This document shows, in pieces, positions 1 through 64,000 of a DNA stretch of 64,000 bases. Source of the DNA: Eledone cirrhosa (taxonomy: Eukaryota); contig OZ024741.1 in assembly GCA_964016885.1 (NCBI GenBank), forward strand, positions 283,216,001 to 283,280,000, in the 5' to 3' direction. The first letter of the stretch is position 1, and the number at the start of each line of letters is the position of its first letter. Under the pieces are notes generated by a model. The model was not told the origin of the DNA and did not search any database. It saw only the letters and a list, made by a program, of their open reading frames with translations. The position numbers and the translations under genes are program-made.

Positions 1-783
1 GTCACCTGCTAGTATAACTAGGTCTCTATCCTCTGTCATTGTGGTTGTCTCTAGAAGTTACTCATAAAAGCAGTCCTCTTCTTTACCTAGGCCCGCTTGG
101 GGAGCATAGGTAGAGACAATTGTCAGCAGTCTATTGCCTACAACTAATCTAATCTTAATTATTCTATTACTAACTCTAACTACCTCTATTGTCTTATTGA
201 TCCACCTCACGGTCAGTAATATGCCTAACCCTCCTAACCCATTTTAGAAAAAAATTTTTGGTAAATAGATAGAAGAGAGAGATATATGGATATAGATAGA
301 TATGTGTTGTTATGAATGTTAATATTTGTTTGTGTATTGTATCACCGAGAGTACCCGAAGCAGTCCAAAGGAATGTTGTGGCAAATACCATCATAAGACA
401 TTACGTTTTTTTATATATAATTTATTTACAAAGATGAGAAGTTGAGTTAGCTGTGATGACATGTCATAAGAAATAAAATAAAACAAATTAAGATGCTGTA
501 AATTTAGACGCAGTCAGATGGCTGAAGTAAGAGGCCAAGTCACAGAGAATTCCAGTAGCTAGATTTTGGAAAGTTTGTTGAGCAAAATCAAGAGATGTTT
601 ACCTTCTGGTGTCGTCGAGATGCAAGAGAAAAAGTTTATCGAAAAGAAGCGGGAATTTTTCCCTCTGGGCGGAAGTCGAGATACATCTACCTATAGCGAG
701 ATACATCTACCTGGTAGCGATTAGCTGAACTTAGCCAAACAACGTATAGAGAATGTATCCGTGAGCCCTCAGAATGTAGGTCA

Positions 784-1000
784 CTACACCATCATCCTTC
801 CTACCCAGAGAAGCTTATAGCTAAGCTGTTTGCCTGCGATTAGTCTTGCGGAGGCACCTCTCCATCTCACCTCTTGCACACAGCACACATCCACATGTCT
901 TCTCTCTAGCATCTCCACTATCTCACCAGAGCTACCTGTCAGGGTGCCAACATTAAGTGTGGAAACCCTGAGATGTGACATCTTTCGTTGTTTTTTCCTT
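784..1000 (-). mobile_element. RTE-clade LINE fragment (N-terminus of APE endonuclease)
   Basis: Translation LRVSTLNVGTL...EMLERRHVDVCCVQEVRWRG matches APE motifs I-II and the longer RTE copies in this window; truncated after about 60 codons. Confidence 0.85.
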
Positions 1001-1311
1001 TTCTGCAAAGAAAAATATTTATTTATAATCATGTTGTGCGATTGCTTAATGAGGGTTGGGGGTTCTCGCACATAGATGCACTAACCACCCCACTACTGTG
1101 CACAGCCCTAACATGGTTTGTGTTATTGCTGTTTATGCAGTTATTGCAATACTTATCTGTTGTGCTCATAATTGTTGGCATTAATATACTGGTTGGATGC
1201 CCTTCCTAACACCAGCACCACTTTACAGCATGGACTGAGTGCTTTTATTCGTGCAACCAGCACTAAAGAGGTTGTCTTACTGGACTCAGGAGCTCTCTCT
1301 ACCCCATACTC

Positions 1312-4300
1312 TATCATCATCATCATCATCAACGTTTAACGTCCGTGTTCCACGCTTGCATGGGTTTGGACGAGGGTAGTCCCACTTGAGGCAAGAGTGA
1401 TTGTCTTGCTCGCATAGGACTGTCTGGCAGGTTTTCTACAGTTGGATGCCCTTCCTAACACCAACCACATTTACAGTGTGGGTCTGGGAGGTTTTTACCG
1501 TGTTGCCTACACGGCCACATTACAGCGTGGACTGTGTGTTTTTTTGTCGTGACACCTACACGATCTCATTTGTTTCGGCCTGGATGGCGCGGCACCAACA
1601 TAACTTTACATAGAACGGGGTGGTGTGGATGGGGTGGGGGTGGTGGCGGGACGGGGTGTATTTTGTTAGAGATGCCTACTGGCAAGGCGGGTCTTCTCTG
1701 TTACTGAGTACCGCCAAAGGTCTCGGTCCAGTGACATTGTCTTGGAGAGGTGTAAGTGTGTGAGGTCGGAGTTTATCAGCTCGTCCCAGGTTTTTCTAGG
1801 TCTGCCTATTCCGTGGCTACCGTCTATCTTTATTGCCCTGCACTTTGTTATACAGCTATCGACTTTCATGCGCATCACGTGTCCATACCAACGTAGCCTT
1901 CTCTCGAGTAAACAACATCTGATCCCTCTTATCTCTAATTTTTTCCTTAGTTCGTTTATGCTTTGCCGTTCACGTATATTACTGTTACACATCCAGCGGA
2001 GCATGCAAGCTTCGTTCCTCTCTAGTCTGCGTATATCCTCTGCACACAATGCCCAAGTCTCACTGCCATGCAACATTGCTGTTCGTATGCAGGCATCGTA
2101 CAACCTGCCTTTCATTTTTAGGGAGAACCCTTTAGCAGCTAATAGTGGTATAAGCTCTCTGAACTTTTTCCAACCAGTTCTGACTCTAGCTACAGTACTT
2201 TCAGAGCACCCTCCCCCACTGCTGATTTTATCGCCCAGGTAACGGAAGCTGTCCACTATTTCTATAGAACCCTCTGCGCAATTGAAAGAGCTAGTATTTT
2301 GTGGGCACTTGCTGCTACTTATTGCACCAGAACACCGGCCACATGTAAAATCTATGTTCTTAGTTAGCTTACCTGTGATCCGACTACATCTTTTATCTTT
2401 TATGCACCCATACTTTGCATTTAGGACATAAAATGGAGTTTCTACCTACGCCTTTCCTACACACCGAGCACGACCATTTCCCAGAAGGGACCGCCGCCTT
2501 GTTTTCTTTCCTACAAACTAGAACTTTGGTCTTAGCCAGGTTAATTTTAAGTCCTTTTGACTCTAGGCCGTGCTTCCATGTTTGGAATTTCTTCTCTAGC
2601 TCGGCCATTGATTCCGCTATGAGTGTCAGGTCATCTGCGTATAGGAGTTCCCATGGGCAGCCTGTCTTGAACTCCTCTGTTATAGCCTGAAGGGCAATAA
2701 TAAATAGTAGGGGGCTGAGAACAGAGCCCTGATGGATGCCAACTTTTACGCTAAACTCTTCACTATATTCGTTGTTAATTCTAACCTTGCTGACTGTTTC
2801 TTTATACATGGCTTGTATAGCCCTCACAAGTCATTCGTCAACGCCTAGTTTTCTAAGAGCCCACCAGATAATGGAGCGGGGGACTCTGTCGAAGGCTTTC
2901 TCCAGGTCGACAAAAGCTAAGTAGAGGGGTTTACCTTTAGCTAGGTACTTCTCCTGTAGTTGTCGTACTATGAAAAGAGCGTCTGTGGTGCTTTTGCCTG
3001 ACACAAACCCGAACTGCATTTCATCTAGGTCAATTCTCTCTCTGATTAGTTGCGCTATTACTTTTTCCGTGACCTTCATGACCTGGTCGATTAATTTAAT
3101 GCCTCTATAGTTACTCCTATCTAGGGCGTCTCCTTTACCCTTATAACAGTTAACGATGATGCTGCTATGCCAGTCCTTCGGAACAACCCCATTCTGTACG
3201 ACTTGGTTAACTATGCGGGTGACCATGGTGTGTCCCACCGTGCCAGATGCCTTCAGCATCTCAGCAACTATTTCCGAAGGCCCAGCCGCCTTACCCGTCT
3301 TCATATCCTTGATTGCCTTACTTATTATACTCCCCTCGACTAACACTGCTGGTCCCTCTATTGGGTCGATATGGGGGAGACTGTCTTTCTCCCATTTATT
3401 CTCCTCATTTAGTAGCCTTTCATAGTGACACTTCCAAGCTACCTTCTTATCAGTGTCGGTGATGGCAAGTATGCCATCATCGTTAAGTACACACTTCTCC
3501 CCGACAATATCACGGTTTTCCTTGACGCATTGCCTAGCAATCCTGAACACCTCACGTTTTTGGTCATCGCGTTGTAGAACATGCTTGAACTTTCTTTCCT
3601 CAGCTTCCCTTCTTGCTAAGTACACTTCTCTCCTAGCTTCCCTCCTGGCCACTTGATAGTCTACTCTACTTCCCCCATCCCGCCATACTTTCCAAGCCCG
3701 CTTTTTGGCCTTAATTGACCCCTCCACCTTACTGTTCCACCACCATGTTACTCTCCTCCTGCCTATAGGTCTGCTCCAGCCACAGATTTCATCTGTCGCC
3801 TTCAGCAGGTTAGCTTTCAGGAATTCCCACTGTTCCTCTATATTGAACGACTCTAATTGCTCTTCCTTACTGTCAAAAGCATCAAGTAATATGCTTTTAA
3901 ATTTATTACTGGCTGTGGGGTCCTTTAGCTTCCATATTTTTCTCCTGAGGATAGTCCTCCTCTGTTGTCGAGTACGTCTTGTCCTGACTATGAGGTCGCT
4001 AACTATGAGTCTATGTTGGGAGGTGCATTCTTCATGGGGGAGGGATTTAGTGTTTACAACAGACACTCTGTCACGTCTTCTGGTAAGGATATAATCTATC
4101 TGACTGGTATGTTCCCCTGATCTATAGGTGATCAAGTGATTGTCTCGTTTTTTGAAGTTAGTGTTACAGATAGTTAGGTTATTTGCGTCACAGAATTCCA
4201 GGATTCTGGAGCCTTCCTCATTTCTAGTACCAAACTCATAGCCTCCATGGATTCCGTCGTAGCCGTCACAATGTTGTCCAACGTGACCATTTAGGTCGCC

Positions 4301-4993
4301 TGCAATAATTATATAGTCACTGTCAGATATTTGGGAGGTAGTTAGCAACAGTGTCTCATAGAATCTGTCTTTTATAGTGCCGGGCAGTCCGGATTGGGGT
4401 GCGTACGCAGATATTACTGTCACCATAGTTCTATTGAGGACAAGTCGTATTTTAATTATTCTGTCGTTCACTCTATTTACGTCTATTATCTTATCTGCCC
4501 ACTTTTCTGCTACCATGATTCCTACTCCACCCAGCCCATCGTCGTTTCCCACCCAGAAAAGCTTATAACATCGTTTTTTACCCTCAATGAATTTAGCAGA
4601 CCCACCCCTCCACCTGGTCTCTTGAATACAACAAACATCGACCTCCTTACGTTCAAGCATTTCTACAACCTCGTTAGCGCGACCCTTTAGGGTGCCTACA
4701 TTTATGGTACCAACTCTGAAGTTTTGGATTGCGTTTGGAGGGTGGGGGTGGTGGGGGGCGGGGGGAGATAGGGTTATGTTAGCCATCCGCGGACGAAACA
4801 AAGAGGAGTGCTCGCATTCTCGTCCACGAGGTGAATTTGACTTTAACTTTGGCATTTTCGCTCTGAGCGTCCAGATTTTTCTCTCCCTTCCACTCTCCAG
4901 GATTCCGCAGTCCGTCCATCCATCCATCCATGCATCATATATCGAAGGCAACCGGGCAAGCGATAGTATAGGCCTCTGGCTTATGATTGGTCC
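1312..4993 (-). mobile_element. Near full-length RTE-clade LINE, copy 1 (APE + RT + PHD-like finger)
   Basis: ORF pieces 2831-4951, 2393-2827 and 1666-2256 give APE (NVGTL, QETRW, GDLNGH, QIDYI, SQHRL), RT (FVDLEKAFDRV, QGSVLSPLLF, LLYADD) and the RTE C-terminus (RLRWYGHV, GRPRKTW). One in-frame stop at about 2831 and one frameshift at about 2395. (ATC)n tail at 1312-1330. Confidence 0.95.
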
Positions 4994-5145
4994 GCGTAAT
5001 AATAATAATGGTGATGCGTGGGGGGGAGGGGGGGCTCTGGCTTATAATAATAATGGTGATGCGTGGGGGGGGGTATGGCTTATGATTGGTCCACGTATTA
5101 AGAATGGTGGTGTGTGGGGGCGGGTGGGTGGTGTGTGGGGTAGCT

Positions 5146-5990
5146 AGCTGGAAGGTTATGAATGTTTAACAAGCGATTAACAAAAAGCAAAACTGCAAGA
5201 TTTGTTCTGTTCAATACGACAAAAACACCGTATTTAAACCTTAAATAAATAACAAAAAAATACAGATTTCGGATTTTGCGAGATTGGATGTTTGGACTAT
5301 GTACGAAATTGAGCGTGGAGTAGATAGAGAAAAATGTGTACGTTACGATTACATGGGTACACCGTAGTAGGAATAATTGAAGCAGCGATGGATTGGCGAA
5401 AGTGAATAAACATGAAGGAGAACTTATCTTATATATATATATGTGTGTGTGTAGCTAAGAGAGAGAGAGAGGGGAAGGGGAAGAGAGAGAGAGGGGAAAG
5501 GGAAGAGAGAGAGAGGGGAAGGGGGAGAGAGAGTGTGGCTGACCGCAGCCCCTCGTGGAGTAGATGGAGGGTGAAGGGTGTAGAGCGGATTTTTTGACTT
5601 TCGAAGTAGCATAATATATATATTTAAAGTAATTTATAAGAAGTAGAATGGGAAGGATTTTGTTTTTTGTTTGAGAATACGATAGAATTAAGGAATTGGA
5701 GGATACGATAGAATTAAGAATGGGAAGGATTTTGTTTTTTGTTTGAGAATACGATAGAATTAAGGAATTGGAGGATACGATAGAATTAAGAATGGGAAGG
5801 ATTTTGTTTTTTGTTTGGGAATACGATAGAATTAAGGAATTTAAGGAATTGGAGAATACGATAGAATTAAGGAATTGAGGAGCTGGAAGGTTATGAATGT
5901 TTAACAAGCGATTAACAAAAAGCAAAACTGCAAGATTTGTTCTGTTCAATACGACAAAAACACTGTATTTAAACCTTAAATAAATAACAA

Positions 5991-5995
<5 letters not shown>
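5146..5995. repeat. 115-bp direct repeat (5146-5260, 5881-5995) enclosing a purine-rich tract and about 3 copies of a 72-bp tandem unit
   Basis: agctggaaggttatgaatgtttaacaagcg...aaataacaaaaaaa occurs twice with 1 visible difference; the unit agaatgggaaggattttg... starts at 5645, 5717 and 5789. Confidence 0.9.
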
Positions 5996-6021
<26 letters not shown>

Positions 6022-6336
6022 TATAATGATGAAATATATGGAGAATAGAAATGGCTGTGTAGTTGCTATTTCAGGTAACTTAAAATGCAGTGGGAATACG
6101 AAGAAAGCCAGAAGGAGGGGGGGGGGGGGGAGTTTTCCTCATCAGTTGTCTACTGGGTGTCTCGGATATTTCTACGCTTTAAAGACAATATATCTCGCCC
6201 CAGGGCGTCAATAACTGGATAAGTAATTGGGAAAACGGAGGAGGGAGGGAAGGAAAGCAAAAGGGAAGAAAGGAGAAAACAGTAACAAAACAGCGAAAAA
6301 AAACAGCAAATATATATATATATTTAATATAGAAAA

Positions 6337-6389
6337 GGCTTCTACAGGAGACTAGAACTGTTTCATTCAGGAGAAATCATCAGGAAGCC
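6337..6389 (-). ncRNA. Type I hammerhead ribozyme (Penelope-like/retrozyme type)
   Basis: Minus strand reads GGCTTC-CTGATGA-tttctcctgaat-GAAA-CAG-ttctagtctc-CTG-TA-GAAGCC: 6-bp stem I, intact CUGAUGA/GAAA core, stem III and a GUA cleavage triplet. Confidence 0.8.
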
Positions 6390-6904
6390 CTGATGATAAG
6401 TACCTTACTGTGGTTACCCCCGATTGAACCCGGGATAAACTTATATATATATATGTATATATATATATAAAGAGAGAGGGGGAGGGGAGACAGGCAGACA
6501 GAGAAAGAGAAGGAAGAGATCATATATGAGAACAATAAGTTGTTATACAACTTGCTTTCTAATATTATAAATAACCTGTCGGTGGTCAAAAATTTCAGAA
6601 TTCTTCGAATCTTCATAAAGGGACGTTTGAGAAATGTAATGTATTTTATGCCATTTTCTTGTCTCTCTCTCTATGTTTTACATGGTCCATTTCAATTTTA
6701 TTCGATAATTCTGTCAGACCCTCAAAAACAATCTTCTTGTATTTAAACTCTGATTATTGTTATACGTTCGTTTACTAACCTTCTCGTATTTAAACACTGA
6801 TTACTGTTAAACATTCGTTTGTAGGTTTAGATTATAAAAAAAAATAACCTTCTCGTTAACTTCCCCATATCCCTCCCCCAGCTCCCACTCGCCACCATTA
6901 TTAG

Positions 6905-7090
6905 ATGTGGCAATATCAGTAGAGGGTCGGACGCCATGCTTTCCAGCATAGTTACGTCCCTTTACGATCTAAGTTCAAATCCCGCCGAGGTTGACTTTGC
7001 CTTTCATCCTTACGGGGTCGATAAAATAAAGTACCAGTAATGCACTGTGTAATTGCTGGCCTTGTGCCTAAAGTAGAAACAATTATTAGA
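6905..7090 (+). mobile_element. tRNA-derived SINE
   Basis: B box GTTCAAATCC plus the core gactttgcctttcatccttacggggtcgataaaataaagtacc shared by at least 10 copies in the window. Confidence 0.85.
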
Positions 7091-10000
7091 TGGTCCAATC
7101 ATAATTCAGCAGCTTATTACACAAAACCACCACCTTGGCTATTCACTCCTTAAGTTTAAACCTGGTTGCCTTTGATATGCTAGATGGACTGTGGAATTCT
7201 GGAGGGTATGAAGAATCTGGACACTCAAATGACAATGTCAAAGATAAAGATAAATTCACCTCATGTGGCCGGACGAAAATGCAAGGATTCCTCGTTATTT
7301 CAGATGCGGATGGCAAACATAACCCCATCTCCCTCACCCCGCCCTACACCTCCAACCCATCCCTTCCACCCACCAAACGAAATCCAAAACTTCAGAGTTG
7401 GTACCATGAATGTAGGCACTTTAAAAGGTCACTCTAACGAGGTTGTAGAGATGCTTGAATGTAAGGAAGTTGATGCTTGTTGCGTCCAAGAGTATAAGTG
7501 GAGGGGTGGGTCTGCTAGATTCATTGTGGGTAAAAATGATGCTATAAACTTTTCTGGGTGGAAAATGAAAATGGGCTGGGTGGAGTAGGAATTATATTAG
7601 CAGAAAAATGGGTAGATAAGGTAATTGACATAAATAGAGTGAACGACAGAATAATCAAAATAAGACTTGTCCTAAATAGAACTACTGTGACAATAATATC
7701 CGCTTACGTACCTCAATCTGGACTGCCTGGCATTATAAAAGACAGATTCTATGAGTCACTAATGCTTACTACCTCCCAACTCACCAACAGTGACTACATA
7801 ATTATTGCTGGCGACCTAAATGGTCATGTTGGACAACATTGTGACGGCTATGACGGAATCCATGGAGGCTATGGGTTTGGTACCAGAAATGAGGAAGGCT
7901 TCAGAATCGTGGAATTCTGTGACGCAAATAACCTAATTATCTGAAACACAAACTTTAAAAAATGAGACAATCACTTGATCACCTATAGATTAGGGGAACA
8001 CGCCAGTCAGATAGATTATATCCTTACCAGAAGATGTGACAAAGTGTCTGTTGAAAACACTAAATCCCTCCCCCGCGAAGAATGCACCTCCCAACATAGC
8101 CTCATAGTCAGGACGAGACATACTCGACAACAGAGGAGGACTACCCTGAGAAGAAGAATATGGAAGTTAAAGGACCCCACAAGCAGTAACAAATTTAAAA
8201 GCATATTACTTGATGCTTTTGACAGTAAGGAAGAGCAATTAGAGACGTACAGTATAGAGGAACAGTGGGAATTCCTGAAAGCTAAGCTGCTGAAGGCGGC
8301 AGATGAAGTCTGTGGCTGGAGCAGGTCTATAGGCAGGAGAAGAGTAACATGGTGGTGGAGCAGTAAGGTGGAAGAGTCAATCAAGGCCAAAAAGCAAGCT
8401 TGGAAAGTATGGTGGGATGGGGAAGTAGAAACACTATCAAGTGGCCAGGAGGGAAGCTAGGAGACAAGTGTACCTTGCAAGAAGGGAAGCAGAGGAAAGA
8501 ATGTTCAAGTATGTTCTACAACGCGAGGACCAAAAACGTGAGGTGTTCAAGATTGCTAGACAATATGTCAAGGAAAACCGTGATATTGTTGGGGAGAAGT
8601 GTGTCCATAATGATGATGGTATACTTTGCCATCACTGATACTGATAAGAAGGTAGCTTGGAAGTGTCACTACGAAAGGCTACTAAATGAGGAGAATAAGT
8701 GGGAAAAAGATAGTCTGCCCCAAATCGATCCAATAGAGGGACCAGCAGTGCAAGTTGAAGGTGGTATAATAAGTAAGGCAATCAAAGATATGAAGACAGG
8801 CAAAGCAGCTGGGTCTTCGGAGATAGTTGCTGAAATGCTTAAAGCATCGGGATCGGTGGGACACACTATGGTCACCCGGATAGTAAACCAAGTCATACAG
8901 AATGGGGTCATACCAAATGACTGGCGTAGCAGCATCATCATTAACTGCTACAAGGGTAAAGGAGATGCCCTAGATAGGGGGAACTATAGAGGCATTAAAT
9001 TTATTGACCAGGTCATGAAGGTCACAGAAAAAGTTATAGTGCAACTAATCAGAGAGAAAATTGATCTAGATGAAATGCAGTTCGGGTTTGTGTCAGATAA
9101 AAGTACCACACATGCTCTTTTCCTTGTACGACAACTACAGGAGAAGTACCTAGCTAAAAGTAAACCCCTATACTTAGCTTTTGTTGACTTGGAGAAAGCC
9201 TTTGACAGAGACCCCGCTCCATTATCTGGTGGGCTCTTAGAAAACTAGGTGTTGATGAATGGCTTGTGAGAGCTATACAAGCCATGTATAAAGAAACAGT
9301 CAGCAAGGTTAGAATTAACAACGAATATAGTGAAGAGTTTAGTGTAAAAGTTGGTGTTCATCAGGGCTCCATCCTTAGCCCCTCCTATTTATTATTGCCC
9401 TTCAGGCTATAACAGAGGAGTTCAAGACCGGCTGCCCATGGGAACTTCTATATGCAGATAATCTAATGCTCATAGCTGAATCAATGGCTGAACTAGAGAA
9501 GAAATTCCAAACTTGGAAGCATGGCCTAGAATCAAAAGGCCTTAAAATTAACTTGTCTAAAACTAAAGTTCTAGTATGTAGGAAGGAAAATAGGGCACTG
9601 GTCCCCTCTGGGAAATGGCCATGCTCAGTGTGTAGGAAAGGAGTAGGCAGAAACTCCATTTTATGTCCCAAATGCAAAGTATGGGTGCATAAAAGATGTA
9701 GTGGGATCACAGGTAAACTAACTAAGAACATAGATTTTATATGTGGCTGGTGCTCAGGTGCAATAAGTAGTAGCAAGTGCCCACAGGATACTAGCTCCTT
9801 CCATTGCCCAGATGGTTCTATAGAAATAGTGGACACCTTCTGTTACCTGGGTGACAAAATCGGCAGTGGTGGAGGGTGCTCTGAAAGTACAGTAGCTAGA
9901 GTCAGAACGAGAGGGAAAAAGTTCAGAGAGCTTATACCGCTGTTGGCCACTAAAGGTTTCTCTCTAAAAATGAAAGACAGGCTGTATGATGCCTGCATAC

Positions 10001-10777
10001 GAACAGCAATGCTACATGGCAGTGAGACATGGGCATTGTGTGCAGAGGATCTGCGCAGACTGGAGAGGAATGAAGCTTGCATGCTCCATTAGATGTGTAA
10101 TAGTAATATACGTGAACGGCAAAGCATAAATGAACTAAGTGAGAAATTAGGAATAAGAGGGATCAGATGCTGTTTACTTGAGAGAAGACTACGTTGGTAT
10201 GGTCACGTGATGTGCATGAAAGATGACAGCTATATAAAAAATTGCAGGGCGATCAAAATAGATGGAAGCTAAGGAGTAAGCAGACCCAGAAAAACCTGGG
10301 ACGATTTGATAAATTCTGACCTTACACACTTACACCTCTCCAAGACAATGTCACTGGACCGAGATCTTTGGTGCTACGCAGTAATATAGAAGACCCGCCT
10401 TGCCTAAGTACAAAGCGAAACCTCAGTAGGCACCTCCTAGCCAAAAATACACCCCCATCCCACTACCCCTACCCCACCCACATCTACACCACCCCTTTCT
10501 CTGTAAAGTTATGTTGGTACCACAACATCCAGTCCTAAATAAATGAGGTCGTGTAGATGTCACGACAAAAAAACACACAGTCCACGCTGTAATGTGGCCG
10601 TGTAGGTAACACGGTAAAAACCTCCCAGTCCACACTGTAAATGTGGTTGGTATTAGGAAGGGCATCCAGCCGTAGAAAACCCGCCAGACAGTCCTATACA
10701 AGCAAGACAGCCAATCTTGCCTCACGTGGGACAATTCCCGTCTAAACCCATGCTAGCGTGGAAGATAGATCTTAAAC

Positions 10778-10812
<35 letters not shown>
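7091..10812 (+). mobile_element. Near full-length RTE-clade LINE, copy 2 (same family as copy 1, more decayed)
   Basis: ORF fragments 7184-10092 align with the copy 1 protein; several frameshifts and stops; (GAT)n tail at about 10778-10812. Confidence 0.95.
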
Positions 10813-10813
<1 letters not shown>

Positions 10814-12032
10814 AAATAGAGATGTATAAAAATGTAATTAGAATTTTGATGATGTGCTAAATTTTTAACATAAAGTAGAAACTCTAGTAGTAGAAACTTT
10901 AAAGTAGAAACATTTTTTAATTAATTTATGAAGCATCAGGAAATTTGAAATTTGAAAACACAGTCACCACAATGCAGATAACTATAATAATAGTTGAATA
11001 AATTAGGTAAAGTGCACCTTGAGATGGAAAAAAATAGATCTCTACCATCTTTCAACACAAATGAATATCAAATACCATCTACCACCACATAAACTTAAAT
11101 ACAAACACAAACAAAATACCTTGGGTGGAGAAGGGGTAGCACATAGCCTGCTAGAAATAATAGGCAAGTCTCCTTCAAACCACATCCTTCACATTTACAA
11201 AAAAAGGACTGTTTGGATAATGCGGTTCTGAAAAAGACAGGCTGCTTACTGTTAGGATGTCTTTAATAATAGGTCTGCTCGTGAAGAGCTAGTGAGGGTC
11301 AAACAATACCAATAACAGCATTCCCTATCATGGTTATTGTCTATATAAAGGACTAAACTTACCAACACTAGCTAACAAGTCATTCATCAGTCATACTCGG
11401 TATCCCCTCATTCTTCTTCTTCCATATATTCCCGAGAGGGTCGTGGAGGAAGAGTACTCAAACACTCCTCCCAGCAGCTCCTGTCAGAAGCAACCGTCTC
11501 TAACTGATCAGGCTAGATCCCCAAGCATGACCAGCCAAGCTCATGGATGTTTAGGAAATAGATATCGGTGCACATGCAACATAATATAAAAGACAAAGAG
11601 TACTGGTGAGTGTGAGTGATAAAGTTTTACTTCATAGAAGTCAAAGGTGTATAATGTAAAGGGTTGTTACCCGATGGCAATAATACCATTCTGAAGTTGG
11701 TAGAAAATGTCTTGGCGCTCTAATCTCAGGCTGGTGAGCTGCATGGTGCTTGGTAACAAAAGGGTCGTCCAGCAAGGATCACCAGCTTGAGATTAGAGCG
11801 CCAAGACATTTTCTACCAACTTCAGAATGGTATTATTGCCATCGGGTAACAACCCTTTACATTATACACCTTTGACTTCTATGAAGTAAAACTTTATCAC
11901 TCACACTCACCAGTACTCTTTGTCTTTTATATTATGTTGCATGTGCACCGATATCTATTTCCTAAAGTGGTGACCCCGACGTGATGAACGGCTGCGTGTT
12001 CGTATCACGTCAGGGTTACCAATATAGCGAGG

Positions 12033-14414
12033 CCCCATCTCCACGATTTTGCATCTTCACTGCAGGGGTGTAAGATTTTTTCTAAGCTAGATTTAGTGCG
12101 AGCCTACCACCAAATTCCGGTCAGGAAGGAGGATATTCCGAAAACTGCAATTACAACCCCTTTCGGATCATTCGAATTTTTGACCATGCCTTTCGGACTC
12201 AGGAACGCCGCTAGCACTTTTCAGCGGTTCATAGACGAGGTCACGCGTGGTCTGGACTTCGTCTATGCTTACATAGACGATATTCTCGTCGCTAGTTCCT
12301 CTCCGGAAGAGCATATGCGCCACATGCTTCTCTTACTTCGGCGACTTCAGGATTACCGCGTTCGCGTGAATCCTGCAAAGTGTGTTTTCGGTTCCACTTC
12401 CCTACATTTTTTAGGCCACCTCATCGACGCCGAAGGTATTAGGCCGCTCCCTGAGCGAGTTCAAGCCATACAGGATTTACCTCCGCCTACTACACTTCAC
12501 CAGTTGCGTCACTTCTTAGGCCTAATCAATTTCTATAGGCGTTTCATTCCTCATTGTGCTAATTGGCTATCTTCCCTTACTGACATTTTAAAAAAACGTC
12601 GTAAGAAGAATGAAGACATTTCCTTGACACAAGGACAGCTTCAGGACTTCCAGTCTGCCAAGACAGCCCTCGCTAGTTCTTCTTTGCTAGCCCACCCGGT
12701 ACCAGAGGCCAAGCTTTCGCTTTGTGTTGATGCATCTGATACCGCTGTGGGAGCAGTTTTACAGCAGTCTTACGCTGAAAGCCAACAACCTTTGGCATTT
12801 TTCTCGAGGGAGTTGAAACCAGCAGAAACGCGTTATAGCACGTTTGGGCGGGAATTATTAGCCATATATCTGTCGGTGAAACATTTCTCTCATATCCTTG
12901 AGGGGAGAAATTTTACGGTTTTTACCGACCACAAACCGTTGACCTTTGCTTTGAGGGCCAAAGCCAACAGATATTCGCCCAGAGAGACAAGGCACCTGGA
13001 CTACGTTTCACAATTTACAAACGATATCCAGCACATTGCCGGCTCGCACAACATAGTTGCAGACGCATTATCTCGTTTGCCAATTAGCTCCATCTCGTCA
13101 TCCCAGGACATCGATTTAGGTCGTTTAGCTGCAGACCAACCTGCACTCCAATCGTTGGACACTCTTTCTACCGAATTTGCGACTTGCATTTTCAAATATC
13201 TGCCCTTGTCCACCACCGACAGGCAGATCCTTTGTGATGTATCCACTGATGCACCACGACCACTTGTTCCTGAGACTCACCGTCGAATTGTGTTCCTGGC
13301 TCTGCACAACATTTCTCATCCAGGATCTGCTGCCACAGTTAAACTTATAACAGCCAGATTCTTCTGGCCTAATATGAGGCGAGACATTGCTGTTTTTTGC
13401 CGTTCCTGTATCGCTTGCCAGAAATCGAAGATCCATAGACACATCTGGACTCCACTTGGTACTTTCACCACTCCAGATGCCCGGTTTCAACACATCCACA
13501 TTGACATCGTTGGACCTTGGCCATTCAGCAGTGGATATTCATACATATTGACGTGTGTCGATCGTTTTTCGAGATGGCCTGAAGCCATCCCTTTACAAGA
13601 CATGACTGCTGAGACTGTAGCACGTGCCCTGGTATCAGGGTGGATTACCCGCTTTGGGGTACCAACTACACTCACCACAGACCGCGGTAGACAATTCGAG
13701 TCCCATCTCTTCTCTGAGCTCACAAAAATAATTGGAGCTCAACGGATTCGGACCACAGCCTATCATCCTGCTTCAAATGGAATGGTGGAACGATTCCACC
13801 GCCAATTAAAGGCCGCTCTTCGCGCCTATCCAGACTCTCAACGTTGGAGCGAGTACCTTCCTATTGTGTTATTAGGAATTCGGTCATCAATAAAGGAGGA
13901 CCTTGGGTTCTCCCCGGCCGAATTAATTTACGGTGCTCCTCTAGCGTTGCCTGGGCAAATGCTTGCCCCTGTTGATCTTGCTTTCCAAGATCCGCTTTCC
14001 TACGTATCCCGTCTGCGTTCTTATTTACAGGACCTGCCGCCGATGGATACGAGGAAGCAAACTGTAAAACATGCGGTCCCGAGGGACATTGCCTCGTGGA
14101 CCCATGTGTTCGTAAGGAACGATGCTGTGAGACCACCCCTCACACAACCATACTCTGGACCCTACCGTGTGTTAGAACGCACTGACAAACATTTCACTGT
14201 AGAGGTTAAGGGGTCCAGAGAGACAATTTCGGTGGATAGACTGAAAAGGGCACACAATGACGCTCGTACACCCGAGCCACAAATACCCCAATCTTTCACC
14301 ATTGTGCATACACCTGCTCCTTCTGCCCCACCTTCACCTACATACAAGACTACGACCCGTTCCGGTCGGAGAGTCCACTGGCCCAAAAAGTTCTGCCAAA
14401 CTATTTTTATATGA
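12033..14414 (+). CDS. pol: 5'-truncated Gypsy pol (RT-RNase H-integrase), frame otherwise open; gag, protease and start codon absent
   Basis: [24 protein letters not shown]; RNase H DAS/RELLA/TDHKPL; integrase HHCC, D-D-E (HIDIVG, TDRG, ERFHR), GPY and a C-terminal TRSGR typical of CsRn1-like elements. The frame extends upstream of the GTG at 12096 to the junction at 12033. Confidence 0.95.
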
Positions 14415-14811
14415 ACTGGCCATTGGAGCCTTATATATATATATATATATATATATAGATTTTTTTTTTTTGCTGTTCTTATTTATTTGATTTATTGTAT
14501 TGCAATGTACCTCTCATGACCATTTCACTGGATGTATATATATGTTTTTCGTTTCCTTTACAATGAACATTTTAAGCTATATTCTTCTCTTTGCCGGTTT
14601 ATAAGTTTGCAATGTAAATTTACCGTTGATAACCGCGCATTTATTGGGAATGCTTATTTCTCTGGTCGCTGGCCTCTTGACCCTTCCAGGTCAACGCATT
14701 CTCAACATCGACCATCAACTTCGGCTGCTATTTCTAGCACTTTGCGCAACTCATTTTTTCTAAAAAAATTTTTTTTACTGTGAATTTAAACACCGAATAC
14801 GCTCACTCAGC

Positions 14812-15041
14812 GAGGCAGCAACAGCAATACAGCAACACAGCAGCAACAGCAATACAGCAGCAACAGCAACAGCAATACAGCAGCAACAGCAATGCAGCAG
14901 CAACAGCAATACAGCAGCAGCAGCAACAGCAATACAGCAGCAACAGCAATACAGCAGCAACAGCAATACAGCAGCAACAGCAATACAGCAGCAACAGCAA
15001 TGCAGCAGCAACAGCAATACAGCAGCAACAGCAACAGCAAC
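14812..15041. repeat. Compound (CAG/CAA/TAC) microsatellite in the Gypsy 3' UTR
   Basis: Repeated agcaacagcaatacagc units between the pol stop and the PPT. Confidence 0.9.
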
Positions 15042-15357
15042 CAAAGCCAGAGAATTTACTTTTGCAGCACTCTTCCTGTGAGAAAATCCATTCGGAGGTT
15101 GGAAATTCACGATATACCACAGAACAGAGACCACCTGCATTCATTCTCTGGAACACACTTTCTTTCCTGCGGTCATGTGATTGCACACCTGTGAACTATA
15201 TTTTGTACATTTGAACTTTGAGCCCTTCCCTTACTTTACTACCTTGATATCTATCATTGATTTTTCCAAACATTCTTTTGTCGTAATTTTCATGCCTGTT
15301 ACAACATTCTCGTCAACTTGCTACATATTTTCATTTCGATTTTTATACACTAAAATT

Positions 15358-15371
15358 CTGGCGGGAGGTTA
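15358..15371 (+). other. Polypurine tract of the Gypsy element
   Basis: ctggcgggaggtta lies immediately before TGTAGCG and parallels the PPT of the second LTR element (ctgggtagggaactaa). Confidence 0.75.
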
Positions 15372-15740
15372 TGTAGCGGTTGTCTCCCTTGTTTTGATTA
15401 GGATCTAGACGGGAAGTGGAACCCTTTCTGCAACTTCCGGTCAGAGCCCTATAAAACTAACAACTTTAAGCTTCCTCTATCTCTTTGCCTTTTCGGCACC
15501 AGGTCAAGAGCCTCACATTTGGCTCTGCCATTAATTTGGCCAACAGGCGCCTGGCCTTAGCCAGGCGTCCTCTGCCAGCCGCGTTTGCCTGGCAATCAAA
15601 ACGGTAACTACTAACTTTGCTTCATTCTAACATCTATTCCTATTGACATGTCAACTATAAAATCTACCGTTAATTAAATATTATACACACAAACCATGTC
15701 TCGTTTTGTTACATACATACAACCCAGTAACCTCGCTATA
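15372..15740 (+). repeat. LTR family 1 (369 bp); exact inverted copy at 16270-16638
   Basis: Starts TGTAGCG and ends CGCTATA (terminal inverted repeat); TATA-like ctataaaa at about 15449; preceded by the PPT and followed by a tRNA-Trp complement. Confidence 0.9.
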
Positions 15741-15741
15741 T

Positions 15742-15795
15742 TGGTAACCCTGACGTGATACGAACACGCAGCCGTTCATCACGTCGGGGTCACCA
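15742..15795. other. Head-to-head junction of two tRNA-Trp(CCA) 3'-end copies including CCA; also at 11968-12021 and 16215-16268
   Basis: TGGTAACCCTGACGTGAT-A-CGAACACGCAGCC (antisense to about tRNA nt 76-45) is joined to GTTC-ATCACGTCGGGGTCACCA. TGGTGACCCCGACGTGAT is the canonical tRNA-Trp PBS. Confidence 0.85.
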
Positions 15796-16981
15796 CTTTA
15801 GGAAATAGATATCGGTGCACATGCAACATAATATAAAAGACAAAGAGTACTGGTGAGTGTGAGTGATAAAGTTTTACTTCATAGAAGTCAAAGGTGTATA
15901 ATGTAAAGGGTTGTTACCCGATGGCAATAATACCATTCTGAAGTTGGTAGAAAATGTCTTGGCGCTCTAATCTCAAGCTGGTGAGCTGCATGGTGCTTGG
16001 TAACAAAAGGGTCGTCCAGCAAGGATCACCAGCTTGAGATTAGAGCGCCAAGACATTTTCTACCAACTTCAGAATGGTATTATTGCCATCGGGTAACAAC
16101 CCTTTACATTATACACCTTTGACTTCTATGAAGTAAAACTTTATCACTCACACTCACCAGTACTCTTTGTCTTTTATATTATGTTGCATGTGCACCGATA
16201 TCTATTTCCTAAAGTGGTGACCCCGACGTGATGAACGGCTGCGTGTTCGTATCACGTCAGGGTTACCAATATAGCGAGGTTACTGGGTTGTATGTATGTA
16301 ACAAAACGAGACATGGTTTGTGTGTATAATATTTAATTAACGGTAGATTTTATAGTTGACATGTCAATAGGAATAGATGTTAGAATGAAGCAAAGTTAGT
16401 AGTTACCGTTTTGATTGCCAGGCAAACGCGGCTGGCAGAGGACGCCTGGCTAAGGCCAGGCGCCTGTTGGCCAAATTAATGGCAGAGCCAAATGTGAGGC
16501 TCTTGACCTGGTGCCGAAAAGGCAAAGAGATAGAGGAAGCTTAAAGTTGTTAGTTTTATAGGGCTCTGACCGGAAGTTGCAGAAAGGGTTCCACTTCCCG
16601 TCTAGATCCTAATCAAAACAAGGGAGACAACCGCTACAGATGTTATCCAACCACCTTGCTCGGGGTCTACATCTGGGTTTCTTGCCAGTTAGTTTTGCCC
16701 ATAATATCTGTCCAACGATTCTTTTCTGAGACATTCTAGCTACATGCCCATAGTATCAGAGCCGTGCTCTCTCAATTCAGAGAAGTAGCAGCTCTACCTG
16801 GAGTGACTCTCTGGTCCCTGAGCTATGCACTTTATCGAGTCATGTTACTCCAAAGACCCTTCGGAGGAATCCCATTTCAGCCGCTTGTATTTGCAGTCGT
16901 ATTCTTTCAGTCATTACCCAAGATTCATGACCATAGTAAATCTAGCTGGATGAACTTGGCTAGAAATACAATAATGAAAAG

Positions 16982-17222
16982 TTAACCTTTTCATTATTGT
17001 ATTTCTAATCAAATACACTGTGTTTCAATTAATTTTGAAAAGAATCAAGAATATGGGAGGAATTTAACAAAATAACTAACTTTTTGATTAGAAAACTGAT
17101 ACTTAGATCATTACTTAAGAAAAATGTTTTAAATGAAATTATAATGAACGGTTTTAATATAAGGATAAACATTTTAGAATGAGCAAGGCAGTTTCGGGTG
17201 GTTTTATTATGAAAAGGGTTAG
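16982..17222. mobile_element. piggyBac-like MITE relic
   Basis: TTAACCTTTT...AAAAGGGTTA termini; related copies at 36532-36971. Confidence 0.5.
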
Positions 17223-17826
17223 GGTGTCATTGTCATAGAAACAGCACAGCATGGATACTTCAGCAATTAGACCACTAGGAGTCTCTACATACATCAGTGT
17301 TGAGTTATCAAGGGAGCCTCTATGTGGCCACTCTTTGCTTGCCAAAAATAACAGCTAAATTCTTTCAAATGTCATACACTCTACCTTCTTAAAACAGGAA
17401 GAATACATTAATCAGTCTCCACAAATTCCAATTGAATCAAATAATAATTAATTATTTGACCATAGAATTAAAAAGATTAAAAAAGAGCAGCTGTACTAAG
17501 TTTCCTCCAAAGTGTCTTTGGAATAATGTGACTTGATAGAGTGTGTAGCTCGGAGATCAGAAAGTCACTCCAAATAGAGTCACTACTTGAGAGACCACAG
17601 CTCTGATACTATGGGCATGTGGTTAGAATGTCTCAGGAAATTTTATAGGCAATATCAGCCAGCAAGAGACCCAGAGGTAGATCCCAAACGTGATAGCTGG
17701 ATAACATCCATCAGCTTAAAAGCATTTTCATCATCCCATAATTGTCTTCTTTCTCTTCCTCCTTTTTATTGCACTCATTGTACTTAACAGATTATGTACT
17801 CGGTAACTTCAGTCCTTTTCCCAATG

Positions 17827-18153
17827 CAGTGTAACCTTGGTTTATGAACGCCTCACATCACAAATAAATTGGTTCACAAACAATTTTTCCAAACAGAAAA
17901 TGTCTCGACTCATGAATGGTATCTTGAGTAACGGACATGCAAGCTAGCAACAAGCTTAGAGTATCAGCAAGAAAGTATCACTTGCTATGTAATAAGTTAC
18001 TATGGTTATATCTATCTGTCTTTCACACAGCCTCTCTCTCTCTCTCTCTCTCTCTGTATTCCTCTCTCAACATTTCAAAATAGTTTGGGTTTACAAACAT
18101 TTTGGGTGATGAACAGTCTTCAGGAACGAATAAGTTCATGAACCGAGGTTCCA
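17827..18153. mobile_element. Tigger/pogo-like MITE relic
   Basis: Terminal inverted repeats cagtgtaaccttggtttatgaac and gttcatgaaccgaggttcca. Confidence 0.55.
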
Positions 18154-18720
18154 TCATCATCATCATCATCGTTTAAGATCCATTTTCCATGCTGACATGG
18201 GTAGGACAGGCTGTCCCTTTGAGAGATCAGGTCAGAGGGCTGTGTTTTGCTCACACAGAACTAATTTTGGTTTGGTTTCTATGACTGGATGCCCTTTCTC
18301 ATGCCAACCACATTTACAGTGTGTGCTGGGTGCTTTTTGTCATGACACCTACATAACCACTTTACAGTGTGGGCTGGGCACTTTTTGTCATGTCGCCAAC
18401 ACGACTACTTTACAGTGTGCACAGGGTGCTTTTTGCCGTGACACCTACACAACCACTTTACAGTGTGGATTGGGTGCTTTTTGTTGTGGCTCCAGGGGAA
18501 CCGTGGAGTTGGGTTGGGGAAGATGCCTGGGGAATTGGGGATGTAGATATAGGAGTGGGATGATTACAACAAGGGAGGTGTATGGGAGGGGTAATGGTAG
18601 AGAAGGTGGTGCCTACTAGATATATGCCTCAACTTGAGCATATGGAAGGATGGGTCTTCTGTAATACTGCATAGTGCCACAGATCATGGTCCTGTACATA
18701 ATTTTTCAATGTCTTTTTGT
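18154..18720 (-). mobile_element. RTE 3' end fragment with 48-bp tandem units
   Basis: (ATC)n tail, ggatgccct... motif and repeated actttacagtgtg...tgctttttgt units, as in the RTE 3' UTRs. Confidence 0.75.
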
Positions 18721-19010
18721 CAAACTTGTGAGTTATGGGACATAATCCAACATAGATATAGACTGACATGGACACATACACTCACACACATATACATATC
18801 TGTCTATACACATATATATATATATGTGTATGCATGTAAATGTGTGTGTGTGTGTATGCACACTCACACACACACACACACACTATGTACCAAGCTTGAA
18901 AAAATGAAAGTACTGGGATCCATATGAACATCTAAATTCTTTGAAGGTAGTGATTCAGCATGGCTGCAGTCTGACAACTGAAACTGTTCATAGATTAGCT
19001 GATCAGTTTA

Positions 19011-19540
19011 TATGAGTGTGCTTCAATAAGTTCGTAGAAAAAGGACAGTTAGTAAAAATGGTTTAAGTTATGATGTTTATTTTTCAACATATGCTCCATC
19101 TAGGTCAATACATTTCTGCAAGCATTGATACCAGTCCATCTGTGTAAAACCGAGGTCCATGCGATTTAAACCATGTCAAAGCAGCTTTTTTTACATCTTC
19201 AACCTCATCCCTTCCACTTCTAAAACGACTTATCCATTTGTAGGTTGTTGATTTCTTTGGGACATTGTCCCCATAAACTTGCTCCAGACCATCAATGATT
19301 TGGCTGCTCTTCCGCCCTAGCTTCACCATGAATTTGATGTTTTGATGGAGGTCATGTTGCTCGAGCAGGTGCTGACTTCCGACTTGCAGCGCCACGTTGC
19401 AACATTCATTTAAGGGTTCATGTTAGTACATGTTATGACACATTAGTACAAGAACGTACAGGTGCATTGAGATCAAAATCTTTGCATACGATTTTTAACT
19501 ATGAACTTTTTCCACAAATTTTTTGAAGCTCCCTCGAATA
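19011..19540 (-). mobile_element. Internally deleted mariner element
   Basis: Degenerate TIRs (tatgagtgtgcttcaataagttcgtagaaaa and ttttccacaaattttttgaagctccctcg); transposase HTH IKFMVKLG...VYGDNVPKKSTTYKWISRFRSGR fused to a C-terminal remnant. Confidence 0.85.
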
Positions 19541-19638
19541 CATATGGCTGACTGAATACACAGAAGCTTTTTCTCCCAAAAATGTGTTTCAATCGGCAAT
19601 GTATTTGTTTTGCAAGGTTTTTTATATGAAATCGTGTG

Positions 19639-20831
19639 TTGAAACAGATATTGTTATATTTGGGGAGGGTCTTGTTCTATTAATACCAGAAAAAAATAGT
19701 AAAACACATTCACTGTTTGTTTGTTTGTTTGTTTTTTGCTTCAGTATATTTTATATTTCTATAAATAATTTAGCTGGTAATCAATGTTTATCATTGATTG
19801 ACCAACAGTTAAAAATATAAATATAAATATAGTTTCTCAAAGTTCTTTTGTCACACATATATGTGACATCTTCAGTGTTTATCATGTTTTCATGTTTCCT
19901 CCCATTGTGTTCATATAATGTTTTTTATTTTATTTATTTATCTATTTATATTTTTGTCATCTCTGTTTGTACATGCGTTTGTGTGAGTGTATTCTATTTG
20001 GTGTGTGCTTGTGTGTTTGTGTCTGAATCTGTGTGTGTTTATGTTTTTGTGTGGGTGTTGTTATTGCATCTGTGTATATCTATTTATATTCTATCTTAGA
20101 TAACTATTGTGTGTTTGTGTATTGTTGTTATTCCATTCATGTTTCTGCTAGCCTAGGTTTTCTTAATTCTATTTCTGTAACCTCCCTAATTTGTCTAATT
20201 GTCGAGAAATTAAAATAATATCTAAACATAGGAATGACTCAACAATTAGACAAATTAGGGAGGTTACAGAAATAGAATTAAGTAAACCTAGGCTGAGCAG
20301 AAAACATGAATGGAATAACAACAACCAAACACAAGCACACACTAGTGATCTAAGATAGAATATAAATAAATATACACAGATGCAATAACAACACCCACAC
20401 ATAAACACAAACACACACTAGTGACCAAAGGTAGAAAATAAATACATAAACACACACAAACTCAGACACGAACACACGAGTACACATTAAACAGAATACA
20501 TGCACACAAACACATGTGCAAACAGAGACAACAAAAACAAATAAATAAATAAAAACATTATATAAACACAATGGGAGGAAACATGATAATCACTGAAGAT
20601 GTCTCAGATATGTGTGACAGAAGAACTTTGAGAAACAATACTTATATTTATATTTTTAACTATTGGTCAATTAATGATAAATATTGATTACCAGCTAAAT
20701 TATTTATAGAAATATAAAAATATACTGAAGCGAAAACCAAACCAAACCAAACAGTGAGTGTGTTTTGCCATATTTTTCTGGCAATATTAGAACAACATGA
20801 CCCTCCCCAAATATAACAATATTTGTTTCAA
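19639..20831. repeat. Large imperfect palindrome (arms about 19639-20206 and 20238-20831, loop about 31 nt); probable Penelope-like inverted relic
   Basis: Arms are recognisable reverse complements throughout; each holds a degenerate hammerhead-like motif (cactgaagatgtc...gtgacagaag at about 20591). Confidence 0.85.
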
Positions 20832-20894
20832 TCCCTTTTTCTTCTCACTCTCTATCTTTCTATTTCATCTTTTATTTCTCCTATATTCTGATGA

Positions 20895-21420
20895 AGGACT
20901 AATTAGCAGTGGTGGAATGTGCTCAGCGAGCATAATAGTTAGAATAAGGATAAGATAGAAGTTTAGAGAGCTACTCCCACTGTTAACCACAAAAGGCTTC
21001 TCCTCTCCTTACATACAAAAGAATGACTATATGATGCCTGTGATGCTGTGTGATGCTGCATGGTAGTGAAACATGGTCAGTGTCTGAAAAAGATATTTGT
21101 AGGCTGAAGAAAAATGAAGCAACCCTGCTTTGATGAATGTGCAATGTAAGTGTGAGAGAAAGGTAAGGTGGTGTGCAAGGGAGAAGACTGCATTGGTATG
21201 GGCATGTGATATGCATGGATGATGATTGCTGGATGAAGACAAGCCAGGAATTCCCAGTAGAAGGAAGCTGCAGTAGAGGAAGATAAAGAAAGGCCTGGGC
21301 AGAGGTTGTGAGAGCTTACCTCAAATCTCTGAGACTAACAGAGTAGATGATGAAGGAAAGTGGCAAATGGAGATATGCTGTGGAAAAATGGATGTTAAAA
21401 TGATGATGAGAAGGAGGAGG
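20895..21420 (+). mobile_element. Degraded RTE 3' fragment
   Basis: Homologous to the RTE segments encoding GGC...ARIR, LHGSETW and RLHWYGHV; ends in a tgatgatga tail. Confidence 0.75.
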
Positions 21421-22337
21421 ATTTCCTTCTTTGGAAATACATAGCCCCGTGGATGTAAAATCCCTGCTTTCTCACTGTTGTGTCTTTCTTATCAAGAAAC
21501 ATTATAACCCCATGAATTTAAAAGCCATACAAATAAAGGCTGTATATGTTTAAATACAGGTAGTGAATTGACATAGTCATTAGAACATTAGACAAAATGC
21601 CTTGTGGTTTTCTTTTTGCTCTCTGCAGCCTGAGTTCAAATCCTGCAGAGGTTAACTTTGCTTTTCATCCTTTGAAGTTTGATAGAAAAAGTACCAGTCT
21701 AGTATGGGGATTGATTCTTATCTTTTTTCACTTCATCTCTATCAGTCTTTCTCCTCTAGAAGAAATCAGCTGTGTTCAAACCTGGAGAGGGATGGTCTCT
21801 AGTAGGCTTAAAATTCCAACAATTCCATAGAGAGTTACAGGTTCATACATACATTTCTAAATACAAAATATAGGTAGCTCATTTGTATATATTCGACTAA
21901 TAACTGGTGTTTCCTTGGCTTCTTTAAGCTATGAGGCATAACTGAAAATCTCGAATGAATGGTGTTGCTTGCTCAGACAAGTTTGCAAAAATCCCAACAG
22001 CCCAATATTTCTGTGAGGATGCACAACTCCCTAGATTATATTATATACATATAATCTATTGTTTTAAACCTGAAATAGTTAATATTTGATTTCTTTAACA
22101 AAGCTATGTTTGTAGCTGGGTAAATATTAATATTAAAGTTTTAATTTTGTTGACTACCATTTTATTTTGTTTATATAGTTCCATCTCCCTACTATATCTA
22201 AGGAGGAGTTCATTTTGATTTCGGAAAATAATCCTGATATCATTGAGTGAGTAGAAGAATGATCATAATCACACAATCTATGATGCCCCAGGACATTATA
22301 GTGTCATCTGATTTCGAAAAAATATTACTTTACACAT

Positions 22338-22384
<47 letters not shown>

Positions 22385-22610
22385 TTAGAATGTCCCTGGA
22401 AAGATTCACAGGACAGATTTTACAGGCAAAACCAACTGACAGGAGACCCAGCTGGATCAGTTGGAGACGGTTGCTTCTGACAGGACCCGCTGGAAGGAGT
22501 GTTTGAGGTCTCTGGCCCAATGACCCTCTCAGGAAGAAGAAGAAGATATACACTTCATTTTCGTATTTGTTTAGCAAGATTCTTGAATGTGATGCCGTTT
22601 GTTGAAAAAG

Positions 22611-22995
22611 ATCTTTAGGAGTGTCATGCTGTCAATAAAAAAACACACCAGTTGAGTTTCACTTTGGTTTTATTATTATGTTAGGTGGATTGGTAGTATC
22701 GATAGAGCATTGGACAACATGCTTAGCAGCATATAGTTACAGCCATTTACATTCCGAGTTCAAATCCCACCAAAGTTAGCTTTGCCTTTCATCCTTACAG
22801 GGTTGATAAAATACCAGCAATGAACTAGGGCCGATTTAATCAACTTTCTCCTCCACTTCAAATTATTGGCCTTGTGCCTATATCACAAGCCATTGTTAGT
22901 CAGGTAATTAATCCATTCCTCAGTTAGTTTAGTAACCACATTGTTATTTAATTGTCAAAACTCTTTTGTCACACATTCTGTGACCTTCTCAAACA
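22611..22995. repeat. Dispersed repeat (second copy 27021-27236) interrupted by a SINE at about 22683-22890
   Basis: ctttaggagtgtca...ccagttgagtttcactt...ttagtcaggtaa...tgtgaccttctcaa is colinear in both copies once the SINE is removed. Confidence 0.7.
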
Positions 22996-23113
22996 TAATC
23001 ACACAAAAAAATTCATACACACAAAGAGACATAGCAACCAAGTATATAAATCACTGCCACGTATTTGCTTCCATAACATACAAAGTTCCCACACAGCGCT
23101 GTAGGTCAATCCT

Positions 23114-25261
23114 TTAACAAGAATTTTCAATTGAGCCATATTTGCATTTAGCAGTGGCTGGTTTTGGTTGACTAATGCAACAACATCGACTGGTCTGTTG
23201 ATTGAGAAGTGTGATGACTTGTTGTTGCTTAAAGTAAAACCAGACAATTAGAGAAAGAGACAAGCTAAGCACAAGTACAGCTAAGGAGTAGTAAAATACA
23301 TGAGAAGGTAACTGACTTTCCGAGGTCACACGAAGTGTGAATTCCAAGATGCAAAACTGTGGAAATATTGTAGCTAAAGCCATAATGTTGGCAGCTGACA
23401 AATGTACCTTTTTGTGAACATAGGACTTCTTGTGAATGAAATACAGGTTGTAACGATCAACACAATATTTGAGTATCATATAGAGACAACCAAATACTGA
23501 AATGATTGGGCAGAGGATGCTGTAGGTGATGACCACAGAGAATAAGCAGAGAAGATATGCATACTGCTGACCAAAGTCAAATTCAACAATGTCATATTTT
23601 CGAAATGCTCTTCTCTTAGCAACTGAACGGATTGTCACATAACGGTACAGGAGTGTAATTAATTCAGAAATTCTTAGGAGTTCAAGACCAGTTCCTGTCA
23701 GTGCTGAAAGTACAACATAGTTCACAAAAAAAACATTATTCGCCATTGTGAAAATGCACTGTATTTTCTTTGTCAAACTTTTTACAGATATCAAAAGTTC
23801 AAATGCTGTTAGGCCCAGTGATGGTAAGATAACCACTGTAAATAAAAGTGTCATGAATAAAGCTATCATGTTTTTTTTCTGTTGAGAACTTTTAGTCCAG
23901 CTCTTTAGGAATGCAACTGTATCTTTTACACATATTGGTAGTAGGTAGACTGTAATTTTGATCAGATAACTTGGTATAATGACAAACAAAAAGGAATTTG
24001 TCCCATTAATCTTTTCCAAATAAGAGGTAACAAGTGCTGGGCTTGTCACAATTAAACAGATGAAAAACAAAATAACTACAGCTAATACTGTTCTTATAAA
24101 TTTAGAGGAACGTGAGATTGACATATTTTGCCAGATAATATCCTCTTTAGTTGGAGCATAACTCACTAACCATTTTTTGGTGTTGAGTGCAGTACTGAAT
24201 TCTGATGTCATTATATGACGTCTGCACTTGGGAAATGTGTGAAAAGAAGAATATATAGACTCTGCTTCTTCCTCTGAAGCTATTTTCACAAATACCATCC
24301 TTAGTGGCTTTTTTTTAAGTTGGTTCATTTCCATGGCTCTCTCTGATAAAATAGTTTCCTCTGCTTCATCAAAATTATGGATATGGTCATTATTACTAAA
24401 GCATGAACTTACATTTTCTGATTCTTGGGAGGCTTCTGTATTTAAACCATTTTTGCAATGTTCTTTCATATGGCGAATGAGTTGAAGTTTCTCATCCAAT
24501 TTCAAGACTTTTCTGGTGTCATACACAGGTACTATCTTTTGAATAACAACACTTGGATATACCTTATTCAAATGATTTTCAATCAATTTATCAAAGTTTC
24601 CAACTAGGTGAATATTACTTATTATTAGGGTCTTTGATTTATTACTTGTCCATAAATGTTGTGAGAAACGAAGAAACAGGGATATGGTAGCTAGTAAATA
24701 CAACAGGGAAACTGTGACATGTAGCCACAGAAGATTTGAGTGAACATTAGCTATGGTTGTACTGCTCAGGCTGCTGGATGTACTGGATTGTCCCCCTATG
24801 TAATTAACAGGTAAGATTATCACAATAGTGAGGAATACTATGAAGAAAAGGTAGCCGATTAAATACCTTTGGAAATGTAAATAAGTCATAGCATCAGCTC
24901 CACATTTTTCTGTGATATCGCTGTCAGTGAGTCGCAGGAAAGCTCGGAACCAGGAAGTAAATTGATCAGTTTGGCGGAGATGCTCAGGAAATGAAGTATC
25001 AGTTGCTGTTGATTCACCACTCAACTGCAAGTCATTGAGAGATGATAAATCTGTCAGAGGTTTAGATTGGGGGATGTTACATGAAATGTCATATTGACGA
25101 TAATTCTTAATTAGTTTTGGTATGAGTGAAAATATTATCAAACAAGCAATCCAAATAACGGAATTCAAAGCAAAATTAAAAGCAATAGAATTATTAACAG
25201 TTTCACTACTTGTACTGTTGTCACAGTTGGACATATTTCCATTAAATGATACAGTCCACAT
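23114..25261 (-). CDS. TMEM63: TMEM63/OSCA (CSC1-like) mechanosensitive cation channel, single coding exon, 715 aa
   Basis: Uninterrupted ATG-to-stop ORF with about 11 hydrophobic segments and family motifs KCGADAMTYLHFQRYL, LPVNY, LLWLH, YAPTKEDIIWQNM, FFVNYVV...GLELLRI, EFDFGQQYA, CPIISVFG and KYCVDRYNLYF. Confidence 0.93.
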   Translation of the reverse strand: MWTVSFNGNMSNCDNSTSSETVNNSIAFNFALNSVIWIACLIIFSLIPKLIKNYRQYDISCNIPQSKPLTDLSSLNDLQLSGESTATDTSFPEHLRQTDQFTSWFRAFLRLTDSDITEKCGADAMTYLHFQRYLIGYLFFIVFLTIVIILPVNYIGGQSSTSSSLSSTTIANVHSNLLWLHVTVSLLYLLATISLFLRFSQHLWTSNKSKTLIISNIHLVGNFDKLIENHLNKVYPSVVIQKIVPVYDTRKVLKLDEKLQLIRHMKEHCKNGLNTEASQESENVSSCFSNNDHIHNFDEAEETILSERAMEMNQLKKKPLRMVFVKIASEEEAESIYSSFHTFPKCRRHIMTSEFSTALNTKKWLVSYAPTKEDIIWQNMSISRSSKFIRTVLAVVILFFICLIVTSPALVTSYLEKINGTNSFLFVIIPSYLIKITVYLLPICVKDTVAFLKSWTKSSQQKKNMIALFMTLLFTVVILPSLGLTAFELLISVKSLTKKIQCIFTMANNVFFVNYVVLSALTGTGLELLRISELITLLYRYVTIRSVAKRRAFRKYDIVEFDFGQQYAYLLCLFSVVITYSILCPIISVFGCLYMILKYCVDRYNLYFIHKKSYVHKKVHLSAANIMALATIFPQFCILEFTLRVTSESQLPSHVFYYSLAVLVLSLSLSLIVWFYFKQQQVITLLNQQTSRCCCISQPKPATAKCKYGSIENSC

Positions 25262-26212
25262 TGTATTTACTGGTGATATCTGTGCAGTTGGCCGAGACAG
25301 AAACGTTCATTCCAAGCTTTTCTTAGTATGATTACAATATTTCTTCAGGATTCTGCTGAGATTTAATATAATAATAGTTTAACTTTCTTTTCTGCTTTCA
25401 AATAACAACAGTGACATTATGTAAACTTTGTATTATAAAACATAATAGATTAGACATGTGATAAAAAGTAAAAGGTTCAGAACTGTGCGACTTAGATTAT
25501 AATAATAATCAGCATGTAATAGAGGTGTGTTGACATCCAGCAGCAGCAGCAGTAGTAGTAGTAGTAGATTTAAGAGATTTCAGCCATACCAATCAGATAC
25601 AATTTTATCTTAAAACAATTAAAGCAAAGTACATATCTATTTGTGAATTTCAATATTAGTCACACATATATTTCGATAGTAAAGTTAATTTCAGCATAGT
25701 AGTGACACTTTTACATTAAGCTAAATCTTTTTGATACCAAATAGCTTGAAACCTAAGGAATGAAAACAGGAGGGGCATAGAGAGAGTGTAGTGAGGGTGA
25801 GGATAGCTGTTAGGGAGTGCTAGTGAAAGGTGAATGGCTGAGGTGAATAGGAGTGAAGATAGTAGCTACTAGGGTGCAATAGTGAGGGTATTTAAGGGCT
25901 TTTGAGGGGGAAGCAGCTAAAGAGTGAATGCTGGAGGAGTCATGGGTGATGGTGAAGATAGCTGCTAGGGAGTATTAATGGAAGCAGGAGTGGACACAGG
26001 GATAAGTCAAATCACATTGTACAGTGTTGGCTGAGTCTTCACCAGCAAAGCATAGCGCCAATCCGCATGGTCCTGTCATTTGTGGCTCTTCCACAGTTTC
26101 CAGCCACTATGGTTTCTCTGTAATTTTTATGCAGCTACTATCTTCCTTATGCAAAGTCTCTATCAGTACTAGTAAAGCCAAGTAATACAAGAAAACTTCA
26201 ATCATATCTAGT

Positions 26213-26305
26213 TCCTAACTGCAGTTTCTAGAATCAAGAAACAATATTGACCATCTGGATAAATTATGACAAGCAATATTGGAAGAAGATCCCTTCATCA
26301 GAGGG
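26213..26305 (-). ncRNA. Type I hammerhead ribozyme-like motif with extended stem II
   Basis: Minus strand: CCT-CTGATGA-agggatc...caatattg...caatattg...gattcta-GAAA-CTGCAG-TT-AGG. The palindromic minimal stem III (ACTGCAGT) is typical of Penelope-like hammerheads; the GUU triplet is suboptimal. Confidence 0.6.
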
Positions 26306-26331
26306 TTTCTATGAAAGTAGAAATAAAATAA

Positions 26332-26522
26332 TTGTTTCTTCTTTTGGCACAAAGCCAGCAATTATCCCAGTGCATTACTGGTACTTTATTTTATCGGCCC
26401 CGTAAAGATGAAAGGCAAAGTTAACCTTGGTGGGATTTGAACTCAGACTGTAAAAAAAGCGTAACTCTATGCTGCAAAGCATGGTGTCTGACCCTCTACT
26501 GATACTGCCAATCCAGCACCCA
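26332..26522 (-). mobile_element. tRNA-derived SINE with TSD
   Basis: Family core and B box; gtagaaataaaataat is duplicated on both sides. Confidence 0.85.
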
Positions 26523-27339
26523 TGTAGAAATAAAATAATATTCACCTATTAGTAAACAGAGTTTAATCTTACCAAACCAGCATGGTGTATAAATTACATG
26601 CATGCATAGTTTGAACATCTAAATAAATATCTGTATATCAAGGACAATATAACATGTCCGTAATGATGCTAGAAATAGCACCTATAAAACACATCTATAG
26701 CATCTCAACACTCAAGTAGTACATACATTATTTTATGTTTATATATACATATATTCTCTAAATTTATTTTGCTAAAGTCTCCTATTTATGAAAATATATA
26801 CATATATGGAGTGTCTGCAATGCAAAGACCAGGAAGACCACAGATCAGAGTATTATTTGATGCAGAGTGAGATATTAATGGGATAGAGGTCTGGATAGTT
26901 ACAGCTTGTAACCTCTCGAAGCTTCTTCAAAGTACTTTCATTAATAAATATATGTATTTAATTAAGGATGGTAAATGACCATAATAGTTATGGGTTCATA
27001 TAACATACGTATGCATGTGTGTATTTGTTTGCAAAATTTTGATGTAAAATCATGTTCTGAAACAAATATTGTTATACTTTAGGAGTGTCAATCTACCAAT
27101 AAAAACACACAGACCAGTTGAGTTTCACTTCAATTTTTTATTATTAGTCAGGTAACTAATCCATTCCTTGGTTAGTTTAGTAAACAGATGTTTATGTATT
27201 TATCAAATCTCGTCGCACATTGTGACCTTCTCAATGACTGTTCCTGCTCCTCATAGTTTTGATTATTTTTTATTTACTGCATCTTGTCTTCAAGTGGATG
27301 CATGTGGTATTCTACACATGCACATAATATATATATACA

Positions 27340-28085
27340 CTGTTCACCCTGTATAGTGGTTGTGCTGGTGCCACGACAAAACCACCCAGCCCACCATGTA
27401 AGGTGGTAGTGCTGGGGTCATGACAAAAAGCACCTATTCTACCATGTAAGGTGGTTGTACTAATGCCACAACAAAACTACCTAGCCTATCATGTAAGGTA
27501 GTAATGTTGTTGCCACAACAAAAAAGTACCTAATCCATCCTGTAAGGTGGTAGTGCTAGTGCCATGACAAAAAGTGCCCAGTCCACCTACTAAGGTGGTA
27601 GGGCTGGTGCCATGACAACAAACACCCAATAAGGCAGTTGTACTGGTGTCATGACAAAACCCTCTGGTTGCTGCTGTAAGATGATAGTGCTGGTTCCACA
27701 ACAGAAACAACCCAGTTCACCCTGTATTGTGATCGTACTGGTGCTACAACAAAACTATCCAGTGCACTCTGTATAGTGGTAATACTGGTGCTACAACAAA
27801 AAGCATCTATTCCACTATGTAAGGTGACTTCCCAATTCATCCCGTAAGGTGGTTGTGTTGGTGTTATGACAAAAAAAAGCACCTATTGCACCATGTAAAG
27901 TGGTCATACTGATGTCACGATAAAACTGCCCAGTCCACAAGGTGGTGGTGCTGGTGCCAGAAAAAGTTTACAGTCTACTGAGCGTATGAGTAAGACATGA
28001 TCATCTGACCTGTTTAGCATAACATAACAGCCCATCTAAACAATGTAAGAATGGAAAATGGACATTAACCATTGATGATGAGTGT
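27340..28085 (+). repeat. RTE 3'UTR-derived 48-bp minisatellite (more than 10 degenerate units) with RTE tail
   Basis: Repeated acaaaa...cccagtcca...gtaaggtggt...tgctggtg units ending atggaaaatggacattaa...gatgatga. Similar arrays occur at 37340-37805 and 42490-42730. Confidence 0.8.
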
Positions 28086-28663
28086 TAGCAGCACGGGAGG
28101 TAAATTTCCAATAATTACACAACTTTACATGAAGATTCTACAGACAGTTTCATCATCATCATCATCTTCGTTTAACGTCCATCTTCCATGCTAGCATGGG
28201 TTAGTTTATTTTTATATATTAATACACTGAATAAAACTCAATATATATATATATATATATATATTTAAAATAGTGGGCACAGAAGACAAAGACAATAGAA
28301 AAAACATTGGAAAGATGGACAGTTTCATCTACTCAGTCAGTTTTGGTTGATACCATTCATTCCAGAACATTTTGAGACATAACAAAACAGGTAGAGACAA
28401 GTTGTGCCTTTAGGCAAATTACAGAAATATAGATGAAAAACTATCCCTAAGAAGGGAGAGAACAGTGCGTGAGTGCTTAGCCAAAGGAGAAAAAAAATAT
28501 AGGATGGAAATAGTAAAACAAAAGAGAATAATAATATGGTATGTAGTCCAACAAAGGTATATTTTATTACAGAAATGACTGACATTTGTAAGAATGATGA
28601 TTTCGTACGAATGAAACAATTCTAGTCCCATAGAAGTCATTTCTATAATTATATATATATATT

Positions 28664-28968
28664 ATAAAGTAAAATTACAGGAGGACAGACAGCCAGGTTG
28701 AATTTCCCTAATTATTTATTTCTGCAAATACTGTGCACATTTCAGTGGCCAGGTTGTGTAAGAACCCGGTGACAACTTCAACTGTAAATTGCATAATAGA
28801 TGAATACCAACGGAATGATGGTAAACACATTCCAAGAGGCTTTAAGGAAAAAGGAAAAGTTGTCACCAGGTTCTTACACAACCTGGCCACTGAAATGTGC
28901 ATAGTATTTGCAGAAATAAATAATTAGGGAAATTCAACCTGTCTGGCCTCCTCTCATTTTACTTATAT
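28664..28968. repeat. Hairpin with about 115-bp arms and a 78-nt loop
   Basis: caggttgaatttccctaattatt...ggtgacaactt pairs with aagttgtcacc...gggaaattcaacctg; flanked by TA-rich runs. Confidence 0.9.
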
Positions 28969-31084
28969 AATATAATATATTTGACTCTGTTCTTGCATCA
29001 CCAACATGCATTAACATCAAAGATGGATGAGTTGCATTATGTTGAGTGCTTTTTCTCATATTACATCATGATGAACATTGCATAATGACCAATTCTACCC
29101 AGTGGTAAACCACCAAATTTGATTATATATATATATATATATATATATACGTACGTACATGCATATACAAACAAGATAAAAAGTTACCTCATTTTCTTTG
29201 TGGCCCTGGCCGCTTTTTGCCATATATATATATATATACATATATATGAAGAACTCAGAGTTGTACGGGAGCCTCCCAAAAGTGACACAGAGGAGACTGA
29301 GGTTAGCTGGACATGCTCACCGACATTCAGAGTTGACACTGCATTCAGTGTGTCCCCTGCATGGACACACTGGAAGAGGAAGACTGAGGTTAACATATGT
29401 TGATACTCTAAGGACATACACTGGTCTCTTGGAGACACAGCACATGGCAGTGATAATAGGGACAGAGACCGCTGGAGAGAACTCATCTCGGGAATTTTAC
29501 CCGCACTAGATAGATATATATATATACAGAGAGAGAGAGAGAGAGAATTATATATACACACACACATATATATATAATAAATGTGTATACACACACAAAC
29601 ACATGCACATATATATAGTTGTTTCGTAATTATGTTGATTACTGTAGGTTACACCAATATGAGCACTCAATGATATAGCAGAGTGTATATATTATGTATG
29701 CATCAGAAAACAAAATTTTACTTTAAAATGTCATTGCATATCAAATGTTACTTATGTTTCACAGACGAGATGACTGACTCTAGGACTTCAACAATTAGAT
29801 AAACCTGACTCCAACATCGTTCTGCTCATCTGAGATAAAAATGTTTTGAGTACACACACATATATATATATAATATTTGTATATATGTTTATGTTTATAT
29901 ATATAAATATTTGTGCATATGTATGTATTTATATATACATATATATTTGTACATATGTATATATATATTGTATTTAAACATATAGTATATGCTTTCATAT
30001 ATATATATATACACACACACATACATATATATATATATTAAAGAAATATTAAGACAAGGATTATTATTAAAACATTTAGTAGGCATACAACCGTTTCACT
30101 AGATTAAACAAGGGGAATTTTTATATTACGTACATAAGAATTCAAACCACCCCAATCAATTATCAAATATATCATTAATAATGTATTTTGTAGAATATCT
30201 AGACTTTTGGCTAGCAAAGTATTTTAGACTAGAACACTCAATACTATAATAAAGTACTTGTAGATCAGGATAAATCAAAAAAATTATAGTTTAGCCCAAC
30301 TACAAGGGTTGTTAATAATATCCTTACTAGTGAAAGTAATTCCAAGCCTTTCCTTAATAACATTAATGTTAAGGAAAATAGTAAATATAACAAGCACAGG
30401 ACAAAAAACTCCTAGTAAAGCCAAGACTAGTGGAAATAATATCAATAACGATAAAATTGGTAAGAATACTAATATTAATAGCAACCAAATTGAACTTCTT
30501 GATAAACCCTACTTGTATGCTAACACTAGTGTTGTAATACATAATACTGTAAACAACAATTAATCACAAACATCCAGCAAATACATATTTCTCTGAATGC
30601 TGTAAGAATGGAGGGGTTAGAACTAAATGCAATCTTTGTTTAACTGAAGCATTAGAAATAGTAAGTTAAAAAATTATCCTTCTCAATTAAAAGAATAAAA
30701 TAATCTCTTCCTGTCCACACAAAACATTTTACTTTCTTTTACAAGCATTTTGATCCAAATTAATTATACCCATTACACATGTTGAAGTATTTTATGAAAA
30801 CTTAAAATTTTTAATCATATATACCTTTATATCCTACATTAAATAATCTTATAAAATTCATAATTGATAGCCCGCTTTTAGATTACTAATTTTATAATGA
30901 ACATTAATTTTTAATTCCTATGTCTTAAATATGTGTGTGTGTGTGTGTGTCTGCGTATATATATAATATATATATACGCAGACACACACACACATATATA
31001 TATATATATTTTTCTTTCTTGTCACTATTCAGTCTCTATTTATCGTGTAATTATAACTCCATTTAAATTACATTCCTATCTCAT

Positions 31085-33595
31085 TCCCGGCTCAAGAAAT
31101 GAAGAAGGAGTGAGACTTCTTGAATTTTGTGATGCAAGTACACTGACTATTTGCAACACTAACTTCCAGACACCTGCCAACCACCTAATAACCTACAAAT
31201 CAGGCGAGCACATAAGCCAGATTGGCTTCTTACTAGTTAGGCAGCGGGACAGGCAGATGGTGTCAAATACCAAGGCATACCCAGGGGAAGAATGTACCCC
31301 CACAGCATAGGTTAGTCATTAGTGATATCTCAGTAAGCAAGAGATGGAATGAGACATACAGGAAGGTGTGGAGAAGAAAGGTCAAGGAAGCTAAAAGACC
31401 TTTCACTAAAATACAAATTTAGGAAAGCCCTTCAAGATGTATATGACGAAAAAGAAGACGATTTAGAGTCATATGACAGATAATAACTGGAATTTCTTAC
31501 GTGACAACTTCCTGCAGGCTACTGATGAAACTTGTGGCTGGAGCAGAGCTCCAACCAGACAGAGAGTGACCTGGTGGTGGAACAGCACAGTAGATAGGGC
31601 CTTTAGAGACAAAAGACTATCATGGAAGCTTGGAAAAAGGGTGGGAGTAGAGAAGGATATACAGCCGCTAAGAGAGAAGCTAGACGTCAGGTGTACTTAG
31701 CACGCAGGGAGGCTGAGAGTAGGAGGTTTGCCAATGTTCTGCGACGGGAAGATCAGAGGCGTGCGGTGTTCCACATTGCAAGGCAGTGTGTCAATGCAAA
31801 TCAGGATGTTGTTGGAGATAAATGTGTCACGAATGATCAGAAAAAGGAGGCCTGGAAATGTCATTATGAGAGACTGATGAATGTGGAGAATGAATGGGAG
31901 AGAGAGATTACCCTCAGTAGATCCGACAGAGGAACCAGCTATTGAGATTGATGAATATAGGGTCCAAGAGGCGATTAAGGAAATGAAAAATGGTAAGGCT
32001 GCTGGACCATCGGGGATAGTTGCTGAGATGCTGAAGGCATCAGGGATCGTAGGCACTAAACTGATTGCACGCATCATCAATGAGGTTATATATGGTGGTG
32101 TCATACCCAAAGACTGGTGCAGCAGTATTCTCATAAATTGCTACAAAGATAAAGGGGATGCTCTGGAGAGGAGCAATTATAGGGGTATAAAACTGATGGA
32201 TCAGGTTATGAAAGTGGCAGAAAGGATATTAACACAATTAATTAGAGAAAGGATCAAAATAGATGAGATGCAATTTGGTTTTGTGCCTGGGAAAAGTACA
32301 ACAGATGCCCTCTTCTTGGTGAGACAATTACAAGAGAGGTTCTTAGAGGCCTTTGATAGAGTACCCCAATCTGTCATCTGGTGGTCCCTAAGGAAACTAG
32401 GTGTTGAGGAATGGCTTGTGAGGACAGTGCAAACTTTGTACAGAGGTGCTGTCAGTAAAGTCAGGGTAGGAATGGAGTTTAGTGAGGAATTCCAGATACA
32501 AGTAGGAGTACATCAAGGTTCGGTCCTCAGCCTGCTCTTGTTCATTATAGTCCTCCAAGCCATAACAGAAGAGTTTAAGAGTGGCTGTCCATGGGAAATT
32601 CTCTATGCTGATGATCTGGTTCTTATAGCAGAATCAGTAGAGGAGCTAGAGAAACAGCAGAGAAACAGCTATGGAAACAGCAGTTGGAAGCAAGAGAACT
32701 GAGAGTGAACCTAACTAAGACAAAAGTGTTGATGAGTAGAAAAGAGGACAAAACTCTGATTCCATCAGGGAAATGGCCATGTTCGATATGCAGAAAAAGA
32801 ACTGGCATAAATTCTATAAAATGCACACAATGCAGATCCTGGGTACATAAGAGATGTAATGGGATAGCAGGCAAACTAACAGGTAAGGAGAAATATGTAT
32901 ACAGTAGATGTACAGGGAAATTAGACAGTAGAAGTCGCATTGATAGACACATTTTTCCAATGCAGGCGGGTGCTATAGAAGTGATGAATAGCTTCCGGTA
33001 CCTAGGAGATCAGATTAGCATGTGTTCCGAGGCCATAGTATCTAGAATAAGGACGGGTTGGAAGAAGTTTAGGGAGCTGCTTGCTCTGCTGACTAAGAAG
33101 GGTTTCTCCCTGCGTACGAAAGGCCGGTTATATGATGCCTGTGTGAGGAGCGCAATGCTACATGGTAGTGAGACATGGGCAGCAACTACAGAGGATATGC
33201 GATGGCTGGAGAGAAATGAGGCAAGCATGCTCCGTTGGATGTGCAATGTCAATGTGCATGAACGACCCAGCATGGATGTGTTAAGAGAGGAACTGTGTCT
33301 GAGAGGGATAGAACGTAGTGTGCGAGAGAGGAGACTGCGGTGGTATGGACATGTAATGCGCATAGAGGATGATCGATAGGTGAAGAAGTGCCAGGAAATG
33401 CCAGTTGAAGGAAGACGTGGTAGAGGTAGACCACAAAAAACATGAGCGGAGGTGGTGAAAACAGACCTCAGATCGCTGAAGCCCACTGTGGAGATGACGA
33501 AGGACCGTGACAAGTGGAGAGATGCTGTGCTGAATAAGACCTGTCCCACCCTTGCAAGCAGGGAAAAGCAGACGTAAAATGATGATGATGATGAT
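31085..33595 (+). mobile_element. 5'-truncated RTE-clade LINE (different subfamily)
   Basis: ORF fragments 30933-33379 contain the APE end, RT (QGSVLS, LYADD) and a PHD-like finger; (GAT)n tail at about 33579-33595. Confidence 0.92.
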
Positions 33596-34368
33596 CTCTA
33601 TATTTAGAGTAGATTATCTCCCTTGTACTGATATAATTTAATAAAATTTGACTGAGCATTTATATTCAATTACTGAATATATATTATAATCAGTGAAATA
33701 TCAAGAGTTACTGTATCTTAAATATATCAGAAATATTGCCATTTTAGGCTTCCATAATTTTAATGTTCTCTTTAAATGTTATTTACAACTTTCCTTATTA
33801 AGTCAGATTTCACCCACTTCTATATTAAAACATGCAAGGTAAATTATTTTAATGTAATTGGACTCTGACGATATATTCTTCCAGGAATAAACTTTCTTTT
33901 ATTCCTGGTTAGTCTAGTGAAATAGTTGTAAGTCTATTAAATGTTTTAATAATAATCCATTCCATTATATTTGTTTTTTATATGTATGTTCTGTGAAATT
34001 ATAACATTACTGTAGTTAGAGTTTACCCATTGGATTAAATTTTAGGCAGTTTATTTCTCTTCATGTTATGTATTGTAAAATTATTGAGCTTTAAAATTTC
34101 TTGGTCATATATGTTATTGTATTCTCAACTTATTCTAATATATATGTATATATAACGGAGTAGTTGTGATAAGGAACCAGATGGACCATAACGCACCAGA
34201 GTACTCAATACTTAGGGTAGTAGAGTGGGTAATAGGAGAAAGTATGACCCCGACGCAGAGCTCAAGCCGTTTCGACGGCTATTTCTGGACTAATCTGATG
34301 CTGAACAAGTAATATTTACTAGTCGGGGTCATACTTTCTCATATATATATATATATATATACATATAT

Positions 34369-34510
34369 AAAATATGTAGTTTAAAAAGCCACAACAATGC
34401 AGATGGGAAATCTCGAGGTAGGAAGTGAGTGAGAAATAGGAGAAAAGTGAAAATTGAGAGAAACGAGATTTCCCATCTGCATTGTTGTGGCTTTCTAAGC
34501 TACATATTTT
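34369..34510. repeat. Hairpin with about 47-bp arms and a 48-nt purine-rich loop
   Basis: aaagccacaacaatgcagatgggaaatctcg pairs with cgagatttcccatctgcattgttgtggcttt. Confidence 0.9.
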
Positions 34511-35244
34511 ACATATTTCACAATGCTTCAAGCAAACTTTAACACCCTCTTATCATATACATATATATATTATAGGAGCTAATGCCTGACAGCCAAGCTT
34601 AAACTGTTTTGATAGTGGTCTTAACTAGTAATATCTCATTCATATATATACACACTTACACACATATATATATATATACTGTATGTGCAAAACATGGTCG
34701 CTTGATCTGGCTTTTCTCACAACAGGCCAGCTTGTCTAATCCATGCTAGTTGGAAAAATGAACATTAAATGATGATGATGATATGTGTGTGTGTGTGTGT
34801 GTGTACATATAATATACATACATAAACATAATATAAAAGACAAAAATCTCCAAAAATATGAAACACAAACCAGGACTCAGACACAGATGGTAGCACAATC
34901 AATTCATCACTTATTAGAGTTGTCTTCTCCTGTTTGTTCCATTTAGTTTGTTCTTTCATGTATGGCACCTGGAGTAGTGTAGCGTGTTCAATGTCAATGT
35001 TAATTTTTACACAATTATTAGCCAGGTATGGTAGATAGAGCAGCCAAATCCCACCTCAAACTACACTGTAATATCTTGAACAAGGAAAAACAGATACATT
35101 GGATAATAATGTAGTTGTAGATGGATAGCTGTAGAAAGAAAGATGAGATGGTCACAGCTGGAACGTCATTGATCATAGGTCTTCTCGGTGTGTACTAATC
35201 TGATGCTGAACAAGTAATATTTACTGTCAATGAACACAAAATTA

Positions 35245-35678
35245 TGATTTCTAATTTTGGTACTAACCCAGTGATTTGCAAGAAGGGAAAAGTTGATTAT
35301 ATCAATCCCAGTATTTGACTAGTACCTTATTTTATTGATACCCCCCTCCCTTCCCCAGAAAGACGAAAGGCAAAGTTGACTGTGGCAAGATTTGAACTCA
35401 GAATGTAAAGAGGCAGAAGAAATACTTAAGTAATTTTTCCCCGATGCTTTTCCAATTCAAGGCAATCCACTGCTCTCATTGAACACAACATAATTGTTTC
35501 TACTTTTGGCACAAGGCCAGCAATTATCCCAGTACATTACTGGTACTTTATTTTATCGACCCCGTAAGGATGAAAGGCAAAGTTAACCTTGGCGGGAATT
35601 GAACTCAGATCGTAAAGGGACGTAACTATGCTGGAAAGCATGTCCGACCCTCTACCGATACTGCCAATTCACCGCCCA
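35245..35678 (-). mobile_element. Two tandem tRNA-derived SINEs
   Basis: Two family cores; the second copy is flanked by TSD aacacaacataat. Confidence 0.85.
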
Positions 35679-36125
35679 ACACAACATAATAAATGACAAA
35701 CAGTTATGAGTTGGTTTAACAAGTCACCTTTATAAACACCCTGATGGGGATATCTGGACAACTCAACATTGAATTATTTTAACGTGTCTCCTTTATAAAC
35801 TCTCTGAAAGGGACAGCGAGACAATTCAACATTGAGGGTAAAAAAGAGGAAAAAACATGAAAAAATTGTATTCTTTACAAAATAATAGAAAAAAAGAAAA
35901 CGTTTTTCGGCTCTGTAGGGGTTCTCCAGACTCTACACTAGATGTTTCTACATCTGTTGCAGTGTCCTCCAGATGTTCAATACAGGCAAACTGACAGCCA
36001 GGCAGGCAGTACATCAGATAAGCTTCATTTCTGCATTTAGATATGGTATGGGGGGTTGGGGATTGGGACAAAACAAAACAAAAAATAAGAAAAGAGGGAG
36101 AAAGGGAGAGAGAGAATAAAATAAG

Positions 36126-36451
36126 TTAAGGACTGTAGGCAGGTGGTGGTACCATAGGAGTCATGGAAGCAATCTCTGGTAGTGGTCCAGGTGGATAAAA
36201 TACCTGCTCCAGTCGGTCATAGTCATCAAGTAGTGGTTCTGGGTCAGAGGTGACACGTACTGGGTAGTGACGGAGACAATTACAAGCTGTGCCAAGAACA
36301 GCAAGGCCACCAGCTGTTGCAATCAGGTAGAAGGAAACGGAGAAAGTCACAGAAACACGGTTGCCTGGATATGGTTTGGTGTTCAGCTGTAAATCTTTTA
36401 CTTCGATTGTCAATAGATAACATAGCCCGTTAATTAGGACACAGATGATTA
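36126..36451 (-). CDS. TMEM127: TMEM127 homologue, last coding exon
   Basis: Acceptor tttcatttcag|TA (phase 1); IICVLINGLCY...VSVTFSVSFYLIATAGGLAVLGTACNCLRHYP...PPPAYSP matches the TMEM127 C-terminus with terminal PPxY. Confidence 0.9.
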
Positions 36452-36531
36452 CTGAAATGAAACAGACAAGAAAAACATTTATTTGTATCAGAGGCACGAA
36501 GTACAAAAAAATGGTGGTAGGGATAAGTTAA

Positions 36532-36971
36532 TTAACCATTTCATTACCACATTTCTAATGAAAGACACTGCCCCTGAATTTCAAATCATTTTGAAAATAA
36601 TGAGAAATTTAGAGGGATTTAGTAATATATCTAACTTTCTCATTATGAAACTGGTGTTTGGAACATAGTAAAAGTTCTAACATAAAATTATGATGTAAGG
36701 TTTTTTAGATAAATATAAACATTTTAACAATTTCATTACCATATTTCTAATGAAAGACACTGCTCATGAATTTCATATCATTTTGAAAATAATGAGGAAT
36801 TTAGAAATATAACTAACTTTCTCATTAAGCTGGTGTTTGGAACATAGAAAAAGTTCTTACATAAAATCATAATGTAAGGGTTTTAGATTAAATATAAACA
36901 CTTTAAAATATACAGTTGTGAAGTGGAAAATTCAGGAGTGGTTTCAGGCTGTTTGGTATCTAAAGGGTTAA
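36532..36971. mobile_element. piggyBac-like MITE with internal tandem duplication of about 195 bp
   Basis: The ttaaccatttcattacc unit is repeated at about 36532 and 36724; ends aaagggttaa. Confidence 0.55.
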
Positions 36972-38353
36972 ATTATTTCTGGTGCTTTACTTTATCAACC
37001 TTACAAGGCAAACTTGATAGGAATTGAATTCAGAATGTAAAGAGCCAGAACAACTATTACAATGCTCTCTTGATTCTGTGAATCCACCTCAAGCTGATTA
37101 ATATCTTGTGAGGGGGAAATTTGGCAGATGGGAACTGTGTGGAAGCCCTCCACGTATGTGTATGTGGAACAGACATCCATCAGTTTCAATGATGAATATT
37201 CCAATTGTTTGATCAACACAACAGCATGCTGATGAAATTAACATGTAAGTGGCTGAGCATTTCACAGACACGTGTACTCTCAATGTAATTCTCAGAGAGA
37301 TTCAGCATGGTACAGCTTCCAAACAGTTTCCATCTATAAGCATAAATATATTCTGCCCTGTAAGGTGCTTGTGTTGAGGACACAACAAAAGCACTCAGTC
37401 CACCCTGTAGAGTAGTTGTGATAGCGAAAGGACAAAAAGTACCCAGCCCAACTTTGGTGCCATAGCAAAATGTGTCCAGTCTTCACTGTAAAGTGGTCAT
37501 GTTGGTGGCATGACAAAAAGCACCCTGTTCACACTGTAAAGTGGTCATTTTGGTGTCACAACAAAAAGCACCTAGACCACATTGTAAAGTGGTTGTGTTG
37601 ACACCATGACAAAAAGTGTCCAGTTCACTGTAAAGTGGTCGTGTTGGTGTCACAACAAAAATTGCCCAGTTCACACAGAAAAGTGGTTATTTTGGTTCCA
37701 ATGAAAAGCACTGAGTCCACACTGTAAATGTGATTGGCGTTAGGAAAGACATCCAGCTGTAGAAATCATGCTAGTATGGAAAAATGGACATTAAACGATG
37801 ATGATATGAAGGGTACACAGTACAGAGATTGGGAAGATCACAGATCAGGTAGTACTCAATCTATGTTTAGATACAGAATTGGGATAGTAAACAGTAAAAT
37901 CTCAAAGGATGGTCCATTCCATTTCAGCAAAACTGCAAGCTCTTATCACAGCACTACTACTACCACTTTACAGTGTGAACTAGGAACATTTTGTTATTGT
38001 ACAAATACATTGTGTGTGGGTGTGCATGTGCGCATGTACATGTGTGTTGTTTTGATGTTATAGTTCATACCTATGCAGGTTTAGCGAGACTCTTATGAGG
38101 TTGCATCTGATAGGAAGTTTCTTGACTGCTTTAACGATAGGTGCCTTAGTCACATCACGTGTGTACAAGTATAGAATTTCCTGCACAGATTTTTGTTTAA
38201 GATTTGTGAGCATAAAATTAATGAAGAAATGGAGTTCACACATATTCTAAAGGCATTAACAATGTAAGTAAAACAATTGTTAGTGAGAATGGTAGCCAGG
38301 TTTGGCATCGTACACAGAGAAAATCAGTGAAAGAGTGGAGTTAAAATACATAC

Positions 38354-38524
38354 CTGTTGTGATGCTAGATATAGCATTTCTGTGGATTAGCTTCAGTCCT
38401 CTCTGTGTTGGCCCAAGTAGATCCAGAAAAAACGAACAGAGACTCCAGGCAATGGCCAGAAATGTGAAGACAATAATGGATTTCATTAGCCATACTCCTT
38501 TCAAGGTGATACAGTCTACCAATA
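38354..38524 (-). CDS. TMEM127: TMEM127 homologue, middle coding exon (171 bp, phase 1-1)
   Basis: Acceptor tctatttcacag| and donor ACAG|gtatgt; VLVDCIT...SLCSFFLDLLGP...HRNAISSITT. Confidence 0.9.
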
Positions 38525-39769
38525 CTGTGAAATAGACAGATATAAAGAGAAAAATAAAATTTGTTAATGATGTACTGAACACAAGATATGTTACCATGTA
38601 CTTAGTGCATTATTGTGGCTTGGTGAGAGAGGCATGAGGAGAAATTAATGTGGAAGTGAGTACAGGAAAAGAAGACCAAGAAAGACATGGTTAGATATGA
38701 TGGAGGAGGAAATGAATTGGGTAGTAGGCTTAATCTGTTGTTCAGTTTAACATCCCCACTACCAGGCTCCTAGTTCACTCAGTTGCAATCTTTTTGGTCA
38801 GGTGTCTGGTTTGAGAGTATTCCACTCCATCCTCTTCTGACCAACTTATAAAACATTACTACTATAGACACATTCATTCAGACATACATACAGACAGGCA
38901 CACAATATATTTGGAAAACAAAAACTAAAAATGCTTCATCTATTTTCTACTTTATTCTGTTTGCTACTGAAATATTTACAGAAATAACCAGACTATTTAC
39001 ATCAATAACTGAATAACCAAAACTAAAATTGAAGATTTAAGGCCATGCCACCATAATTGGCCTATCTCTAGACTCACCATTGTTGAAATGAAAAGAATAA
39101 AATTGAAATTTACAGCTCACACCTATGTAGGTTTAGCTTGCCTCTTATGAGGTCTAATTTCAAAATGCTCCAGTCTCATTATGCTGTTGTTGTTACAGTG
39201 CACAAATATGTAGGTTCATTTGGCCATCTACAAGATTGCATATCAAAGGACCCCAGTCATAAGTTGTTCTTACAGCTCACACCTATATAGGTTTAACTGG
39301 CCTCCTATGAGGCGGAAAATTGCAGTCAGGTTGGGCCGACCTGACTATTGCCTCATAATTTTATAGTTAGAGGTGGAGGTAAAACTGATCTTCAGGTTAT
39401 GTCAGTGAACCCTCTCATCCTTCCTTTTCTCTGTCTCCTTATCATTCCTCTTTGTGTTCGTATATAGGACTGTAGTCAAAATGATTTTCTCTATTTTGTC
39501 TTTTTTGGCTAAGCTACAGCACACTACATTGCTCTCTCTTCCCCAAAAGGCACAACTTGCCCTGTGTCTCCCTGTTTTATTGGGTTCCAATGTGCACTGG
39601 AATGAATAGTATCAATCTTAAAGCACCAGAACTATAGTGATTTCCAGAGTTTGACTGAAAAGAAGAGATTGTTTTGTTATTTTTCCATTGTCTTTCTTTT
39701 GTGTGAACTAAAGAAGAAATTCCATTTGTGAAACAGAACTTAGTATGAAAAGGGTTGACAGTAAACTTG

Positions 39770-42730
39770 GCAAACACCAAAGTTTTAGTATGTTAGAAAG
39801 AAGATATGACCCTGATCACATCACAGAAGTGGCCTTGTTCGATATGCAGAAAATGAAGGGGTTGAAACTCTATATGATGCACATAATGTAAATTTTGGGT
39901 GCACAAGAGGTGCACTGGGATAGCAAGCAAACTAACAGGGAATATAGACTTTGTATGTAGTAAATGCACAAGGTTAGTTGGTAGTAAGAGTATGAGTGAA
40001 ATAAATTTCTTCCAATCCCTAGAAGGTTGATGGCTTCTGCTACTCAGATGATCTAATTAGCTGTAGAGGAGAGTGCTCTAAGATCATAGTAGCTAGAGTA
40101 AGAACAAGATCGAAAAAGTTCAGGGAAGTACTACTTCTGTTGATAAAAAATGGCTTCTTTCTACAAACTAAAGGCCAGCTGAATGACACTTGTGTGTGAT
40201 ATTGGATGGTAGTGAGACATGGGCAATGAACACAAAGGATATGAGGAAACTGGAGAAAAATATACAAGTGTCCACTGAAAAGTTCATAGGCTGATCAAGA
40301 TACTGTCATGGAATATGACCAAATGAGGTTTATTTTTCAGCATACTCCCCCTTGTGGTCAACGCACTTCCATCAGTGTTGCATTTCCCTCACACCACTAT
40401 AGCTACATTGACCAATCAAAACACTGCAGCTCAAATATCTTGTAACTGCTAATTCAATCTCAATTGTAATAAACACTACTACTTCTAATACAGTTGTTAT
40501 GGGTATAACGTCCTGTATAGCATATGGAAGACAAAGCTGGAGTATTCTTAATGATGAATATGAACCCACCAGTCTCCTCTGGACGATCACGCAAACGCTC
40601 TTCTTTATTTCAGACATGGAAACTAACACCAACTCATCTTTCACACTCCCTACCAAGTTTTCACCCTCTTCTTCCCACTCTTCCACTGAACTCCATAACT
40701 TTAGAGCTGGCACCATCAATGTAGGCACAATGAAAGGAAGATCTAGAGAGCTTGTGGAGATGCTTGAACGAAAGAAAATTGATGTGTGCTGTACAAGTTG
40801 GTAGTAGTATAGTAAGTAAGGTAATCAAGGATATGAAGACAGGCAGTGCAGCTAGACCTTTAGGGATAGTTGCCAAATGCTGAAAGCATCTGGAATGGTG
40901 GATCACACGATAGTCACCTGTATTGTAAACCAAGTAATACAAAATGGTGTCAAACCCAATGACTGACATAGCAGCATCATCATCATCAACTGCTACAAGG
41001 GCATAGGAGATGCTCTAGATAGGAAACAACTATAGAGGCATTCGGTTGGTTAACCAGGTTATGAAGGTCACAGAAAGAGTTATAGTACAGCTGATTAGGC
41101 AACAAGTTAACCTAGATGAGATGCAGTTTGGATTTGTACCAGGTAAAAGTACCACAGATGCTCTCTTCCTTGTAATGCAACTTCAGGAGTACCTAGCTAA
41201 AGGTAAACTCCTCTACTTGGCTTTTGTGGACCTGGAGAAAGCTTTTGGCAGAATCACCTGTTCCATTATTTGGTGGGCTCTTACAAAACGTGGATGAGTG
41301 GCTTGTGGGGACAGTACAAGCTATGAATAGAGGAACAGTCAGCAAGGTCACAATTAACAATGACCATAGCAAAGAATTTAGAGTGCAGATTGGTGTTCAT
41401 CGGGGCTCAGTTCTTAGCCCTTTCCTGTTTATTATTAACCTACAGGCTATAACGGAAGAGTTTAAGATTGGCTATCCATGGGAACTCCAGAATGCAGATG
41501 ACCTAACTCTTATAACTGAAACTATGGCTGAATTAGAGAATAAACTTCCAAACCCGGAAGCATGGCCCAGAATCAAAAGGTCTTAAAGTCAACTTGGCAA
41601 AGACTAAAGTTCATGTAACTAGAAAGGAAAACAGGGCCCAGAATCCCTCAGGGAAATGGCCTTGCTCAGTGTGCAGAAAAGGAGTAGGTAGAAATTCCAT
41701 TGTATGCCTCAAATGCAAACTATGGGTACAGAAATGATATAGTGGGCTCTCAGGCAGGCTAACAAAGAACGTAGGTTTTACATGTGGCTGAAAAACAGGT
41801 GCAGCAAGTAGCAAGAGCTCTCAAGATATTAACTCCTTCAAATGCTCAGAGGGTTCTGTAGAAGTAGTAGATAGCTTATTTTACTTGAGTGACCAAATTA
41901 GCAGTGGAAGAGGGTGTTCCAAAAGCACAGTAGCCAAAGTGAGAACGGGTTGGAGAAAATTCAAGGAGTTACTATTGCTGTTAACTACAAAAGGTTTTTC
42001 CCTTAAAATCAAAGGCAGATTGTATGATGCATGTATACAAAAAAAAATAACAATTTTGAATGGTAGCGCAATATGTGCAGAGAACCCGAGAAGATGGAAA
42101 GAAATGAAGCTTCCAAGCTTTGATGGATGTGCAATACACGAACGGCAAAGCATAAATCAACTGAGAGAGAAATTATATATATGAGGGATGCAGTGTGCAG
42201 GAGAGGAGATGTGTTGATATGGACATGTGATGTGTATGAAGGATGACATGAATAAAAAGGTGAAGAGCACTCCAAGTTGATGGAAGCTATGGAGTGGACA
42301 GACATAGGAAGACTTGGGATGAGGTGATAAAAGCTGACCTTGCACAATTGCACCTCTCAATGGCAATGTCACAGGACCGTGATCTCTGCCGCTATACAGT
42401 AATACAGAAGATCCGCCTTCCCATATGCAAGAGCTGAGGCATACATCTAGTATGCACCACCTTCCCTTCCATACACCTCCCACCCAAGTCCCCAATCTAC
42501 ACTATAAAGTGGTCACCCCGGAGCCATGACAATAAGCACCCAGTCCACACTGTAAAGTGGTCGTGTAGGTGTCAAGACAAAAAGCACTGTAAAGTGTATA
42601 TGTTGGTGACACAACAAAAAGCACCCAGTCCACACTATAAAGTGGTTGTGTAAGTATCACAACATAAAGCACCCAGTACACACTGTAAATGTGGTTGATG
42701 TTAGGAAGGGCATCCAGCCGTAGAAACCAA
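39770..42730 (+). mobile_element. Degraded RTE fragments (39770-40260; 40500-42730 with internal deletion) separated by a mariner-like end (about 40262-40385)
   Basis: NFRAGTINVGT, MQFGFVPGKSTTDALF, FVDLEKAF and GSVLSP motifs with many frameshifts. Confidence 0.85.
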
Positions 42731-43132
42731 GACATAATCAGTTCTTTGTGAGCAATCTTTCACTCTTGTTAAACATACATAGAACCGGCTGAACACATAG
42801 GCATGGTTTTTTGGGGGTGTATCATTATAAAAGAAAATACTAGTAAATTACTGTATTGAAGTGCCGTTCCAGTGCATTTGAGTAACTGATAACCATTAGG
42901 AATTTAATTAGTATTAATATCTATATGCTTTGCCCTAACTAAGTGTTAAACTTGAGAAACTTACTTTCACTCTAACAACCTTTCCTCCGCTATGAAGGAA
43001 TTTAACCATGTACAGGACATCCCAAAATCATTGACCACTCCCTGTGACAGACAAGAAAAACAACAAATTTTTAGGATTGTTTGATTTGATACTTCTACTT
43101 TGTTTTGACTCCATGCCCATATATGGGCTGTA

Positions 43133-43320
43133 CCCCTTGATAAGTTCAGCTAGTTCCCTGCCGCCCTAATACTGCTGGATTCGTTCGGATCTAGCTGTCA
43201 AAACGACCAGAGCTTAGCCGTCGGGGTCCTGACTCTTTTCCTATTACCCACTCTACTACCCTAAGTAACGAGTACTCTGGTGTGTTATGGTCCACCTGGT
43301 TCCTTACCACACTTTCTTTG
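43133..43320 (+). repeat. Penelope-like relic with decayed hammerhead; inverted partial copy at 34160-34282
   Basis: ccc-TTGATAA-g...cagctag...ctagctgtc-AAAA-cgac...gccGTC-gggg. The other copy keeps GAAACGGC...GCGTCGGGG on the minus strand. Confidence 0.55.
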
Positions 43321-43465
43321 TTTATATATATATATATAGCTTTATGTTATTGTGGGTTCACCAATTTGAGCACTTGATAAGCAGGTTAGTCCGTTGATGT
43401 CGAGTTCTTGGTGTACATATCTGTTGTTAAACTATGGTCGGTCTCCGTCATATCCAGAATGTAAT

Positions 43466-43720
43466 ATTAAGTTTATTCAGGTGTGACGCGCGTTTCGCTA
43501 TTGATCAGCTCATGGTTCGCTCTGTATTGATCTGGTCCGACTCTGTAATCAAATAGCTCATCAGACGTTTGGTTCGTTAATAATGTACACAGATATCTCC
43601 CATCATTAACGAACCAAGAGTCTGATAAGCTTTTGATTAAAGAGTCGGCCAGATCGATACGGATTCCCGAACCCTAAGCTGATCAATAGCGAAACGCACG
43701 TCACGCCCATATAAATTTAA
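43466..43720. ncRNA. Inverted pair of hammerhead ribozyme motifs (minus 43481-43570; plus 43615-43708)
   Basis: Minus copy: gt-CTGATGA-gctatt...aatagc-GAAA-CGCGCG-TC-ac. The plus copy has CTGATAA and GAAACGCACGTC. Stem I is weak in both. Confidence 0.7.
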
Positions 43721-43956
43721 TGATGATACTCTTACACCTTGTTCTTACTTATTTTAATTATATATGTGTGTGTGTGTGTGTATCAAACATATACTGAATC
43801 GAACAGGATATTTTCATTTTCCTGTTTCGACATCTATTGTAAATGATACCTTCCCAATTTTGTTTCTCTTCCGCGGTGATGATGATAATTATGATGATGT
43901 TGATAAAAGCTAATAACGACAACAGAAGCAAAACTCAATGTAGTTTAGTTACTTAC

Positions 43957-45319
43957 CTTCGTCACTTCCTGGTCCATACTTGTAGCTAAATCCCGTCACC
44001 ATTTTACCAGATTTTTCTTCGTTTGGTACCATTACCTCGACAGCAGTCTGACTGTTGCTCTCCATGTTCATTGGTAAAGATGACCGATGATCAAGGAAAT
44101 AACCTCGATAAAAGAACTGGTAAACTCCGAGGTGTTTCTCCTTACAACCGCCACCTGATACAGCAATCCAATTGGGTTCGACAAGGGCCGTGCACAGAAC
44201 CACAATGACTAGCATACTGACCACTGCCGATAGGATGTTCCGCTCGCGATGTTTCAGCAATCGCCGATGGTTGTGATGGTGTCCAGACGAAATGAAGGCC
44301 GCAGCTGAAGCGGCCGAAGAGAAAAGACCACCACCGCCGCCACCAGCACCACCTCCTGCTGCGGATGACAAGTGGTGGTAGCCATGGTGACCGACAGAAA
44401 AAGATGCCAAAGAAGACGATGAGTGGCCGCCACCACCACCTCCACCACTACTACCACCGCCGCCGCCTCCGCTGTTACCCAAACTCAATGTGGTACTCGA
44501 AGACGAAACGGAACTGGCGGACGTGACTGTGGTCGCATTTGAAGCAGTGTTCATTGTATTGTTGTGATGGTGGTGATGGTTGTTGTTACTGCTGTTGTTG
44601 TTGTTATTACTGCTGCTGCTGCTGCTATAGTGGTGTCTGTTGTTGTTATTGTTGTTGTTGCTGTTCGTGTTGGCACTAGTGTGATGGCGGTGGTGGTGGT
44701 GTCCACTACTGACTCTAGGCAGTGCTGTGTAAGAGGGCGGTTGTGGAGGTGCGCCCACACCGCCGTAGAAAGGCGATGTGGTCATAGTGGTTGAAGGTGA
44801 GGAATTCGACGACGGTCTAGAGGTGACGTGCGACGTAACGGCTGAATTGTTGGTGGGCGTTAGAGCAATTGCACTGGAGTAAGGCGGCAGAGTGTAGTGA
44901 CACGGATGTACAGAATACTGCGGTAATTGAATGGCCGGTCCAACGCCGTTTAAGGTCACTGCTGTGCCAGACGTAGACTGGGGAACAGGACAGAAAGCAC
45001 TCAGACGTACGGAGGTGTCAGTAAGATTTGGATAGTAAGGAGGTGGAGGTGGAGATAAAGTAGTGTTGGTGAAGCTAGTAACTCCACAACCAGCAGCACT
45101 ACCACTACCGCCACCACCACCACCACTCCGAGTGTTTATACTGGAAGTATGGGTCAAAGGTGGATTACTTGATGAACAAGAAGACAACGAAGATGACGAG
45201 GACGAAGAAGTCTGTTGGACACGAGAGGAGCGCCCGCTACGATTAGATCTCGACACACGGCAAACTCTCTGGTGTCCTCTGTTATTTCGACTCGATCTCG
45301 TCTGAGGAGTATCGGGCAT
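43957..45319 (-). CDS. TMEM127: TMEM127 homologue, first coding exon with low-complexity N-terminal extension (spliced product 619 aa)
   Basis: Open from ATG 45319; conserved part ERNILSA...LCTALVEPNWIAVSGGGC; donor GAAG|gtaagt. Exon lengths 1363+171+326=1860 keep the frame. The true start codon is uncertain. Confidence 0.85.
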
Positions 45320-45555
45320 ATTTTGTTAACAAACTGCAATTCCAATGCCCTAATTTTGCTTTGGTTGTAATTGTTTTCTTGTTTAAAACCCCCTCCCAAT
45401 GGATAAGAAAGTTAATGGTTATTTCCAGAGTTACCTGAATAGTTGTAGCAATCCCTTCTCCGTTGAAAATGGTCAAATGAAGGACATTAAATATTAAGTT
45501 GAATAATTTGTTGTCAACTTTTACATAACACTGAGAAAAATCAACTCTTTAGGTC

Positions 45556-45600
45556 TGAGCATGCGCACACACTTTTATAACTTCAGCGAAAACCCGGAAC
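45556..45600. promoter_or_regulatory. Candidate TMEM127 promoter: NRF1-like and ETS-like sites
   Basis: TGAGCATGCGCA (11/12 match to the NRF1 palindrome TGCGCATGCGCA) and CCGGAA, about 240-280 bp upstream of the ATG. Confidence 0.45.
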
Positions 45601-46018
45601 AGAGATTGTAACGAAAACGTTCATTAATAAATAAGACGAAGTTAATATATAAAATCATATAAATGTAACAAAATTATTCGAAGTGGTTTTTATTAATTTT
45701 ATAGGATGTAACTATAATTATTGTACAAAACAAAATATAACGAGGTATACTGTAGTTGATAAGAAAATACAATATATTATACATAATGTTTGATAAAAAA
45801 TCCTTTAAGAAAGAAGTAATTCTAAATCTGTCGCATATTTTCATTTACTATCATTTAAATGCTAAACTTTGTTTATCTGTGGAAAATAAAAAATATCAAT
45901 TCGGAAAATATTTTCAAGGAAACAAAATTAATTACAGTTATTAAATATTTGTTTTTATAACAAAAAAGGAAGGAAGACATATAATTTTGTAGGCTTTTTG
46001 TAATGTTTTAATACATAA

Positions 46019-47058
46019 TTGTTTCTACTATTGGCACAAGGCCAGCAATTACTCAGTACATTACGGGTACTTTATTTTATCGACCTCGCAAGGATGAAAG
46101 GCAAAGTTAACCTCGGTGGGATTTGAATTCAGAATGGCAAGGGCCGTAACTCTATAATATATATTTAAAAGTTTATTCAGTTATATAAATAACTGTTTCT
46201 ATTTTTGGCACAAGGCCAGCAATTACTCAGTACATTACTGGTACTTTATTTTATCGACCCCGTAAGGATGAAAGGCAAAGTTAACCTCGGCGGGATTTGA
46301 ACTCAGATCATAAAGGGACGTAACTCTATGCTTCAAAGCATGGTGTCCGACTCTCTGCCGATACTGCTAAATAACGTTACAAATTGTTTATAATTTTTAC
46401 AGGATGACAATGTAAACACATATATACAATTAATTATTGTTAGGAACCTTATAAATATAATTGTTTCTATTTTTGGCACAAGGCCAGCAATTATCTCAGT
46501 GCATTACTGGTACTTTATTTTATCGACCCCATAAGCATGAAAGGCAAAGATAATACATGATCAAAGCGAGAGAAAAAAGAACGAAAACAAAAACATGTAT
46601 ACAAGTACAATTCCATCATCCAAGCTAACGGCTATCTAAGTCATGTTCGTGAAGAAAATTTCCATAGAGTAATAAAACATTTATTTGTCTTGATTTTTTT
46701 TTTCGAAAGTGTCAAATATGTAAAAGAATCTTCTTTTTTAATAAATAAATGATTTCATTTATCATAATAATTGTTTCTACTTTGGGCACAAGGCCAGCAA
46801 TTACTCAGTGTATTACTGGTACTTTATTTTATCGACCCCGTAAGGATGAAAGGCAAAGTTAACCTCGGCGGGATTTGAACTCAGATCATACAGGGAGGTA
46901 ACTCTATACTTCAAAGCATGGAGTCCGACCCTCTACCGATACTGCCAATCCACTCATTTATCATAATAATTGTTTCTACGTTAGGCACAAGGCCAGCAAT
47001 TACCCAGTGCATTACTGGTAATTTATTTTATCGACCCCGTAAGGATGAAAGGCAAAAA
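46019..47058 (-). mobile_element. Cluster of five co-oriented tRNA-derived SINEs
   Basis: ttgtttcta...ggcacaaggccagcaatta... starts at about 46019, 46192, 46460, 46770 and 46970, with variable 5' truncation. Confidence 0.9.
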
Positions 47059-47064
47059 TGATTT

Positions 47065-47281
<217 letters not shown>

Positions 47282-47387
47282 AATGCGATGAAATACCAAT
47301 GATCGTTGGCAAATCACTGATGAGGGACTAATTTTATAATATGTAATCTATGTGCAACCATGCAGTATTCTTCTCCCCATATTTTTC

Positions 47388-47463
<76 letters not shown>

Positions 47464-47753
47464 GTGTAGAGAGAGAGAGGTTATATTTAATTTGTTGGGA
47501 TACAACAAGCAAAATATTTTTATAACTGATATAAAGCACTCTACAAATTAATTGGAGTAAATATACAATATTGGAAACTATATTTATAAAACAAATGGAA
47601 ACTATATTTATAAAACCATATTTATTTCATTATACATATTTCAAGGGCCACCAAGGCAGATTATGGTGCGCTTTCATCAGATAAAATATAATATAGATTA
47701 GTTTTATAAATAAATATTGACATACCCTGAAAAAAAATATATATATATATATA

Positions 47754-49837
47754 TTTAACGAAGGGAATAATTAAGATATGGTTAGATGGATTAACATGGT
47801 TATTAGATGAAATAACAAGAATAAATGATTTACTTTATATACAAAGGTTTACTTCACTTGAGTCAAAAAGAACAATAAAGATATTACCACGAGTTGAGTT
47901 GCAAAGGTTGACAATGTTATTTTTGTTGTTGGTTCATGAGGCTGGTTTAGTCTGCGACCAGGAGAGAAAGAAAATAATGGTCTGTAATTGACTGTAGACC
48001 ACTGTGGCCTGTAGATAGTGGTGTATCTTTCACATAGCTTGTAATAGCGTACTGATCTGATCTCTCTGTATTTCTGTAGACCTCTGAGGCCTGAAGGTAG
48101 CGGTGAATCTTTCACATGGCTTGTCTGTATCGTGGTGCTCCGATCTCTCTGTATGTAAGGTGGGAAAATATAGGCTTTATATACCTGTCGCTTTCTGTCT
48201 CCCACCTTGAGGGGATAGCCCACACATGAACCTGTTCACACCAAAAGGGTCGTGACCTAGAGTTTGGCCTTTAGGTGTCACCCAAGGTTCAAGGCGTGGA
48301 CAGATCTCGCTACATTAGTTCCCTACCCAGATCGATGCAGGAGCAGCGATCGATTATAAAAGGGGTAGCGAAATCTGATTCTAGAAGCGTGTTCCAAAAC
48401 ACACAAATTGTGGGTACTGCGCCCGCATTTCGAGTGTAGAGAAATTTGGATAGAGAAAAAAAAATCGTATAACTGGGTATGCATGTGTGCGTGTAACATT
48501 TAGAAGGAACTGTAAATATACAAAGTTGAGATTATGTATTTCGAACTGCTGTGTATGGATGGCTGAACGTTGGGTTACGGTATCGGATTACGACATGATA
48601 ACACAGAGGACTATTTCTCTCGATGTATCATCATACGTAAGATTCTTTTCCAGTGAGTCGAGGTTTACGCTATGACATGAGTGTGTGCAATTTTGAGTTG
48701 CGTGCCTGAGTGAGTCCAGGCTAGTAATACCCGTGGGTTGATTATTATGTGTTTAATAGCTGTTGCCGTACCTCGACGAGTTGAAGAGTGATCTCGCTGA
48801 GACCCAACCGAATCCAGAATATACCATAGACAAAAACATGTTGGTGTGTGACAAAGAAAATGATGTGCGTTTGATCCAAAACGTGTATGTTGATACAGGC
48901 ATATAATATAGTGAAACAAATAAAAATTAAAATGAACGTTCATATATAACCTGTAAAAAAAAATATATATATATATATTTATATAATTGTTCTTTACAAA
49001 AAGTTCAGTTTCCTCTTCTTTATGTGATCGTTTTCTTGCTAGGAAGCTAGTAGTATTGTCTGTTGTTGTTGAGATTACGAAGCAAGTGGTGAAGTGTTTG
49101 GTAATGAATTGAAAAATCAAAGCGAAGTTACTGTAAATATTCCGTAGAATGGAAGTTTGTGGTGAAAAAAAGTGAAGTTTTATCATATCGTAGAAAAAAG
49201 GTTGCGTGTTGTTTTCTTTTTTTTTAAATACCACTTCGTTTTTGTTTTGTTTTGTTTTTTAAATCACGTCGGGTTCACCAATTTAACGAATGGTATAAGT
49301 AAGAAGTAGTAAAATGGATTAACATTATTATTAGATGAAATAACAAGAATAAATGATTTACTTTATATATAAAGGTTTACTTCACTTGAGTCAAAAAGAA
49401 CAATAAAGATATTACCACGAGTTGCAAAGGTTGACAATGTTATTTTTGTTGTTGGTTCATGAGGCTGGTTTAGTCTGCGACCAGGAGAGAAAGAAAATAA
49501 TGGTCTGTAATTGACTGTAGACCACTGTGGCCTGTAGATAGCGGTGTATCTTTCACATAGCTTGTAATAGCGTACTGATCCGATCTCTCTGTATTTCTGT
49601 AGACCTCTGAGGCCTGAAGGTAGCGGTGAATCTTTCACATGGATTGTCTGTATCGTGGTGCTCCGATCTCTCTGTATGTAAGGTGGGAAAATATAGGCTT
49701 TATATACCTGTCGCTTTCTGTCTCCCACCTTGAGGGGATAGCCCACGTATGAACCGGTTCACACCAAAAGGGTCGTGACCTAGAGTTTCAGCTTTAGGTG
49801 TCACCCAAGGTTCAAGGCGTGGACAGATCTCGCTATA
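47754..49837 (-). mobile_element. Complete non-autonomous LTR retrotransposon (TRIM-like), tRNA-Trp primed
   Basis: 5' LTR 49282-49837 and 3' LTR 47754-48314 (minus strand TGTAGCG...CGTTAAA); PBS TGGTGAACCCGACGTGAT at 49263-49280; PPT at 48315-48330; about 950 bp non-coding interior; TATA on both flanks. Confidence 0.9.
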
Positions 49838-50379
49838 TATATATTCGTTTTTAATAAATAAAAAATGTTCAAGTCAGATGTACCTGAATAAATAGCAATC
49901 ACACGATTGCCTCCCTTGAAAACCGCTAAACTAATAAACGAATTGCAATTTGTTTGGAATTTGCGTTCGCCATTTCGTACATCAGAATTTACCGTAAACC
50001 CAAGGTCTGCGTATGTGTATTTAGCAAGCGTCGGATTACATTGGTGCAGGACCAGTAGCATATTCTATAAAGAGGTGCTAAATGTTTAAAAGACAAAGGT
50101 TACAGACATTATAGAGGGGAAACTCCAGCACCCCTTGTCATGGTGTGCACGTCTTCTCTCTAAGCAGAGATAACCTGAAAAACAACTATCATACTCACAT
50201 ATACACATACATACATACCTATTTATATACATACATACATACACACATACACATAGGTACACACACACATACATCCATACATACATACATACATGATGGC
50301 TGCCCCCTCGTTATCGAGTATGGCCATTGCACAAAAAACATAACAATAATAACGACAATAATAATAATAATAATAATAA

Positions 50380-50715
<336 letters not shown>

Positions 50716-50726
50716 AATAATAATAA

Positions 50727-50912
50727 TTGTTTCTACTTTGGGCACAAGGCCAGCAATTACCCAGTACATTACTGGTACTTTATTTTATCGACCCCGTAAG
50801 GATGAAAGGCAAAGTTAACCTCGGCGGAATTTGAAGTCAGTCCGTAAAGGGACGTAACTGTGCTGCAAAGCATGGCGTCCGACCCTCTACCGATACTGCC
50901 AATCCACCGCCT
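50727..50912 (-). mobile_element. tRNA-derived SINE inserted in (AAT)n
   Basis: Full family sequence with B box; (AAT)n on both sides. Confidence 0.88.
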
Positions 50913-50947
50913 ATAATAATAATAGTAATAATAATAATAATAATAAT

Positions 50948-53900
50948 GATTTCTTTATTGGCCACAAGGGCTGACATCAAGAAAAACATTACAGACGGCA
51001 CAGGACGGTACAGGACGGTACGATGTGGGTTTTGTGCGTGTAAAGATTTTTATTATTTATATAAGAAAAGAAAAAAAAGAGATAGAAACATATATATATA
51101 TATAAACAATAAAAATGAAAATTGAAACAATGAAAAATTCCCCAATAGGGGGAAAACCTCCGAGGGTTACTCGTGGCGAAAACCACACAAAAGACCACGG
51201 CCACCCTGACCACCAGGGCAAGCGCCCTCTCTCAATTTTTCCATTTCTCAAACTACAGACGTATATTCAGAGCGGTCCCGTTCATTCGGACCATTCTCGC
51301 TACATTCACCCACCTTTCAACAAACTTGCTAGAAGGCAGCACTTGCCTCTCCACCCTTATTTTCCTCTTCAAGTGAAACTTGAAAAAGTTAATTAGGGAT
51401 TCGCTGAAGAGGAAAGCGTCTGTCTTTAACCCTTTCAACCTTGTCCACCACACAATCTCTTTCGCCATGGCCACCAGGCAGATGAAAACTGCCTGCCCTT
51501 CCTCCTCGAAGGAAGACGGCTAGACCATCTGCACAATGGACTCAGTCGATAACCGGATCAGTCCTACACGCGACAGCAACTGTTCGACATAGCTCCACAA
51601 GTCAGCAATGCTCGGACACTGAACGAGTGCGTGCACGACGGTTTCGTCGCTCTGCGCACATCTCGGACAGGTTCGACTGACGGCACTTCCGTGTCTGTAG
51701 AGCTTATCTCGAACCGGCAACGCTCCCCGGTAGCACTGCCAGGCCAGGGATTTTTGGAAGTTATCCATAGGCCCTGGGCTGAAAATTCTCCGGAAGAGAG
51801 CAAACAACTGATCTCTCCGAGAACGTCCTCGCCCTTCCCCTCCACTAGTCCTCTATAGAACGCCGAGGTGGATGTTTCACCGATACAGGTGCCCAGCTGG
51901 CAGAGGGCAGTGAGCGCCTGGAGACATTCCAGTTTCCAAGCGCTATCCCTTGGTCTTTTCCTGACCCAGGACTGCAGCTCTGTCAAGGAGATGAGCTGTG
52001 GGAAAACGTGCCTGGCGAACGGCGACCACACCTGTTCACCGTCAAGGAAGCACCAGAGATGTCGCAGCCTCAGCGCATGTTTGCGCATCTTCAGCCATGA
52101 CATGCCCAGTCCTCCACGCAACGGGTGTTGACAGCAGATGGATCGTCTGACCATGGGAGCGCGTCCCTTCCACAAAAAGCGGAGAGTTGGGCCGGGACAA
52201 GGGACGACGGTGAGGCGGTAGCAGATGACGGATGCGATGTACGCATTCGCCACCCCTGCTCAGCCTTTCAGTGACAGCTTCCTCTCGGCCCATTTCTGGG
52301 TGAGGGAGGCCACCTTGCTCGTCACTTCGCTCCAGTTTTTCTCCATCTGGAAGTCCGGTCCGAACCAGACCCCGAGCAATTTAAGCCGTCCGTCCAACGC
52401 CCCACGACGTGGTCGGACGGCATGGACATACCTCTCCAGGTGCCGAGCTGCAAGCCCACCGACTTTTCCTGGTTTATCTTTGCGCCTGTCACCGCTTCGT
52501 ATTCCTTGAGAGCGGTGCCGAGCATCTGGACGTGTCTGGTGCTCGACACCACACTACGGTGACGTCGTCGGCGTAAGCCGACTCGGATTTCCCGCATCCT
52601 AATTCGCGTGGGACGCCCCTCATCGCCCTCAGTTTGTGCAGTAACGGCTCGAGAGCCAATACGTACAAGAGGGACGAGAGGGAACAACCCTGGCGGATCT
52701 AGCGCATGATGCTGAACGGCTGCGACAGGTGACCGTTGACCCTCACAACTGAGCAGATGTCGCTGTACATCGCAGCGATCAAACCCCTGAAAACGGGCCC
52801 GAAACCGGCTGCCTCGAGGACCACCGCCAGGTACCGATGGTCGACCCTATCGAATGCTTTGGATTGATCCAAGTCGATCAGGGCCCCACCCGTGCCAGGT
52901 TCCTTAACCATCTTCTCTATGATGTATCGCATGAGGTGGAGGTTGTCGTGTATGGATCTGTCCGGAATGGCGCATGTCAGCGCCTCTCCCACCAGACCCT
53001 TGACGACAAGCGCCAACCTCGTTGCTAACACCTTGGCCAAAATCTTGTACTCTGCGTTTAGCAGAGTTATGGGCCTGAAGTTATCGATAACATCCCCCTT
53101 GTTAGGGTCTTTTCTTAGCAGCGCCACCGCTCCCCGGCTCACAAAACTGGGAATGCTCCCGTTCTGCTGCCAATTGCAGTAGACGTCTGCCAAGAGGTCA
53201 CCGAACAAGTCTGGCATAAATGCATAAAGCTCGTAGGGAAGACCATCCAAACCTGGCGATTTACCCCTCGTGCAGTTAGCCATCGCTTCCCGTATTTCAC
53301 CGGTTGTTATTGGCTTTTCGCAACACTGTGCTGCGGTCGTCGAGAGCCGAGGCAGTCCGTCGAGGTATGCACTGAAATCCATACCCTGATCCGGCCCGCC
53401 GCTGCTCCCGAACAGTTCAGCAAAGTGCTACTGAAAAGCTTCACACATCTGCTCGAGTTCGAGCAACACGCGCCCGTTTTGGTCAAATAAAGACCGAATT
53501 GTGGCTTTGTTGCCACGTCGCGCCTCTGCCACCCAGGCCCATTGGACGGCTTTTGTCCCCTCGTGTTTCAGAGCACGCGCTCTAGCTCTGACAACGCAGC
53601 CTTCGTGTTTTGCGTTGAAGAATTGGTCGAGTGCCAATCTCGCCGCAAGCACGTCGGTTGCGATGCCTGTCCTGAACGCCTCTTCTAGCTTTCTGACTAG
53701 CTCTCCCTCTACTCTATTTTCCTCTATCACTAGTCCTTTGCTAAACCTAATCGACTCTACTTTAATTGCCCTTTTCAGGTCGAACCACCACCTGTTGTTG
53801 ACGACCGCTCCCGTCAATGCCCGCTTAACTAATACGCTAATCCGGTCTCTGTAGGCTTTGCGCGCCGGGAAAGACGCGTTCAGCTTCCAGTAACCGGGCT

Positions 53901-56900
53901 CTGGTGTATGAAGTCTGTCTATGTCGATCTCACAGATCAAAAATTTGTGGTCTGTGTAGACGACTATTTTAAATTGTGGACAACTTATACTAGCCTTATT
54001 CAGTTCTCTGCAGAATATCCTATCGAGATACGATCTGGATGACCCGATACGGTTTGTCCATGTCCACATTGGCACATTCGGGTGATCCAGTCGATACCTG
54101 TCAGACAGTTCAAAACGTCTTAGCAGGTTGGTGAGGCTCTTGCACCCTCCTCCCCTATCCCAGCGTGCATCCAAGATACCGTTCCAGTCGCCCACTAACA
54201 CTAAAAAGCAGGACGTTCCAAGAAAGGTTTCTAGACGTCTAAAAAAATCTGGCCGTCCTGTCCCTGTCAGGGCATAGGCGGCTACTAGCCTGAAAGCGTT
54301 GCCTTCGGTGCCGCTTAAGTCCAGCACCACCGACTTACCTTCTGGGTCCAGGAAGATGGTCCGTATGGCGAGACCAAAGCCTTTCCAAAACAACACAGCC
54401 ACTCCGCTCCCCACTCCTGGACGGCTCGGAGATGCGTACACCTCGTAACCGTCGAAGATCGGTGCGAAAGCTTGCGTTTCGGAGATTCTCGTCTCGCTGA
54501 TGGCCACCACATCTATGTTTAGTGACCTGAGGTCGTTAAGCAAGTGACCCTGCTTCCAAACCGAGCTCAAGCCCCGCACATTTACACTTCCGATCCTGAA
54601 TACTGCCATGTTGGGTGAGGAACGGGGCAAGTGAGAAAGGATCACTTACCTTGATCGTCTGGTGAAGGGACCGTTGAATCGTCCCTTCGGCTGGTTGTCG
54701 GCTCTTCTGTGAGTATATCCAGGTATACTCTCCGCTTGAGTGTCCTTCCTAGGTCTCTGAAATCACCAACTGCGTTGGGGAATTTCATTTTAATGTTTGT
54801 GTATTGTTTCTGTGATATTCTTACCAGTCTTATGTTCGTTGGTGTTTTGATTGGTGCTGGTATTAAGTAGTCGTGCTGTGAAATGTCTGTGTGTTCAATT
54901 ATGTAAGTCATAAGTTTCTTGTTGTGTGTATTTATTGCTGTGCATTTCTTTTTCTGGGGGTGGGGGGGGGGGGGGGGGGTTCTGCTATTTTCTTGTCGTT
55001 GTTGCTGGGTGTGTGTGTTTTGTTGTGTTTGCGATGGTGGTGGTGTTGTTGAAGGTGTTGTTGTTGTTGGTGGTGTGGTTGCCGCCGGTGGTGATGGTAG
55101 TGCTAGTGTGGGTGGTGATGGTGTTGGTGGTGTTGCTGCTGTAAGTCTCTTTGCAGTAGCCTTTACCCTTTTTTCATTTCTTCCCTCCCTTTTCGAAGGC
55201 GACGATGCGCTGCCTCTGCGTTTGTGCCTTCTTGCAACCTTTTGCCATCCCTCTCCCACCTCACATTCCATGTCCGATTCTGTGAGGTCGGGGAGGGGTA
55301 CCAGCTCCACTCTTTCACTTGTTCTTGTTGGTGATGGTTGCAGTGGAGTCTCTGTTGCAGCTGCAGTTGGTATTACTGTTGTTGTTAATACTTCCACTGC
55401 TGCTGCTGTTCTTGATTTCCGAGGCGTGGGTATGGGTGCCACGGACCTATCCTTCCTGCTTGCCGCCTGTCCTGTTGCTGGTAGCAGTGGAGCCGGTTTC
55501 GGAAGGAGGGGGGTTTTCTCCTTTCTCGGGGTCTTCTCATTGCAGAAGGCCCTGGGGTGAGTCTTCGACCCACAGCGAAAGCATTTCGGGCGTTTGCCCT
55601 CAACACTTATGGGAAGTTGAGTGCCGTTATCGAAGTCTATCACATCCGGGATAGCTTTGATGCACTCCTGGTTGGTTTGAATTAGCATCTCAATGGAGGC
55701 GCCGACCCAATCTTCTCGTACTTTTTTCTGTACTTGCAGTACGGTTGTTTTGTCCTCGATTCCGACGAGGACAGACGCGGCCAGCCGAGGGGGACTTGGG
55801 TAAGTTTGACCCTCACAATTTTTTGCCCGCAGTAGGAGGGTACCAACACTATTTCCTCGCTCCTTAGGGTCACTAAGGATTGAGCCTTTACCTCCTGGGG
55901 TGTGGCAAAAAGCACGTCCACGGTGTCATATTTCTTGCCTCGAGTGATATGTGTTTTCCGCTGCCACACAGACCCTAAGGCTTTGAGCCTCTGTGGCTCT
56001 TTCAACCCTATGTGATTTTGTGCTTACTGTACGGTACGTGACCGTACAGTGCTGTTGGATTTCGAAAAATTCTTCGGCTGCCTTGCAGATTGCTCGGTGT
56101 CCGGTTTTCGCCACCATCTTCTTTGCTTCCTCATTTGTTATAAGGATGGTTTCCAGGTTTTTTTTTGATACCTGCAAACGAGATTGGTTTTTCTTTGTTG
56201 TTGTTGTTGTTGTTGTTGTCGTCAGAGCTGCTGTTACTTTTGTTGTTGCTGCTGGTACTACGACCGCCGCCGCCGCTGTTGCTGTTGTTGTTGTTGTTGC
56301 TGTTGCTGTCGCTGTTGTTGTTGTTGCTGTTGTTGCGGCTGCTGCTGTTGCGGCTGCTACTAGTATTTTCCTCGCCACTGTTGCTGCTGCTGTTGTTATC
56401 ACGGCTGCTGCTGCTATTCTTCATGACGTCAGACGAATGAAATGGCTTTCCGTATTTACCGCACACATCTTTCGTCGTTGTCGTCGTCGTGGAGGAATGT
56501 TCCACGGTACGCGCATTCTCTTGATGAAGAACGCTACGAGAAACTACATTTTTCTTTTTCTTTAATGGCGTCGCTTGCGAAAGAGGCGACAGAGGCGACA
56601 CCACATTTAGAGATGGGAGGGAGAGAGACAATCTTTTCTCTGAGGTAATGACGATTGGAAAAGAAGAAGACGGAAGGAGTGGGAGTGACTTGTGAAAACT
56701 CTTTTTTGTAGCCATGTTTTTTTTTACGGTTTAAAATTAATAATGGGCACAAAACCCCAATAACTGGTTATTTAACCCCGAAGGGCCAAATAACGGGCAG
56801 AAAGACCCCTTTCACGAGGAGGAGGGTGTCTTTATCTACAATTTGGTTCAAGTTTTAAACAATTTACAATTGTTATAACGGTTAAAAATTACTATACCTT

Positions 56901-56931
56901 ACAGAGCCGAGCCTCCGTCAACCATGGCATT
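50948..56931 (-). mobile_element. Full-length, disrupted Tx1/L1-clade LINE (ORF1 with zinc knuckle; ORF2 APE-RT-CCHC)
   Basis: ORF1 pieces 54642-56402 with CFRCGSKTHPRAFC. ORF2 from ATG 54609: SVNVRGL, ISETR, GDWNG, YLDRI, TDHK, KSPGLDGLP, FRPITLLN, LDQSKAFDRV, CPRC...ETVVHALVQC. AATAAA plus (ATT)n tail; (AAT)n at both ends. Confidence 0.93.
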
Positions 56932-56968
56932 TAATAATAATAATAATAATAAAAATAATAATAATAAT

Positions 56969-59514
56969 ATGAGAACAGAGTCAGTCACTATAAACAGAAC
57001 CGCATGTTTGACAAAAACCAGATGATGTTGATTGGACAACTTGAAGGGAAAGAAAGAGGCAACGACGTGATCCCTGAGGTGGAACAGACTAAGACATTCT
57101 GGAGAGGAATATGGGAGCAGGATGTTGAACATAATAGTCAGGCAGTGTGGATTGAGACAGTTCAAAAGGAGATTAGTAAACAGGCACACCAACAACCTGA
57201 TTTGAGTATCACAGTTGAAACTCTTAAAGGGCAGGCCAAAAAACTAACCAACTGGAAATCACCAGGCCCAGATGGTGTGCAAGGGTATTGGATTAAAAAC
57301 ATAACATCCCGCCACTCGAAACTGACAACCATGTTCAATGACTGCTTGATGTCGGGTGAGATACCAGAGTGGTTGACAAAAGGTACCACAGTTCTGGTAA
57401 TGAAAGACCGAATCAAGGGTAATGATGTTACCAACTATAGGCCCATCACATGTCTGTCCGTAATGTGGAAACTATTAACAAGCATTGTGTCTGAAGAAAT
57501 CTACCATCACCTCCACATAAACAACTTGCTACCGGACGAAAAGAAAGGATGCCGAAAGAAGTCCCGTTGTACAAAAGACCAGTTACTTATTGATAAGATG
57601 GTAATGAGGAATTGCAAGGGGGGGGCACACACTGGTCTTGCTATGGGATGGATAGATTACAAAAAGGCATTCGACATGGTACCTCGATCTTGGATAACCA
57701 AAAGCCTAGAGATCTTCAAGGTGGCAGATAACATCAGACAGTTGTTGAGCAAAAGTATGAAGTCCTGGGAAACAGAGTTAACATCAGCTGGAGAATCTTG
57801 GGAGGCGTGAAGATCAAGAGATGTATCTTACAGGGAGATAGTTTGTCTCCTTTGCTGTTTGTCCTTGTCCTGATACCCCTGACCGTTATATTGCGAAAAG
57901 TGAGAGCAGGATACAAGTTGGGAAAAGGAGAGCTCACCATCAAACACCTCATCTTCATGGACGATCTTAAACTCTTTGGGAAGAGTGAGAAGGAGTTGGA
58001 TGTACTGGTTGACACTGTCCGTATTTTCAGCAATGATATATGTATGGAATTTGGTGTTAATAAGTGTGGAGTTCTATTTCTAGTGATAAAGAGGAGTAAA
58101 TTGAGCAGAAACAACGGAATCCAGGTACCAACAGGTGAGATGATAAAGGAAATTGACACTGAGGAGGGATACAAATATTTAGGTGTTCTGGAGGCAGATG
58201 ACATCAAGAACAAAAAAATGAAGGAATTGATAAGATCTGAGTACATAAGGAGAGTAAGGAGCGTATTAAAATCACATCTAAATAGTAAGAATGTCATAAG
58301 TGCAGTAAATTCCCGAGCTGTGTCTATTATTAGGTACTATTATTAGGTATTATTATTGTGTCAGGTCACCAGTTGGTGCTACTGGTAACATGTATCCCAG
58401 TATAACCTGTCTCATGGTCGGGTCGTTGGCGACTAAACTGGCAACCCCACCAAGATTTCTTGGTGAGGAGGGTGACTTTGGACATCCTGCAGGACTAAAA
58501 ACAAAACCTGTCAAAGGGCAAAGGAACTCCTGGGAGCTCTTATGAGCTCTTGGAGTCAATGGCCATCCAAAACCAGCACGGCCCGCCGAAAGGCGCTGCA
58601 GTGCCGGAAAAGTCAACTTCCTGCTACTAGTATGCTGGTAAGCTAGTACAACGTATCTCCAGACGGATAGAGTGGGTCCGTAGCTTTGGTTAGCGACTAC
58701 TCTAGTGCTTTCAACACGAACAATTAGGGCGAGGGTATAAATGCCAGGTTGGTATCTGGCGCCGTGTAACCCACCACACGGAGGAGAAAGCACCTTCTTC
58801 AAGACTTGGCTGTCAAATTCTTTCACATGTGTGTAGTAGTGGCGCCCACACACATTATTAGCTATTTGAAAAGATGATGGATTTCGCAACTGACTGCACC
58901 AGGGTTCCTGTTCCTCGGGGAACCGCACTATATGGGGACAGGGAATTCTGAGGCATGAGAGTGAGATCCATCATCTCGACAGTAGTCGAAGAATGATGAT
59001 GATGATGATTAGGTACAGTGCGGGAATTCTGAAATGGAATGTTGCTGAACAAAAAGAAATTGATAGGAAGACTAGGAAGCTATTGACTATCTACAACATG
59101 TTCCACAAGAGGAGTGATGTCGATAGACTCTACTTAAAGAGATCTGAAGGTGAAAGAGGTCTTATCAGCATAGAGGACTGTGTTCAGATGGAGAAAAACA
59201 ACCTGCACAAATACGTGACTGACAGTAGGGAGCTAATGCTCAAAATTGTACTGAAGGAGAGGACAATAGACCAGGGGATGACCAAGGAGGAAATAACAAC
59301 AAGGAGGAAATAACAACAAGGAGGAAGAGCGACCTTAATGAAAAATCCCTTCATAGTACCTTCTTTAGGAAAACGGAATTTAGAGATCCACAGACATGGA
59401 ACTGGTTAAAAAGAGGAGACCTTAAAAAATCTACAGAAGGAATGCAAGCCCTCAGAACGAAGTGGATGAAACACCATATTTACAAGGAGGAGGCTAGCTC
59501 ACTGAGTAGGATCT

Positions 59515-59586
<72 letters not shown>

Positions 59587-60210
59587 CTGTGGGTCACATT
59601 GTATCCGAGTGTAAACACCTAGCCCCGACTCATTATAAAGGCTGGAGACATGATGTGATAGGCAGGGTGATCCACTGGCATCTATGCAAAGTAAACAATT
59701 TACCACATTCTGAGAAGTGGTATGAGCATAAGGCAGAGTCGGTGATAGAAAACGATCAGGTGAAGGTGCTATGGGATTTTAGGATACAGATGGACAAGAA
59801 GTTAGAACACAATAGGCCTGACCTGGTGGTTTTGGACAAGGAAAACAGATCGTGCCTGATTGTAGATGTAGCCTGCCCATTTGACACAAGAGTGCAAGAA
59901 AAGGAGAGGGAGAAAATTAACCGATACCAGGACTTAAAGTGGGAGTTAAAAAGGATTTGGAACTGCCATGAAATCAAGGTCATCCCGATTGTCATAGGCG
60001 CACTAGGTACTATCTCAAAGAGTTTCCAAGGATTGTTAAAGAAGATTAGTCCAGTCCCGCTTTTTGGAACACTTCGAAAGGTATGCTTGCTGGGAACAGC
60101 AAGAACCCTCCGATACGTCCTGAATATCTGTGGCTGCAGGTAGCAGCTTGATATTCATTTCAACAAACTTTCCAGTTAAATAATATCAATGATTGAGACT
60201 CAAAGAACAA
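56969..60210 (+). mobile_element. 5'-truncated R4/Dong-clade LINE (RT + restriction-like endonuclease)
   Basis: WKSPGPDG, YRPITCL, WIDYKKAFD, QGDSLSPLLF, FMDDLKL; CCHC + RHD + RPDLVV...IVDVACPFD...KE.EK..RY. Flanked by (TAA)n, the known Dong target. Confidence 0.92.
58338..59007 (+). mobile_element. 670-bp non-autonomous retroposon with RTE-type tail nested in the Dong element
   Basis: TSD attaggtac at 58329-58337 and 59008-59016; removing the insert restores Dong VSIIRYSAG; 3' stem-loop tcgacagtagtcga plus (TGA)n tail. Confidence 0.85.
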
Positions 60211-60557
60211 TAATAATAACACTATTAATAATTATTAATGAATGCACTCGTGCAATGTCTGTGCGTGAAGAATATTTTTAAAGTGAGGAAAGACTGTGCA
60301 CTGAGCCAATCCCACTCTCTGAGCGACAGTAGCTATAACCCGAAAAGATAAAAGATCAACATCATCGGTAACTACTAAGCCGCAGGTTATATGTCGGAGT
60401 TAACCCAGTTTCCTGAGATGCCTTCTCCTAGAAGAATGCCCTGACAAGGGCTAGGGGTCCTTCACTCCAAGTAGTTCTGCGCGATCGATCGTATCCAGCC
60501 CGATTATTTCTGTCCCCGCGCATGAAAAAGAACTCACTTAATGACCCTTATACATGC

Positions 60558-60635
<78 letters not shown>

Positions 60636-61012
60636 TACATGCATACATAAATGGTGGCTGCCAACTCGTTTTCGAGTACGGCCACTACTTTATATCCATG
60701 TAGGAGAACCCCTACCGATGCGCTGAACGAGTGTGACTTTTTAGTCCAGCCAGCGACTTGAAAACTCTGGTACAAACACTACACCTGTGACAATTACTGA
60801 CACATAGTGCTGGGCTCATGGTACCATGTGATGACAAGTGCAGAGAGATCTCCAGATATAAAGCAATGCCTGTGCCGTGAAGCTTTTATAGTGAGCAAAG
60901 GCACTGCACAAAGCCAGTCCCACTCTCTTAACCAAGATGATATTTACCAAAAAGAAGAACAAGTCAACATCATTGGATACCATCAGGGTTGAAAGTGTTA
61001 TATCAGAATTTT

Positions 61013-61258
61013 CCACTGGGAGTTGCGACCGTCACAAAGGGACGCAACTCCTATCCGTATCTGCCACTGGGAGTCGCGACCGTCACAAAGGGACGTAACT
61101 CCTATACGTGCTGAGTTACAGCCGTAAGGGGCTACAGTTACCTTCGGGCTTTTCGCCTAGCGTCTGGAGGAGGGTACTGTAGCGGCCCCTTACGGCTGTA
61201 ACTCAGCACGTATAGGAGTTGCGTCCCTTTGTGACGGTCGCGACTCCCAGTGGCAGAT
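61013..61258. repeat. Near-perfect GC-rich hairpin (arms 61059-61142 and 61173-61258) plus a 46-bp direct duplicate (61013-61058)
   Basis: atctgccactgggagtcgcgaccgtcacaaaggg...gctacagt pairs with actgtagc...cccagtggcagat. Confidence 0.92.
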
Positions 61259-64000
61259 CCATGTACTAAATGGTGTTGCATACCCCTGGGGACTATATAT
61301 TTGAGAATGTGAGGTAATTCTCTCTCACTTCCTTCGCCCGCAACAAGAACACCCCAGACCTTGTCAAGAGATGACTCCTGTCTCACTTCCTGCGACGGCA
61401 GCCTAAAGAAACACTTGAACCTTACCAAGAGAAGATTTCTGTTCTTCTCCACACACTCCAGTCTGGGAGTTGTGACCAACTGACCATCAACATGTGGTAA
61501 CAATTATTTATATCAATTTATTTGACTTCTGTGAAGTAAAACCATGTCACAACACTCACCTGCAATTATTGTCATTCTTAAATATATATATATACACTGA
61601 TACTAATATCCTAAAGGTTAACCTTTTACAATTAGAAGTCATGTTTTGCGTACAAAGCACGTCCCTATCTCTTGTCTGTATAGGTATCCTCTTCTAAAGC
61701 AGCCAGATGTCATTCGGAGATCAGTATGTGCGAAGAGATTTCGCTACAAATCTCCCTAAAAATTGCGTTAATGGTACACATGTCTGTGGAATGTTCAGCC
61801 ATATGCACGTTAATTTCATGGGTAGGCTGTCCCATTACTCGAACAAGTGGAACATTCATCGTCGGTTTCGACGGAGGTACATTCCAGTTTCGGATAGATG
61901 GAAGAGTATTTTTTTTTTATTATTTCTTCTATTTTTTTTAATGACAACTGCGATAACTCGGACGCAACAGACACCCAATCAGCAAAAGGAAAATCAGTCG
62001 CTGAAATTGACACAAAATTGACAGAATTATTTAACGACCTGTTAGAAATAGCAGTCAAATATTTCCCCCTCGCTACTTTTTAAAACAGTGATCGTCACGA
62101 CTGTAATGCCATTGACCAACATATGACGTTGTTTTGGTTGCTCAGGTCTGATTTGAAGATAAAAGTAAATAACAGCAATATCTATCTACATTGTAATTCC
62201 ATTTGCTATAAATAGCAGCCAAATTACGAATTGCGAAGGCCAATTAGCTGTGACACATGTAACGTAACCTCTTGTATGTTATCTTCGTAGTAAGAGATTA
62301 ACAGAATGTTTTTCAGTTTTTATTACATTTTTACATCTAGGCTTATAGTTTATGTAAACATGTCTACATACATCAAATTTAACCTATATTTTCTAACATA
62401 CGCTATGTTGTGTATATAAGTGTATTGCTCCTTTTCGGGGTGCAAACGTTCAGAATTTTCTGACATGAAATTTTTTTTGGGGGGAGGGAGCTGCTCTCCC
62501 GCCATTATGCCACTGGTTGTGCATAAATATATATTATTTGATTTTCTCGGCGGAGCTCTTCTGCTAGAGAACGGATCGCAGGTGGCAGATAGCGATGCGG
62601 CCACCAGATATGATGGCTAGTTGCAATATAAGCGGGAAACTGCCGGACCAACAACGGTAAAGTACTAGGGGAGATGGAGCAATGGGTGACACCTGTAGCT
62701 TCCCAGAAAGCTCTCACAACCTAGTGACGTAGCTACGACGAGGCAAGTAAAGGCTGCCTAAAAAGAAGCCTTGTCTTTGCGGGTTTGACAAAATACCAGC
62801 TTCGTGACTGGCGCGAATAAGACTGTACAGCTACCGGAAATAACATCTGTTCTTACCAGTGAAATAAACAACTCTTCTATCTGCTTATCTAACTACCCCA
62901 CCCCAGTGAAACAAACAACCCTTAAGCCACCAAAATAAAACGCCTACGCAGCGGCTAAATATCAAACGATTATTTTTGTATAAATAGAGTGGTTCCAAAC
63001 ACTTTCAGCAGTCGACCTTTAGCAAAGTCAGCTCGCGTATCGTTGTTCCTCTCCCCTGCCACACTTGTCGCTCACATACGCCTTGACCCTCTGTATTGTC
63101 GCTTCATGTATGAAAATAAATAGTGAACGAAACTACATCTCTTGCCTACTCGTCCTTTCAACCTCTTCTTTCGTCTGTTCATCCTTACCGTATGCGGTAA
63201 CAGTTCTTTTAAGGGCTATTCTCAGATCCGATCAGAAGTAGTGACCAGACCGACTAACCACGCCGCTACAAGACCACTGAAACTGAAACCGCACCGTCCG
63301 TTGCGCGGCTTAACGAGGGACGCCTTAAGTAGGGGGGGGGCCTGTTCGAAAAATATATTGCAGTTTCCATTTCATGCTGCAAAAACTAGCTATTGGCCTG
63401 CGTCATGTTCTGGAAGGTGTGGGATGGACACACAATGTTTGCATATCCCGAGACCCCAAAGAAAGTCCGAAAAGGAGCAAACCTATATTATTTGAGGATA
63501 TACAAAATAGAGTAAAAGAGATGCAGTAAATCCTTGGTTTAATGAACCCTGATTTAATGGATTTCGCATTTAGCTGATAAAATAATAACTAAAGTAACAC
63601 TGACCTACAGGCAATCTTCACACATACGCGCGCGCATTTGTGTGTCCGAGTGTGACTATGTGTATCTACGAGCATCTGTCAGTGTTTGCGTGTTTGTCAA
63701 TGTGTGTTTGTGCGTGCATTTATGTCAATGTGTGTCCGTGTCTATTTGTCTGTGTGGGTGTTTATGCGTCTGGTTGAAAATTATTCTAACCGTAGCCAAC
63801 GAAGAAAATGCTAGAGAATTTGACTGTTATTTCTAGAGATTTGAAAACCTACCTCATTGGCAAAACGATTTGTACAAGGGAGATAACTTTCACATTTTTT
63901 TCTCTCTGTGTTATTTCTGTGATCTCTTCCTCTCCGCCCACCTATTCATGAGAGGGTCGTGGGGGAAGAGACCTCAAACACACCTTCCAGCGGGTCCCGT

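What the first reader, a model, noticed from the sequence alone, without database searches (positions are those of the whole stretch)
11550..16638. Inside-out LTR retroelement: composite LTR from two Gypsy families, carrying its pol gene antisense
Seen: on the + strand the order is TSD | A-S-A' PBS tRNA' (10 bp of L') | pol | PPT L tRNA PBS' A-S-A' PBS tRNA' L' | TSD, where L is the 369-bp LTR, A a 188-bp unrelated sequence and S a 41-nt loop. Read on the minus strand, the insert starts at a proper U3 end (TGTAGCG at 16638). It runs L-tRNA-PBS'-A-S'-A' (15797-16638, 842 bp) and is followed after 1 nt by a perfect tRNA-Trp PBS (15778-15795). It ends at 11550 at exactly the same A' terminus, so 11550-12032 is a truncated second copy of this composite LTR (1 mismatch in 483 bp). 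A' has R/U5 character (agtaaa, then a T-rich tract, then the PBS), consistent with the end of a second LTR family. Inference: an aberrant cDNA fusion made a new unit with a family-1 promoter/U3 and family-2 U5/PBS, which went through a further round of reverse transcription and integrase-mediated insertion. A deletion at 12032/12033 then removed gag, the antisense PPT and most of the 3' L. I do not recognise this architecture as a described element class.
Basis: partly seen in the sequence, partly recalled or inferred. Interest (0 to 1): 0.92.

Follow-up and report, generated by a model that had tools for sequence, protein, structure and literature searches.

The report
Folded-back two-family retrotransposon copying error
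This is most likely a single jumping-gene insertion made when reverse transcriptase folded back on its own product and switched between an autonomous retrotransposon and its non-coding parasite; one of its joints recurs at nine other loci, but it is not a new element class.

Summary
The anatomy is as described: a 5,089-bp insert with a GATG target duplication, a 1,267-bp palindrome and a 483-bp direct repeat. The two-family origin holds, with corrections. A+S is antisense R/U5 of an autonomous CsRn1-type Gypsy family (B), and the pol gene is B's too (98-99%). L is the LTR of a non-autonomous ~2.1-kb partner that shares B's 3' UTR and tRNA-Trp primer. The 'tRNA/tRNA' joint is L's native leader fused head-to-head to a PBS. 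That exact joint occurs at 9 other loci with different partners; 6 of the 9 have their own target duplication. The fold-back used a native 8-bp inverted repeat, and the left hairpin still carries the primer's G·T mismatch. The composite LTR was found only here, so there is no evidence of a second round or a propagating family. Best reading: a one-off aberrant cDNA from co-packaged B and L RNAs, integrated normally. No reads confirm the junctions. The interest lies in the recurrent mis-transfer hotspot, in a supposedly dead-end self-primed product reaching the genome, and in a possible hairpin silencing locus.

The parts
11546..11549 (+). Left target-site duplication GATG, inside a high-copy host repeat
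11550..11737 (-). A: family-B U5/R read antisense; 11550 is the natural B U5 attachment end (CCTAAA on the minus strand); G11729 is the ancestral B base; 11730-11737 is one arm of the native 8-bp inverted repeat
11738..11778 (-). S: 41-nt loop, the native B R-region sequence between the two 8-bp arms
11779..11966 (+). A': self-primed copy of A. 11779-11787 is the end of the B minus strand that snapped back; T11787 is mismatched to G11729
11968..11985 (+). tRNA-Trp primer-binding site, exact 18-nt complement of the primer
11983..12032 (-). Family-L leader and last 10 bp of the L LTR, head-to-head with the PBS through 3 shared bases (joint J): L PBS variant, 14-nt tRNA-complementary extension, GTTC
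12032..12033 (.). Blunt inversion joint, no microhomology, L LTR to B pol
12033..14414 (+). Family-B pol, 5'-truncated (no gag, protease or RT N-terminus): RT, RNase H, integrase; 98.2-99.3% identical to 6 of 6 B copies compared
14415..15371 (+). 3' UTR: B-type up to 14609, mostly L-type from 14644 (crossover in the block both families share), CAG-rich tandem repeat, L-type PPT at 15360-15368
15372..15740 (+). L: 369-bp LTR of the non-autonomous family
15741..15796 (+). Joint J: L PBS variant 15742-15759, extension 15760-15773, GTTC, then antisense B PBS 15778-15795
15797..16213 (.). Second A-S-A' hairpin with perfectly matched arms (A15976 is derived)
16214..16638 (-). J' and a full inverted L; 16638 is the natural L U3 attachment end
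16639..16642 (+). Right target-site duplication GATG

Best explanation
A one-off integrant of an aberrant cDNA made in one virus-like particle holding an RNA of autonomous family B and an RNA of its non-autonomous partner L. SHOWN: the parts, their family origins, three unique inversion joints, one B-to-L crossover in the shared UTR, natural U3(L) and U5(B) ends and a 4-bp TSD. INFERRED order: (1) tRNA-Trp primes B; the minus strong-stop DNA snaps back on the native 8-bp repeat (plus a T·G pair) and copies itself through the 18-nt primer, giving A-S-A'-PBS. (2) Its PBS end mis-anneals to the L leader, which holds a hairpin and a degenerate anti-PBS (ATC...GGTCACC), and goes on as an L minus strand: jump to the 3' R, then U3, PPT, UTR, crossing to B RNA and into pol. 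(3) The PPT-primed strand copies L-J-A-S' and folds onto its own copy of A, which gives the perfect palindrome. (4) The pol end is joined bluntly to the displaced original hairpin 10 bp into L. Integrase then inserts the whole. The left block is thus the original hairpin and the right block its copy, so no second round is needed. Steps 1 and 2 are well supported; steps 3 and 4 are the most economical route but are not proven. The insert lacks gag and protease and has no PPT on the strand read from 16638, so it is probably immobile.
For: Every ordinary B LTR in which the 8-bp repeat was matched has G at the 11729 position and A next to the 5' arm, so the left hairpin G/T pair is the fossil primer mismatch. 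A DNA fold of the strand ending at 11787 pairs the 8-bp arms, -11.5 kcal/mol. The exact J joint gives 14 matches, control 0: 3 here and 11 at 9 other loci. Partners are B LTR at 3 loci, another family's LTR at 2, and L's own LTR at 4. Six of the 9 have their own TSD (TGTC, GAAG, AGTT, GCTT, ACAT, CATA). Their L copies are scattered among ordinary ones in an LTR tree. A further integrant joins through the GGTCACC half (L057, TSD ATGT; 1 match). Another is a separate snap-back of B minus strong-stop DNA joined to L, with two U5 ends (L022, TSD ACAA). Of 30 B U5-PBS matches read (of 37; 28 loci): 19 have the normal leader, 1 a variant leader, 3 loci J, 2 loci L-sense internal sequence and 3 loci PBS-to-pol deletions. 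Four of 29 other pol copies are followed by an L-type LTR. The fold-back joint occurs only here.
Against: No read-level confirmation. The 12032/12033 joint has no microhomology and could be a deletion after insertion. Step 4 needs a strand cut and join, or a third RNA; neither is shown. The perfect right arms could equally come from later palindrome correction. In an RNA-parameter duplex scan on a copy with a variant leader (L073), the leader was not among the six best sites. With DNA parameters on another copy it ranked first only narrowly (-9.9 vs -9.3) and not in the exact register, so pairing strength alone does not explain the hotspot. The search scored 40 of 58 candidates, and one assembly may lack a parent copy. 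Many tree branches have weak support.
Confidence: 0.72

Rival explanations
1. One reading: a composite LTR (L-J-A-S'-A') formed first, was transcribed from the L promoter, went through a further round of reverse transcription, and later lost gag, a PPT and most of one L by deletion.
For: End polarity fits (U3 at 16638, U5 at 11550), a perfect PBS follows the composite, and the two blocks are nearly identical. A parent with the G/T pair whose right copy was later corrected would leave the same alleles.
Against: No other copy of the fold-back joint, and no other A-S-A' among the 14 J matches. A parent would already need the composite at both ends, so the extra round explains nothing more.
Confidence: 0.13
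2. Rearrangement after insertion: nested or adjacent ordinary B and L insertions reshuffled by replication template switching or recombination.
For: Both families are abundant (228 and 2,075 first-look candidates). Long palindromes are known to be unstable (recalled). The blunt joint looks like end joining.
Against: One TSD encloses an L U3 end and a B U5 end, and there is no internal TSD. The joints sit at reverse-transcription landmarks (the 18-nt PBS end, the R-region repeat). The same joint recurs in independent integrants with their own TSDs.
Confidence: 0.07
3. Sequencing fold-back chimera or misassembly.
For: Perfect 613-bp arms. Public contigs of two samples show only other alleles at B-LTR variant sites 11691 and 11722 and none of the window's joints in the listed rows.
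Against: A correct 4-bp TSD in a repeat whose empty form is known, natural attachment ends on both sides, a loop set by a native inverted repeat with a primer mismatch kept in one copy, and like joints elsewhere with TSDs. A library artefact would not produce these.
Confidence: 0.05

Closest known systems
CsRn1 clade of Ty3/Gypsy (PMC2582038, passages read)
   Same: Family B has the CX2HX9CX3C Gag motif, a tRNA-Trp PBS, 4-bp TSDs, overlapping gag and pol frames and the order PR-RT-RH-IN.
   Different: The window insert is a rearranged fragment of B fused to L, not a full element. No RT phylogeny was run.
Self-priming of HIV-1 minus strong-stop DNA at the cTAR hairpin (PMC6088434, passages read)
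   Same: An R-region hairpin lets the nascent minus strand prime on itself.
   Different: There the products are called dead ends for strand transfer and were not detected in endogenous reactions. Here one was apparently rescued by running through the primer to a PBS end, and was integrated. L022 is a second case.
Template-switch 'complex' LTR insertions (Sabot and Schulman, PMC1950507, first half of text read)
   Same: A fusion of two templates in one reverse transcription, one integration, flanking TSD.
   Different: Those have an internal LTR shared between two complete cores. This one is inverted, two-family, palindromic and truncated.
Recombination between co-packaged autonomous and non-autonomous elements (PMC6894440, passages read; soybean LTR swapping seen only as a reference title, not held)
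   Same: B and L share a UTR block and exchange 3' ends.
   Different: The passages seen do not describe head-to-head joints at a fixed leader site ('aberrant' had 0 hits in that paper).
Mu killer of maize (PMC3440606, start of abstract only)
   Same: A transposon-derived inverted duplication that can give hairpin RNA against its family.
   Different: Mu killer comes from a DNA transposon, is driven by a flanking gene and is shown to silence. Here the promoter would be the L LTR, and no RNA evidence exists.

Membership tests
CsRn1 clade (family B, source of A, S and pol) | Gag CHCC motif CX2HX9CX3C | tested here: met
   Present in the one B copy translated; definition from PMC2582038
CsRn1 clade (family B, source of A, S and pol) | tRNA-Trp PBS | tested here: met
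   Complement of ARAGORN-called tRNA-Trp genes in L129 and L130
CsRn1 clade (family B, source of A, S and pol) | 4-bp TSD | tested here: met
   7 of 7 B elements
CsRn1 clade (family B, source of A, S and pol) | PR-RT-RH-IN order, no chromodomain or env | tested here: met
   Pfam scan of one copy; the protease hit is weak, E 0.057
CsRn1 clade (family B, source of A, S and pol) | RT phylogeny within the clade | not tested
   No named reference sequences were at hand
Non-autonomous LTR element (family L) | Direct LTRs, PBS, PPT and TSD | tested here: met
   Elements of about 1.6-2.1 kb; matching 4-bp TSD in 5 of 6 ordinary copies; 424 intact leaders
Non-autonomous LTR element (family L) | No coding capacity; shares signals with a helper | tested here: met
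   Longest stop-to-stop frame 169 aa in one copy (not scanned against Pfam); ~490-bp UTR block 84% like B; PBS partly or fully converted to the tRNA complement in about 22 of the first 100 of 501 matches (hand count)
Canonical LTR provirus (window insert) | Integrase ends and TSD | tested here: met
Canonical LTR provirus (window insert) | Two full direct LTRs with PBS, sense gag-pol and PPT between them | tested here: not met
   The second block is cut to 483 bp, pol is inverted, and there is no gag or PPT on that strand
Propagating composite-LTR family | Two or more insertions of the same unit with different TSDs | tested here: not met
   Fold-back joint only in the window (40 of 58 candidates scored); none among the 14 J matches
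Sabot-Schulman complex insertion | Single flanking TSD | tested here: met
Sabot-Schulman complex insertion | Internal LTR between two complete cores | tested here: not met
   One truncated core and inverted blocks
DIRS-type elements with inverted terminal repeats (features recalled) | Tyrosine recombinase and no TSD | tested here: not met
   rve integrase and a 4-bp TSD
Mu killer-like silencing locus | Hairpin transcript, small RNAs and silencing in trans | not testable with these tools
   No RNA run was listed

The most novel reading that the evidence does not exclude
The L leader is an evolved primer decoy. It is a captured tRNA read-through plus a short anti-PBS hairpin that pairs with the PBS of helper RNAs or with helper plus-strand ends, from more than one CsRn1-type family, to gain co-packaging or to divert the helper's strand transfer. 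Its by-products are integrated head-to-head and palindromic copies such as this one. Driven by the L promoter, these would make long hairpin and antisense-pol RNA and act as self-made silencing loci against both parasite and helper.
Probability: 0.2. Interest if true: 0.78.

Novelty: new variant of a known kind. Interest (0 to 1): 0.52.

Why it matters
It is a genomic record of several reverse-transcription errors known mainly from in vitro retrovirus work: self-primed strong-stop DNA, mis-directed PBS transfer and primer read-through. It shows that such products can be integrated and inherited. The nucleotide-exact joint at 10 loci (against 424 intact leaders) points to a sequence-programmed interaction between a non-autonomous element and its helpers, which can be tested in vitro. 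If the palindrome is transcribed, it offers a route by which LTR families create their own silencing triggers. It does not define a new mobile class.

Tried and rejected
ARAGORN on the window and Rfam on the region: no tRNA gene, one chance hit.

Public runs: no RNA holder listed. Contigs X1-X4 (two samples, one study) cover the unique left flank in X1-X3. The rows shown contain only ordinary B sequence at 12033 and other alleles at 11691 and 11722, with most rows hidden. This neither confirms nor refutes; those animals may lack the insertion.

The idea that J is a fresh double tRNA copy was rejected. The idea that pol is L's own was rejected: 24 of 29 other pol copies carry a B-type LTR, 4 an L-type LTR and 1 neither. 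The idea that L uses a different tRNA is unlikely, because converted PBS forms exist.

The first four hits were not tRNA genes; genes were found in L129 and L130. The RNA fold of an L leader was not significant (z -1.5). The duplex scans were weak. No TSD was determined for L059, L064 or L096.

Earlier findings: none. The literature searches listed no paper whose title or abstract start describes this architecture or joint; one search returned 0. Most subscription papers are not searched, and no supplements were read.
Full report
Observation. The window lies on a chromosome-scale contig of a 3.0-Gb genome. The host target is a repeat whose unbroken form with a single GATG occurs 6,774 times (one paralogue aligned), so the duplication is real.

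Where the parts come from. A matches many places at 95-98% (43 matches, 40 of 228 candidates scored), often in direct pairs about 5.65 kb apart. Seven such pairs are ordinary ~6.1-kb elements with ~430-bp LTRs (TGTAGTAAG...TTCCTAAA), a tRNA-Trp PBS and 4-bp TSDs. I call this family B. One copy, read as it stands, has the Gag CX2HX9CX3C motif and PR-RT-RH-IN in an overlapping frame, the marks of the CsRn1 clade in PMC2582038 (passages). A+S is B LTR positions 428 to 196 read antisense. The window's pol is 98.2-99.3% identical to 6 of 6 B copies, and 24 of 29 other pol copies lead to a B-type LTR. So pol is B's, and it is sense to the A'-PBS in front of it. L is the LTR of a more abundant ~2.1-kb family without long frames. 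It shares a UTR block with B and uses the same primer. The window's UTR switches from B to L between 14609 and 14644, with three B-type sites later.

The tRNA joint. Ordinary L elements carry, after the LTR, a PBS variant, 14 more tRNA-complementary bases and GTTCATC, followed by GCTATAAGTGGTCACC (424 exact copies). The genomic tRNA-Trp has A at the position after the 18-nt primer stretch, where the L leader, read in tRNA sense, has T. That fits an old read-through of m1A58 with misincorporation. m1A58 as the stop and misincorporation at m1A are in PMC8599865 and PMC4787781 (passages); the application to L is my inference. In the window the leader breaks after GTTCATC and continues as an antisense PBS, with 3 shared bases. 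This exact joint has 14 matches (control 0): 3 here and 11 at 9 other loci. The partner is a B LTR at L020, L023 and L024, another family's LTR at L058 and L064, and L itself at L059, L060, L095 and L096. Six of the 9 have their own 4-bp TSD. Their L copies are spread through a tree of L LTRs, with mixed support. So the joint is made repeatedly and is not inherited from one chimera. The leader can fold GTTC-ATC onto its own PBS, which explains the L-L cases as snap-backs. ATC...GGTCACC resembles the anti-PBS, and one integrant joins through the GGTCACC half (L057). Against a simple pairing explanation, the duplex scans ranked the site weakly. Mis-transfer is common in B generally: 8 of 28 loci read have an abnormal sequence after the PBS (30 of 37 matches read).

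The fold-back. Ordinary B LTRs carry GCTGGTGA...TCACCAGC around a loop of about 40 nt. In all those matched, the base giving 11729 is G and the base flanking the other arm gives T on the minus strand. The left hairpin has G11729 opposite T11787. This is what results if the minus strand ended ...TCACCAGCT, paired on itself with a terminal T·G and was extended. The right hairpin has the derived A. This is the analogue of cTAR self-priming, described as a dead end in PMC6088434 (passages). L022 is an independent snap-back from LTR position 154, joined to L, with two U5 ends and a TSD. The window's own S|A' joint matched in full only in its two copies.

Mechanism. Shown: parts, joints, ends and TSD. 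Inferred: B priming and snap-back through the 18-nt primer; mis-transfer of that PBS end to the L leader; normal L first jump, PPT, UTR crossover and pol; a PPT-primed copy that folds on its own A and gives the perfect palindrome; a blunt join of the pol end to the displaced original hairpin 10 bp into L; and integration by the L U3 and B U5 ends. Two RNAs suffice if the displaced strand is cut and rejoined; otherwise a third is needed. The blunt joint may instead be a later deletion. Two other PBS-to-pol deletions and this joint fall within about 130 bp of B pol, which hints at a common stall during reverse transcription. I give this reading 0.72, the two-round model 0.13, later rearrangement 0.07 and artefact 0.05.

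Results against or missing. Public contigs did not show the window's joints or its B-LTR alleles, so the structure rests on one assembly. No RNA run was listed. The genome DNA searches score only the best candidates, so absence of a second composite is strong but not complete; the exact-pattern count is whole, but misses copies mutated in those 19 bases.

Comparison and novelty. It works like known template-switch products: complex insertions (PMC1950507, first half read) and recombinants of co-packaged elements (PMC6894440, passages). It fails their layout test and fails the test for a propagating family. Ten searches of the open library listed nothing describing this inverted two-family form or a fixed leader hotspot; the coverage is partial. 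Both L copies could drive transcripts that form a stem of roughly 500 bp plus antisense pol, like Mu killer (PMC3440606, abstract start), but this is untested. Verdict: real, young, probably immobile, a new variant of a known kind. The recurrent joint is the more general finding. Interest 0.52.

Noticed in passing
L131-L138 (8 of 34 matches): The 3' ~35-40 nt of tRNA-Trp with CCA, joined to the U5 end of several CsRn1-like LTR families and stopping near the anticodon loop: integrated primer read-through past position 58. All 8 non-gene hits read were of this kind (3 of them also seen).
   Followed up: partly
L family, 501 matches: About 78 of the first 100 listed keep two mismatches to the primer in their PBS, 11 are fully converted and 11 half converted (hand count); fewer conversions than an even split would give.
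   Followed up: partly
L068:1033-3429 and L066:7229-9633: L elements whose 3' LTR folds back into an inverted LTR, giving two U3 ends and a TSD (GACA, TGTT).
   Followed up: partly
L023, L024, L065 (C1, 204.38-204.44 Mb): Three different B/L or B chimeric insertions within 55 kb, in similar target sequence.
   Followed up: no
window 61013-61615: A 438-bp LTR of a related family (TGTAG...CCTAAA) preceded by a PPT and an inverted, partly duplicated copy of its own U3 start: probably another aberrant product.
   Followed up: partly
window 1313-4755 and 7356-10798: Inverted pair of LINE copies, 86-93% alike, with endonuclease and RT frames.
   Followed up: no
window 23114-25306, minus strand: An uninterrupted 730-codon frame with RSN1_TM, PHM7_cyt and RSN1_7TM domains; OSCA/TMEM63-like channel by recalled naming, possibly intronless or a retrocopy.
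   Followed up: no
L018 (reverse strand 85-634): A 550-bp LTR pair of a third family enclosing a B element; its LTR type is the partner in the L058 joint.
   Followed up: partly

Follow-up and report, generated by a model that had tools for sequence, protein, structure and literature searches.

Self-primed minus-strand strong-stop DNA probably preserved in a chimeric insertion of two CsRn1-like retrotransposon families in Eledone cirrhosa

Introduction

In HIV-1 reactions in vitro, minus-strand strong-stop DNA can prime itself and be extended as far as the primer; template switches of 2 nt have been described as well (PMC6088434, PMC4668388). Such self-priming is regarded as an in vitro dead end suppressed by nucleocapsid protein, with the review, in its available text, calling the products dead ends that went undetected in endogenous particle reactions (PMC6088434). 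Outside retroviruses, complex LTR insertions of grasses contain a cDNA fused from two templates, a single flanking duplication and an internal LTR (PMC1950507), reverse-transcription intermediates of yeast Ty1 enter chromosomes by end joining at double-strand breaks (PMC11372161, PMC1976456), and auto-integration in Arabidopsis yields inverted cDNA products inside particles, namely circles whose inversion junction is an LTR end (PMC7197481). Our literature search, with most subscription papers outside its coverage, found no description of an integrated self-primed strong-stop hairpin.

Here we describe one defective insertion of 5,089 bp (positions 11550-16638) in a 64,000-nucleotide stretch of the Eledone cirrhosa assembly GCA_964016885.1 (contig OZ024741.1; the whole stretch is hereafter the window) that joins two tRNA-Trp-primed, CsRn1-like Ty3/gypsy families. 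As in the HIV-1 reactions, a tRNA-primed minus-strand DNA probably folded on a short internal match and extended to its primer; unlike them, the product belongs to Ty3/gypsy, is fused to a second family and is integrated in an animal genome. Like the grass insertions, it has one target-site duplication around a two-template fusion (a Sabot and Schulman-type criterion in the available text), whereas theirs are head-to-tail with direct LTRs and this one has inverted two-family termini, inner primer copies and two nested palindromes; direct, near-identical outer LTRs and two complete cores were not found, the termini being inverted relative to pol around one truncated core. It shares with Ty1 the entry of an intermediate into a chromosome, but carries integrase hallmarks and a self-copied hairpin. 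Auto-integration of the Arabidopsis kind was rejected, since the internal junctions of the insertion are not LTR ends. Chemically, then, it is a variant of known aberrant reverse-transcription products, in an unusually complete record.

Results and discussion

One integration event joining two CsRn1-like families

The insertion is bounded by a 4-bp target duplication, GATG, at 11546-11549 on the left and 16639-16642 on the right (both + strand), and when the insert is cut out and a single GATG kept, the site aligns gaplessly with a paralogous repeat (17450-17900). At the left, the terminus is the inverted family-2 U5 end (...CCTAAA on the minus strand), which is the first base of the hairpin arm A described below, the right terminus is the inverted U3 end of family 1 (TGT on the minus strand), and by hand count each fits six of the seven positions of the CsRN1 att (integrase) motifs (PMC3601003, Table 3). 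This marks 11550-16638 as one integration event with integrase-type LTR ends on both sides, and because these termini share a single GATG duplication, the structure must have been a linear cDNA prior to integration.

Family 1 contributes a 5'-truncated Ty3/gypsy pol (12033-14414, + strand) that encodes reverse transcriptase (broken near its start), RNase H and integrase, is open to its stop codon, and is accompanied by neither gag nor protease. Its Pfam domains follow the order RVT_1, RT_RNaseH, Integrase_H2C2, rve, and YXDD and GPY/F motifs were recognized by reading. The best matches are 49-68% identical and mostly unnamed, the named ones coming from Sparganum and Spirometra, tapeworms in which CsRn1-like elements predominate (PMC12471100); viral contigs gave no match to the pol patterns. 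Similarity to relatives begins at codon 12033 in 111 of 120 alignments and the preceding codon matches in none of 101 anchored relatives, so the junction 12032/12033 is near-blunt. Downstream of pol lie a polypurine tract (PPT) read from the sequence (15360-15368, + strand) and the family-1 LTR (15372-15740, + strand; 369 nt, TGT...ATA, with a TATA-like motif at 15450), followed at 15741-15779 by a spacer, the family-1 primer-binding site (PBS1, 15742-15759) and the native leader (15760-15779). Inverted family-1 sequence recurs on the minus strand at 16231-16638 (leader, PBS and complete LTR) and at 11984-12032 (the 20-nt leader, whose AT is shared with the family-2 PBS, then PBS1, spacer and the last 10 nt of U5). 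The 3' untranslated part of family 1 also holds a CAG/CAA-rich tandem repeat (14815-15047), with similar repeats at 56193-56418 and 44555-44664.

Hallmarks of CsRn1-like elements are a tRNA-Trp PBS, a 4-bp duplication and LTR ends of TGT...AAA or TGT...ATA (PMC2582038). The family-2 PBS (PBS2) fits all 12 positions of the published PBS, TGGTGA[G/C]CCCG[T/A], and PBS1 differs at two (PMC2582038). With ARAGORN returning no tRNA genes in the window and Rfam no matches in 11300-16800, the tRNA-Trp identity is taken from this published match. As for the remaining hallmarks, the duplication is the 4-bp GATG, with an intact empty site in the paralogous repeat, LTR1 reads TGT...ATA, and LTR2 ends in AAA, its 5' end lying outside the window. 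The locus thus resembles the CsRn1 clade (CsRn1, PwRn1, AgCR; PMC2582038) in PBS, duplication length, LTR ends, the order RT-RNase H-integrase, YXDD and GPY, but differs in that gag, the carrier of the CHCC signature, is missing; the placement draws on these shared features.

The family-1 leader (15760-15779) adds about 14 nt of tRNA-like complementarity beyond the 18-nt PBS and is native in high-depth contigs; we take this extra stretch to resemble the T-arm of tRNA-Trp. Functionally, the insertion is a dead copy that has neither gag nor protease and is incapable of self-mobilisation, and sequence analysis of the window detected no function of its own.

A third CsRn1-like LTR in the window (61178-61615; TGT...AAA, preceded by a PPT) is 73% like the family-2 U5. 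Beyond these elements, the window contains a large, old inverted duplication (1313-10798) with many arms at 86-92% (e.g., 1681-2396 with 9689-10404), in which LINE-type endonuclease/RT frames lie at 2831-5041 (minus strand) and 8367-9248 (plus strand), and more fragments of LINE-type endonuclease and RT, in both orientations, at 52699-57810. A single long, apparently intronless frame at 23114-25306 (minus strand) is like CSC1/TMEM63 channels, at 67-68% to Octopus proteins and 55% to Argonauta, in keeping with an octopod host. Long frames unmatched by Pfam occupy 43949-45325 (minus, 458 codons), 54642-55925 (minus, 427 codons) and 59229-60143 (plus, 304 codons).

The hairpin and its parental LTR

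At its left end the insertion carries a hairpin, A-S-A' (11550-11966), whose arms (11550-11737 and 11779-11966) are 188 nt each around a 41-nt loop and differ at a single position, G11729 opposite T11787; this length is far beyond chance. The initial annotation had given these arm and loop lengths, to which the mismatch is now added. Arm A (minus strand) is a minus-strand copy of the family-2 LTR U5 and R with the parental G at 11729, and loop S (11738-11778, minus strand) is colinear with A in the parental LTR. The next nine nucleotides (11779-11787, + strand) are the native self-priming 3' end, which forms 8 bp and a terminal G·T with 11729-11737, and the remainder of arm A' (11788-11966, + strand) would be the self-primed copy of A. 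Arm A' continues at 11967-11985 (+ strand) into a 1-nt spacer and an exact 18-nt copy of the tRNA-Trp-type family-2 PBS.

The same unit recurs on the right. Positions 11550-12032 equal 15797-16279 over 483 nt, differing only at 11729/15976, and the insertion is very young, as no unexplained difference was found over 482 direct-repeat positions. The second hairpin copy (15778-16232) comprises the PBS2 complement, A (with A at 15976), S, A' and PBS2, and forms the centre of a 613-nt palindrome with no mismatches (15372-15984 and 16026-16638). Its flanks are 18 nt of primer-sense sequence (15778-15795) and their complement (16215-16232), which bears out an earlier description of this copy as tRNA-bounded, except that the bounds then drawn, 15774-16236, take in 4 nt of family-1 leader. 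The outer tRNA-like stretch was rejected as part of the hairpin product, being native family-1 leader in contigs from public runs, and for the same reason, its presence in high-depth contigs, a reading of 32 nt of tRNA-like sequence plus gttc as read-through and skipping over a modified tRNA base was dropped.

The parental LTR was sought in contigs of 4 of 14 public runs aligned to 15050-16065, among the matches listed (32 of 816 records). Parts of that region occur in 9 of the 14 runs, none of them an RNA run and none holding half or more of it, and the aligned runs contain at most one third of its words and may come from another species or population; two of the four (organism A) cover the family-2 part, while the other two have no cover of arm A. 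Both listed loop-crossing contigs (run X3, depths 28.6 and 8.4) are colinear from A through S to 16034, and the deeper one extends another 41 letters, which depart from A', the side being deduced from a coordinate convention checked on three records. The parental LTR is therefore non-palindromic, with the loop in the orientation that the fold-back model had predicted, followed natively by the 9 nt 16026-16034. Base 15976 is G in all three contigs counted (X1, 324.8 of 324.8 depth; X3, 37 of 37), as in the left copy at 11729. In a more diverged X3 contig, two 5'-stem bases (15981 and 15982) differ, which shows that conservation of the native stem is less than strict.

At the other end, the native LTR2-PBS junction is present, and family-2 similarity in the native contig ends exactly at the 18th PBS base. 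Contigs of depth 521 (X3) and 7 (X1) show the LTR1 end, PBS and next 19-20 nt as native family 1, and because the leader is native to family 1, the two families meet at the AT overlap 15778-15779. In run X6 (organism C), many very-high-depth 31-nt contigs match 15773-15803 with one difference, the remaining LTR being absent, so organism C has a family in high copy number that shares this end, the PBS and the initial leader bases (gaacg behind the PBS). As the X6 contigs carry gaacg, the overlap between the families (2 nt, perhaps up to 7 nt) and the end of the primer copy are less sharply placed. Positions 16036-16065 were uncovered in all four aligned runs, whose contigs drop rare variants and are hence uninformative on the locus itself, and a metagenome scan with a 20-nt loop pattern gave one match (L001, 61% GC, only 23 matching letters), which we took as chance.

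These contigs also bear on whether A-S-A' might be a naturally palindromic LTR or a fold-back/MITE element. The unit is present twice in the window, as such an element might be, but both copies lie within one insertion, and dispersed copies with their own target duplications were not found among the relatives seen; these run linearly across S and leave A' after 9 nt, and the relative at 61521-61616, 73% alike, is an ordinary LTR end. We thus give a natural palindrome next to no credence.

Self-priming of a tRNA-primed minus strand

The fold had been attributed to a 5-nt match at the loop base (tcacc/ggtga); the primer is in fact longer, with eight Watson-Crick pairs plus the terminal G·T. Since the parental base at 15976 is G and the ninth native base is T, the mismatch at G11729 preserves the parental sequence of both strands rather than decay, and it is supported that the G·T marks the primer terminus at the fold-back end. 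Folded as DNA, the 59 nt of the native end reach −11.5 kcal/mol, with 1 of 200 shuffles as good; of 1724 stretches of 238 nt taken from the window, 45 offer comparable 3' pairing. Another fold-back site of the same length, 8 bp, lies 28 nt earlier (11759-11760) but went unused, which suggests a fixed free 3' end, i.e., that a stop rather than the match set the site.

The far end of A' is equally telling. In the integrated copy, arm A abuts host DNA, and the spacer and primer copy (11967-11985) have no partner at the left terminus; folding therefore preceded integration, and a 19-nt template must have been attached to A during fold-back copying and removed later. This loss matches the removal of the tRNA primer by RNase H (PMC6088434). 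Evidence for a strong-stop product includes a strand that starts at the LTR2 U5 end, a loop colinear in the parent, a native 3' end that pairs upstream, and an 18-nt primer copy whose end is blurred by at least 2 nt through the family-1 leader overlap. Copying of a tRNA halts at the 18th primer base, at a methylated adenosine. With the parental loop orientation, the processed U5 left end, the 18-nt primer copy and the G·T terminus all agreeing, the snap-back at the core of the initial annotation is supported, and it appears very probable that a family-2 minus strand, started from a tRNA, primed itself within a particle.

The same observations weigh on a DNA-level origin, in which replication template switching or fold-back repair in nested elements rearranged the locus after integration. 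Fold-back inversions at short inverted repeats are, in the literature available to us, common in DNA repair, and the G at 15976 could have been lost if the two 613-bp arms underwent conversion, but beside the integrated left A there is only host DNA to template the spacer and PBS beyond A', and both termini are LTR ends that share a single 4-bp duplication, with the target intact, so that we regard a post-integration rearrangement as very unlikely. An assembly or library artefact, made of fold-back reads or an amplification chimera, seems just as improbable. Perfect palindromes are typical of artefacts, the locus rests on this assembly, and among the reads and contigs seen none spans the fold-back junction; an assembly error could account for the orientation of the loop, or for base 15976, in the right copy. 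Against this stand the target duplication at exact LTR ends, the junction at the 18th primer base, and the parental G·T in one copy only. In all likelihood, the chimeric insertion is real, recent and defective, and it probably preserves self-primed minus-strand strong-stop DNA.

Fold-back point and RNA 5' end

Whether the 3' end that folded was the strong stop itself depends on where family-2 RNA begins. The fold-back end lies 238 nt from the LTR2 end. The distance from the TATA-like motif to the LTR end is 291 nt in LTR1 and 323 nt in the related LTR 61178-61615, where a duplication with 58-nt spacing closely follows that motif. Transcription starts about 28 nt behind the TATA. On this spacing, the expected start-to-end spans would be 263 nt for LTR1 and 295 or 237 nt for the related LTR, and the fold-back end, falling within about 25-60 nt of the start predicted from these two LTRs, is compatible with an RNA 5' end. 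By alignment to the related LTR (score 161; shuffles 85 ± 7), the fold-back end would fall about 45 nt behind its expected start, unless the 58-nt-spaced duplication is discounted; the LTR2-LTR1 alignment was not used for placing the start, as its score was not significant (95, against 85 ± 7 for shuffles). A TAR-like 5' RNA hairpin was unsupported, the 239-nt plus strand folding at z −1.24 with 24 of 200 shuffles as good.

The same tRNA-primed fold-back could instead have begun from a premature stop, located either in R or, if a normal first strand transfer had already taken place, in U3. Consistent with this, the copied part near the fold-back end has no TATA or initiator-like motif, the alignment scoring 161 (against 85 ± 7) puts the fold-back end about 70 nt behind the TATA-like motif of LTR 61178-61615, and a second fold-back elsewhere in the window, at 61059-61258, has its turn close to the PPT and well away from any strong stop. 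A fixed free 3' end is favored, however, by the G·T that closes the primer and by the 8-bp site left unused at 11759-11760, and 238 nt is near the range of 237-295 nt that the two related LTRs predict with a 28-nt spacing. A premature stop is therefore an improbable reading though not a negligible one, and we lean toward the fold-back 3' end being the strong stop at the family-2 RNA 5' end.

The second fold-back, an older one within 60987-61619, turns just upstream of the PPT; 61059-61145 is an inverted copy of the third LTR's PPT end and U3, with a 51-nt tandem duplication. GGTT at 61616-61619 and 60987-60990 is only a candidate target duplication, since the left end is not LTR-like. The presence of this second case (61059-61258) in a related LTR hints that fold-back recurs.

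Origin of the palindrome and order of events

The 613-bp palindrome had been ascribed to a hairpin cap followed by strand-displacement copying. In symbolic models, simple strand displacement (M1) gets both the orientation of the loop and the length wrong, whereas a ligated hairpin cap gives the right loop orientation but a G at 15976, needing an extra G-to-A change; the cap model stands only with later conversion or assembly error at 15976. A second snap-back of a PPT-primed plus strand (M3) reproduces both the loop orientation and base 15976, and would require a second fold at most 8 nt from the loop or later conversion between the arms.

Mechanistically, we posit the following sequence, which would take place in a retrotransposon particle containing RNAs of two CsRn1-like families. 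In the first and well-supported step, tRNA-Trp would prime a family-2 minus strand of 238 nt (A, S and 9 nt), whose free 3' end would fold on A via 8 bp and the G·T, reverse transcriptase then copying A and 18 primer nucleotides; in the somewhat favored variant of this step, that 3' end lay at the RNA 5' end, as the strong stop. Next, an overlap of 2 nt (perhaps as many as 7) would let the hairpin 3' end move onto the family-1 leader at a point 20 nt behind the PBS and copy leader, PBS and LTR, the junction being plain in the sequence and its place in the order presumed. A PPT-primed plus strand may then have copied through the hairpin loop and snapped back, creating the perfect 613-bp palindrome, and extended as family-1 minus strand into pol. 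Finally, the near-blunt switch at 12032/12033, again observed as a junction and presumed in its order, would link the hairpin strand to the RT gene in place of normal plus-strand transfer, after which primer removal would leave U5 of family 2 and U3 of family 1 as the two ends for integrase to insert with a 4-bp duplication. The second to fourth steps fit more than one order and are not unique, and as an overall account we consider the integrase-made insertion of an aberrant two-family cDNA by this route likely.

Conclusions

We speculate that CsRn1-like strong-stop hairpins act as surrogate primers on the leader of another family using the same tRNA rather than as dead ends, and that such fold-backs regularly reach the germ line, swap ends and seed palindromes, a generalization that we hold as tentative and rather doubtful. 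Such surrogate priming would possibly be tethered via the shared primer and the extended tRNA-like stretch of family 1. The structure implies that two LTR families were co-packaged, and it yields a sharp prediction, from DNA alone, of the family-2 transcription start. An integrase-marked copy would show that self-priming occurs in cells that feed the inherited genome, and that its product can be rescued by the RNA of another family and integrated. Such events would also offer a route to long perfect palindromes, which we infer to be possible sources of hairpin RNA and possible fragile sites.

Follow-up and report, generated by a model that had tools for sequence, protein, structure and literature searches.

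The 54 nt at 15742..15795 form a junction within a rearranged retrotransposon insertion in the window, by which we mean the whole 64,000-nt stretch of Eledone cirrhosa DNA that was analysed. The insertion (11550-16638) is one unit with GATG on either side as a 4-bp TSD, and it is built from two CsRn1-type families, referred to here as family 1 and family 2. Its parts are as follows:

11546..11549, no strand: left TSD, GATG; at 17486-17708 a paralogue of the interrupted host repeat has a single GATG at the insertion point
11550..11966, plus strand: family-2 LTR fold-back (3' part), 237 nt antisense and then a self-copy
11968..11985, plus strand: 18-nt exact complement of tRNA-Trp 76-59 (copy 1), likely primer-copied
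11986..12032, minus strand: family-1 leader (GTTC and the 32-mer) and the last 11 nt of the family-1 LTR (LTR1), antisense
12033..14414, plus strand: family-2 pol fragment with an open frame, comprising RT (5' part absent), RNase H and integrase
14415..15371, plus strand: 3' untranslated region common to families 1 and 2, ending in the PPT, with a CAG-rich array at 14798-15047
15372..15740, plus strand: family-1 LTR (TGT...ATA)
15742..15773, plus strand: inherited family-1 extended PBS, 32 nt against tRNA-Trp 76-45, with A at position 19 and family-type letters at positions 5 and 10
15774..15780, plus strand: family-1 leader GTTCATC, of which ATC (15778-15780) is common with the opposing PBS and forms the junction microhomology
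15778..15795, minus strand: 18-nt exact complement of tRNA-Trp (copy 2)
15797..16213, plus strand: second copy of the family-2 LTR fold-back, with identical arms
16215..16268, plus strand: third junction copy
16270..16638, minus strand: family-1 LTR, inverted, its U3 end being the right end of the insertion
16639..16642, no strand: right TSD, GATG

The first fold-back consists of two arms (11550-11737 and 11779-11966) around a 41-nt loop and has the U5 end of family 2 at its left; the native stem of the family-2 LTR (LTR2) beneath it has a predicted folding energy of -11.5 kcal/mol. The G at 11729 is the native letter, and the right arm carries the letter of the stem. The pol fragment is 97% identical to L121, a family-2 copy of intact structure. 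No microhomology was found where U5 meets pol (12032/12033), and no read or contig among the pieces listed spans this point. The last 133 nt of the 3' untranslated region are of the family-1 type. The head-to-head junction is present three times in the window (11968-12021, 15742-15795 and 16215-16268), with the copies sitting in a direct repeat of 483 nt, whose units differ at one base (11729 versus 15976), and in a perfect inverted repeat of 613 nt, and the three are copies of one event inside the 5.09-kb insertion. Elsewhere in the window, a non-LTR element that has RT and endonuclease domains is present twice in inverted orientation (1313-4755 and 7356-10798, 86-93%), and further non-LTR remnants lie at 31881-32702, 53428-54645 and 56968-57810. 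On the minus strand at 23114-25306, one open frame encodes 730 aa and all three channel domains of the RSN1/TMEM63 type, and is either an intronless gene or a retrocopy. ARAGORN found no tRNA gene in the 64,000-nt window.

Family 2 is autonomous and about 6 kb long, with an LTR of 431 nt (measured in L121) that ends in TGT...AAA. Family 1 is high-copy and non-autonomous, with an LTR of 369 nt ending in TGT...ATA, about 1.75 kb between the LTRs and a 3' region common with family 2. The pol of the insertion has the Ty3/gypsy order of RT, RNase H and integrase, and the PBS for tRNA-Trp, the 4-bp TSD and the LTR ends are those of the CsRn1 clade. The CX2HX9CX3C Gag motif is present in the family-2 copies L121 and L172, the window copy having no gag. 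Judged by these sequence features, families 1 and 2 appear to match the CsRn1 clade of Ty3/gypsy.

The first-pass annotation had read the 54 nt as two cDNA ends that each recorded read-through of m1A58 in the primer, one by a mismatch and the other by a 2-nt jump. The letters themselves were described correctly: 15742-15773 matches, in antisense, the 32 nt at the 3' end of the host tRNA-Trp, CCA included, with three differences (positions 5, 10 and 19); base 15760, at position 19 of the 32-mer and opposite A58, is A; and the other strand of 15778-15795 reads an exact 18-nt PBS and then GAAC. The check on host genes that it had asked for showed that A58 is gene-encoded, being present in 61 of 64 tRNA-Trp pattern matches, and these matches stand far above chance, reversed-pattern controls having given 0. 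Two of the three other matches (L053 and L117) carry CCA and adjoin an LTR-like end, and the third is a gene-like copy with A57 and T58, which is unlike family 1 and disagrees with the G57 of the window. A tandem array of dozens of tRNA-Trp genes lies at G000:C4:353.39-353.49 Mb and includes one gene-like copy with T58. An isodecoder, suggested earlier as a source of the two acceptor-stem differences, was rejected among the 20 of 64 matches read in their gene context: none had both letters, and one had the position-67 letter alone.

The 32-mer did not prove to be a singular feature. A 24-nt pattern with position 19 left free gave 582 matches, and 29 of the first 30 fetched carried the family-1 leader. 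With a 33-nt pattern, position 19 was A in 484 matches and G in 6, with no T or C, and position 25 (an A), used as a control, showed no variation. The 32-mer with A19 is thus the normal leader of family 1 and no lesion made at 15742..15795. GTTC directly follows the 32-mer in 27 of the 30 fetched leaders, and GAAC, the supposed skip of A58 and G57, is its reverse complement. Intact family-2 leaders continue after the PBS with A/T-rich sequence and no GAAC. The first-pass annotation fails on two of the refutations that it had itself named. Because the 32-mer with A19 is family-wide and GTTC is part of the leader, both "lesions" are family-1 sequence, which leaves no place for two independent cDNA ends differing in their lesions. 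It had also been argued that no PBS is expected behind an LTR that follows a PPT; the order PPT, LTR1 and normal leader was seen in 10 distinct cases among the fetched loci, and PPT-LTR-32-mer is common in tandem copies. Nothing at 15742..15795 points to more than 18 nt having been copied from tRNA in this event, the 32-mer being family-wide with the family letters at 5 and 10. What survives of the proposed tRNA-derived cDNA end is the 18-nt arm, which looks like a true copy of the tRNA and likely records the normal stop, and read-through of m1A58, while not seen here, was found at other loci. Long tRNA matches behind an LTR need a family check before they are called one-off fossils.

Within family 1 the A at position 19 was fixed in an ancestor. 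The commonest family-1 PBS has two mismatches, with a minority being tRNA-perfect or half-converted: by hand count, 79 of the first 100 listed PBSs had both family letters, only 10 were tRNA-type and 11 were mixed. Behind its first PBS, family 1 carries the LTR end and PBS a second time, stacked, and GTTC appears to belong to this duplicate. Two family-1 copies (L199 and L040) extend at their 3' end past the 32-mer as far as the second of the stacked LTR-end motifs, which would fit priming from the second PBS, and L199 has two 32-mers in tandem. Sense-direction chimeras of families 1 and 2 are frequent. In L074, L079, L084 and L093, the PBS behind a family-2 LTR switches at microhomologies of 2-3 nt to pol or to family-1 sequence, still in the sense direction; such faulty second-strand transfers are frequent. 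Ongoing overwriting of position 19 was considered and set aside: 6 G against 0 changes at position 25 is suggestive, but T is absent, and three of the six keep the letters at 5 and 10.

The junction recurs in the genome. An exact 22-nt pattern gave 10 matches, three in the window and seven at six other loci, and a variant (L107) was found at a seventh other locus, which lies 41 kb from L106, so that these two may not be independent. When a free gap of 0-28 nt was allowed, all nine matches had one register and all had GAAC. The partners differ, being LTR2 (L106, L107 and L108), LTR1 (L109 and L111) or other LTR ends (L110 and L112); the LTR1 sides differ by 5-15% among junction loci, and the architectures differ too. 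TSDs of 4 bp flank the outer LTR ends in the window and at five of the seven other loci, those other than L110 and L112. All 18-nt arms are tRNA-type (with one change in one copy), also behind LTR1 (L109 and L111). For LTR2 partners the 18-mer is the family's own genomic PBS, so the window itself does not show a fresh copy. Among 21 ATC sites in one family-1 element, ATCGC...GGTCACC is the best predicted pairing site of the 18-mer (-16.0 kcal/mol), and the observed register is that of this best predicted duplex, with energies calculated by RNA parameters. From the register, the tRNA-type 18-nt arms and the best duplex, we infer that an 18-nt end stopped at m1A58 was misprimed on the patch in the leader.

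We therefore read the 54 nt as a junction in a rearranged insertion of two tRNA-Trp-primed Ty3/gypsy families with a 4-bp TSD, in which the 32-mer and GTTC are inherited family-1 leader and the 18-mer facing them was likely copied afresh from the primer up to the normal stop at m1A58 and then likely misprimed on the complementary patch just behind the 32-mer; we give this reading a probability of about 0.8. That the main plus-strand strong stop after 18 nt needs m1A58 is established for retroviral RT in the accessible text of PMC8599865, and here the methyl group itself would be presumed. The event may have begun when family-2 minus-strand strong-stop DNA folded back on the native LTR stem and copied itself into the attached tRNA for 18 nt; a G-T wobble at the priming end would account for the single base by which the arms differ. 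One locus (L124), in which an LTR2 fold-back and PBS are followed by the normal family-1 leader with a 4-bp TSD, corresponds to this step alone and a normal transfer to family 1. The 3' end would then have paired with ATCGC...GGTCACC of a presumably co-packaged family-1 template and copied the leader and LTR1 backwards. The U3 end would come from PPT priming, the perfect palindrome from a second fold-back and the direct repeat from one non-homologous jump, this being one of several possible orders, and integrase would finally have acted on the U5 end of family 2 and the U3 end of family 1. A mispriming hot spot that is defined by sequence and gives integrated inverted chimeras time and again would be a concrete and testable route for LTR-element rearrangement.

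Other origins of the junction are far less probable. Had it instead formed in already integrated DNA, through recombination between neighbouring copies or through template switching between them during replication, the common tandem and nested copies would have offered partners, and perfect palindromes can form in chromosomal DNA. Against this stand the new 4-bp TSDs at the outer ends of the rearranged units in six of eight loci, the tRNA-type 18-mers behind LTR1 and the break at exactly 18 nt in one register, and we regard such an origin as improbable. An assembly or library chimera has a slimmer chance still. The 613-nt arms are 100% identical and the locus-specific junction was not seen in the sequencing runs examined, as a chimera would have it; the TSD has an empty-site paralogue, however, the two window copies of the 41-nt loop differ at one stem position, and the same junction occurs at other loci with TSDs of their own. 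Read support is thin: one contig of run X1 also runs across the head-to-head junction and agrees with it at every letter, but its unique letters number 27 and 25 to either side, fewer than the 31 that the mapping rule asks for. This contig is possibly from the assembled individual, and the locus itself rests on the assembly. Least probable of all is that two independent read-through ends were joined here: the letters fit, and read-through copies with changes at 58 exist at other loci, yet the 32-mer has the family-1 letters at 5 and 10, unlike a fresh tRNA copy, A19 recurs in 484 other matches, GTTC is leader sequence and GAAC is present in all nine junction matches.

Read-through copies were sought genome-wide with CCA-bearing tRNA-Trp patterns of at least 37 nt, which gave 17 and 32 matches and, with one gene removed, 31 loci. 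These are copies of 37-49 nt at LTR-like ends, most of them ending near G37: 27 of the 31 end at tRNA positions 35-40, four at 28-29 and none at 30-34, position 40 being the search floor. By their upstream sides they form 14 groups; most of the downstream sides are unique, and paired LTRs or pol were confirmed for a few only. The over-long primer copies are likely true read-through products; anticodon-loop cleavage would also give ends near G37. A58 was read correctly in 27 of the 31 copies. Position 58 is changed in the other four, all by transversion, versus 20 changes (5 transversions) in 961 other sites, a count that omits positions 57 and 47, which vary among genes. When the five family-4 copies are left out, 58 is changed in 2 of 26 versus 19 changes (5 transversions) in 806 (p = 0.14 for any change and 0.018 for transversions). 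These results suggest a modest excess of changes at position 58, and misincorporation by RT at m1A is documented in the text available of PMC4787781. Two candidates were excluded as independent m1A errors: L117 (A57, T58), which was left uncounted as ambiguous since the gene-like copy has the same two letters, and the two A19 long copies of family 4, which belong to one older clade, where A19 is found in the remaining members too, and were dropped from the stricter count.

G37, which we take to be methylated in tRNA-Trp, is changed in two of the four longest copies, and L126 is changed at 58 and 37 only. L126/L188 and L117 are fold-back palindromes centred on a long tRNA-Trp copy, L117 turning on the anticodon stem. 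At G000:C1:74761475 and C1:303498698, an 18-nt PBS is followed by one extra G and the T-loop complement, a 1-nt insertion opposite 58 seen in 2 of the first 100 listed. In a further abundant family (about 24 of the first 100 listed, counted by hand) the 18-nt PBS is directly followed by GAA, a match too short at three letters to be distinguished from chance.

Complementarity past the PBS is also found in other families, amounting to 32 nt in family 1 and in autonomous families and to a split 11 + 12 nt in family 4. Six autonomous gypsy copies (L114 and L167-L171) have the 32-nt PBS match with T at position 19, shortly before a likely gag start, with variants that would keep G-U pairs. Family 4 is autonomous, and its split leader has 11 nt against tRNA-Trp 76-66 and 12 nt against 48-37 (93 matches); a minority of its copies (L198 and L200-L241 represent the family) carry a perfect 39-40-nt tRNA copy in place of the split PBS. 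Extra tRNA sequence was found in 12 family-4 copies, of which six stop at 18 nt, one stops at 15 nt and five run 39-40 nt. Two of the long copies nest among native copies in a flank tree (34 rows, L213 left out), one of them (L200) being 98.8% like a native copy, and these two are likely fresh overwrites that completed transposition. Over-extended strong-stop DNA may complete transfer in family 4, where 40-nt copies are nested among native leaders; in family 1 no T19 overwrite was found among 490, which speaks against generalising. That family 1 might be related to family 4 or to the T19 families was rejected, only the PBS region being alignable.

For the origin of A19 we lean, by a small measure, towards ancestral read-through with misincorporation, which means that the family-1 letter may be an ancestral fossil and was not made at this locus. 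A weaker candidate, which we still take seriously, is that the 32-mer is a functional long PBS or over-extension site under selection, in which position 19 drifted as the one position unable to pair with m1A58, so that the A would be no RT error. The autonomous families that keep 32 nt to the same tRNA position with T19, and whose variants at 25 and 29 would still allow G-U pairing, are in line with such selection, as are both ends of the 40-nt match kept by family 4 and the short over-extension sequence that lentiviruses keep, as described in the accessible part of PMC13191261. It accounts less well for the A opposite 58 in two unrelated families (1 and 4) and for the changes at 58 and 37 in one-off read-through copies. 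Chance is an unlikely source of A19. Selection on pairing and a read-through origin of the 32-mer do not exclude each other.

On a more tentative level, and with less confidence than we place in read-through as the source of A19, CsRn1-type tRNA-Trp-primed elements in this genome might regularly read past m1A58 to about G37, some families keeping over-extension leaders that are long (32 nt, or 40 nt spanned by a split 11 + 12 nt) and would let such DNA finish transposition. The family-1 leader might then be both a frozen read-through with an m1A error and a trap that turns 18-nt ends into head-to-head chimeras. If true, tRNA modification states of the germ line would be archived in the genome in datable form. 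Where plus-strand synthesis halts on its primer is known from retroviruses in vitro and from cell lines; the integrated copies described here add a germ-line record, spanning many families, of the 18-nt stop and of another near position 37. We consider this wider picture of long leaders and ends near G37, which rests on small counts, more interesting than the junction locus.

Among known systems, the CsRn1 clade (CsRn1, PwRn1 and AgCR; PMC2582038) has, in the text accessible to us, the same tRNA-Trp PBS, 4-bp TSD, LTR ends and CHCC Gag motif, with a GPY motif in integrase; its PBS is given as about 12 nt, and that text mentions no 32- or 40-nt match, non-autonomous partner or head-to-head chimeras. 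Nowhere in the literature covered, which leaves out most older subscription papers, did we find head-to-head mispriming or PBS matches of 32-40 nt described for retrotransposons. Retroviral strong-stop synthesis, as presented in the available portions of PMC8599865 and PMC13191261, has its main stop after 18 nt and minor stops further in, including position 37, as here. Lentiviral primer over-extension bears a likeness to the long leaders, since the genome is complementary to the primer past the PBS and over-extended DNA can transfer, and the family-4 leader resembles the lentiviral sequence and is longer (PMC13191261). The lentiviral over-extension reaches only about position 55-54, and its position-37 product is said there to be unusable, whereas the leaders described here reach 45 or 37 and 40-nt copies have integrated within elements that are normal in other respects. 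Mouse ETn, MusD and IAP elements have mismatched PBSs with reversion to the tRNA sequence, which is like the spread of family-1 PBSs; in the part of that paper available (PMC7472051), PBS changes and modified positions within the 18 nt do not match. Ty1 and Ty3 are said there not to inherit the primer copy, whereas the Ty3/gypsy families described here appear to do so. The Helenus TRIMs (PMC10886601) are, like family 1, non-autonomous LTR elements with tRNA-like sequence; as the accessible text has it, that sequence lies inside the LTR as a promoter, whereas here it is antisense, at the PBS and with CCA. Finally, the bipartite PBS of yeast Ty1 and Ty3, as reported in the available text of PMC5371799, consists of two separated primer-complementary blocks like those of family 4, the difference being that the second block of family 4 faces tRNA 48-37 and keeps register with the first, which is what decay of a continuous copy would leave.
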